From: Haliotis rubra
Lineage: Eukaryota
Length of the DNA stretch: 64,000 nt
Reading direction: 5' to 3'
Assembly: GCF_003918875.1 (NCBI RefSeq)
Contig: NW_025767451.1
Span: 186,001 to 250,000 of the forward strand
A program made the translations under genes and the position numbers. This document shows positions 1 through 64,000 of the stretch, one piece after another. The notes beneath the pieces are model-generated. The model made no database searches. It was not told where the DNA came from and saw nothing but the letters and a program-made list of their open reading frames with translations. Position 1 is the first letter of the stretch. Each line of letters begins with the position of its first letter.

Positions 1-3000
1 TGTTCAACACCTGGTGTTATAGCCAGTGTGGATCGAGCACTCTCACTTGTCCTATACTCTTTGTGAGAGATGACTTATATACAGTGTATTTTGTAGTTAC
101 TTTACTATATAGATAGTTACTGTTTGCATTTTTAAATTTTGGTTATAGTTTTGAATTGTTTTAATCAAGGAAGTACTGCAATATGTTTGATTTTATAAGG
201 CATAAAGTGTTTAGCAGTTGTGGATAATGTGTAAATCAGCAGAGTATAATGTGCATGCAATTCTTTATGCTTATGACTCCATAAATACAAAACCATATCG
301 TAACATTCGATTTTCACTTGTCTCAGACTAATGGACGAGTGTCTTTGTCTAACCTTACATTCCAACAGAGAAAATTTGAGAAATTGTGAGTCAAAATAGA
401 ATAATCCCAAAGTATTACACTTTTTGAAGTAATTTATATACACAAAACAGAAAGGAACTGGAAGTTATTTTAAAACATCATATGACATACAGTGAGACTT
501 TGAATACCAGGACCTGTTTAGATCTCGTAAGATAATATTGCATTCTTGTGTCCAGATGGTTTACCACCCATGGTAGTTCCATTGTTCACCGTCTCAGTAA
601 GCACAATGTGTTTTGTATATATACATTGACTATATTAACTTACGAGGTAGCTATTATCTGTGGTCATGTTAGCAAATGGTGAATGGGCATTTGGGGATGG
701 CTTGTTTAATGGAGAAAGTTTTCACAGAATACTTTTAAATTAAATAAAGGCCATAGAAGTTAAATGTTTTCAGGTAACAGTTTTCATGCAATATTATACA
801 GCTATAGGTGAGGCAGTTATGGAAATTGTCACAAAAATAAAAGTATGTTTATGAAATATGTAATTTATTTCAGTTGTATAGAACCAATAAAACTTATTAG
901 CAATAATGGTGTTTGTCTGTTAGAGAGTTCTGTTAGTAAAGGTTTTGCACAGGTATTATGTGAAATGTTAGTAGTGAATTTGTGAATATATTACAGGTTA
1001 CACATGCAAGTAATGTAGTGTGGCATTCAGTATATCTGCTCACTGTAGGCACAACACAAAATGTACACTTGTGTCACAAGGTTCTTAATTCTTTATATCT
1101 GATGATGTATTATCAAAAATTGGCTGAAATATTCTCTTGTTTTGCAGAACGCATCAGTTCATAATATCATTTATACTTTAAATTTGTGGCAAGACTTCAG
1201 TGAAAATGTAACCCTTACATTACAGATTTTTAACTGTACACAAGAGGCCTGAGATATGTTCAGTGGTGAAAACTTGGTCTGGGATATGTTTTGTAGAGAT
1301 GTCCGTCCTGTTGTGTGGTTATGTCAGTGTCCAGCTGATAATGTAAACTCAGAGTGTCACAGAGTGCCACAGAGTGCCTTATAGAGTGCAATCTCACTTT
1401 TCTATTGATATTGAATAATTGGGACAAGTCAGACATGCTGCTGAACTTTGTCACCTTGAAGCATGTGTTGACAGAACCTGCAGTTGCCACTAGTAACCTT
1501 TGGTTCCTTCATTTCTACTGGCCCCTGTACATGTATCGCATAGCAGAGGGCATATCATTGATGCTTATGTCGGAGATGCAACCCCCTCTGCACTGCTGTA
1601 TGACCCTCAACATATGATTTAACTAAAATTATATGTAGTTTTTGCATATGACACCTTTCAAATTTTGACTCTTGAATCTTATTGGTGTTATTTTCATAGC
1701 CTTGAATATTCCACCAACTGTTTCTCAGTCTTGCAGAGAATTTACCAAATAGGGTTTGTTGTCAGTTCAAGATGACAAAGTGCTGGTGAATGTACTGCAA
1801 GTCAGACATACGTACACAGCTTCCATGCTTGTTTTTGAGAGATGATGACTCATGCTTGTTCTGTCTCATTTATGTGACTAGTTTGTGTAATCAGTGTGAC
1901 AGTTTCTGTGTCAAGGTTTGCGCTCAGTATTTAGAGCATAATCCATACTTCACTGTGATAATGGGTATGTCTTGAATTGTTATGTTAGAAATGCAAAGTC
2001 TATTTATTGTATTTGTAAATAGTTCCAACATCGACATATACTCATGGAAACAAATAAGGGAAAAAATGAAAGTACAAGTGTTCCTTTTACATTTTTCCAT
2101 ATTTTCACTCACAGTGCAATATAAAGCATGACGAGAAACCCAGAAAAGAGTAGAGGAACACTTGCACTTTCGTGTGTTCCTTTATTTGTTTCCATGAGTA
2201 TATCATTGATTGATCCAATATCCGTCCAAGAATACCCAGTTAGTAACATGTATTTTGACCTGTGAGTTTTCTGAAATAATATGCGTACTGTTTATACATG
2301 TTTTATGTTATTACATTTGTTTTTTGTTTTTTCAACATAATGACTTGGCTGTTTTCTTTAGGTCATTGCAACTAAGGGGACTTTAAATGTAAGTCGTGTC
2401 GGCTATTGAGTTCAGCTTGTTTCTAATCAGGGCATGAACATTCAATAGTGATTAAGGCATCAGGTCAAATTCATAAACTATTTGCATCCTAAAAAGCAAT
2501 GGTCAAGCTTGTTAGTATTGTTTCAGGACCTCTGACTTTGTATCAATGTTTGTGTTTGTCCTTTGTGTTCAAGTAGACCACGTTGGCAGGTGATACTACG
2601 AAACACGTACTGCTAACGCCACCCAGACTTGCCCTGATTACCTTCCTTGGTCTGTCAGTGTCAGTGTCACTGGACATTTCATATATTAACCTAACACACT
2701 GGTCAACCGTTTTAAGGACAATTCACACATGCATCTGCTTGCCTTTACTGAGATAATGAAATGACCATGTGTGTAATATCTGTGTTCATTCAATGTGCCT
2801 TCCTTACAATGAAATCTATAAACAATCAGTTGTTGATATTGTAACTATATTTTCAAGTATTAATATTTAGCAACAATAACATTCAAAATAAATCAGGAAG
2901 AAATTAAGGACAAGATGCTTTCCCTTAGAATCATGATAGTAACAGCTGGTTTGTGGCCATACTTAGGAGCAATCAACAAGTAAATGATTTATATAAAGAA

Positions 3001-3033
3001 ACATATGTTTCAAAGAAATATCAAAACAGTATA

Positions 3034-3402
3034 CAGTGGAAGCTGTCAAAACCAGCAGTTGTCCAATCCGGCAAGTTGTCAACACCGGCATAAAATCTCA
3101 GTCCCGTCCGTGGCTAGTGCAATTGTCTTCATTTAAAAGCTCTGCAATCCGGCAGCTGTCAATTCCGGGTTGAAACTACATGGTTGCCGACAAAGACAAT
3201 TTAATCTTAGTTCAGCATGGGTATACTTGTACATGTAACTGGTGAGTTGACATGTTTTATTGTGAATCAAATGTATATGAGAGTGACAAAACTTGTTCAC
3301 TTCTAGTCGGAAATAACCGTGTCATCTGTACAATCCGGCACACTGTCTAAACCGGATTATTTCTTTAGTCCCAACGAGTGCCGGTCTAGACAGCTTCCAC
3401 TG
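3034..3402. mobile_element. Non-autonomous pogo/Tc1-mariner-type MITE
   Basis: Terminal inverted repeats CAGTGGAAGCTGTC...GACAGCTTCCACTG, flanked by TA on both sides (3032-3033, 3403-3404); internal AATCCGGCA sub-repeats; no ORF. Confidence 0.85.
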
Positions 3403-3404
3403 TA

Positions 3405-3988
3405 CAGTAGAGCACCGTTGTGTCGAACTTTGATAACTCGATAACTTGGTTGTCTCGATATAACATCTCGGTCCCGGCAAAATATATCATAATTTATCAT
3501 TATTCAAGCTCTTTTAATTCGATACGGATGTCTCGATATGGATGTCTCGATTTCTCGGCTATCTCGATATAATTTCATGGTTTCAACAAGAAAAATTACC
3601 CTTTTAACTCGATATTTGCAAATAACTCAATATTCACCTACCTTTCATGGGCAAGTATCCCTCTGAACTGAGGCTGCTTCCACACGTTTACACACGGTCC
3701 CGTCAAAGGGAAGCGGTAGTGTAAACTAATTAGGGCTAATTGAGTTGAAGATGTCACTTGTTATTTGATTAGGATTAATTAAGAAGGAATTCATTAGGAC
3801 GTACTCACTGTTACGACTAAACACTGCTGATAACGGATTATAGTTTCGAATCAAAACATACTGAGAAGCGTTTTGTTTTCTTTCATAGAGATATGTACGA
3901 TGATATGCACTGGTCGGATGTCTCGAAGTTCGGATAACTCTATATGTTTTCTTGGTCCCATGAATATCGAGACAACGGTGCTCGACTG
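3405..3988. mobile_element. Second pogo/Tc1-mariner-type MITE (different family)
   Basis: TIRs CAGTAGAGCACCGTTGTGTCGA / TCGAGACAACGGTGCTCGACTG, TA flanks (3403-3404, 3989-3990); internal TCTCGATA sub-repeats. Confidence 0.85.
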
Positions 3989-5011
3989 TATATGCTTTGA
4001 CTTTGTTGATGTAGTTGTCATTGATGATCATTGGAGAATATGTTTATTTATTGCTTGTTATTATTGAATATATTATTTACACAGGTATGTCTTTCAACTG
4101 TACCAGTCTGACTCTCTGTTTGTTGAGCTAAGTGTGATAGCTGTACAGAAATATGCCTGTACTTCACATGTACATGTAAGCATATATATTATGTCTCAGT
4201 CGGAAATACTGGGATCACTATCTACATCGTTCAATCACAGATTAATAAAAGCTTATAGTATTAAAAGCTTCAGTTTCTTTTTCTGTTACGGATGTATCAG
4301 ATAAGACCAGTTAATTTTGCTAATGTTTATATTGTCTTGGCCAGTAGAAAAAGGAAGAAAAAAGTGATCTAAGTAGCCGAAGTTCATCCTGTACAGTTTT
4401 GTGCCTTGGGTGTACCCAAAACCGATGGTCATGCACCTAATTGTTTCTTGGGTCGTAGGAGCCATATCCTTTGGTTTCACCAGAGTGGTGAACGTGCATA
4501 ACTGACATCACTTTGGGTTTTTCTTCCTTCTGGCCGTGAGGTGAGTTAGGCAGAACTAAGTATGCCTTCAACAACAACAACAACAAAATCAGTGATAATC
4601 CCTGCCGTGATGGGGAGTCAATATACCAGAGCAGACGATTACAGAAAGGAACACCGAAACATCAACCTTTTAGAATATATGAACTCCTTGATGAAAGAGG
4701 CCAACATCATTTTGAATGCAGAGGGTCATTGACGGTTTGCATTAGGCCAGTTTGTAGGTAGAATCTAATGTAAATAAATAAATGCATCCAAAAACTTGAT
4801 TGTAAAGTATATTTTACCAAGCTTTTAAAAGATTTTGTAATTTCGATTTAATTTTGATAGAGAATATTTGGTTACAGTTAACTGAATGTATGATAAATTT
4901 CATAAAATACATTAAGCAAAAAGATGAGATTTTCATGTTATTGATAGGAAATAGATGAAAGGGAGACAAGCATGTTTGGTGAAAAGTACACGAGCAAACA
5001 CCGTTTCAGTG

Positions 5012-8000
5012 TCAAGAATGTGTTTTAACAGAAAACTGAATGAGGAAGGCAGTTGATATGACAACCGAAATGATTGCATAAAGGATGAGGAAGAATCTGT
5101 CGAGGATAGATGCTATGATAAGCCAATCCTGACATTCTGAAGAGTATTCTGGAGCCTTGTCCCCTTTATGGAGTTCCAGAAGCTGTTCCATGCCCTTCAG
5201 TATCTCCCGGACAACCCCATTCTCCTCAGGGGATGCTGCAGGATTTGATGCTGCTTGATTTTCCTCCACTCTTTCTGTTTTAAGGTCCTCCTGTATAGAC
5301 AAAAGCCAAACTAGAGAACATGGAATGATTAAAACATCAAACACATCTAGGTGAAAGGAACTAAACATTTAAAGCCTAACTGAACTTATGCATAGTTTTG
5401 TTACTTAACTATGATCACTTTTTTGTAAAAATGTCGTAATGTGGTTAAAGTCGCATACATCCGTTTGTTTCCTGAGGACGTGTGGACTCTTCATAAGCAA
5501 CAGACGACCAAGCCAGTGGATGATGACAGTCCGAACCAGAGGAGGAACCTTCCAGCCCTGTCTGTTTTTTAGATGAAGTCTCTGAACAAGAACAGCCAGG
5601 ACACAAGACGTGGTCGCCAGTATGATCACCAGCACGAAGTACACGCCTACAATATAGAACACATGGTAACTGCATTGACATAGCTGTCACACGTGGGTAT
5701 AAAGTACCAGATTACACCCTGAAATAGGAATGAATTATGAAATGAGTGTTGTTTTACTCCAGTCAACGATGCGACAGATAGGTTTGTCCAGATAAAAGCA
5801 TCGGCCCCGTAGTTTCACATTGATGTGTACACAAATCTCCCAGGCCCCGTGAGGGGCGGTGGGGTAGCCTACTGGTTAAAGCGTCCGCTCGTCACGCTGA
5901 CGACCCGAGTGTGATTCCCCACATGGGTACAATGTGTGAAGCCCATTTCTGGTGTCCCCCGCCATGATATAGCTGGAATATTGCTAAAAGTGGCATAAAA
6001 CCATACTCACTCACTCACCCCAGGCCCTGTAAACAAATCGCTATTACGACAAACAACGGGTACTTGGGTCTGTTTTTTACCGGAACCCTGGCCGAGTAAT
6101 TGCCAATGACATGCACATTTCCTATTATCTATACTTACACAAAAGTGGCAATGGTTCAGAATTTGGAGGCAGAGTATCAATGGTTAGAAACAGGAACACC
6201 GTCAGGGACAGTAGCAGGGTGACCTCCAGCCCGACCTTCTCTCCCGAAGCAGGGGGGAGGAAGAACCCAAGGATCGACATAACACTGAGCAGAAAACAAG
6301 GGAAGAACAGGGTGAGCATGAAGAATGCTGGTCGTCTTTGTATGGTCACAGTGTATGTGATGGTGCTGTAGACTAAACCATTGTACAAATATGGCTTCTT
6401 CTCTGCATCCACTCCGTTGAGATACCATTCAGCATTCTCGAGATACGATGTGGTGTCCCCTGTCTGGTCGGTTATCAAGGTCACCAGGTCATCATCGTGG
6501 AGCCACAGGCCGAACTGGAGTGGACACCGCTGTTTGTCAAACGGGAAATAGGTGGTGTCTACCCCACAGAGACTGCTGACCACAGTGGGAAATCTCTGAG
6601 TTACTCTGCCGTCATTGGTTACTTTCAACTGGTGGAACTTCCGCTCCGACAGAGCGATGTTACTTCCAAACGCAGCACTACAAATAGAGTACAGACTTGT
6701 ATATTCTGTTCATTACTGAATGAATGTCTTCATTTGGCAACTGTATCCATTGTCAAAACCAAATGGGAACATTAGGGGCGATAAACATAGTGTAACGAGG
6801 ATAAAAAACATAAAGTATTGACGACAAGCATAGGTACTGGAGACGACAAGCATGGGTACTGGAGACGACAAGCATGGAGATGACAACAAGCATGGGTACT
6901 GGAGATGACAAGCATGGGTACTGGAGATGACAAGCATGGGTACTGGAGACGACAAGCATGGGTACTGGAGACGACAAGCATGGGTACTGGAGATGACAAG
7001 CATGGGTACTGGAGACGACAAGCATGGGTACTGGAGACGACACAAGCATGGGTACTGGAGGCGACAAGCATGGGTACTGGAGGCGACAAGCAGGGGGTAC
7101 TGGAGACGACAAGCATGGGTACCTGGAGACAAGCATGGGTACTGGAGATGACAAGCATGGGTACTGGAGACCTGACAAGCATGGGTACTGGAGACGACAA
7201 GCATGGGTACTGGAGGCGACAAGCATGGGTACTGGAGATGACAAGCATGGGTACTGGAGGCGACAAGCATGGGTACTGGAGGAGATACGACAAGCATGGG
7301 TAATGGAGATGACAAGCATGGGTACTGGAGACGACAAGCATCAGGTACTTGGGACGACAAGCATGGGTACTGGAGACGGCAAGCATGGGTACTGGATACA
7401 CCGAGCATGGGTACTGGAGACGACAAGCATAGGTACTGGAGACGACAAGCATACATACTGGAGATGACAAGAATGGGTACTGGAGACGACAAGCATGGGT
7501 ACTGGAGACGACAAGCATCAGGTACTTGGGACGACAAGCATGGGTACTGGAGACGACAAGCATGGGTACTGGATATGACAAGGATGGGTACTGGAGACGA
7601 CAAGCATGGGTACTGGAGACGACAACCATGGGTACTGGATATGACAAGCATGGGTACTGGAGACGACAAGCATGGGTACTGGATATGACAAGCATGGGTA
7701 CTGGAGACGACAAGCATGGGTACTGGAGACGACAAGCATCAGGTACTTGGGACGACAAGCATGGGTACTGGATATGACAAGCATGGGTACTGGAGATGAC
7801 AAGCATGGGTACTGGAGACGACAAGCATGGGTACTGGAGACGACAACCATGGGTACTGGATATGACAAGCATGGGAAATGGAGATGACAAGCATGGGTAC
7901 TGGAGATGACAAGCATGGGTACTGGAGACGACAAGCATGGGTACTGGAGACGACAAGCATGGGTACTGGAGACGACAAGCATGGGTACTGGAGACGACAA

Positions 8001-11000
8001 GCATGGGTACTGGAGACAACAAGCATAGGTACTGGATATGACAAGCATGGGTACTGGAGATGACAAGCATGGGTACTGGAGACGACAAGCATAGGTACTG
8101 GAGACGACAAGCATGGGTACTGAGAGACAAGCATGGTACAAGCATGGGTACTGGAGACGACAAGCATGGGTACTGGAGACGACAAGCATAGGTACTGGAG
8201 ACGACAAGCATAGGTACTGGAGATGACAAGCATGGGTACTGGAGACGACAAGCATGGGTACTGGAGATGACAAGCATGGGTACTGGAGATGACAAGCATG
8301 GGTACTGGAGATGACAAGCATGGGTACTGGAGATGACAAGCATGGGTACTGGAGACGACAAGCATGGGTACTGGAGACGACAAGCATGACACTGGAGACG
8401 ACAAGCATGGGTACTGGGAGACAAGCATGGTACTGGAGATGACAAGCAAGGTATGGGTACAAGCATGGGGAGATGACAAGCATGGGTACTGGAGACGACA
8501 AGCATGGTACTGGAGATGACAAGCATGGGTACTGGATGACAAGCATGAGCACAGGATGACTTGCATAGGTACTGGACACAAGCATGGGGTACTGGAGATG
8601 ACAAGCATGGGTACTGGAGAAGACAAGCATGGGTACTGGAGACGACAAGCATGGGTACTGGAGATGACAAGCATGGGTAATGGAGACGACAAGCATGGTA
8701 CTGGGAGATGACAAGAATGGGTACATGGAGACGACAAGCATGGAGGTACTGGACATCAGGTACGAAGCATGGCACTGGAGACGACAAATAGGTACATGGA
8801 GACTGGAGACGACAAGCAGGTACTGGGGGCGACAACTGGAGATGACAAGCATGGGTACTGGAGACGACAAGCATGGGTACTGGAGATGACAAGCATGGTA
8901 GCATGGGTACTGGAGATGACAAGCATGGGTACCGGAGATGACAAGCATGGGTACTGGAGATGACAAGCATGGGTACTGGAGACGACAAGCATGGGTACCG
9001 GAGATGACAAACATGGGTACTGGAGATGACAGACGCATGGGTACTGGAGATGACAAGCATGGGTACAAGCATGAATACTGGAGATGACAAGCATGTAATG
9101 GAGGATGGCTTAAGCAAATTACTGACACAGCATGAGGTACTGGAGACTGGAGACATAGGCATGTTGACAAGCATCGTAATGGGCATGGAGACAAGCATGG
9201 AGTGCTCTGGACACAAGCATAATGGGTACAAAGCATGGGTACTGGAGATGACAAGAATGGGTGCTCTGGAGATGACAAGCATGGGTACTGGAGAAGACAA
9301 GCATGAGGTACTGGGGAGATGACAAGCATGGGTACTGGAGATGACAAGCATGGGTACTGGAGATGCATGGCATAAGGTACTGGAGATGACAAGCATGGGT
9401 ACTGGAGGACAAACGCACCGGGAGACAAGCATGGGTCGGAATGGAGACTGGAAGACAAGAGATGACAAGCATGGGTACTGGAGACGACAACCATGGGTAC
9501 TGGACATGAACATGCATGAGGAGATGGAGATGAATGGCATGGGTACTGGAGATACCAAGCATGGGTAAGAGGAGGATGACAAGCATGGGTACTGGAGACG
9601 ACAAGCATGGGTGCCGGATGACAAGCATGGGTAATGGAGATGACAAGCATAGGTTACATGGAGCATGGCATGGAAAATACTGGAGGACACGACAAGAATG
9701 GATGGGTACTGGAGACGACAAGCATCAGGTAATGGATAGGACAAGCATGGGTACTGGAGATGACAAGCATGGAGACGGAGGACAAGCATGGGATGGAAAT
9801 GAAGGACAGGTATGGAGACTTGACAAGCAGGATGGAGACAGGCATGTGGTAATGGAGATGACAAGGATGACAGGCATGGAGATGGACAAGGAAGGCATGG
9901 CTAATGGATATGACAATGCATATAGGAAATGGAGATGACAAGCATGGGTACTGGAGATGACAAGCATAGGTAATGGAGATGGGACAAGCAAGGTACTGGA
10001 GGATGACAAGCATGGAGGTACTGGATGGACATGGGACTGGAGGATGACAGGACTGGAGATGACAAGAATGGGTAATGGAGATGACAAGCATGGGTAATGG
10101 AGACGACAAGCAAGGCATGGACGGAAGCATGGGTACTGGAGATGAACATGGGTACTGGAGATGAAGCATGGGTACTGGAGATGACAAGAATAATGGATGA
10201 CATGGAGCATGGAGATGGACAATGGAATGGAATGGGTAGCATGGAGACGACAAGAAAATGGGTACTGGAGACGAATGGAGATGGAGACGGTGGAGACGAA
10301 GGCATGGAGAAGGCATGGAATGGAAGGCATGGGTACTGGAGATGGACAGGCATGGAGATGGAGATGGAGCATAGGTAATGGAGGATGACAAGAAATGGAG
10401 GACATGCAAGGAACATGGAGATGATAAAAGCATGGGTACTGGAGATGACAAGCATGGGTACTGGAGACAACAAGCATGGATAATGGAAGGAATGGCATGG
10501 AATGGGTGAATGGATGTGAATGGAGATGGGTACATGGAGCATGGGAGACAAGCAAGGGACATGGAGATGACATGGCATAAGGGACTGGAGATGACAGAAA
10601 GCATGGGTACTGGAGACGACAAGCATGGTGTACTGGAGACGAAGGAAAGCATGGAGATGGACATGACAGGAATGGACGACTGGACATGACAAGCATGGAA
10701 GGACAGTATGGACATGAAGCATGGGTACTGGAATGGAGACAGACATAGGTAATGGGATGACAAGCATGGGTAATGGAGGATGACAACCATGGGGAATGGA
10801 GGATGACAAGCATGGAGATGGGGCATGGAGATGGAGGACAAGCATGGACTGGAGATGACAAACAGTGGAATGGATGGAGGAATGGAGATGACAACAATGG
10901 ATGGGTACTGGAGGATGGAGGGACAAGCATGGAGATAATGGAGATGGACATGGAAGGAAGGAATGGGAACTGGAGACGACATGGAGGACATGGAGTACAT

Positions 11001-14000
11001 GGAGATAAGGACAAGCATGGGTACTGGAGAGGACAAGGAAGGGAATGGATGGACAGAAGCATGGGTATGGAGGGATGACAAGCATGGGTAATGGAGATGA
11101 CAAGCATGGAGATGGGTACTGGAGATGACAAGCATGGGTACTGGAGGATGACAAGCATGGGTACTGGAGATGACAAGCATGGGTACTGGAGATGACAAGC
11201 ATGGGTACTGGAGACGACAAGCATGGGTACTGGATATGACAAGCATGGGTACTGGAGACGACAAGCATGGGTACTGGAGACGACAAGCATGGAGACGACA
11301 AGCATGGGTACTGGAGATGACAAGCATGGGTACTGGAGACGACAAGCATGGGTACTGGAGATGACAAGCATGGGTACTGGAGACGACAAGCATGGGTACT
11401 GGAGACGACAAGCATGGGTACTGGAGACGACAAGCATGGGTACTGGAGACGACAAGCATGGGTACTGGAGACGACAAGCATGGAGGTACTGGAGATGCAA
11501 GGGTACTGGAGACGACAAGCATGGGTACTGGATATGACAAGCATGGGTACTGGAGACGACAAGCATGGGTACTGGAGACGACAACCATGGGTACTGGAGA
11601 TGACAAGCATAGGTACTGGAGACGACAAGCATGGGTACTGGAGATGACAAGCATGGGTACTGGAGATGACAAGCATGGGTACTGGAGACGACAAGCATCA
11701 GGTACTGGAGACGACAAGCATGGGTACTGGAGATGACAAGCATGGGGTACTGGATACATGGAGACGACAAGCATGGGTACTGGAGATGACAAGCATGGGT
11801 ACTGGAGACGACAAGCATGGGTACTGGAGATGACAAGCATGGGTAATGGAGACGACAAGCATGGGTACTGGAGACGACAAGCATGGGTACTGGAGATGAC
11901 AAGCATGGGCTGGAGATGGGTACTGGAGACGACAAGCATGGGACTGGAGACGACAAGCATGGGTACTGGAGACGACAAGCATGGGTACTGGAGACGACAA
12001 GCATGGGTACTGGAGACAAGCATACTGGAGGACAAGCATGGGTACTGGAGACGACAAGCATGGGTACTGGAGATGACAAGCATGGGTACTGGAGATGACA
12101 AGCATGGGTACTGGAGACGACAAGCATGGGTACTGGAGACGACAAGCATGGGTACTGGAGATGACAAGCATGGGTACTGGAGACGACAAGCATGGGTACT
12201 GGAGACGACAAGCATGGGTACTGGAGACGACAAGCATGGGTACTGGAGACGACAAGCATGGAGACGACAAGCATGGGTACTGGAGACGACAAGCATGGGT
12301 ACTGGAGATGACAAGCATGGGTACTGGAGATGACAAGCATGGGTACTGGAGACGACAAGCATGGGTACTGGAGACGACAAGCATGGGTACTGGAGATGAC
12401 AAGCATGGGTACTGGAGACGACAAGCATGGGTACTGGAGATGACAAGCATGGGTACTGGAGACGACAAGCATAGGTACTGGAGACGACAAGCATGGGTAC
12501 TGGAGACGACAAGCATAGGTACTGGAGACGACAAGCATGGGTACTGGAGACGACAAGCATGGGTACTGGAGACGACAAGCATGGGTACTGGAGATGACAA
12601 GCATGGGTACTGGAGACGACAAGCATGGGTACTGGAGACGACAAGCATGAGGGTACAGGTGGCACAAGCATGGATACTGATACATATGATACTAGGGATG
12701 GGAAGCATGGGGTTCTAGCGAAGAGTACTACGAAATACTGAGATCACGTCATTTTGTAAGTATGCAATAACTACTACCAGTCATTTAATTCACTTACTCA
12801 TCGTAAAGGGTGAGGTCGGGAGTCCAGATAGTGTCCTGAGGGACATAGATGGCGTCAGTTCCATCGAAACGCGATGGGTTCCACTGAAGTCTATGATCAG
12901 TCCAGTTCTGCAAAACATATCATATTGCTACTAGAATCTTAAGAAATCCGCTTTTGGAGAAATCATGGAATGTGATCGGACACACAGCCCTCATTCCCCC
13001 TGGATATCTAACATGTACTTTGAACGATTATCGTTTTCGGGTGAAGCGCAGTGCAACTCAATATCAGTATATTCGTGCAGAAAACAAATATCTTACCAGG
13101 CGTATCCACAGGTTGGTTCTCAGAATCTGCTTTGTCTGGGCCTAGAAATACAGAATTTGTATAGAAAAGATCGGTACAGGACAACATCAACGCTCTGCCA
13201 CCAAGCAAACCCATCGTCCTGCTTCACACCACCATCCATGAGACCCACCATTTCACTTCGCTGTCCCGACAACCCGGCCAATCAAGACACGTCCCCCACA
13301 CCTCAATATCACACCACCTCACTACACTGCTAGACACCCTACCACCTCATAGCCTTGCCACCCTAGTATGTCGTTATCCCGCCACCCTAGTATCTCGTTA
13401 CCCCGCCACCCTAGTATCTCGTTATCCCGCCACCCTAGTATCTCGTTATCCTGCTACTCTAGGATCTCGTTATCCCGCCACCCTAGTATCTCGTTATCCT
13501 GTATCTCCCTCCACCCTAGTATCTCGTTATCCCGCCACCCTAGTATCTCGTTATCCTGCTACCCTAGGATCTCGTTATCCCTGCCACCCTAGTATCTCGT
13601 TACCCCGCAACCCTAGTATCTCGTTATACTGCCACCCTAGTATCTCGTTACCCCGCCACCCTAGTATCTCGTTATCCTGCCACCCTAGTATCTCGTTATA
13701 CTGCCACCCTAGTATCTCGTTATCCTGCCACCCTAGTATCTCGTTATCCTGCCACCCTAGTATCTCGTTATCCTGCCACCCTAGTATCTCGTTATACTGC
13801 CACCCTAGTATCTCGTTATACTGCCACCCTAGTATCTCGTTACCCCGCCACCCTAGTATCTCGTTATACTGCCACCCTAGTATCTCGTTACCCTGCCACC
13901 CTAGTATCTCGTTATACTGCCACCCTAGTATCTCGTTATACTGCCACCCTAGTATCTCGTTATCCCGCCACCCTAGTATCTCGTTATCCTCGCCACCCTA

Positions 14001-17000
14001 GTATCTCGTTATCCTGCCACCCTAGTATCTCGTTATACTGCCACCCTAGTATCTCGTTATACTGCCACCCTAGTATCTCGTTATACTGCCACCCTAGTAT
14101 CTCGTTATCCTGCCACCCTAGTATCTCGTTATACTGCCACCCTAGTATCTCGTTATACTGCCACCCTAGTATCTCGTTATCTCGTTATACTGCCACCCTA
14201 GTATCTCGTTATACTGCCACCCTAGTATCTCGTTATACTGCCACCCTAGTATCTCGTTATACTGCCACCCTAGTATCTCGTTATCCTGCCGCCCTAGTAT
14301 CCCGTTATCCTGCCACCCTAGTATCTCGTTATACTGCCACCCTAGTATCTCGTTATACCCTGCCACCCTAGTATCTCGTTATCCTGCAACCCTAGTATCT
14401 CGTTATATCTCGTTATCCTGCCACCCTAGTATCTCGTTATCCTGCCACCCTAGTATCTCGTTATACTGCCACCCTAGTATCTCGTTATCCCTGCCACCCT
14501 AGTATCTCGTTATCCCGCCACCCTAGTATCTCGTTATACTGCCACCCTAGTATCTCGTTATCCCTGCCACCCTAGTATCTCGTTATCCTCCTGCAACCCT
14601 AGTATCCTCGTTATATCCTGCCACCCTAGTATCTCGTTATTATAGTCTCGTTATGCCACCCTAGTATCTCGTTATCCTGCCACCCTAGTATCTCGTTATC
14701 CTGCCACCCTAGTATCTCGTTATCCTGCCACCCTAGTATCTCGTTATCCCGCCGCCCTAGTATCTCGTTATCCCGCCACCCTAGTATCTCGTTATCCTGC
14801 CACCATAGTATCCTGTTATCCTGCCACCCTAGTATCCCGTTATCCCGCCACCCTAGCGTCTCATTACCCCGCCACCCTAGTGTCTCGTTACCCTGCCACC
14901 CTAGTATCTCATTATCGTACCAACCTATCTTCAGGCGACGACACTATACACAGTATTGTTTCAATTTCTTTGGGTACTTGAGGTTCCGTTTTCCTAACGA
15001 ATGCTACGACTTACATAAGTTTCAAAGTGTTTTTGTCATGAAGTTTTCTGAAGACATCTTCTTACCAGATCAACAACTTGCCTGATCGCCAGATCCAGAG
15101 TCACCTCCACACTCTGGTTGTTCCCAGGCCGCGGACTGACTTCCCTCTGGTAAGATTCCAGTAACGACCCCAACAGGTTGCCTACACCGACGAACTTATC
15201 ATAATGATCATATTCCACATCACATTGTGTAATCCAACATACGACGTGGAAGCCAACTTGTTTTATCTTAACAGACATCAACAACTAAGTGAGGTTCGTA
15301 TTTTACCTGATTTACCTGCTTTCATTACCTGTACTCAGCATTGACAAACGCATGGGAATTCAGATAAACTTCACTCTTTTCTTTATTTCCTTATTCCGGA
15401 AATGATGAACAGTACCCCGTGCTTGCTTGTCGTCTCCAGTTCCCCATACTTGTGGTCCCTAGTACCCCATGTCTTTCCCCAGTACCTTTTGCTTGTCTTC
15501 TCTAGCCCTTATGTTTGTCATCCCAGTACCCTATGCTTGTAGTCAGTGCCAGTGTGTGTTTATTTAGGCCCATGATACAGATATTGTGGTACATATATTT
15601 GTTGTATACAGAGAGCTTGAAATGATGGCTCGCAATTATAATAGATGTATTTATACATGAGTAACAGCTTTTACAAAATAAATGCATTGAAATTGTTTAT
15701 CTAAGAGGGACATCTTCAAAGAACATTCGTCTTTTCTTGGCTGCTGAAAAAAGAAATTTACAGAGATTTCTCAAGATCACACCTTTTGAGAGAAATACTG
15801 CTGGCATCTTATCCGAAGTTGGATATTCCCAATAGTATTTTGGAAGAAGTGTATATCTTAGATTATGATAAAAGGGGCACTTTAAACAAAAATGGTACTC
15901 GGATTCAATGTTTGGGACAATACAGAATGGACATAATCTTTCTGATCTGGGAATATTCCACCTCGAACTCATGATTTGAACAAATAAATCTGATGAAATT
16001 TGCAATGTAAACTTTAACTGTTACAGTTTCGAGTATATTTGAGTAGCTAAACTGATTATTAAGAGTTCTGTAGAAATCGAACTTCGCGAAACCATTTCTG
16101 CTATATCAATACACCTTTCCTTAAACTGAGAGATAAATAAAACACTATTTCCTACACCTTGTTGTAGCCAAACTTCACCAAAACCATAACTGAATAATAA
16201 TGATTTAACGTTTAATGCCCAACAAGACTTGCCGTTTTCAGCTTTTCGATACTGAAAATTATAGGAGTGCTTCAAAATCACATTGTCGGCTTGCGACAAT
16301 AACGAGATACCAAAATTTGATTATTTTGACATAGTGAAAACCTTTAACATTAGGTCTACCTAAAATACCACGAGCTTACAACATTGGAGTACCTCTATTT
16401 AACGATAACATTAATTTATCATGAATACCTTCAATATCAGGCGATGAGTGAAATCCCCAAACTTCGGAACCATAAGTAAGACTAGGAAGAACTTTAGTAT
16501 CGAAAATATGCTCAGCAACGTCATGCGGAAGAAAGAGAATTTACCTAATTTTGACATTAGCAACTGCAATACCTTCCAAGCCTGTTGGGCCAGAGTTTTC
16601 TGGGTTAAAAACCAAGACCCTGACGATGACAACTGGACACCTAAATATTTATAACATCCAACCACTTCCATTTTGGAGCCACTCAACCAAAACTTTTCAC
16701 ATGAGCGTAATCTACCGCCGTTACGGAAGACCATAACTTTACTTTTAGCAGTATTGATTGCTAGTTTCCATTTATCACAATATTCTGATAGTAAATTTAA
16801 TCTTTTCTGCAAACCAACAACACTTATATCCATAACTGCAATCTCGTCAGCAAACAGAAGAATAAATATTTCCCAGAATGCCAAAGTTACACCATGTTGT
16901 CCCTCATAAGACATATGCTCGACAAGATCATTGATGAAAAGAGGAAACAGCATCGGGGACATCTGACAGCCCTGTCTTACTCCCTACTACACTGGAAAAA

Positions 17001-19345
17001 GCTGGAGTAACCACAAGGAAGAGATATACATGACTGGACACTTTGATCAATATTTCTAATAATTCTAAATACCTTTCCTTTAACACCACAATTCCAGAGC
17101 TTAAATAATAAACCTTTACGATAGACTGAATCAAAGGCAGCTCATAAATCAATAAAGGCACAATAAAATCTACCACGCTTCTGCGACAAATATTTCTGAA
17201 TGAGAGTATCAATAATGAACATATTATCAGTTGTTTGAAAGCCTTTACGGAAACCTGCCTGTTCTTTGACAATAACATTCTCCTCCGTAGACCACACTAA
17301 GAGCCTATTGCATATTATTTATGCGAAAATTTTACCCGCCACATCAAAAAAGAGTAATAGGCCTGTAGTTACTAGCTTCATTTACACTGCCCTTCTAGTA
17401 AACAGGAAGAATAACCCCAGAAGTCCATTGTTCAGGGTAAATACCGGTGGATAATATTACATTATATAACTTTAGTAACATGACAGTACATTCTAATGGG
17501 GCATGTTTAAAACATTCTATGGGAATACCATTAAATCCTGGTGCTTTACAAGACTTCATTGAGTCAATGGCAGACAACACTTCATCTAAAGTGATAGTCC
17601 TATCAAGTTCATCATCGCCATCAGCTGTCATGTTGATAAAATCCTCGTCAATTGAATCAACAAAGCCATCGACGAATTTATAAAATTCAATAAAGTTTAC
17701 ACAGTTTTTGCTTTCATGAAACACACCTTTAAAGTGGTTAATCCAGTCATTTAAGCTTATATTTTTGGAAAAAGTCATTGATTTTCTTGATACAAGAGAC
17801 CAGAATGTTCTACTGTCATGTTGCTTTAACGATTCACAGAGTGTTTCCATGAAAGAGTTTGAGAAAGCTTGGGCTTTCCGTTTACATAACAGTTTATAGT
17901 GTCTCCAGGCTGCAATGTACACCTGTCTGTCAGCACTACTGTTCGAGGCGTGAAACACGCGCAGCCTCCCTCGCGCTGTTGCACGTGCTCTCTCACATTC
18001 AGCGTCGTACCAGTTACCTCCCTTCTTATCCCGACTGTTAGCAGCGACAGGAGGAGACTTGCCACAGCCAAGCGCACATGTTTTCATGATGTTTGTTAAC
18101 ACAGAGACATCAGTGTTTACATTTCGAGATGATAGAATATCATCGAACTCTTGCCTGTTTTCTTGTGATTCAACGTACCATCTCTGCTTGTAAATCTTCC
18201 TTGATTTCATCTTTCCAGTACAGTCTGCATTTAGGTAATAATGTAGCAGTTTCTTCTGAGGAGTTATGGCATGGTATTGATAACGAAAATGATATTGGCA
18301 AGTGAGTAGATTCTATTTGGTCGGCAATGGCAAATTCCTTGAATAGAAAGAATGTATGTTGTGAAGCTAACACATGGTCTACGACGCTTTGTCCGTCATT
18401 TGCAAGGCAAGTAATTTTACCAATTCCAGCGTCTGCTCCGATTCTTCCGTTACAGATCCTGAGGCCTGACAGGTTACAAAAGTCCAGTAATTCATTACTT
18501 CTTTTGTTAATGACAGGGTCTCTGGAGGAGAGGGTAACACAGCGTCATCTTGAGTGTAGTCCATGTCGTCGTCGATAGGCAGGTGTTTGACGTCATCGTT
18601 GACTATGTAGTCAGGAGAAGAGTTTGTACGAGCATTGAGATCACCCATAATGATGATATGGCAATCAGGATAATCAGATTTGAAGTTTATTATCTCGTTT
18701 TCTAGAATGTCAAACAGTGCTTCTGATGAGTGGATACTAAAATGTGGTGGAGAGAAGTATACCAGACCAATTATCAACACATTATTGTCAATTTCGGGAT
18801 TGTTTGTTTTCAGCCACAAACTATTTTCAGAGTCAGAATAAAGCGAACTAAACATATTTGAAATATCGTCTTGAGCAGAAACAGCAAGCCACCCGAATTT
18901 CTAATAGAGTTCTTATTCTGGATTCAAATTAGTATATATCCTGAAAACACATCACTTTCACATGCCCATGTTTCTACAAATCCTAAAATACCATACTTAG
19001 ACACAAACTATTTAAATGAGGGTAACTGTAGTTTTCCTTTAAGACCTTCTATGTTCCAACATGAAGGTTGTAGTGGTTGATAGACTGATTAATTTTATCT
19101 GTAATACTCAATATATAATACGAATGTCTACACGGGCATAATTATAACGTATTATATCTACATATGATGCCAGCGTATTTCTGTCTCTAGACAAAACAGA
19201 ACACGACGGCATTCAATGCCATATCCCTCACAGCTCCAGGAAAGTAAATACAATCCAATATCGATATCAACGTACCCTTGCTTGCGTCGGTTCTGGAGAC
19301 AAGGACAGCAAGGACGCTGACAGGTCCGACCAGCAGAGACAGCAT
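5012..19345 (-). CDS. Nicotinic acetylcholine receptor-like Cys-loop subunit, non-alpha type; 7 coding exons: 19276-19345, 15066-15181, 13097-13141, 12798-12907, 6139-6677, 5459-5646, 5012-5290
   Basis: GT-AG junctions with consistent phases. Signal peptide MLSLLVGPVSVLAVLVSRTDA; characteristic 45-nt (AQTKQILRTNLWIRL) and 110-nt (WTDHRLQW...IWTPDLTLY) nAChR exons; Cys-loop CGVDTTYFPFDKQRC; M1 after RRP; GEKVGLEVTLLLSLTVF M2; M4 DWLIIASILDRFF. No vicinal CC in loop C. Confidence 0.92.
5853..6018 (+). mobile_element. tRNA-derived SINE, full length, (CACT)n tail
   Basis: GGGGCGGTGGGGTAGCCTA.TGGTTAAAGCG head with A/B-box-like motifs, CACT-repeat tail, approximate TSD CCAGGCCC(C/T)GT; several homologous copies in the window. 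Confidence 0.85.
6815..12650. repeat. 22-bp tandem satellite (GGTACTGGAGACGACAAGCATG)n in nAChR intron 4
   Basis: Directly visible tandem array of ~5.8 kb; homogeneous at both ends, degenerate at ~8400-11100. Confidence 0.97.
13335..14925. repeat. 24-bp tandem satellite (CCACCCTAGTATCTCGTTATMCTG)n in nAChR intron 2
   Basis: Directly visible tandem array of ~1.6 kb. Confidence 0.97.
15556..19080 (-). mobile_element. Decayed non-LTR retrotransposon ORF2 (APE endonuclease + RT + C-terminal CCHC) in nAChR intron 1
   Basis: WNIEGL, MGDLNART and STHLP endonuclease motifs; KAPGFNGI, SPMLFPLFINDL, LLFADE and YKYLG RT motifs; CPFC...EYHF..KC knuckle; many frameshifts; AATAAA-type 3' end near 15560. 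Confidence 0.9.
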
Positions 19346-19664
19346 CGTGGCCCTCTGGGTTAACAACAGTTACTGGTCTGTCTTACACAAGGCCGCTGAC
19401 AGTACCGACCAACAGAGACAGCATCGAGGCCCTCTGGGTTGACAACAGTGCTGAATAAGGAAACGTTTCTCTGTGCCAAAGTTATTTCCTTATACAACTG
19501 ATAAATTCAAGTGGTACTTGTAACTGTTAACGGAACATGAATGAGTGAATCAATGAGACGTGTCAATTCAATGATATATTTGTCTCAGTGTCGTGCGTGA
19601 CCAGAGACTTTACAATGACTAAATGTTACATAATGTATTTTCATTTGATTCACCTTCTACAACG

Positions 19665-19830
19665 ACCCACCAAATTGTAACTTCATCTCTTCAAATTCTT
19701 TATTTTATCATGAACACATATTTTCTCGTTTTATTAAAAATGGCTAGACCCACCAAATTGTAACTTTATCTCTTCAAATTCTTTATTTTATCATGAACAC
19801 ATATTTTCTCGTTTTATTAAAAATGGCTAG
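19665..19830. repeat. Direct tandem duplication of ~83 bp upstream of the nAChR gene
   Basis: ACCCACCAAATTGTAAC...AAAAATGGCTAG occurs twice in tandem. Confidence 0.85.
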
Positions 19831-20689
19831 CTGTTAAAAAGGAAGTACTCAGGCGATTGCGTGGCTCATTCGGTTTAATAAGGTTCACTTCAGCTGAGAT
19901 TCACCCTAAAATGTCCGACCCGTTGTGTTTTAATGCATGAAAATGACATCGTAAGGTTACGAAAATATATTGACAAGGAAACCGCCATCTCACAAACAGT
20001 TTCCTTGTGTAGATTAAATTTAAGGAAGGACATGGAACTACGGTACTTGACACAGCGGCATTTAGATTGTATGATGAGTTTCCTATGTGACCTTTTGTGG
20101 TCATTAAAACAAAGGACAGGGAGATCCGGCGCTTTCGGTTTTGGAACTGAATAAGCTGGCACTTTATAACTAGAAATGTATTTCCAAAAACATAGTCCAT
20201 GACATATTTTGAATAATTCAGTTTGGTTAGAATTTATTTTGTTTGTCAATGAATGCAGTAGACAGCCAGATACACAGATAAACTATAGTCTTGTCTTGGA
20301 ATAACAATGACCGAAATGTCCGGAATAATATAATCCGATTAATTGAATATTCAGTCCATAATCTATATACATGAAAAAATGTATCGCTACACCCCATAAT
20401 GTTTTTCCATAGGATAAATTTATTACTATTAAGCACTGTAAAAGAACGTATCAAAACCTCAATTTAACTTACTATCTGGATAAACCGACCCTTGGGGAGA
20501 ATCTAAACGCAAAAAATGTAAACATGTAAATCTCATTTTGTTGTGTTGATACACGTGGTCGTATGAAGTTAACAAGTGGTCATTTAAAACATTTAGGTTT
20601 ATAAACCAGTGCTTAAGAAATCACATAAGTATCAACAGGGATAATATATAGTCTCCCTGGTATCAATAAGCGCGCGCAATGTCAATATC

Positions 20690-21230
20690 AATTGTAAACT
20701 TCAACAACTGCAATAACATCCCTGACCCTCCTCATTGGCTGTATCAGACGTTGAGGTATTGCGTTATTTTGCAGGGCTTCTTCCGATACATCAAGATTTT
20801 GTGCTGAAGGCTCTCTCTGGCGTATTATGCGACACATAATGTCCGAAGCATGCCATAGCTCTATGGGGTTAAGATCTGGGCTGACGGTGGGCTTAAGTGG
20901 AGTTGCTACCGCCTCTTGACGTAAGAGATCATCAACGGTGCGTACTTGCTGCAGACAACTATTGTCGCCCATGAAGACTGGCCTTGTGATCAGGGCATGC
21001 CATCGAAATGTGGCACAACAACCGTTTCTAGGATGTCAGTGATGTACCGTTGTCCATTTAGATTTTGTCTGATCGTCACAAGGCCAGGTTTACAGGCATG
21101 TGGGAGGCACTGCTACACCATCAAGGAACCCACGTCAAACGGTACTTGCTCCACTGCTTTGTGGACAACGATGTGTTTGGTCGTCTGGTTCTATGCCATG
21201 CCGGTTCAGGCGATCGAACCGTTCTGATGG
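20690..21230 (-). mobile_element. Tc1-like transposase remnant
   Basis: SPDLNPIE motif and degraded Tc1 DDE-region residues across several frames. Confidence 0.75.
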
Positions 21231-22394
21231 ACAAACGACGATATAGAAGCCACATACGTTCACCCATTTCTTCTATCCATTTGATCTACTTTTACTGTGT
21301 TTCTGTTACATACACCTTTCTACACTTTGCTGTCTCCATGTCTCTTCCAAGATACCAGACAGAAAAGACAGGGACGAAAGGAAGCCGATTCATGTGGAAC
21401 TGAATGTTGGGTTCAACGGCAAAATACTTAAACCGTTCGAAATTATGCAATACTATGCATGAAAACAACTGATGACCGTTGTTTTACAGAAATAGTTAAA
21501 ACAAACCAATTTTTGCTTTTCCATGGCAACAGTTCCGAAATACAATCAAATGATTGTTGAACTGTGCAAAAAGGTTTTAACCATTGCTTGTGAGACTTTG
21601 CATATATATCACACATGATCGATTTCAGATTATGTAGGTCCTCATATCCCGACTAACTAAACCACAGGTTTTTCCATAAACACTTGGAAAAGCAGATTCT
21701 CTGGGTGCCACATGAGATATAATCGGTATTACGTCATCTTTAAAACTCGGACGACGAATCGCTGGAAAAAGATATTCACCGAATACTGCCTGGTGTAACG
21801 TTTGGGACTGTCCATATGTTAGGATGTCAAAAGTTCAACCATAAGGCCAAACTGATGATAGTCTAATGGTTTAGGTCGTCAGATATAAATATTGTTATCT
21901 GTCATAGAAATTGATTGCAAGTGGTAGCAGTATAACTGAAACGCTCGTAAAATATCGTGGGCTGTAGTGTTAACAGGAAGAGTGTCTCATTTACATATTT
22001 CAGTCTGATTGTCGGAGAAGTTTGATAGTTCCTGGAAGTCTGGCTATACCTACCCTACTCCTCCACTGGAAGGGATGCATCCAATATACATGGGCCTCTA
22101 ATTGACACAGATTCATACGATCTGAGAAAACAGAGCCCTGGTCTGCCGTACTGTGTAATGTTGGCGATTACTTATGACTGTTTCCAGCTATTGTATAGTT
22201 TGACTGGATACGATCTGGGTAGGAAGGTTTAAAATAGCATCTCTTTTCCAAAACAAGAAGAGTCTGGACAAAAAAGTATGATATCATCAAGAAAGTAGCA
22301 CAAAACTCAGCTCTATCGAGCTTGCAACTTAATGGGGAAAACTTTTGCTTTGGCAAAGAGGCCAAAACAAAACTTCACAAGACTACCCATTGCT

Positions 22395-22559
22395 GACTGA
22401 CTGAGTTTGGTTTTACGCCGCTTTTAGCAATATTCCAGCAACATCACGGCGGGGGACACCAGAAATGGGCTTCACACATTGTACCCATGTGCGGATTCGA
22501 ACTAGGGTCTTCGGCATGACGAGCCAACGCTTTAACCCCTAGGCTATCCCACCGCCCCG
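22395..22559 (-). mobile_element. tRNA-derived SINE (same family as 5853)
   Basis: Reverse-complement homology to 5853-6018 over its full length. Confidence 0.85.
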
Positions 22560-23032
22560 ACTACCCATGAGAAGAGCCCAAAACGCTGATTGTAATACAA
22601 ACACCTGGGTCATACAGATGGAAATCCTTAAAGCTGGAGGTTCATCAATTCAGTTCTTTCAGGAGTGTTCCGTTTTAACAGTTATAGTGACATCATTTCA
22701 GGTATCTATCAATCTTAATGAAGCAGCAAACTCCTGTTAATACAAACAATACCTAACGAAACCATCTGGATTAGAATATACTACTGAACTTTCCACACGG
22801 ATGTTCAGATGAGTCAAATATATTCAAATATACACAGCACATATTATGATAATCCTAGTCAAACTTTAAGGAGTCTAACTCAGGAGCATGAATGTCCCCA
22901 TCAGAGTGTAGCCACGGACCAGAGATTCAAGAAAAAGAGACTGACAAAGGATTCACCATAGTTGGACACATTTGCAAGCAAATCATATGTCATGACATAT
23001 TGTGAAAAACAAAATGCTTTTCAGACAAACAT

Positions 23033-23578
23033 TTCACACTGTCTACATACAGTAAAATCAGAGGCTCATATGTAAAATGTTTCACATCTACATACAGTAA
23101 ACCCAAATGATATGCAAAATTTCACACTGTCTACATACAGTAAACCCAGAGGCTGTGATATGCAAAATGGTTCACACTGTCTACATACAGTAAAACCAGA
23201 GGCTGTGATATGCAAAATGGTTCACACTGTCTACATACAGTAAAACCAGAGGCTGTGATATGTAAAATGGTTCACACTGTCTACATACAGTAAAACCAGA
23301 GGCTGTGATATGCAAAATGGTTCACACTGTCTACATACAGTAAAACCAGAGGCTGTGATGTGTAAAATGTTTCACACTGTCTACGGTACATACAGTAAAA
23401 TCAGAGGTGTGACATGTAAAACGTTTCACACTGTCTACATACAGTAAAACCAGAGGCTGTGATGTGTAAAATGTTTCACACTGTCTACGGTACATACAGT
23501 AAAATCAGAGGTGTGACATGTAAAACGTTTCACACTGTCTACATACAGTCAATTCAGAGGCTGTGATGTGTAAAATGT
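23033..23578. repeat. ~50-bp minisatellite (TTCACACTGTCTACATACAGTAAAACCAGAGGCTGTGATATGCAAAATGG)n
   Basis: About 11 tandem units visible. Confidence 0.92.
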
Positions 23579-25634
23579 GAGCACAAAACACATTCACTTA
23601 AATAAAAGTTTATTCATGAAATTTGTCATACATTTTAAGCAAAAAGGAACACATACTGACATGATCATACCTGGGTTGACATTGACATCATGATGCTCAC
23701 CGGAAGGTGGGTTGTTATCATAGGGACTCGGAATCAGCATCAAGGGCACTTTAGCAGACACATCTCACTGAGTTGAGAGAACTTCCACACAATGTGGCTA
23801 CCTAGAGGCCAAACAATGATGATGATCAATATCTGACTTGCCTAATTGTCTGTCCCCCAAAGTTCAATGAGTAATAGCTTAAATGTTGGCGATATGAAAC
23901 TTCTTCTCCTGCATCACCCACATGCTAAATATTGCCATTACGAGAGAACACCTACAGATTGGAAATTAAGACATTCTCAATAATAAGGCCATGAAGCAGG
24001 TTCAAAATGACATAGACAGAAATAAGTCAAATTGCACACAATGATTGAGGGACACAAGTCTGAAAGGGTAAGATTAATGACAAAAAACATTCTGTGGACT
24101 TTATTTTCAGAGAGCATACACAAATTATTTATTACTCTAACTTGTTACTGTCGAAACCAAAGACAGTATAACAGCTCATTTAGGTCCTGTACCTCTGTAC
24201 CACAGCTAAATCATTTAAGGTCACAACTGGGAATGGGGGTTCTAGGAATCTAGTTGGTTCTGGGGTCCCAACATCAGACAAATAAAAGGTACCTGTCGTT
24301 CTTAATCAGGCAGATGGATTACTCCCTCTCTACTCCTGACTCCTATCTCTCTAAGACTGAGTATGGTACTACTGCCTCGTGACTGTTCCTGTTATAATGC
24401 CCAAAGTCAGCTGGCATTATGCAGCAATACAAGTTTTGACCAGGCAAACCAGGAGTCAGTAGTAATGATCCACCACAGGGCAGTGGGTGCTTCAAGTATG
24501 AGGAACAGAATCATTCAGAACACACTTGAGCATGGTGGATTTAAACACCACCTCCCAACCAATATAACCTTTCACATGTTCAACTGACTCAAGTAACAAT
24601 TTCTCTAACAGATGAAAATAACCTTAAAATAACTTTTCTTACAAAGAACCTCTTTATTCTTGTCTTGTTTTAAGAATTTAAGTTGTGGTGTCAACTCTGA
24701 CGTGTGAATAACCTCCCAGCAACCCAGTGTAAATGCCATGTATAGAGGAAATCTGTTCTGTTTGAGACTCCAACATGAGATGATGTAAACATGTTATCTG
24801 ACACAACATGTGTTCTTGTTATAGCATCACAGGGTAGATTAAAGGCAGCAGGGGGATTAAGTGCTGTATCACTTGGGCAGAGATTTTGATTTGATACTTT
24901 CAGACCCCCATTTTCCATAAGAACAAGTACACAAGCATACAGAGGATACAGTTATTATCCTCCATGAATGTGGTTTAGCCCTCAGTGTCAAACATATAAC
25001 CCATCAGGTTGGCATTCATAGCAGTTTCAGAATATACTGAAACAGCTGGAATTATGACAAAACAAATGAAAACAATCGATTTTTTAGCCACATATATCTT
25101 GAAAGATTAGTTCTTAGGCCAACAGAATTACTCAAAACAGGTTCTGTTACAGTTTTATCTTTGAGTTTTCCTCTGTGTTGTAATGATTGTCTGGCAGGAA
25201 AACAATCTGCAAAACATATTTTAAAACTTTTCTAATTTTGTTGATTTGAAATTTGTGATTTCTTTTTCAGTCCTTAATCTGCCTCAATCTGAAAAATCCC
25301 TTGGTTAAATAATAATTTCTCTCTGGTAGAGGGACCACAGTGTTTCAATCATTCCATCACTGAACGGAAACAGTATTAAAGTCAAGCCTCTGAAGAGTTC
25401 TCTCCCATGGATAATTATATAATTACTTGCTCTTCAGAACCTGATAATGAGTTTTGATACACACCAAATGTCATATGTAAATACAATGTCCTTGACCCTT
25501 AACAATATTGAGACATTAGATGTGTAAGACAGTAACAATGCCAATTTGTAACAGGTTTTATCATCTGTTCATACAAATAACAGCATGCATTCATAGAGTG
25601 AAACTTCTGAATAAGAGACATTTGAAGGACAACA

Positions 25635-28600
25635 CTATGCAAGAGCTGTCTTTGCTGCTTCCAAAATCTCCTTGGCTTGTCCAAATTCCTCTCTTTCTGA
25701 TAAATCACTCTCTTTTTGCTGCAAAGAAAAACAAAAAGTCTCCTTGTTAAACATGATAATCAAGAATCTGAAAAGTTGGAGTTAGATCTAAGCTGGACAA
25801 AACAAAATCTCATTTTGCAATTCTTTTCACGTGGAATCTCATTATAACCCAATTTTCAATCTTTCAATGTTGCCCCATGGAATGAACATAGTTGAATCAC
25901 TGAAGTAGCCATGTGTTAAAATGTTTGCTCATCACGGCAAAGAGCAGGGTTCGATTCCCCAATTCTGGTGTCCCCTGCCATGATATTGTTAAAAGAGGTC
26001 TAAAACTAAAGTCACTCACATAGTTAAATCTGGCAAACAAGTTGTTGAAGGTGTGAGCAACACTGTAATTCACATGATTAATTGCTACACCAATTATCAC
26101 TATCAGGGAAACACCTGGCATTAGAACTGTGGCCAGAGGGTAAAAGTTAGCAGAGGCCAATGGCATTACATACATCTGGGCAGGGTCATTGACCCCTTCA
26201 AACACACATGTCCCTCCCTTTCTGGATAAAATGTATCCATGGCCTAAGTAACAGCGGTCCATGACCCTATATTTCTGAACAAAATGAGCTTCATAATGCA
26301 ATATATCCGACCAATATGAGCAATAAACCTACTGCAATAAACCTCACAGCAACTGTATACATCTGACGAAATATGAACTTCATAACACTTTGTGTCTGAC
26401 CAATACTGTTCCATCATACTATATTTCTCATCAATAAATACTTGGAGCTATTTCTGAACTATATAAGGCTCCATAATGCTATGTAGCTGACTAATACTGT
26501 GCCATGACCCTATATTTGTCAACAATGTACGATCCATGATGCTGTAGTTTATAATATCAATATATAATCTGTGGCTAAATATTTTCAACACCAGGTCCAT
26601 CATTTTAGTGCTACTGGGCCACTTATGTCATAACTATCTCAGTCATAATCATGATAAAGAAGCTCTATGTTAATTTTAATGACTGTGTTATGGATGAACT
26701 CACAAGTATCTGCTCCAGCTCTTCGTACGCTGTCTTCAGCCTCTTCTTCGTGTCCGGGATCATCATACGGGACTCCTGCAGAACCTCAGTCTGTAACCAT
26801 GGTAACAATCCAAGTCACATACGTCCAACAGTCACATGTGTCAAGTTAGAGAAGGTATGGGCTATTACTATTCCTCACCCTCACACTTATCAATAACCCC
26901 CCGACAGGACAGCAGCCTGAGCATGATCATGTCTGGACCAGGCTACACAGAGACTGATACTCAGTACGATGATACACACACTGGGTACAATGACCATTCG
27001 AGTCGGACCATTTGGTTGCTTTATACAATAAGCAGGAATCAGGCAAAAACAGAATTGTGCAACTTCAGGAAGACTGAAATGAACAATTCAGGGGCTGTGA
27101 AAGCGCATTTTGATATACTGTACTGTTCTAAGTAATCTGATTGGGTGCAATGTTATTTTAATTAGTGGAGTTATTTGGATTCACTTACTTGAAAAATATT
27201 GCATCAACTAAGACCCCGTATGAAAAGGCTAGCATTTCACAAAATTGTTGAGTCAAATACGCTGGAAATTCATGTGTTATGTATGACCCTGCACTGTGTG
27301 AATCCAAAATCATGTCCTGTAACTGAATTCTCACAGTACTGCATGGTTCAGTGACAGAGACAACAAGAGCAGTAATACAGGAGTAGTATAGGGAATGATA
27401 GTTTCGGACCAGGTCCCTATAAGTCATAATTTTTACGATCCATTGCCCCTGTGGGAGTAAAACATATTGTTTGAATGATTGTGCACCAAGAAGTGAGTGA
27501 ATATGGTTTCACGCCGCTTTTAGCAATGTTCCAGCAATATATCACGGCGGGGTACACCAGGAATGGGCTTCACACATTGTGCCCATGTGGGGAATCAAAC
27601 TCAGGTCTTCGATGTGACGAGCCAACGCTTTAACCATTAGGCTGCCCCACTGCCCCATGAACAAGCAAGAGAAATTGAGATACCAGGATTTAGAGATGGA
27701 TTCGCTTGGAAGAGTGGAATAAAGAAGCCTTAAAATCTGTAGGGCACCATGAGTTTCTGCAACCCAAATGCAATGGAACCAAAAAGCCCAACGTTTTGAG
27801 ATTTTCCATTTAGACATTTGGTGCCCAAGCAGGTATACAGCAACCTATCTGTATTTCCAGAAAAATGGCAGTCGAAGCAACATAAATATGGGCATTGCGA
27901 GACAAAAAAAGGGGTGGCATACCACTCCTACTGGAAAATATTGTGGGAAGCAATCTTCTACCCGACATTGCCCGTGTAGACTATCTCGATGGCAATCTCG
28001 TCAAAACAAATCTCCAACCACTGGAAGGTCTACCTTCATTTGTGGACGATATCTATGTATTTGGCTATCTTCGACGAAAAGACTGTGTCTATAGAAAAGG
28101 AGATGTGTATTGTATCCTTGTATTGTAGTTTCCAACATAGCGAGTGCAGTACGCGAATCTTTCAAGGGGGCTTTTGTCATAGCTCGTAGAGCCTTTTGGA
28201 CCCGATACCGAAGCTCTTTTTCACCTTGGCTGCTGGGAGCACACCGCAAAGGGCGCGAATTTCGTTGATCTTGTCGAAGGACAAATCTCTTTTTGGTGGC
28301 ATGGTGTTTTTTCCCTGGGTATATATATCCCATACTTTTCTATATGTCTATATGGAAATCCCATCCACCCTACATGTCTATTTGGGAATCCCAATCCTCT
28401 CCCATCCTCCCTACAAACCCAGGAAAATACCGCACAGAACTGGGAATTTGCTAGACTTGCCAGACGTTTCCTAGATTTGCCAGACGTTTGCCAGAATTGT
28501 CAGACGTTTGCTAGAAAAATGATTTTTCTATGCCGATGGCGTTTATGGCCTTTCTTTCTCGCCATTTGAAAGCAACTCGTTTGTTCGGGGGTAGCATCGT

Positions 28601-31600
28601 ATCTGGATTTGGACCTTGGGAATGTAGCTGCATCAGCCTACGACTTTGAGATAGTATAGTTCTCGTATGGGGAGCTTTTGTGTAGCATCGTAGTGGTCCT
28701 ATTTCTACTCCTGTAGGTGTAGCGGCTAAAATGTCAACTCGAAATAGAGGACATGCCCGGAATCCAAAATCGGCTGTAGCCCATTCTACGGCACAGTTCC
28801 ATCGAGCATCGTCTTCTACATTGGCTTTGGTGGGTTGTACTTGGATTCCGGATACTCTTCCCGTGCACATGTGCTGCATGTGCGCATACCAACACACAAA
28901 GATAGTCCCCTGGGGTCTGTCCGCAAGCACCATGCAACGGTCTAGACATTTCGATAGATTCTCCCACCTCTTTGCCGGTGGTTGTACGACGAATAGGTTT
29001 TCTCCCAAGAATAGCTCTAGTGCTTCGTCTAGCAAATTGTCGGCCAGTGCTGTGTTGGTCCTGTGCGTGTACAAAGAAACCTCTATGCGAGTACAACCTC
29101 TACTCTGGACATCTGGATGGAGAAAGGGTTTCTGAGATGTTCGTTGGAACAGTCCGCATAGTCGGCTAAATGGCCACCGATGTGTTCTCGTAGTTTTCCG
29201 GCTTCGAATTTAGAAACTACTTTGATGTAGATTTTTGTTGGCATGGTATAGCCATTCCAGGTTCCAAACCCAAGTACATACTTGGTTGCCTACACTACCC
29301 GTATTGTCTAGAATGGTAGGCCCTCGCAGTCCATGGCTGTTGCAAGATCTCTTTGTTTTCGAAGGTTGTGTCTCTTTTGGAGGTATTCCATGAGACTCTT
29401 TCTATCTAGGGTGCTGGAGAAATCCCTCGTATAGTCGATAGAATACAGTCCATGGCCATGTGCCAATAGGAATCGTTCGAATTTGAAAACACTGGCTTGT
29501 ATTTGCTCCATGGGTATTTCCGAGACATCCACTTTTGCCACGACTATTCCGAATATCAGGTCATCCAGGTAGAGATTCCCATTGTGTCTTAGCCGCAGAA
29601 TTGGTTTCTTTCTCGATTCTTCGTACAGTGTACCGTATTGCAGAGGGGGCATCTATGGCATATTGTAGTGTATGCAAGATTTTCGTTTGCACGTAGCCCT
29701 CCTCTAGCTCGAAAGATTCACGTACTGCACTCGCTATGTTGGCAACTAAAACGGATGCCTTTCCTTTTTCTCCGATGGTGCAATACACATCTCCTTTTCT
29801 ATAGACACAGTCTTTTCCGTCGAAGATAGCCAAATACATAGATATCGTCCACAAATGTAGGTAGACCTTCCAGTGGCTGGAGATTTGTTTTGACGAGATT
29901 GCCATCGAGATAGTCTACACGGGCAATGTCCGGTAGAAGATTGCTTCCCACAATATTTTCCAGTAGGAGTGGTATGCCACCGCTTTTTTTGTCTCGCAAA
30001 GCCCATATTTTGATAAGTTGCTTCGACTGCCATTTTTCTGGAAATACAGATAGGTTGCTGTATACCTGCTTGGGCACCAAATGTCTAAATGGAAAATCTC
30101 AAAACGTTGGGCTTTTTGGTTCCATTGCATTTGGGTTGCAGAAACTCATGGTGCCCTACAGATTTTAAGGCTTCTTTAATCCACTCTTCCAAGCGAATCC
30201 ATCTCTAAATCCTGGTATCTCAATTTCTCTTGCTTGTTCATGGGGCGGTGGGGTAGCCTAATGGTTAAAGCGTTGGCTCATCACATCGAAGACCTGAGTT
30301 TGATTCCCCACATGGGCACAATGTGTGAAGCCCATTCCTGGTGTATGGAAATACAGATAGGTTGCAAATGTCTAAATGGAAAATCTCGAAACGTTGGGCT
30401 TTTTTGGTTCCATTGTATTTGGGTTGCAGAAACTCATGTTGCCCTACAGATTTAAGGCTCCTATAACGTAAGCTCAAATTTCTGGTTTGCCCAAACAACG
30501 GTTCCGTTTTCGAGCACGACTCTGCTAGATCTTTCTCCTTCCCACTTACTCCAACCTATAATCTTTGCCGTTTTTCCTGCTACGACGGGTTTTTTTTCTG
30601 TACGCCTCCTTTGCAGAAAAGAATCCGCTCTTCCAAGCGTATCCATCACTAAATCCTGGTATCTCAATTTATCTTGCTTGTTCATTTTCGTTATACTTCT
30701 AACAATATCCTAGCTCTAATACATTTTTCACGTATAATTTTACAGACGTCAAATGATGGTCCACCATCGTTCAAACAATATTTTTTACTCCCACAGGGCA
30801 ATGGATCGTAAAAAATATGACAGAGCAAAGTCAACATAGCCGAGCAATGTAATAGAAAAAACTCTATCAGGGCTGTAAGTAATTTACAGACAGGGGAGAT
30901 AACCTGAGAAAAATCACTTCCATGTGTCCATAGTTTTCAATTTCTTAAAGATACATCAATTGTAAATGTATTTCTGTGGAACACTATCATACCCAGAAAC
31001 TCTCCTGATGTCTTTTGTTGACTAATAAACATGGCCAACACTGCCAAACAATCCTTATCACATAGACTGTACGCTGTTCTTCCAAACTGGTAAAGTATGA
31101 GGAGGGTCAGATTTTTATACCACACTTTTTCAACAAGTTATTCAAGCATTCTGTCTAATATAACCCAAAAAACATTACTGATTGGTAGGCTATCCACCAA
31201 GAAGCAAAGTGAAAAAGGAACACACGCATCAAATATATTTGTCTGTTCATACGTAAAATAATTAGGGGATAATACACTAATGTGAGGCAGGTAACTAACT
31301 ATTTGAAATGTTAGGGGCAAGCCAACCGCCCTGCGATACTTCACCTGTTTCCGGATATCATGCTCATCAGCTCCGTCATCCTTCAGCTTGTTGACCCGTG
31401 CCTCCAGCGTCTCCACCTCCTTCTCATACATCGACTTCTCTTTTGTCAGTCTGCCACAGAAACCACAGCATTAAAGTGTTATATACAACAACTCACACAA
31501 CACAGTGTGACATTTGCATTCGTGACAATGTTTTTGTTGGCTGTTGCTGTTTCTAGCAGGACGATGTGTTTGCCATGTTCTGTATGTATTAGGCAAACAC

Positions 31601-34600
31601 TTAGTCTCTGAAAATATACGATTGTGATGGAAATAAAGAACTGCATTTACTTTAGAATTAGAAAGAAGCCCCGGCTTTACCAGTAAACTTGGGCTTGCTG
31701 GATTGAAACAATATGACAGACTATATATCTTTATTAAGTATGCCTTTCTAAGCCATTCTGTTGATAGCACTTTAATGAACAATGTTGTGGTTTGTTCATT
31801 GTTTCTAGAGAATGTTACTGGTGTTATACCTGTCAAATGCCTTTGCCTAAGTCTGAAATTTTGGTTCAATTGGGGAGAAGTGGGGTTTGACTGATATGGT
31901 TGGATAGCGTACCAACCCAACACTCTTATGACATAAAATAGTTATACTTATTTTATTTGTCTCTCTTTCAGAAGTGGTGTTTAATGTCTGAATACTTGGT
32001 AACCAAGGAAATCATTAAACTTTGCAAAACTTCAGAATACTAAAAACTGTTGTTTTTATTTCTTCTAAATGGAAGATACTCCACTATTACTTTTTATTTT
32101 GTGGAAAGGGCCACTATCCAAGGCATATCAATCATTCATATTTTATTTTTACCCTCTCTCTCTCTCTCTTGCACACTCACGTTTGCATACATACAATCTA
32201 TAAACAATGAGTAATTTGTGTATTTTATCTATGAATGCTAGGGGCCTCCAGTCTGATTCGGTAAAGCGAAGGGATATTTTCAGTTTCCTAAGAAAGAGAA
32301 AATCGTCTATTATATTTCTTCAAGAGACACATAGTACTTTAGAAAATGAACAGCAATGGGCAGCTGAATGGGGCTATAGATGTTTTTTCTCACATGGAAC
32401 AAGTAATAGTGGGGGAATATTAATTTTGATTAAAGATAATTTTGAATATGAAGTTCATGAAACAATTTCAGATGACAATGGTCGCTTTGTTATACTTGAC
32501 ATTACAATAGAAAATATTTGATTTTCGGTAACAAATATATACGGACCAGATAAAGATTCGCCAGATTTCTTCCAAGATCTCTTCTCGGAATTAGAACAAT
32601 TACCCGGGGCTATTATTTGGGGTGGGGATTGGAACGTAGCTCAAGATTATTACTTAGATACCTATAATATAAAGCACAGAAATAATACTGGGGCATTTGA
32701 GAAAACTAAGCTATGGTTGGTTGATCCGTGGAGAATTTTTAACCCAGATAAACAACAATATACATGGCGACAAGGCACCGACATTAAACAAAGCAGACTG
32801 GACTATTTCCTTGTCTCTGAAGAAGTTATGTCCCTTGTCAAGCGCGCGTCCATAGATGTGAGTTACAGGTCCGATCATTCTATCATTTCACTTGAGCTTG
32901 CGCTGGGTCCCATGTTAGCGTGGACCGGGTTACTGGAAATTCAATTCGTCCCTACTCTATGACCGTGACTATGTCAATCTTGTTAAAGAAACCATACGTG
33001 ACACTGTCTCTGAATACTATGTCTCTGGAGATTTGGATAACTTAAAAAGTATTGAATTATCAGCGAACGATCAATTATTTTTTGATATACTTAAAATGAA
33101 TATAAGAACTAAAACTGTAGGGTATTCAATTAAGCGAAAAAAACAAAATGAAAAAGAAGAGAAAACGCTGGAACGTGAAATATATGAAATGGAAGCCAGA
33201 TTTTCAACATTAAGTAGTGATGAAAATATAGATTTATGCTTCAAAAAGGAAAAACTTGAAATATTAGAATTGCTAAAGTAAAAGGGCTTATATTTCGGAG
33301 TAAGGCTAGATGGTACGAAGAGGGAGAAAAAAAACCGAATACTTTATGAATTTAGAAAAGAGAAATTATATCAATAAAAATATGGGTGAACTTATAACAC
33401 CAAGCACAGTTCTGACAAGACATATTAAGAGAATCTTCCAACTTTTATAATAATTTGTACAGAAGTAAACATGCAAGTGACTGCCAAAATGACATAGATT
33501 TTTTCAAGAATATCGATGTTAAACTTTCAAATGATAAACGCGGATTTTGTGAAACTGAACTCACGCTTGATGAATGTGCACGAACATTAAAAATATGAAG
33601 AACAGAAAAAGTCCTGGTTTGGACGGTTTTCAGTGCAGAATTTTATAAATTTTTCTGGAATGACATAGGCGTAATTCTCTGGCAATCTATCACATATTCA
33701 TACAAAACGGGAATTTTGTCGGATTTCCAAAGACAAGGTATAATTACATGTATACCAAAAGACTTTCGTGACAGACGCTATTTGAAACATTGGTGACCAA
33801 TTAGTCTTTTAAACGTAGACTATAAAGTTGCATCCGCTGCAACTGCTTCACGATTTATTTAAAGAAGTCCTTCCTGATATAATAAGTGGAACGCAAACAG
33901 GGTTTAAAAAAAATAGATTTATTGGGGAAAATACTAGAATACTGTATGATTTAATGCATTATTGTGAATAACATGAAGTACCAGGTCTTTTGGTTGCAAT
34001 TGATTTTGAGAAAGCATTCGATACAGTTGAGTGGGACTTCATTGACAAAACGTTGGAAGCCTTTAACTTTGGCCCTGTACTTAAAAATTGGGTTAAACTT
34101 TTTCAAAGGAATAGCTGTAGCTCTATTGTCAATTCTGGTACATTATCAGACTTTTTCACTTTAGGGCGTGGTTGTCGTCAAGGCGACCCGGTTGCCCCGT
34201 ACATCTTCGCTGCTTGTGTCGAATTACTAGCTATTGAAATTAGAACAAATAAGAACATAAAAGGAATTAAAATAAAGGCCAGGGTATGGAAAACCTCATT
34301 TTTCAGTACGCAGATGATACCAATTTTACACTTGAAGGATCTGAAAAGGGATTATCTGAACTTAGCTATGATATTAAAATATTTGCTGCCGTGTCTGGTT
34401 TAAACCTCAACTGTGATAAAACCATAGCAATATGGTTTGGTTCCAAGCGAAATTCTAATGAGCAACTCTGTCCGCATATACCTCTTCGTTGGTCGAAAGA
34501 ACCATTCAAAATTCTGGGTATTATTTTTTCAACTAACTTACATGAAATGATTTCACTAAACTTTGAACAACAATTTTCAAAAATTAGAAAAATACTATTT

Positions 34601-36778
34601 TCATGGTCAAACAGATCTTTAACTTTGAGAGGCAGAATTATGATTATCAAATCGCAGATTATCCCCTTTTACACATCTTTTCATGGCGCTTCCTAACCCA
34701 TCTAAGAGCTTCTTTAAACGTTTGAATACTATCCTTTTCAGGTTTATCTGGGGCGACAAACGTGATAAAATTAAAAGAAATATGTTGATAAATGACTATG
34801 AAAAGGGGGGTTTGAAAATGATAGATATCATATCTTTTTGCAACTATATGAAGATTAAATGGATCAGCAGATTATTCAAAGCAAAGGGATTATGGCAGCA
34901 CTTAGTATTTCAAACACTATCGCCTTTTGGGGACATTGATCTCTTTAACTTTCAAGGAGAATTTTTTTTATCCTACTCCAAAAATATTAACAATCTGTTT
35001 TGGAAAGATGTTGTAGTATGCTACAGTTGTATCAATAAAACACATACTGAATGCATTAGTGACTTTATATGTCTACCAATTTTGAATTTTGTACCATATA
35101 CTGATATAGGTCTGTTCGTTTCATGGTATAAAAAAGGAATGAACAATATGCGAGATATTATAACAGACGCTGGTGAAGTGAAACCTTTTCTAATACTAAA
35201 AGAAGAATTTAATCTTCATGAAACATATCTCATATATTTCAGATTTTTGAGAAACAATAAACAATACCTTAATCTTGCTAAGGCAACGCCTCATTATGAT
35301 GAATTAGCCGATACTGACTCTACTATTCTTAAACAAGTATGTAACTCAGCTGACTGTAAATTTGTCTACTCACATTTATGTGATAATCACACAATATCAT
35401 TGGATAATCTTCAACTCAAGTGGGAATCTAAGCTTGATACTGTTTTATCCGATACTTATCTTGCTGACTGTTTTACAATGATTAACGTTGTTACCATAGA
35501 AAATAAGGCTAGGAACTTTCAATTTAAAATAATGCACAGAATAGTCTCAACGAAGTCATTTCTTTGTAAAATAGGTATAATCAGGGTGACATTTGTACTT
35601 TATGTGGCAGAGAAATAGAAACACTCGAGCACTTATTCTTTTTATGTGAGAAAACTAAGCAAACTGGTACAAATTGAAGACTGGTACTCGCCTCAATATT
35701 GATAGCACAAAGTTTTTACTGGGGGACCCTGAGGCAAGTGTATTAGTGAATCACATTTTTATCATTATCAAGCAATATATCAATAAAACAAGATATACCT
35801 CAGCGGAATTAAATTTCGATCAACTTTTTTATTTTATAAAACATCACTACCATTTGGAAAAATATATCTTTGGTGAAGATCACTCAGATTTCAAAAGAAA
35901 ATGTTTATGTCTCTTTCAAAATGATTAAACTAACAAATTGACATAGTGAGGTTTTCTAGGCCGCACTCTTTCATCTTTTCTTATCTCTCTTTCCTTATCT
36001 CTCCTTTCTTTCTTTCCCATCTTTATAAAAATTTTTTACATATTTTGTGTATGTAACGCGAGGTAAAAAAAGGAAAAGAAAACAGCAGAATACAGGCTTC
36101 CACCATAAATTTAAAAAAATGTTTGAATCCGGAAAATGTATACTGTATATACTCGTGAAATGCGTTTTCTGTAATATTTGACTAAATAAAATAAGAAAAA
36201 AAAAAGAAAAAAAAAAGTTGGAAAAGAAAGTCAAAGATAAACAGTATGAACCTTATTTATATTTAGACGTGCATCATTTTGATTCTAGATGGATGAGTCA
36301 CAGGTTTTATCGAGAGACAAGTCACCATGTCAACCCTTCTTTCAGCATCTTATTGTAGAGATACTGAAATTGAGTGACAAAAAGAGCATACGCTGGCTGT
36401 AAATTGCAAGAAAATGGTTGTCATAACACTCTAACTCTAAGAAAGGGAAGAGCTCTATCAAACTGTCAAAAACGACTTTTGATAATATCAATTATTTTAA
36501 CGATTGCTATACCGTGCTAATACTGTCGTAGATATTGTCTGCCAACGAGCTCAGGACACATCGGTAAGACAACTGACGCTATGAAAGCAGAAATCACAAA
36601 TATATACGACCAAACACCCGTGGTAACTGACCTCTTGTTTACACAAGCTGATGTCATGTTGAATCAACGCACGACATTCCACATTTGCATTATACTGCAT
36701 GCATAAAAAGAACGTTAAAACTCGCCTTTTCACAACTCCAGTCCTGATCTTGATTTGCTTTATTCTCTGGTCATCCAT
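25635..36778 (-). CDS. TBCA: Tubulin-specific chaperone A; exons 36726-36778, 31345-31450, 26704-26790, 25635-25718 (109 aa)
   Basis: Spliced product MDDQRIKQIKIRTGVVKRLTKEKSMYEKEV...DIRKQTEVLQESRMMIPDTKKRLKTAYEELEQILQKESDLSEREEFGQAKEILEAAKTALA matches the TBCA family; exon sizes 53/106/87/84; intron 1 uses a GC donor. Confidence 0.93.
27493..27656 (-). mobile_element. tRNA-derived SINE nested in the fold-back element
   Basis: Homology to 5853-6018; a 3'-truncated inverted twin lies at 30242-30345. Confidence 0.85.
28177..28302 (-). pseudogene. Small HTH-like ORF (MPPKRDLSFDKINEIRALCGVLPAAKVKKSFGIGSKRLYEL*)
   Basis: 41-aa ORF with a helix-turn-helix-like pattern (V.K.FGIGSKRLY); TATATATA ~20 nt upstream; broken by a stop next to the inversion breakpoint. 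Confidence 0.5.
28511..30685 (-). pseudogene. Frameshifted large intronless ORF with Rep_trans-like motif order (putative rolling-circle initiator)
   Basis: Joining frames gives ...YSIDYTRDFS...PTILDNTGSVGNQVCTW...TKIYIKVVSKFEAG...IGGHLADY...FLHPDVQSRGCTRIEVSLY...; family assignment is by motif resemblance only. Confidence 0.55.
32050..36216 (+). mobile_element. L1/Tx1-clade LINE (ORF2 from 32207, frameshifted, poly-A tail) in TBCA intron 1
   Basis: SMNARGL...FLQETHS, SRLDYFL and SDHS endonuclease motifs; DFEKAFD, GCRQGDP and QYADD RT motifs; CTLC..ETLEHLFFLC knuckle; A-rich tail at ~36190-36216; empty site in the duplicate at ~52775. Confidence 0.93.
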
Positions 36779-37458
36779 CGTATTATACGGTAATAGGGTT
36801 GTAAGTCAAGTTATTCAAAATGCACACTCGAATGTTCGTCGCCGACCGGTGAAGTTGTGAAAAAATGTGACTGGGCTGGTTCCTTGACACGGAAATAGCT
36901 CTTCAGTCAGAGACGCCGGTCACGGATAGAAATATAGCCAATCAGCATTGAATTTCGTCATGTAATTGGTTTGACCAGTTATGCCTTTCTACGCACTGTC
37001 ATCTATGCGCTCTTACAGAAATCAGTAGACAGGATCCAAGTGTTGCTAATATGATAGAATTTTTTCTACAGGGTTGTGATTGCCTCTTCATCCAATGAAA
37101 CACAAAATCTATGAAAGAAATACCGTACAAATTTGTTCAGAGACCTTACCTACAAATTTTGGTCCATATGTATAGTGTATGTTAGTGTAAGTGTCCACGT
37201 ATAACGCCTAATGACTCATTAGAGATTTACTCATATTCAACCTTCTCTTCGAGCCCCAAACGACCAGCCGCGACAGATAACATGGAAACCAGTCTACAGT
37301 GTCATACATGCGCAGTACGATTCTTGGGTAACTAAGGTATACTTCCGGCATGTGCTTGCTGGATGTGAACTGAATGCCCGACACATCTGTTTAGATTTCT
37401 CAATAGGAAGGACATGAATAACACCCGTGTTGTTATTTATTCTGTATTATCCTAACCA
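36779..37458. promoter_or_regulatory. Putative bidirectional promoter between TBCA and the NAT8-like gene
   Basis: Head-to-head starts 680 bp apart; AGCCAATCAG and ATTGG CCAAT boxes (~36937-36968), TGCGCA (~37309) and ACTTCCGG ETS-like site (37341). All are retained in the duplicate (53525-54065). Confidence 0.55.
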
Positions 37459-38130
37459 ATGTCATCAGGTGTGCACATTCGTCAATGGACAGAAAAAGAC
37501 GCTTCAGGCACTTGGGAGGTGTTAAAAGAGGCAAGCTTCAGTAATCTGTACCCTTCTTTTAAGATCGCTATTTCTAGACCCGCGTCAATCAAACTCGCTT
37601 CTGTCGTTGCCCTTGCTGCAGGAATTGTTTTACAGTCATTTCTAGCGGTTACAGTATCCCTTGTTTTCTATGTGTGCGCTGTGTATGGGTTCAGCTTCTT
37701 TGGCACATTGTACTACTTGTATGGCCCTACTCATTGTGACATGAAAAATGCACGACAAAATTATTTCCGCGACGAAGACGACAATTTTTGGATTGCCGAG
37801 GTTAACGGCGAGATTGCAGGAACAGTCGGGATTGTGAAGAAAACAGCTGGTGACACAGAACGTAAAGTAGCATGGCTGAGACGAATGGCGGTGAAACGGA
37901 ATTTCAGACGTTTAGGAATTGCCAAGAAGTTGGTTTCCACGGTGATCTCCTTTTGTAAACAACGTCACTACGACAAGATAGAACTGATTACGACGGAGGT
38001 GCATCAGCCAGCGAGGAATCTATACTCGAGACTAGGCTTTATTATGGTGGGCTATAAACCCTATAAATATCTCCAGGGGCTGATATCGGTCTGGACATAT
38101 GAGTTTGAATACGAACTGAATGAAAAATGA
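37459..38130 (+). CDS. NAT8/camello-like GNAT N-acetyltransferase (single exon, 223 aa)
   Basis: N-terminal IRQW..D, hydrophobic segment, FWIAEVNGEIAGTVG, LRRMAVKRNFRRLGIAKKL acetyl-CoA motif, ARNLYSRLGF. Confidence 0.88.
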   Translation: MSSGVHIRQWTEKDASGTWEVLKEASFSNLYPSFKIAISRPASIKLASVVALAAGIVLQSFLAVTVSLVFYVCAVYGFSFFGTLYYLYGPTHCDMKNARQNYFRDEDDNFWIAEVNGEIAGTVGIVKKTAGDTERKVAWLRRMAVKRNFRRLGIAKKLVSTVISFCKQRHYDKIELITTEVHQPARNLYSRLGFIMVGYKPYKYLQGLISVWTYEFEYELNEK

Positions 38131-39302
38131 AAGCCACAGCAATACTGCATTAATTATATAGACACACACCGCCACCTACATGTATCTAGGTACGTTTGTA
38201 TTGTGTATGTCTAAATGAGATAAGGAAATTGTATCTCCTTTCACCGTTATATGTTTATGTACAAGGTATATCGTCTACATAATGCTTCTTAATTATACAT
38301 ATGTCCACCATGATTTACTTGGTTGTGTACATTAAGTGCAATATGGGTTAATCCTATGGCAGGAAATTTGTCATGGTAATGTGTATCTCATTTGTGATCA
38401 GCTGAGAAAGTGTGTGAGTGAGAGTATATCGACAGTTAGTTTGAATCAAGCACCCACTTGTTGATGCTGTACTGTTGATCATGCTCTGTTCATATTTCCT
38501 TCCATGTCCTGTTGATGGTGCTGTCATATAGAAACCATGGCATTATTCCATCCATGTGTCACATTTGTGTATTTTAGTCAGTGAATTGCCCAGCCCATAG
38601 GTTGTAAGTTGTATTGAGGTGCCAGGTGTTATGATATTTATCACTAAATCAGCCCAATGTCTTCCTGTGATCAATACTGTGTATATGGGGCCATGCTTTA
38701 ACGCCATGCATTGTTTTATTTGCCTGTACAATCACCAGCTGTATGCTGCATGTATTACTTAAGTGCAACAGGTGCTTTTACACACTGTAAGGTTTTAGTA
38801 CAACCTGTTCATATAAAGTATTGCATTTGAGCAGAGAGAACTGTGTTCACTGTTAAAGTCTGATCCTTATTGTAAGTGATATGTATTTTTGTTACTGTAA
38901 ACTATTTGTGTATTTGAAAATGTATGAGACTTCAAATGTTGTTGGGAAGCCTTCACTGCTACATATAAAATGTGACGATCGCTTGATGTTTGGTGTTGTT
39001 TGTTTATGTGTCTGATATATAAGGGGGCTGGGGTCATTCTGCGGTGGCTCAGTGTGATATACAGTCCAGACTTGTACTGATTGCGATCCTTGGTCTGATC
39101 GTTGGTCTGCACGTGGGTTTCACCAACATGCCCAGCAACCACCACATGGGTTCCTATGTTTAAACAGACATACCCTTGTAAAACTGAAATACTTAGCAAA
39201 GGCGCATTTAACCCAACACAACAATAACAGTCAAGAGTAGAAATAAAATAGCATGAAGTGGTTCCATGTGGTAGCCTGGTGATTCTAACGCTGGTTAAGA
39301 AC

Positions 39303-39881
39303 CAGAGGCGTGTTCAGAACCACGAGTGCCCGCGAACGCTAGCGAGCGCTCGATCCTGAACGCCTGTGCCTGCTCGAGCGCCCGCGAACCATTCTCACAG
39401 CTGCCTCGCCAAGCGAACCAAGATGGCGATCATGTTTAATGTCATTCGTCACCACTCGACCCTTTCCGTAACCTCCAAAAAGAAGACATGGAGAATATTT
39501 TGTTAATGTTGTCAAATAACATGTATATGTCATCGAGTGGTCTGAAAAAGTTGATATGTTCACGAGTTTGGTAACCATTGACAAAATTAACAAAATATTC
39601 TATTTATTATATTTTGATCATTGTTTATAAATGATCGAGACATCGATTTCGTAGTTCGCTTTTCGTAGTTCCAGGCAAAAGTGATATTCTACTCAGTGAA
39701 AATGACAATACCATTTTTATTTGCACCAATATTTACAGTATTTCACCCTTAAGAATATAATAAAGAAGCTATTCGGCTTGTCCCGGAACAACACGAGTTG
39801 GTCACGAATGGCTTATTGTAACCAAGCGCTCGCGTCCGTTCAGGGCCGATGTGAGCGTTCGCAGTTCTGAACACGCCTCTG
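39303..39881. mobile_element. MITE with CAGAGGCGTGTTCAGAAC TIRs (hAT-like termini)
   Basis: Perfect 18-bp inverted termini and subterminal GAGCG repeats; no clear TSD. Confidence 0.7.
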
Positions 39882-40040
39882 GTCCTGATTCCTACATGTG
39901 TTTTATATGTATACAGCCCACTCTCTGTCTTCACAGACGTTGAATGCCAGTATTCATGCTACAAACATCCAATCCATAAATCCATTCCTGTAAGTCCTCA
40001 TGATCTGAAACTACCCGCCAAATTACTATCTTCCTCAGTA

Positions 40041-40140
40041 CCTGTGAAGATCCGGCTTAGAATTGGTCTTCATCAACCCATGCTTGTAAGAGGCGACTAA
40101 CAGGATTGGGTGGTCAGGCTCGCACACTTGGTTGATTCCC
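40041..40140 (+). mobile_element. SINE fragment (second family)
   Basis: CCTGTGAAGATCCGG.TTAGAA...CCATGCTTGTAAGAGGCGACTAAC.GGAT.GGGTGGTCAGGCTCGC resembles a mollusc SINE core; recognised from memory only. Confidence 0.5.
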
Positions 40141-40480
40141 ATACTACCCACAGTTCCAAACTGCCTACAGGTTAAAACAACATGATACGGTCCAGTGATC
40201 AGGAAGTGAATACACCGATCTCACCTGTTCTACCCCTGCTAAAATGAACTTGACTAGTTAGCTAGTTAATGAACTGACCTATGACATGGATTTATCATGA
40301 AAAACTGATAAGTTTTACAGTCTTTCAGTGGTTTTACAGTCTTTCAGTGGTTTTACAGTCTTTTACTTGTTTCACAATTACACACAACTGGCAATCACTT
40401 GGCAAACTTGATGAGATGTCCAGCAGCATCAAGGTACTGAAGAGGCGTTTTTCTGCCACTCTGGAGGTGCTCCTTCAGTC

Positions 40481-41056
40481 TCAGAAGTCTCTGTAAACAC
40501 GCTTGCGTGACTTGGGAAGGACACCACAGTCGAGCTGGGCACGTTTAGCTTTGTCAATGACTTCGATTTTCTTGATGTTGGCGACGAAGAGGTAGATGTT
40601 TGGGTGGGCTTTGGCAATAAGGTTTTTCAGCTTCAGGTGCCACCCCTCGAGGTGGTTGTTGCCATACTGCGTCCAGATCCGTACTGGAAAACGTGTCTCA
40701 TAGTCCACCCATGTACTCGTGACGTAGTCGTTGAAGTTCCTGACCTTCTCTGACTCCGGACCTTCGTTCATGGCAGCAATCCAAGTGTCCTGCACCATGT
40801 CCCGTGGAAGTAGTGGAAGGGCAGCTGCTCTCCTGATATAGGCCTGCACCTGTGGGATGTCCTTGTAGTCGTTTGTCAGTCCTTTCTCAGCCACTTTTCG
40901 CCACACAGCCTGAGTGAAGTGGAAGAAGCATCCACGCACTTCACAATCCTCATAGATTTCCTCCACTGCCCTGATGGCTGACACCTCAAAGTGTATCTGG
41001 ATTTCACTAGGCGCAAGTTCAACCCCTACTTTGTCCCTAACAACACCATTCAACAA
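40481..41056 (-). mobile_element. MULE/Mutator transposase C-terminal fragment
   Basis: GCFFHFTQAVWRKV (CxxH) and NNHLEGWH..LK motifs. Confidence 0.85.
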
Positions 41057-41155
41057 CGTTAACTGCTTCCCAAAACAAAATAAAACAATATCATTGTACT
41101 TGTCTTGTAGTCTTTATTGGATGAGAAGACTCAAAACATACTATCCATAGAAGTA

Positions 41156-42410
41156 TACTGAGTCAAAAAAGAAACTTCACATTCTTTCTTCAGGGCACTA
41201 TAAAAGAACAAGAGATGGTAAGATGGTTAAATTGTTATTATTTCATTGCTGAGATCTGTGTGATGTACTCGATACACTGACAGTGCCATAATCAGTTCCA
41301 TTAGGCTACACCGCCGTTACAAAACATGGGTATACAGAATGTCAAGTCACAAGAATAAAAATGCGAAATTTCTCAGTTCAATATCATGTATGGCCGCCCC
41401 GCGCATTCACCACTGCCAAACACCGTCTCCTCATCGACTGCCTGATGCTTGTGAACACGTGGTTGGGCATTCTGCGCCATTGCTCTTGCAAGGCAGCGCC
41501 AAGTTCCTGCAAATTCTGAGGTTGGTTCCTAAGACCATGAAGCCTTCTCCCAAGTGCATCTCAAACGTGCTCTATTGGATTAAGGTCAGGGGACCTCGAT
41601 GGCCAGTCTATGACGTTGATTCCAGCGTTTTGAAGGAAATTTCGTGTCAACATCGCGGTATGCGGCCGAGCATTATCATGCTGGAGCTGTAGACCTGGGC
41701 CATGAGCTGCCATGAAAGGAACGAGTTCAGGGGTGAGCACCTGGTCGCGGTAAGCAGCAGCTGTGAGGTTTCCACGGATGACCAGAAGTCGGGAACGGTT
41801 GTTCCCACAGAAAGCACCCCACACCATGCAACTTCCGCCTCCGAATCTGTCGACTTCCTGTACACAACATTGGGCATACCGTTCACGACGTCGTCTCCAG
41901 ACTCTGTGCCTGCCGTCCGCGAATGTGAGGTTAAACCTGGATTCATCGCTAAAGACGACTCGATTCCAGTCTCTCTGGGTCCATCGGAGGTGACGTTTGG
42001 CCCACAGCAGACTTTGACGTTGATGAAACGGCGTCAATATTGGCCCACGATATGGACGTCGAGAATGGCGATTGGCAGCCCGCAACCGATTTCGAATGGT
42101 CTGTGAGGACAGTCGACCTCTAAACATCTCAGCCCTGGTTCGTGTAGCCGGCAGAAATCTGTCACGTAGGTGACGTAGGACGATTTGATCTGCTCGTCTT
42201 CTGCTCGTGACGTCACAGGTGGACGACCCGACCTTGGGCGATCGTTAGAACTGTGGAAGTGGTGCCAGTTTGTTGTAGACGACTGCCTCGCTAAGTCATA
42301 CACAGTACGACGGCTGCATCCATTATTTTTCTCATTTTTGCGACGTCAATAACTGATCTTCCAATATTTTTGTTGGCTTGCAACATGCCAACGGCACGTT
42401 CACGTTGATC
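41156..42410 (-). mobile_element. Tc1 DNA transposon, decayed
   Basis: RSGRP linker, FSDESRF, QHDNARPH and SPDLNPIEHV DDE motifs; TA-flanked terminus near 41156; frameshifts. Confidence 0.9.
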
Positions 42411-44516
42411 ACTGGATTTGACTCAATTTCGTGGCATTTAGCAGGAATAAGTGCGGCGTTAAACAAACAACAAACAATATTATCTTCATCAGCCGATTTA
42501 GAACTGTGGAATGTTTATCTAAAGTGCTTTTGTCTTTCGTAGTAATATGATCGTGTCTTTGTTGAGGCCAATGCAAACACGTGCATATGAAGTCAGTTTG
42601 CTGCCCAGCAGTGAAACCAACAAAGGAAACCTCTATATGGGGGGACAAGGGTGATTGCGTGTCGGGGTATAAGCCAACTGACAAGAATGTTTACTCATGG
42701 TTTTAACCACTGGTTGGTTTACCAGTCATCAATCATCATGTGCAGGCCATCTGATGTAGCAGGTGTATAAAATATGTGATTTGAACACGTGCATGTACTG
42801 ACCCTGGGTCGTTATGATTATTTTTACAGGCGATGCGTCACACGAGTGTGCGAAAAGCCTCACCGGCGGTCCCCGAATTACCCGGGTTATCAGTATTCGT
42901 ATGACAGGTACAGCTGTGTAGTTGTCCCCAGGTGGTAAACGTCCCCTGCTACCTTGAAGTATCCTCCCACATCAGGGTGACACTCCGTCAACTACAGCGG
43001 CGATAAAACAACTTGACTAACAAGGACGTACATGTATTCAGCTGTAAGTTCCGACATTCCTAACTGCTGTACAGTTAACATGGGGTTTTAAATCTGGCAT
43101 GACACCCTGCGACAAACCCTTCTTCACGTTACAGTTCTAGTTTCTCCTGTTGGAGACCGGCATCATGGACGTCTGTTCTACCCAGTGCTGAACATAGGTG
43201 CCTGTGTTATATTTGCTGAGATGTAGTTTTGACATAATGCATCCAAACTGCATTATTAATACATGTACAAATCAATAAACCGTTGTACCACAATCTAGGG
43301 AAGTAAGGAACAATTTCATTACTTCGTCCAGTTCAAGAACCACGGTGTAGACATGTAACGAATATTAACACGGAAAAACTGGACAAAGTTTTTACCAATA
43401 TTTTATAACGATATGCTTTATTGAAGCCTGGGATTATTACAGACTAACTGACCACGTTCCTCGATCTTAAAACTGCTAAGGGTCACATTGATAACAAACA
43501 TCGGACACAATCCAGGACCAGTATATCTAAAGCTAATAGGACCAAGGTGCATTACGTTTATCTGTCTTTATGGCTGTTTGTATTCCACGTTGGTCAAATC
43601 ATGTGCGTGCCACAAATACCTTGGTGGCATACTCGCGACTTGCCATCGATGCTTCGGTCCAACTAAATGACATAATCTCAAATTCACAATAACAACGTTA
43701 TCGTAAGTTTTATCTGTAAACTCGATTATCTGCGATAGCTAAAATAGGTATATATTACGGTGACAGTCACAAACCAGGGGGTGGCTGTCTAGTAAATTCA
43801 CTCAGGTCTCGGGTGTTGTGTGGGTTGGTTGTGCCACTGGTACCTCTGTTGAGCGAGTTGAAACTTCAGCTCGTTCTCAATAAGTGGCGGAGGACCAAAA
43901 GTGGCCACGGCGACACACCAACCCACACACATGGCAACACCGGACGCAGGACCCAGACGGCCCATCCACAGAAGGCCCAAGATTCAACCAAAGAACCGGG
44001 TGAAGCAGACGAGTCGAGCAGCCTGAAGATCCCACAAGCCAAAGCCCCAAGCCCCAACACTACAGGTATTCCTCCAGTCACTATCTGTGGGGGTCTCACT
44101 GTCTACACTGCCTACTTCGCAGTAAAGCACCTGGTATAGTAGTCGACATGATGGACGACAAAGCTAGCGTCACGGCGGCCGTCATCATGGATCACAGAAG
44201 CAGAAGCCTCGACAACCCGATCATCATCAAGATGTCATCCGGTAACCAACAATCAGGACATCATCGACGACTCCATCTCGAACCAACAATCATGTGAGTG
44301 AACCAACTTCCAAGATCAAGTCAACCGAGGCAAACGTCACGAATCATCGGCAAGTTTCTTACGATGTGTGTGACAATATCTGTGAACTTTGGTTCTGACT
44401 CTTACCGTGAACTGTGTACATATATACGTCGTTTCTCAAGGACGTTCTTGTTTATGTCAGGTATGTTGTAAATAAACTTACAGATCTACAAAAATAAACA
44501 AATTATACATACATGT

Positions 44517-45745
44517 GTACTCTCCCAAAAAGAAACGCATCATGAAAATAGCAATATCATGTAGCAATGAATTAAAACGTGATTCATTTTACAAAAGGTT
44601 TTGCTCTGTTTATGAGTCCTATGGTGTTTATGTTTTGAAACATCACAACAAAACGCACCATCCGTAAAATACCCGTATTTAACAGCATGATTTTCTATTT
44701 CAGCGTGTATTGTCACAGAATACACAATTCACATGCAATGTACGTGAAAGTTGGGGACCAGATAGTGATGGGTATAAAAGGTTGATCGCTGTCTGTCGAT
44801 TATTCATTGTATATGGAATATTGTTGACGAACGACGCATGAATGTTCACCAAAGCACCGGCAGAATGCGGTAGCAGATGCCCCTCGTAGTGGGCGACCTC
44901 AAGCGACCACTGCGGCGCAGGATCGCTACATCCGGGTACATCACCTGCGTCATCGAACAACTACGGCGACCAGTACCGCACGACAAATACGCGGATTGAG
45001 GAGACTTTCTGCACAGACCGCCAGGAACAGGTTGAGAGAGGCTGGTTTACGTGCCAGAAGACCTTATTTTGGCCCTGTGCTTCGACAACAACATTGTCGA
45101 CATCGAGTTCAATGGTGCACCAACGTTCAGGCCTGGAACCTACCGAATTGGCGTAGAATCTGGTTCAGTAATGAATCACGATTTCTATTGGAACGACGCG
45201 ATGGAAGAATGCGGGTGTACCGACGTCGACGTGAACGTTTCGACGACGCTTGCGTTCCCCAGGTGGACAGATTCGGCCGGGGTCAGTGTTATGATGTGGG
45301 GAACGATCACCTGCCGTAGGAGAAGTGATTTGGTGATGATCCAGGGCAACCTGACAGCTCAACGGTACTATGACGAAATCCTACGCCCTCACCTCCTTCC
45401 AATCATTGATCGCCAGAGGGAGTTGTTTCAACAGGACAATGCCAGGCCCCACACAGCACGTCACACTAGAGACTTCCTCCAGAACCACAACATCAATGTG
45501 CTCCCCTGGCCCTCAAGATCACCGGACTTGAACCCGATCGAACATCTGTGGGATGCCCTGGACAGACGGGTGCGACGCCGTAACCCTCAGCCCCAGACAC
45601 TTCAGCAACTCGCACAGGCACTACAGGCAGAGTGGGCTGCGATTGGGCAACACGAGATTCTGAGACTTATTCGTTCGATGCCGAGGCGATGCCGTGCAGT
45701 TCTGGATGCCCACGGTGGTCACACGAGGTGACTTCAGCGCCACCA
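44517..45745 (+). mobile_element. Tc1 DNA transposon, decayed and 3'-truncated
   Basis: FSNESRF, FQQDNARPH, SPDLNPIEHLW and GGHT motifs; left terminus TACTCTCCCAAAAAGAAACGCATC matches the one at 57500-57525. Confidence 0.9.
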
Positions 45746-46101
45746 CACGTCCGATTATGGACAGTATTGACACAAGACATATTATAAGAGCCCCATATAC
45801 ATGAACCATAATTCAAAATGGACCAAACCATTGTATCATACAGTTTAGTAAACGTAGCATATTCCATTCCACCAAGCAATTTGTATTTAGATATCAAAAG
45901 GCCAAGCGCCCTACTGGCCGAATTAGCTGTAGATATGGCCATCCTAGCGTAATCTAAATATTCTGTGAGAAGCAAACCTAAGTAACAGTAACTCTCCACA
46001 GTTTCTAAAACACACTCTCCACACATAAATATGGTACTTGTTTTTGGTACAGTCTGTGATCTAAAGTGAATCACTATAGATTTTGCACTGTTAATGGTCA
46101 T
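45746..46101 (-). mobile_element. LINE RT C-terminal fragment
   Basis: INSAKS...YCYLG...KLYDTMVWSILNYGSCIWG. Confidence 0.75.
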
Positions 46102-46259
46102 TCTGTTGCAAGTACCGCTAAGGCTACACTTATTGAACAGAGAAGCGTCACGATTTTAGCCTTCCCGTCCATGACCTATTCTACCTTTACTAAAACGAAC
46201 TTTTCTCATCATTTCATTAATGTGGGAATGCCAAAGGAGGTTTTGCTGTAAAGTAATGC

Positions 46260-47290
46260 CTAAATGCTTATGAATCTCATTTCATTTATACGGGTACCGT
46301 TCATCGAGAGGGGAGGTTTCTTTGAAGGTTTGGTTTTGCGTGAAAATTGAATAGTTTCAGTTTTGTTTGGATTAAATTTTACTTGCCAGGTTTCCGCCCA
46401 TTTAGATATTCTGTCTAAATCTGAGTTAAGAGTAAACGAACTCGTATGGGGATCGTCGATTATTACACAGAGTGATGTGTCGTCTGCGAAAAGATATATT
46501 ACTTTCGATTCCATCAACTATGTCGTTTATATATACTAAGAATAAAACGGGTCCAAGAACTGATCCTTGGGTCACTCCGGCCATTATCGGTTTTAATTCT
46601 GATTTGTAACCTTGAATAACTACTGTTTACATTCTATTTTGCAAATAACTTTCAAAACATTTCAATAACTTCCCATCTATCCCACATGATTTTAGTTTAT
46701 GGATAATCCCTTTGTGCCAAACTTTATCAAATGCCTTGCTTATATCGCAGAATACAGCTCTGACTTCTTTCCGCTGTCTATAGCTTTAGCAAAAAATTAT
46801 ACTAATGCGTGAGTTGGTAAGCTGTTGAATCTCCTGACATGAATATCCAGATTGTAAATTTGAGAGGCAATTGTTATCTCTCATGAAGTTAAAGACATAT
46901 TTGAATATACATTTTTCAAAAACCTTGGATAAACAAGATGTTAAGGCAACTGGTCTATAGTTAGAACAATCGTTAATATTACCTTTCTTGTGGATTGGTA
47001 TGACTGATGATTCTTTCCATATGTCTGGGAAAACTGATGTTTGAAGTGACTTGTTAAAAAGGTTAGTTAATGTTGGTGACAAGGAGGAGGATATCAAACG
47101 TAGGAAGCGGTTTCCAATACCATCTGGTCCAGTCGCTTTGGTAATGTTTAACGATGATAGAACATCTTCAACATCCTGCTTTGTAAGATATAAATTCCTC
47201 ATATATTTACTATTATTGTTTAAGGTCATATTTGGAAGATCCTTATTAGGGTCAGCGATTGGTGCCTTGTCATCAAAGTAATTCACAATG
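46260..47290 (-). mobile_element. CR1-like LINE RT fragment
   Basis: KATGPDGI, NYRPVALTS, DISKAFDKVWH, GVTQGSVLGP, LFADD, WQVKFNPNK. Confidence 0.88.
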
Positions 47291-48401
47291 TACTTCCACA
47301 AACGATACTGGTATTCCAACACCCAATCTTAACATTCCCAAACAACCAACACCAAGAAAGTCAGCAATTTCAACATGCCTCCAAAAGAAGACATTATTCA
47401 GGAAACGGAAAATAACCTTAAAATAACATTTTCTTTCAAAGAAACTAGAAACTCTTTATTCTTGTCTTGTTTTAAGAATTTAAGTTGTGGTGTCAACTCT
47501 GACGTATGAATAACCTCCCAGCAACCCAGTGTAAAATGCCATGTATAGAGGAAATCTGTTCTGTTTGAGTCTCCAACATGCGATGATGTAAACATGTTAT
47601 CTGACATGTGTTCTTGTTATATCATCACAGGGTAGATTAAAGGCAGCAGGGGGATAAGTGTTTTATCACTTCGGGAGAGATTTTGATGTGATACTTTCAG
47701 ACCCCCAATCTCAATCAGAACCAGTACACAAGCATACTATTTTCTAGCATACAGCCAATAACAGTTATTATCCCCATGAATGTGGTTTACTCCTCAGTGT
47801 CAAACATATAACCCATCAGGTTGGCATTCATAGCAGTTTCAGAATATACTGAAACAGCTGGAACTATGTTAAAACAAACAATAACAATACATGGTTTAAG
47901 AGGGCGATTCCCAGCACTAATTGCACATACACACACACTTAATATGAATCATGATTGTCCTGTTTTTGACCATGAACTTTATCTGTACTCAGAATTCGAG
48001 AATCCGACATCCTCGCTAATCCGACAATTTGCTGTGCAACGGACGATGTCGGATTAACGAGACTTGACTGTATATTTTTTAGCCACATATATCTTGAAAG
48101 ATTAGTTGTTAGGGCAATAGAATTACTCAAAACAGGTTCTTATCTTGAGTTTTCCACTGTGTTGTAATGCTTGTCTGACAACAAAATTAATCTGCAAAAC
48201 ATTTATTCAAAACTAATTTTATGGATTTGAAATTTGTGATTTATATTTTAGTACCTTAACTCTCTGTAGGGAGGGACCGCAGTGTTTCAATCATTCCATC
48301 ACTGAATGAAAACATTATTATACTCAAGCCTCTGTTCAAGAGTTCTCTCCCTTGATAAAAATAAATAACTACTTGCACTTCGAACTGAACCTGATAATGA
48401 G

Positions 48402-49510
48402 TAGGGCTGCAACGATTCACCCACACCTCGATTCGATTCGATTTTCGTTATTGGACCCTCGATTCGATCGAATCGATTCTTCATCGAAACATCAGACTTC
48501 ATGTAAAATCATCAAATTTCATTTATCTCTCCGAGTCGGCTTGTTTAGCGTGAAATCCATCGTCAACTTGGCGGGGTTATCTCCCATTTGACAGACACTG
48601 AACTAGAGGTTTAATCAGGGTAACACCTACGGGTATAATGGACACAACACCACTGTCTTGTGAGTAGAGCAGTGTGAGCCTAAAACAGGTTCGTTTCTGA
48701 GAAGTTTGATAGTGTGTAAATAGAACTTTGTTTTTCTTTCACGTGGAAATTTTAAATTATGCAACAGAGTCGCAATTTCTAATAGCTGAGGGAATATTAT
48801 TCCACATTTTAACTGCTGATGGAATATATGATGATGTTGAGTACTTCAGTCTTGTACATGGTTGACTCAAATTATTGGAGATAGCTTGTCCAGTTGCCTA
48901 CTGCAGGTGGGTGTAAATCCTAAAAAAACCCTGGTGTTGTGCTATTTAGTAGGAACGTTTTTTTTATCTTTTTTTTTATCATTGGTTCCCAAGATTAAAA
49001 TATTTCAGATATACAAAGCCGTGATACATACGGCTTAAAGTAATATGGTTACATGATGTACAGGTGTACAGGTAGTAGGAAATTTAGTTTTTGAAATGCT
49101 CAAATAAGTTTAGATGACTTTTAGACAGTGTTTTTGATATGATGCCGGAAGGTCCCGTTAGATGAGAAGGTTAAACCCAAATGTTTATGAAACTGTTTGT
49201 ACATTGCAGCAATCAAAGTTCATATTAATGTCTTTTCGGCCATCTTTTAAAGTAAATATTATAGCTCCAATTTGTTTCTTGTTTTTATTTGGACTATTCC
49301 ATTGCAATGTGTAGGTAACAGGCAGTAGCTAATCTGTTCATTGAACCGTAAATGTTTTAAGGCGCCTGCGAAGTGTGTGTGTGTGTAATGGGACGACACC
49401 CTTGGCGATGTCTACTAACAACAATTATCATTGGGTAATTAGCCCGCAGTTAACCAATCCCGTCTCGCATTATTTCAGCGCTCTGCTTTGTGTGTGTGTG
49501 TAGGCGTCGA

Positions 49511-49582
<72 letters not shown>

Positions 49583-49893
49583 TATACTATGGCCTAGTCC
49601 AGAATATACCCCGGGGGATAAACTAGCCCAGTTTAACCCCGGGTATAGTCTGGGACAGGGGCATACTCTGGCCTGTTACACCGCGCTTACACACGATTTG
49701 CTAAAGATCACCATGTTAGTTGAGCAAGCCCTCAATACTATCTAATTATAATGCTTTGCAACCTATCGGGCTTTCACGAACAACATTGGCTTGCTATGCG
49801 TCTGAATCGAAATAGTGATACTGGCTATCGAAAATCGAAACTAAGGTGTCAGCTTCGATTTTCGATGAATTGAACCGAATCGTTGCAGCCCTA
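48402..49893. mobile_element. Non-autonomous hAT element
   Basis: TIR TAGGGCTGCAACGATTC; perfect 8-bp TSD ATAATGAG (48394-48401, 49894-49901); a single ATAATGAG empty site in the paralog at 25444. Confidence 0.93.
49489..49581. repeat. (GT)n microsatellite
   Basis: Directly visible. Confidence 0.97.
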
Positions 49894-50077
49894 ATAATGA
49901 GCTTTGATACACACCATATGCATATGTGAATACAGTGTCCTTGACCCCTAACAATATGGAGACATTAGATGTGTAAGACTGTAAGAATTTGTAACAGGTT
50001 TTATTATCTGCTCATACAAATAACCACATGCATTCGCAGAGCGAAACTTCTGAATGAGAGACATGTGAAGGACAAGA

Positions 50078-53000
50078 CTATGCTATAGCTGCTTTTGCTG
50101 CTTCCAAAGCATCCTTGGCTTGTCCAAATTCCCCTCTCTCTGACAAATCACTGTCGTTTTGCTGTAAAGAAAAACAAAATGGCTCTTTGTTCAACACTAT
50201 AATCAAGAGCAATACTGTAATCCACTGTGGAGCACAGTGGTGTAGTGGTTAGCATGCTGGTCTTTCACGCTAAAGGCCCGGGTTCGAATCCCGGTGGAGA
50301 CACCAAACATTTGTGACCTGTGTCTCATACTGTGTTGTGTCCCTTGGCAAGGCACTCGACCAAATTGCACTCAGTCCACCCAGCTGTTTAAAATGGGTAC
50401 ATGAGAAACGGATGGACGGACCTGCTTAGTATAAGTTGGAGTCAGATCTAATCTCGACAAAACAAAATTCTCATTTCACAATTCTTTTCACGTGGAATCT
50501 CATTATAACTCAATTTTCAATCTTTCAATGTTGCCCCATGGAATGAACATAGTTGAATCACTGAAGTAGCCATGTGTTAAAATGTTTGCTCATCACGGCA
50601 AAGAGAAGGGTTCGATTCCCCAATTCTGGTGTCCCCTGCCATGATATTGTTAAAAGAGGTCTAAAACTAAAGTCACTCACATAGTTAAATCTTGGCAAAC
50701 AAGTTGTTGAAGGTGTGAGCAACACTGTAATTCACATGATTAATTGATACATCAATTATCACTATCAGGGAAACACCTGGCATTAGAACTGTGGCCAGAG
50801 GGTAAAGTTAGCAGAGGCCAATGGCATGGACAGGATTCCGGTGGCTACATCTGGGCAGGGTCATTGACCCCTTCAAACACACATGTCCCTCCCTTTTTGG
50901 ATAAAACGTATCCATGGCCTAAGTAACAGCGGCCCAAGAGTCTACATTTCTGAACAAAATGAGCTTCATAATGCAAAATATCCGACCAATATGAGCAATA
51001 AACCTACTGCAATAAACCTCACAGCAACTGTATACATTTGTACATCTGACGAAATATGAACTTCATAACACTTTGTGTCTGACCAATACTGTTCCATCAT
51101 ACTATATTTCTCATCAATAAATACTTGGAGCTATTCCTGAACTATATAAGGCTCCATAATGCTATGTAGCTGACTAATACTGTGCCATGACCCTATATTT
51201 GTCAACAATGCACGATCCATGATGCTGTAGTTTATAATATCAATATATAATCTGTGGCTAAATATTTTCAACACCAGGTCCATCATTTTAGTGCTACTGG
51301 GCCACTTATGTCATAACTATCTCAGTCATAATCATGATAACGAAGCTGTACGTTAATTCTAATGACTGTGTTATGGATGAACTCACAAGTATCTGCTCCA
51401 GCTCTTCGTACGCTGTCTTCAGCCTCTTCTTCGTGTCCGGGATCATCATACGGGACTCCTGCAGAACCTCAGTCTGTAACCATGGTAACAATCCAAGTCA
51501 CATACATCATGCTTGAGAAGGTACGGACTATTACCATTCCTTAACCTCACACATATCAATACAGTTATGGGACTTCAATACTGTCTGTAGCTTCTTTTAT
51601 AGGAAACGTTGCCACAAGCTGCATGGGACGTTTGTCTTCCATATGCACTAGGCTGTTGTGTTTGGGCGTTTGAATCAAACATGGCGCAGGTGTGTTTCAG
51701 CACCCTTGTTTTTCACTGTTTTTGACAATGTTTCATTTCACTCAAACTCAACGAATATTGAATGAGTTGCTTCACTGCATTTTCTAACATGTCGTTTAAA
51801 GTGACCATTAAGCACACAAAAAGTTGCATTTACCTTAGGGTATAAATGACCTCACCACGTTTAAGTTTATATATGACTATCAAATGTTAGGGTGTTCCCA
51901 TACTTTTTGTTTGTTGTATATAGTTGTCTGTTCATACGTATTAGGGGATAATACACTGATGTGAGGCAGGTAACTAACTATTTGAAATGATAGGGGCAAG
52001 CCAACCGCCCTGCAATATTTCACCTGTTTCCGGATATCATGCTCATCAGCTCCGTCATCCTTCAGCTTGTTGACCCGGGCCTCCAGCGTCTCCACCTCCT
52101 TCTCATACATCGACTTCTCTTTTGTCAGTCTGCCACAGAAACCACAGCATTAAGGTGTTATATACAACAACTCACACAACACAATGTGACATTTGCATTT
52201 GTGACAATGTTTTTGTTGGCTGTTGCTGTTTCTAGCAGGACGATGTGTTTGTCATGTTCTGTATGTATTAGGCAAACACTTAGTCTCTGAAAATATACGA
52301 TTGTGATGGAAATAAAGAACTGCATTTACTCTGGAAAGCAGCCGCAGTGAGGTTGATTGATTAAGATCTAGACTAGCTTCATTGAGAGCTCTTGCAGTAA
52401 CTACAGCTTGGTGGGATGAAAAAAATATGATCTAGGGACTAAGACTGACTACATATCCTAATAAAGTAGGCCTTTCTAAGCCATTCTGTTGAGAGCACTT
52501 CAATGTTGTGGTTTGTTGACTGTCTCCAGAGATTATTACTGGTGTTATACCTGTCAAATGCCTTTGCCTAAGTGTGACATTTTGGTTCAGTTTATCGAGA
52601 AGCGGTGGGTTGGGGCTGATATGGTTGGATAGCGTGTACCAACCCATATCTGTTATCACAATTAACAATTATAATTACTGATTTTGTTTGTTTCTCTTTC
52701 AGAAGTGGTAATTAATATCTGAATGCTTGGTAACAAAGGCAATCATTAAACTTGCAAAGCTTAAGAATACTAAAATTGTTTGTAAAGTAAAGTCAAAGAT
52801 AAACATTATGAACCATATTTATATTTCATCATTTTGATTCTAGATGGATGAGTCAGAGGTTGTATCGAGAGACAAGTCACCATGTCAACACTTTTTCGGC
52901 ATCTAATCGTAGAGAAACTGAAATTGAGTGACAAAAAGAGCATACGTTGAGTGTAAATGACAAGAAAATAGTTGTCATAACACTCTAAGAAACCATTGAA

Positions 53001-53319
53001 AACTGTCAAAAGGGACTTTTGAGAATGACCTATATTCAGTAATTGCTATACCGTGCTAATACTGTCGTAGATATTGTCTGCCAACGATCTCAGGACACAT
53101 CGGTAAGACAATGACGCTATGAAAGCAGAAATCACAAACATATACGACCAAACACCCGTGGTAACTGACCTCTTGTTTACACAAACGAACGTCATGGGTC
53201 GATTCACATGAATTTGCATTATATCCCCGGGTACTGCATGCATAAGAAAAGAACGTTAAAACTCGCCTTTTCACAACTCGAGTGTGGATCTTGATTTTCG
53301 TTATTCTCCGGTCGTCAAC
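50078..53319 (-). pseudogene. TBCA: TBCA duplicate; exons 53267-53319, 52024-52129, 51387-51473, 50078-50161; original ATG mutated to GTT
   Basis: Same exon sizes and splice sites, open frame; exon 1 reads VDDRRITKIKIHTRVVKR; an upstream in-frame ATG at 53361 could rescue it. Confidence 0.75.
50229..50400 (+). mobile_element. CORE-type SINE with tRNA(Glu)-like head
   Basis: TGGTGTAGTGG A-box, CTTTCAC loop, GGTTCGAATCC B-box, then GTGTCCCTTGGCAAGGCACT...CTCAGTCCACCCAGCTGT..AAAATGGG resembling the CORE domain; absent from the paralog. Confidence 0.75.
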
Positions 53320-54175
53320 GGTATTATGTGGTAATACGGTTGCCAGGGGGATAGCTACCATTATAAGAAAAAGCCCGGGCTTACACATGATTTTTGCTGA
53401 ATAGGTTGTACAAGCCCTCAATACTAAGATTCGTTGCCGACCGGTGAAGTTGAATGTGACTTGACAGGTTCCCTGTCACGGAAATAGCTCTTCTGTCAAG
53501 GACGTCGGTCACGGATAGAAATGTAGCCAATCAGCATTGAATTTCGTCACGTATTGGTTGGACCAATTATGCCTTTCTACGCGCTGTCACCTATGCGCTT
53601 TTACAGAAATTATTAGACATATCCAAGTGTTGCTTATTTTTCTACAGGGCTGTGATTGTTCGGCCTAATGTACAAGTACAAGTATAGAACACCAACAGTA
53701 CCACTTCATTGACAAGTAACAAATTTCATTAATGCTCACAGCAAATGATTTCATTTATATTTGACGCTGGCTTTAGTATCATGTTCACGCATCAAAATGT
53801 GTATTCCCTAAAACCCGTCTTTTCATGCAACGAAACTCAAAATCTATGAAAGAAATACCGAACAAATTTGCTCAGAGACCTTACATACAACTTTCTGTGC
53901 AAATGTATAGTGTGTGTTAGTGTAAGTGTCCACGTATAACGCTAAGTGACTAATTAGAGATTTACTCAAATGTATAACGACCAGCCGAGACAGATAACAT
54001 GGAAACCAGTCTACAGTGTCATACATGCGCAGTACTATTCTTGGGTAACTAAGGTATACTTCCGGCATGTGCTTGCTGGATGTGAACTCAATGCCCGACA
54101 CATCTGTTTAGATTTCTCAATAGGAAGGACATGAATAACACCCGTGTTGTTATTTATTCTGTATTATCCTAACCA

Positions 54176-54400
54176 ATGTCATCAGGTGTGCACATTCGTC
54201 AATGGACAGAAAAAGACGCTTCAGGCACTTGGGAGGTGTTAAAAGAGACAAGCTTCAGTAATTTGTACCCTTCTTTTAAGATCGCTATTTCTAGACCCGC
54301 GTCTATCAAACTCGCTTCTGTCGTTGCCCTTGCTGCAGGAATTGTTTTACAGTCATTTCTAGCGGTTACGATATCCCCTGTCCTCTATGTGTGCGCTGTA
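54176..54400 (+). pseudogene. Truncated duplicate of the NAT8-like gene
   Basis: First ~75 codons nearly identical to 37459ff, then homology stops; the GNAT catalytic half is missing. Confidence 0.88.
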
Positions 54401-55341
54401 CTTACTTTGTATGCAAATTTTAGGATTTTTGCATAAATATCATCACCCCCCTTGCCATAAATTATGAACGGTCCTTAAAACAACCTGCCTAACAAAGACA
54501 TGTATTGAGCTGTGAGTTCCGACATCCCTGAAGACGGTACAGTTTACATGGGGCTCTACGTCAGGCCCTGCCGCCCTACAAACCCTTCTGTACATTACAT
54601 TCCTAGTTTCACATGGTGGAGACTGGCATTAGGAAGTCTGCTCTACTCAGGGCTGAACATAGGTGCATGTGTTATATTTGTTCAGATGTATTGTAACTAT
54701 CATTAACACATGTTCGAATCAATAAACCGTTGTACCACAATCCCGGGAAGTATGGAAATATTTCATTTCGTCGTCCAGTTCAAGAACCACGGTGTGGACA
54801 TGTAACGAACACAAACGCATTAGTTCAGTCTTTATTCGAAGAGAACACATCACATCACAGCTAGGCGAGGCTTCAGCCCACGTCGGTAATGTAAGACACG
54901 ACAACTTCGACAATGTAGATAAGTTACCAAGAAGAAGACATGGTTGTTCTGAGAGTGACGTCAGTTATTGTGTGGTCATCATGTTATAGTTGAATGTTGA
55001 ATGAATAACTACATAACAGGTGTAAGTAACTGCATCTGGTTCACATAAACCCGACTGATGGCATCAATAACAGTCACATCCACTCACATGTGAGTGTTTA
55101 AGGATGCGTGCGGGTGATGTGTGAGTGGTGAATGTTTGTGTGGCAATCCACCCGGACCGCTGGTCTTACACATTTGGTACACACTGAGCTGAGTTGATCC
55201 GCTTCCTGAAGAAATCCATCCCCAACTGTAAACTGGTTGTGTTGTTGATTGATGTAAAATTACTTTCCAGTTAAAACAGTCCATGGTATCTGTTGCCATC
55301 ACCTACATAACTCGGACAGGCCGACGACGTGAATATGTTGT

Positions 55342-58300
55342 CTATGTGAAAGGGTTGATCTTCATGAAGTGCTTGTGTTTTTTCTTACGCTTTTCAGGTC
55401 GATCCCACGTTGGCAGACTTTCAAGTTTTTTCTGTTAAAGTCATAACAGTTGCATAATATCAGATCTTGGAAAATGACATGGTCAGATCAACATCAATTA
55501 TTATTTCTAAATATCCCAAAATGTAACTCTGCAATATATGTCTGTTAGAGGTAAACAAGAGGTTTGGCACAGACTTTGCCTTACCCCAAAACACACACAC
55601 ACAAACATAGGATTTTCTCTCGGCAATTATTTCTCAACTGTGGTTATAAGACCCTTGAAACTTGATTTGACCACAGCATTACAAACGTTATCAAAACGTT
55701 ATCTGAAACAAAGTCACTGAAAAATTGCAAACTTAAGGTTCAAAACAGGACCATGATACCCGACTGAAATACGTAAACGTCGAATAAATACTGCTTGCTG
55801 GTTTCACCTTTAGCCATCATCAAACATGGGCGCATACGTTGTTTTACGTCACACTGGGTTTTATGCCCGTATTATAACTTAGTAATAGTTAATCCTCCAA
55901 TCTCGCTCTACATCCTGAATCTACACGCAACTGACCTGGTATTCTTCCTCTATACGTTCTTTCTGTCTTCGTTTGAACACGAACTGAAAATGATATTTGA
56001 AATAATTGATATTGTGTTGTCAAGATACTAAGGGTTGAAGATGAACAGATTCCGTGGACAATAACCAGTAAGGATATTTCTACTACCCGATTCTGTTGGA
56101 AGTGGCTGTGGGTGCACTACATGTAATGTCTTCTGACTCACTTTGGTTCCCACGATGACGACGAACATCACCTGCCCGAACAGATACACGCCAACGAAGG
56201 CGAAGAAGGCGTAGTAGTCCATCATGCCAGCGGTGTCGTCGTCACTTTTATATAACGCCACAACGGCGTGCCAACAGCAGACCAGGAACAGGAACGACAT
56301 GGACAGAAGGATGTAACGGTCCTGGAGAAGAATAGAAGGTCGCACATTTAAACGTTGATGTGATTACCATGAACTTACAGTTTTGACTTAAATATACTAT
56401 CCCAAAACGAAACGCACAGGCCAGATATCTGTTGCGAAAATGGTATATTTTCAAACATGTATAACTCGTCCACAAATAGACTTTAGAGCAGAGAGAGAGT
56501 TTTTATTCAGTAAAGGGGCCACAGGCCCATTATACATCAGGTGTACAGAATATACAATTATTAGAGCATCGTACAACATCATGAGAGCTGCACAAAAAAT
56601 AAATATTTTACAAGACAATATATAATATAAGTATTCTTTGATGTAAACAACTGGGCTAATTTCACTTCGGATGGATATATGTGATAATATTTAGGGAAGA
56701 TATCATTTCTTAATTTCCCATAAAATAGACTTTAGTGCATGAATTTTTACATCAGTTTAGAAGAAGCCAATGTCTCTACAACCAAGTGGATAATCTTAGA
56801 TAACGGAGACGTTGAGCGCCATGGTGACGACGTAGCACGGTCCCGACGTCGGGTCTCCTAGCTATCAGTCCAGTCTCTCTCAACCTGTTCCGTACAGTTT
56901 GACCGGATATCCTCCGAAGTCCAGGCACCCTGGCTGCTGTGCTCTCACCTGTGGCAGTACGATCACGCAAATGTAGTACCCGGATGTACCGATCTTGAGC
57001 TGCAGTGGTGACTCGAGGTCTGCCTGTACGGGGACGGTCATTTGTTATACCTGTTTGGTTGTAACGAGCTGCAAGCCGTGATATCGTGCTCAGACTAACA
57101 TTCAGACGCCTGGCAACAGAAGAATGTTAATCTCAAGCGTTCATTCTTTCAATGGCGATGTTCCGTGTCGCAGCGTCAAGACGTGGCGTAGTGATTTGAC
57201 CTTGAAACTCCTTAAAAACGAATGCCGATTTCCGAAAGTAATCTGGATTTTTATAGCCAGACAGTGCATGCCTTTTTGCTGCACAATTTCAACTGGAAGG
57301 TGATTTTTGTTGAGTTGTGGCGATGCGTTTTTAATCCTTGTAAGAAAATCTCATCAAAATCAACATTTCAGGTCAAGTCGATTTTTTACTTGTGCAACTG
57401 TGTAAAATCATGTTATCAACACTTTTGTCACATATTTTGACGATTGTTTGAACACAATAGGTAATTAATAGATCATATTAAAAAAATGCAAAACGCCGAT
57501 GCGTTTCTTTTTTGGGATAATATATAATTATGTCTCATTATCATCATGATTGTGGCAATCACCTCCATATGGCGAAACCTTCTGGTCATGACCATTGACG
57601 TATTCGAGTCCAGCCATCTGGAGTGTCATTTATAAGAATTGTGTCTGTTGAGCATGTTCGGTATTGTATGAAATATTCTCCAAGTGACAATTCACAACAT
57701 CCTGAAGAACCGTCACAGTACGCTCTATGTGTCCACGGACGTCATGCTTTACCTACCAGGTACGTCAGGTAGGAGAGCTTGGGCACTGACTGCGAGGCCA
57801 CGAACTTGAAGGTCACCATGGTGAGGATCAAGGTGAAGGACAACTGAAGACGTCTCTGAGGAAGCTCGCGGTCAACGGAGAAGGCGGCAAATGACAGGGA
57901 ACTTATCATGGCCTGGAAATGTGATAAGTGTGATCTAATTATCGTGGAATTTCATACATTAAGGATAATCAACTATAAGAAATGGGAGTGTCAAGTCAAA
58001 ACGCCCGACGAGGGTTCTAAGCAGCATCCTCGCCATTGCAGGTGAGATGTATCCAAAACATGACTAACTGGCAAACAAACATTCCGGCATTTGGTTCGAT
58101 TTGATGTCCTCTGAGCAAAGGAAAATGTTGAAAAGTGCAGTGGTCCTAAAAACTTAACTTAACACACCCTGAGAAATGCACGTGAATTTCAGGACATGTA
58201 TTCGGAAATCCATTAGACATCTGTGAGTGTACCCTTGGCATCGTGTCACTTGGCCCTCACGTGGTTGGAAATTATGTTTCTGATTTCGAAAGCCAAATAT

Positions 58301-61300
58301 ATGCTTACAATGACCAGCATGATGTTCCAGGTGAAGTAGCCGACCCTCCTCACTGCGCAGCACCTGAAGATGAAGCCAGGACGCTTGTACTTGACGCTGC
58401 TGTATTCATTGGGCATGAGACGCTTCTCACCCACCACGAAGTCGTACAGCCCCCACTCCTGCTGATCAACAAAGCTGTCCACGTTGACGTGGCTGACGGT
58501 GGAGTTTAACTCCACCAGCTCCACGTCAGTTGGCGGGGATTCGCTGGTGATGAGGATGGATAGGTCCTATAGGGAAAACAAGGACGGTCGAGTTACAGAC
58601 AAGGTGAGATTTCAGTATAACGGTCTATGTATGTGACCCCCATGTAGACAACTCTGAACCTTTCTGAAATGTGTTTGGTACCAAGTCGACAGGACATTCC
58701 CAGACTTACTTGGATGTCAAAGGGAAAGTCCTGCAGCTCCAGCTTCTCGAAGAACTTGCCCTTGATGCGGCGTCTCTCCATCACATACGTCTCCCCACCC
58801 GCCTCCGTCTGCAACTCCCGCCATGTCGTCTGCTTCAACTCACCGATGTTGTTCTGAATGTTGAGCTTGGGGTCGAAGTACGACTCCCAGTTGATTTTCT
58901 GGGTCTGTCAACAATGCATGTTGTGTTTACTGATATCAAACGACAAGCATTTTCTCAACATTACTATTTCTTCTTTTGTTGACCTTATCTCTACAAAACA
59001 GTATTGATCAAGATGTAATAAAAATGATTCCTGGATATATATGCCCTGATCAATGTCTCATTCCCCTCCAGTGAGGGTTGCAAACAGAACAAAAACTGAC
59101 TGATGATGATCAGGCTGTGTGAATGTAATAAACCCTCATGTCACGACATAGTGGAGCATGTTTCATGGGCAGAGAGGAAGATGTCTCTCGAGTATGTACC
59201 CATATTTTGCGCTATCTAACCTAGTGCATGTTCTTTCCATCTGGCCGAGAGGAAGATGTCTGCCCAGTACTCACCTCCTTGTTGGGTCTGTCCAGTACAG
59301 TCTCACTCCCTCTGGCTGAGAGGAAGATGTCTGCCCAGTACTCACCTCCTTGTTGGGTCTGTCCAGTACAGTTTCACTCCCTCTGGCTGAGAGGAAGATG
59401 TCTGCCCAGTACCCACCTCCTTGTTGTTGTCCAGTACAGTCTCACTCCCTCTGGCTGAGAGGAAGATGTCTGCCCAGTACCTCCTTGTTGTTGTCTTGTG
59501 CCGGTTCTCTCTCCCTCTCACCTCCTTGTTGTTGTCTAGTGCCGGTTCCCTCCATCTGGCTGAGAGGAAGATGTCTGCCAGGTATTCCTCCCTGATGGTG
59601 TCGATGTTGCTGATCTTGAGAAACACGATCTTCAGTGAGACGTACCTCTGTGATGGAAGACATGTATGTACGTACTGTGGAATCTGTATACAACAGTGTC
59701 GTGACATACCGGATGTTTTGTATATCAAAGACAGGTGCGGATGGGGTGAGATTTAACAAAGAGTAGCGTCCCCTGCTTTCATGACTTGCAATAGTAACTG
59801 AAGACACTATTTAGTCTCTTTCTTTGGAAGCTTGGATGAAACACCACATATTATTCAATGTCTTGCAAAGCATTGTGTAAAACAACAGACATGATTGCAT
59901 AGCAACATAGTGAATTTAGATATCTTCGTACTTCAGTAGAATTTCATCTATCTCATTCAAAAGAATTGCTTGATGACTTGTATCAATGTGTACCAAAAAT
60001 TTCAAACCTGTATTCCGAGTCAACAACAATTATTTTAATGTTTTGTAGATGTTTGCCAGACACATAAATACAGACGGGATATTGATTTGTTGAAAGCAGT
60101 TATTCAGTGCTAGAAAAGCGTGTCTACCAGACAACAGAGAATGAACAGAAAAAAACCCATATTCTAAATGTCATTTACCGTTTACAGGTTGATTCTGATA
60201 GATTAGTTATCTCTTCATCCTGGTTGCCAGTCTGATGTGAAAGTTTGGTGTATTGCGCACGCACCACTGATTGCTTCCAAATCATGCGTGATTTTTTACA
60301 CCTACGGTCCTTTATGTTGATCACATGTTTTTTGTTAAGGTTACAATAATTACATTTAATAATATAATAACACCAGACCGTTGTAGTAAGAAAAGACAAA
60401 TATCAAGCCTCAAAACTAAAAACGGAGTGATTCGCGACGCTAAAGAATTAGCTGAAACAATGGCAGATCACCTGAGACATGTCTACAGTAATGTTACAGA
60501 AGACCACTATGACGAAAACTTTAAAGCGGAGATCGACAAACAAGTGGCCGACATTAGAGACGAGTTGTCTAGACAACAACCTACAGCTGGCGGTCTGCTT
60601 ACAACGCCCAAAGAAGTATATGATTTGTGTCAAACTCTTACAAACAACAAAGCTGCTGGTGAAGATGGTATCACATATGAACATTTGAAGTATGGAGGTA
60701 AAGTTTATCACGCTGTCTCTCTGTCCTGTTTAATCTCACACTGAAATCGGGCTACATACCTCACTCCTGGAAGAGAGGCATTGTAATACCTATATTCAAA
60801 AGTGGAAACAAGTCGAGATCTGCAGTCGACTCATACAGAGGTATAACACTTCTGCCAGTGGTGTTTAAACTATTTGAACTTGTTATAGGCAAACGAAGGC
60901 CACAGATAATGTGTGAAAGTTCATTTCCACGACCTGAACAGTTTGGTTTCCAGAAAGGCATGTCATCAATCCTTACATCAGTCATGGTCCAGGAGACTGC
61001 ATTCCTCGACAGCTCTAAAGCGTTCGATACACTCTACCATCCTGGCCTCCTTTTGAAGTTGAAAAAGCTGAAAATCAAGGACTCCCTGTGGAGACTACTA
61101 GATAACGCCTACATCGATATGACAAGTAGGGTCTTGGTTAATCATGTGCAATCACAGTGGTTCCCTTTATTAGAGGGGTTCGTCAGGGCAGTATTTTATC
61201 TGCCAAGTTTTACTAAGTGTACATTGATGAACTGTTGAGAAATCTATCTGCAAGCAAGATGGGAGCTGTCGTCTTCGATGTCAATGTAACTGTCCCAACA

Positions 61301-62826
61301 CAGGCTGATGACGTCACTCTAATCAGCCCTCTTATTGGTGGCCTCCAGGATCTTCTGTCCACTTGTGAGAGATACAGCTCTCGGTGGAAATTTACGTTTT
61401 CTCCTACTAAGAGTAAAATACTTACCTTCACCAAAACAAAGACCCGCGATTCTGAAGTGACGCTTTATGGAAAATCCCTGCCACGCTGTACTGAAATAAC
61501 ACGTGTGGGGATACAACTGGATGCTGGTTTCAACTCGTGGAACAGAACTATCGAAGCATGTAGTAAATTAAGAGGTACGACAATGGCTCTTATAAAGTTT
61601 GGTGTACACCAAAACGGACTCAACACACTGACAAGCCTCAAATTAATAAGAACAATCAACTTACCCAAAGCTTTGTATGGGTTTGAACTGTGGACGGAGC
61701 TTTCTAAAGCAGAAGTCACTGCCCTCGAGCGTGCTCAAATATTCTGTCTGACAATTGCTCAGCGTTTCCCAAGAAACACACGGACTGATATCTGTAACGC
61801 ACATGCCGGTTGGAACTCCATTGAGGCATCAATTGATACTAGAAAGCTGTTCTTCTTAGGACAGTTATGAAATTTCAAAGCAGATTTTCTCCCCCCAAAA
61901 AGTTGTTCATAACCCGCCTATCGCTACTCAGACATACCCACAGTTGGGTTATGTGCCCGACATATGCGCTATACTGGACAGGTATAAATGAACCCATTAT
62001 CCGAACTCATTCCTGAAAGCAAGGACATTGCCAAGTCAATCGAAGTGGAAAAATTGCGTCAAAACCGCAGTGAAGAAGAAAGAAGAGAGCAGCTGGCGAG
62101 ATCGAATCTCCTCTGACCCTGACCTTCATCATTTTATGTGGATAAAATCTGAGATCTCCACCCACATGGCATGGCATGTGGCGAAGTCCGACCCATGGCT
62201 GAAGCCTGCTGCAAACTTTGTTGTCAACATGTGTGCGATTTGACGTCCAGGAGCTGTGTGTGGTGATTTCCCAAACTGTGGACAGAATTATAATGATTTC
62301 CTGACTTATGTGATCTGTCACTGTCCCAGCTACCTGTGCCAGAGAGACAGTCTGTGGTGCTCCCTCATTGACGTCAGCCCGCCAGAAGTAAATGTAGCAC
62401 TGCACGCCAAACCAGACATAGAGATGGTGGCATGTCTGTTGTCCTGCAGACCTCCTGTCACCCCAGAAACGTGCGATCTACACCTCTACGCTCAGACTGT
62501 CATTACAAACCTGTATTCATTCCAGAAAGATTACCATTAAACTTGCATTCTAATCTTCACTTGTAAATAACAGTTACTATAAACACATTTTTCTTGTAAC
62601 TGTCCTTTGGAGGAATAAAGAACATATTATACATGCTATAGGACGCCGCCATATGACCACAGTAATTATTTAATCGGATTTTACCGTTTCAACGGAATAT
62701 GTCCATATCAATTTGATTTATAATTACGGATTGACGAAAGTGAGTCGGAATGTATGGATTAACGAGGTTTAACCATATCATTTTACTTACAATATTGTCG
62801 TCTGCCCCGCCATTAACTACCGCCAT
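55342..62826 (-). CDS. Cys-less (Pro-loop) pentameric ligand-gated ion channel; exons 62791-62826 (tentative first), 59522-59647, 58710-58904, 58309-58566, 57757-57912, 56142-56321, 55936-55983, 55342-55431 (~362 aa)
   Basis: GT-AG, all phase-0 junctions, open frame. ISNIDT..E.Y.ADI....W, FDPKL.I.N, LELQDFPFDIQDL (no loop cysteines), EW, RRVGYFTWNI M1, RLQLSFTLILT M2, PKLSYLTYLDRY M3, M4. Confidence 0.87.
56776..57525 (-). mobile_element. Tc1 5' fragment (terminus + HTH region)
   Basis: DRPRTGRPRVTTAAQDRYIR and ISGQTVRNRLRE; terminus matches 44517. Confidence 0.82.
59170..59521. repeat. ~71-bp tandem repeat derived from a pLGIC exon 3' end
   Basis: Repeated CTGGCTGAGAGGAAGATGTCTGCCCAGTAC...CCTCCTTGTTG matching exon 59522-59647. 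Confidence 0.88.
60325..62625 (+). mobile_element. 5'-truncated decayed LINE (RT + C-terminal Cys/His motif) in pLGIC intron
   Basis: KAAGEDGI, SYRGITL, QFGFQ, FLDSSKAFD, QADD and WKFTFSPTKS motifs; AATAAA 3' end at ~62615. Confidence 0.88.
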
Positions 62827-64000
62827 GTTTCCACGGAGGGGGACGTTTTGTTCGTCAACGATGTCGTATGGAGGGACTCAATACACAATATTCGTTGGCC
62901 GCCATTAATCACGTGTCCCAACACGGTCGCCATGGCACCAACAAGACTGAGATTACTCTATAAGAGGCTCAGATCAAAGCTAGGCTGTCCATGGTCATAG
63001 TGCCACAAATGATCTGTGTGATATAAGGTCAAGATATTGCGTTAAGCCCTCAATGATGTGTTATGCCATGGGCTTATGGTATACCCGTACATTATGGCGC
63101 CACGTGTAAGATTCTCGTGACACCTGATTATACAGGTAATGCTTTCAGCTGGAACATAGGCTGTATTTAGGATTACTTTAGTACATTTTTGTGGAGTCCT
63201 ATCTGTGATTCGAGTCGACACTTTCAGGTATCTGCCAGCAGTCAGCCACCTAACCACTCAGCCCCATTGGCCTCCACAAAATGGAAGTTCTGTAGATGGT
63301 ATTGGAGACCACTCACTTGGTGCACCCCTCTCACAGGTGTACCTTGGCACGCCCCCCATGGCCGGAAGCTATTAATCAACAATACCTTTCATAAAGTGGT
63401 CAGATGTAACAGATGCCATATATTGGATTACTTTTACTTAGGAATTGTCTATCCAATGTCCGCCATATAGCTGGAACATTGTTAAGTGCGGCGTAAAACT
63501 AAACTCACTATATCCCATGATTTCAACGTTGTATGTGCATGTGTAGATATTGACATCTGATAACCGTAAAAATGCTATGTCTTGCTATCTTTGGGGAAAT
63601 AAAGTTCAATTTCGTTGAGGCACAAATTTAACAGCCTACCAAGGATTGCAGGGCTCGAATAATGACGTACTACAGTTTATATTACATAACCAATAATCCT
63701 GATATTGGGTTCCTTAGTGGGCACGTGATAGGCACATTTATTATGATTACGTGTAAGCCAGTGATTGGCGTTGTTGACAGTCAACTCCCATCACAGATGT
63801 TTTAAGACGTCTCCAAGGCATATGACCATGACAAATTCAGATTCACTTTGAACTTGTATGACATAATGTGTATACATGAATACTATCGTGTAAACCGGTG
63901 TACGTTCCTTTCTCTCACTTGATCTGTACACAAGACAAACTGCCCTTCACATACGTGTGTAGGTAGGTGCACTGATACCTGTGTTATATTATTTAGGATG

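Follow-up and report, generated by a model that had tools for sequence, protein, structure and literature searches.

We have found here that a 64,000-nucleotide stretch of animal DNA (the window) carries an older, doubly deleted and decayed member of a mobile element that is real, present in many copies and recently active in its host lineage. The outer parts of this element are captured ends of Polintons, and its main gene is supported, in part, as encoding a predicted DNA-nicking tyrosine nickase of Rep_trans-like type. The element is probably a satellite of Polintons: its predicted nickase would join a fixed 5′ end, J, to cut Polinton strands, and the element would thereby borrow the termini, polymerase and integrase of a helper.

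A decayed copy in a TBCA intron

The window belongs to an animal assembly of 1.38 Gb. The element is housed in an intron (26786-31345) of a minus-strand TBCA gene, recognized from its Pfam match (E 2.8e-11) and splice sites, and an earlier note on this DNA was right to describe an intronless gene within an intron. The motif fragments that it quoted are likewise all found, on the minus strand and split over different frames. Its limits for gene and element have to be redrawn. By scoring the frames one by one against an intact relative we place the gene between an ATG at 30033 and a stop at ~28521, instead of a unit of ~600 codons from 30685, where the ATG is that of a small ORF within captured Polinton end DNA; the element, said to begin at 28511, reaches leftwards to 27382 (Table 1). 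The three frameshifts proposed between 29100 and 29320 correspond to changes near 29320, 29260 and 29130, and further breaks lie near 29560, 29815 and 29970-30000.

The window gene corresponds to residues ~1-510 of 863-aa relatives. A short-read contig is identical to 28977-29309 (0 differences), so the two breaks in this interval are real in the DNA and not long-read errors, and a second short-read contig bridges the deletion at ~28510-28525. Beyond the ATG, the region 30034-30821 is made up of the module leader, two J junctions, a dispersed repeat and a Polinton end. The two arms share a 638-nt inverted match (27553-28166 and 29708-30345, 93% identity). Because the dispersed repeat, which has no match in Rfam, is mirrored in both arms, the arm copying probably came after its insertion. 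The loss of the right outer ~41 bp makes the target-site duplication (TSD) of this copy unreadable. The window copy diverges from other copies by 10-12%, and the differences in its open frame favour third positions (796 against 452 and 307, counts that are not independent).

Table 1. Parts of the element copy in the window, in window coordinates
Feature	Position	Strand	Evidence
Left outer end: captured Polinton terminus starting AGTAGT, E1624-type family	27382..27493	+	41 matches; the C1624 element with the same terminus has rve, PolB, ATPase and capsid matches
Dispersed ~163-bp repeat inside captured end, SINE-like by eye	27494..27656	-	Further copies at 5853-6015 and 22398-22558
Captured Polinton end DNA adjoining J	27657..27718	+	93.5% to L061
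Left inverted arm: J and first 0.45 kb of module, with 5′ stub of second convergent Rep-like gene copy	27719..28166	+	aa 13-76 at 27925-28116
ORF2 5′ remnant (small central gene; helix-turn-helix-like by eye)	28167..28302	-	ORF2 aa 9-53, E 1.8e-11; ATG 28302
Central spacer remnant with 20-bp tandem repeats 28447-28516	28303..28520	.	28169-28363 matches central spacer of C441 and C1150
Rep_trans-like gene broken by at least six frame changes, covering aa ~1-510 of ~860	28521..30033	-	Deletion has removed the C-terminal coiled coil and OB-like domains
Leader of the module, with the fixed junction J1 at 30179; Polinton target continues TTAT	30034..30179	-	
Captured Polinton end DNA (30180-30241) and part of dispersed repeat (30242-30345)	30180..30345	-	Mirrors 27553-27718
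Second module start, remnant; J2 at 30466, Polinton target continues TTAA	30346..30466	-	30365-30466 85-93% to module starts of other copies
Right captured Polinton end, outermost ~41 bp missing; small Polinton ORF, ATG 30685	30467..30821	-	89.7% over 359 nt to L061

A predicted tyrosine nickase and its family

Full-length relatives of the Rep protein have ~860-960 residues and a predicted layout in which a TBP-like catalytic domain is followed by a coiled coil and two OB-like folds. The predicted fold has a curved, TBP-like β-sheet, and TBP is its top structural hit. The putative catalytic residue, Tyr267, lies in an (R/K)-x-Y-x-K motif with K265 conserved in 95/98, Y267 in 98/99 and K269 in 97/99 sequences; the predicted acidic ligands are D53/D54 (84/86), D197 (93/96) and E316 (94/96), each modelled on a strand. 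The order along the β-strands is an N-terminal acidic motif (N'), D-x-x-x-D, Y-x-K and R-x-E, and the Tyr, Lys, Arg and acidic residues, 97-99% conserved, follow the Rep_trans order. The Tyr motif occupies strand E227-234 of the domain model, and hhalign pairs it with that of RepSTK1.

The family is nevertheless remote from known initiators in sequence. The Pfam families Rep_trans (PF02486) and Phage_CRI (PF05144) match 0/37 family members, and hhalign against a Rep_trans-type profile gives E 0.05, no better than controls, so profile comparison with these families is not significant. In the alignment motif I (R-x-D) lacks its Arg, Ser or Cys standing at that position, and motif II (T/S-x-Y-x-G) is matched loosely. 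The ESM neighbours at 0.92-0.93 are Rep_trans/Phage_CRI families, which we treat as a lead only. A search for HUH enzymes gave no Pfam hit and no HUH protein among the fold hits listed. The proposal of a mobile element with a Rep_trans-type nickase thus draws support from the fold, the language-model neighbours, residue conservation, multicopy dispersal with TSDs and absence of the gene from 7/7 Polintons with matching termini, but not from profile matches or the motif I Arg.

Set beside Rep_trans/Phage_CRI initiators and MOBT relaxases (RepSTK1, RepD/E, inovirus gpII), as portrayed in parts of PMC4797284 and, for the MOBT motifs, of PMC6499999, the animal family has the same predicted TBP-like sheet and motif order. 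It differs in sequence (about 10-15% identity), in the position of the Glu after Y-x-K, three residues further along, in its fusion to a coiled coil and two OB-like folds, and in the location of the gene in animal nuclear DNA. Sections of a 2026 report (PMC13107129) treat Rep_trans as bacterial and add Rep-Arvir as an archaeal branch, likewise a distant Rep_trans-fold family found by structure and not by sequence. As described there, Rep-Arvir combines a wHTH with circular replicons, whereas OB-like domains and linear, Polinton-capped forms mark the animal family.

The largest window fragment retrieved 72 longer proteins as a query and a family profile retrieved 144, with 1042 representatives at 50% identity having E ≤ 0.001; named members come from Elysia crispata, Nematostella vectensis, Actinostola and Porites lobata. 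In GTDB and IMG/VR, pattern scans turned up no relative. The host genome yields 45 DNA matches (among 40/132 candidates scored) and 131 protein matches (among 122/411 scored) in several subfamilies; the copies are dispersed, with TSDs. The arms of the copy C2099 differ by 0.13%, indicating recent activity in the host lineage.

Captured Polinton ends and the junction J

The module has the order J - Rep→ ←ORF3 / ORF2 - J', with the conserved ORF3 (~95 aa) and ORF2 between the arms and the Rep arm often doubled as a large inverted repeat. ORF2 has no Pfam hit, and sequence searches with Rep, ORF2 and ORF3 gave no capsid-like hits. All nine loci picked for paired hits have two convergent gene copies in inverted arms that are 94-98% identical (blastn), and long Rep-containing arms occur in 4/12 loci not picked as pairs. 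A long palindrome is common but not obligatory, since a metagenome contig has a single Rep and inverted ends of just 138 bp. The outer ends read AGTAGT...ACTACT, and L147/L148 have a perfect ~124-nt AGTAGT hairpin ahead of Rep. Among 17 candidates the TSD is an exact 5 bp in 12 and 6 bp in one, with one ambiguous and three unresolved.

The same termini bound 6-15 kb host elements whose ORFs match DNA_pol_B_2, rve, Pox_A32 and, weakly, Capsid_N, which identifies these elements as Polintons. Six of the seven Polintons with matching termini have 5-bp TSDs and none contains the Rep gene. Comparison of 13 two-ended Rep elements with host Polinton markers found no PolB, ATPase or capsid, and rve sequence in two, confined to captured ends. 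The ends come from several families: the C2099 terminus is 100% identical over 119 nt to that of the Polinton C2530, the window ends derive from a second family (that of C1624), those of L069 from a third, PolB-only family, and D768 has a different family on each side. In five copies (C2230, C968, C608, C24 and the window copy) the two arms agree in their Polinton end and in their junction; C441, C1150, C2771, C2109, C890 and C557 have unlike ends. The earlier note overlooked this tie to Polintons; the captured caps and Polinton-type 5-bp TSDs point to a likely dependent satellite and not to a free-standing rolling-circle element.

Termini and TSDs are thus as in host Polintons, and passages of earlier work give 5-8 bp for Polinton TSDs (bioRxiv 10.1101/2023.08.22.554363; Polinton features in PMC6431247). 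The module differs from Polintons in having no pPolB, integrase, ATPase or capsid, and in that its ends are variable-length pieces of several families meeting at one fixed joining point. This joining point, J, is a sharp inner boundary common to all copies (TTATAGG/TTACTAG; 30179 and 27719 in the window), and is separated from the terminus by 0.17-2.5 kb of subterminal Polinton sequence, which comes from either Polinton end and stops at variable positions.

There are 36 distinct junctions, of which 18 were mapped strictly; 15 sites were counted and, two pairs being the same site, reduce to 13. The Polinton continuation has T at +1 in 13/13 (background 0.30, p 1.4e-7) and A at +3 in 10/13 (p 6.6e-5), the remaining 3 having G, whereas T at +2 occurs in merely 4/13 (p 0.57). 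With three blast-resolved sites and both window junctions added, the counts are 18/18 for T, 14/18 for +3 A and 7/18 for +2 T. Polinton end DNA meets J at T-N-(A/G) sites, and a preference at +3 with no match at +2 is more readily explained by enzyme recognition than by template switching. The best J mimics are used repeatedly, and by both J subtypes. At every mapped junction the Polinton terminus is on the 5′ side and J on the 3′ side, the polarity that phosphotyrosine chemistry predicts. Re-examination of 13 unmapped junctions found an AGTAGT motif at ≤1.5 kb in 11, and 2 with neither terminus nor Polinton match. Related anatomy is seen in other animals: in a second animal 8/9 contigs have a fixed TTA junction with four different preceding sequences, two of them PolB-coding DNA cut 45 nt apart, and the single readable target continues TAAA.

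Proposed terminus capture and competing explanations

From the patterns of junctions and ends we infer a mechanism of five steps. Rep would nick J (T^TAY or ^TTAY) and remain Tyr-bound to the module 5′ end; a single-stranded Polinton strand would be cut, or its 3′-OH captured, at a relaxed J mimic and ligated to J. Passages of PMC5714925 describe Rep_trans enzymes as making a 5′-phosphotyrosine resolvable by a free 3′-OH. Fold-back of the inverted arm could then copy the stolen end to the opposite side, giving identical ends, or a second capture could give different ones. Helper pPolB would amplify the hybrid from its Polinton termini and the helper rve integrase would insert it with a 5-bp TSD. 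Every join would recreate J, so that end exchange would be possible again.

The main rival is a rolling-circle-type transposon aiming at Polinton DNA through relaxed TNAY sites, with capped forms as secondary products of deletion, or of gene conversion between inverted insertions, that then spread as non-autonomous Polintons, end capture being a by-product. Such a transposon would fit the identical junction consensus, the Rep copies within or beside long Polinton tracts (D42, D2222, D2811, D2137, C2682) and the junctions that lack a Polinton end (C2099 right, C1335). We consider it unlikely, however: two independent insertions would not give the same end and junction on both arms, a single element can bear ends from different families, and an unsystematic reading of host loci brought to light no clean insertion, in which one Polinton would run on at either side of the module.

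It is less probable again that template switching by pPolB has produced these elements as defective-interfering derivatives of Polintons, with the 860-aa protein a non-catalytic TBP-fold/OB-fold DNA-binding accessory. TBP as the best structural hit agrees with such a role, as does the resemblance of the small Polinton ORF (ATG 30685) to the first OB-like domain of Rep (hhalign E 4e-5), and J-like sequence and ORF2 also occur in PolB-only 6-kb elements, which have no Rep. Annealing, though, does not predict a fixed module-side junction, a T-N-A bias or the lack of a +2 match, and the conserved residues in Rep_trans order and the absence of the gene from 7/7 Polintons are also against it.

The PolB-only elements, with their J and ORF2, could also be the partner segment of an endogenised, hairpin-ended ssDNA virus or linear plasmid segment, similar to parvoviruses or bidnaviruses, that has its own rolling-hairpin replication. 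In keeping with this, the ~116-nt termini form hairpins (z -3.9 to -9.6, 5/5 host copies) and in C441 one inner loop has opposite orientations at the two ends. These hairpin termini, however, belong to host Polintons, as the C2099-C2530 identity shows, and differ among copies; with no capsid gene seen and no match in IMG/VR, we regard this origin as quite improbable. That long-read assembly created the palindromes artificially around an ordinary pseudogene was already disfavoured and is very improbable, since, despite frequent indels in the host assembly (Polinton ORFs included), flanks are distinct, TSDs exact, left and right junctions differ in several copies, short-read contigs confirm the window breakpoints and similar anatomy recurs in other animals.

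If the terminus-capture model holds, the element is like IS91, Helitrons and Replitrons in that a short motif, used in one orientation, marks where a fixed 5′ end is joined to the 3′-OH of the target (parts of PMC10288648 and PMC5714925). It differs from these HUH elements in its predicted non-HUH fold, its Polinton DNA target, its inverted J ends on both sides and a chromosomal insertion that carries an integrase-type TSD. The passages of PMC10288648 that present Replitrons as HUH elements make no mention of Rep_trans.

A search of the openly accessible literature gave no eukaryotic Rep_trans element and no comparable Polinton satellite. Non-autonomous Polinton derivatives exist in Repbase, and Repbase or Dfam may list some copies as such. 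Transpovirons, virophages, satellites and defective-interfering genomes likewise need a larger viral element in order to replicate or spread; here, in contrast, the helper's own termini are apparently taken covalently and not encoded or mimicked. On balance we lean towards a new class of mobile element in eukaryotes, with which Rep_trans-fold tyrosine nickases gain their first animal branch, and towards a promiscuous Polinton hyperparasite that, by 'terminus snatching', grafts the protein-primed ends of any active family covalently onto a fixed junction, so gaining replication, integration and perhaps packaging while encoding none of them.

An animal branch, in a mollusc and cnidarians, would complete the three domains for Rep_trans nickases, and the junction pattern suggests a mode of parasitising a virus-like transposon that is undescribed within the literature searched. 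The nick site, target motif and predicted catalytic Tyr are specific enough for in vitro testing. Polinton replication is largely known from sequence, and each junction would record a single-stranded Polinton intermediate.

Host Polintons and their PolB-only relatives

Polinton-type DNA_pol_B_2 genes are highly abundant in the host genome assembly (G000), with at least 142 matches, many of them in open frames of more than 1000 aa. The Polinton termini are predicted by folding to form ~116-nt hairpins (for example L023:5047-5166 and L031:2658-2777; z -3.9 to -9.6). In the host copy C441 one inner hairpin loop is inverted at one end relative to the other, an arrangement similar to parvovirus flip/flop.

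The assembly also contains a family of PolB-only mini-Polintons of ~5-6.5 kb (C446, C540, C551, C625, C2121, C2311, C2512, C2756 and C1030; sequences L096-L103 and L106), which have TIRs of ~290-390 bp and, in most cases, 5-bp TSDs. These elements lack Rep, the predicted tyrosine nickase gene, and inspection of the three listed elements revealed neither an integrase nor a capsid ORF. They carry the same divergent ORF2 pair as the Rep elements, together with a 48-bp tract at position ~131 resembling J, the fixed boundary of the Rep module. The ends of the mini-Polintons have in turn been captured by Rep modules (L069, D768).

Neighboring features of the window

The region of TBCA, the gene whose intron hosts the window Rep copy, is present as two similar copies (24600-37700 and 47400-54400), near-identical in exons and 74-93% in introns, representing either a duplication or an uncollapsed haplotype. 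The satellite arrays listed in the table have strong GC skews of opposite sign.

Features located in the window and in extracted host sequences
Feature	Location	Strand	Remarks
Small ORF at Polinton family end	window 30461-30709; L217/C1624		resembles first OB-like domain of Rep
ORF3, ~95 aa, conserved	L116:3267-3641		convergent to Rep
Rep-less derivative, 940 bp	L111 (C557) ~5145-6085 and 8664-9605		tandemly duplicated
Decayed L1/Tx1-like non-LTR retrotransposon	window 32204-35928	+	endonuclease and RT motifs by eye
Large satellite arrays, 22-bp and 24-bp	window 6820-12679 and 13356-14927

Module derivatives and a possibly shared OB-like domain

The Rep-less derivative has J on either end, and its flanking Polinton pieces are unlike each other. 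A copy of a divergent Rep subfamily (L062, C2094) has its 3′ part adjoining a window-type Polinton terminus. The convergent arrangement of ORF3 and Rep recurs across several animals; no Pfam match was found for ORF3.

The small Polinton-end ORF aligns with the first OB-like domain of Rep (hhalign E 4e-5; tblastn E 1.3e-6). This ORF is possibly a Polinton SSB, and its resemblance to Rep may indicate that helper and satellite have exchanged genes.
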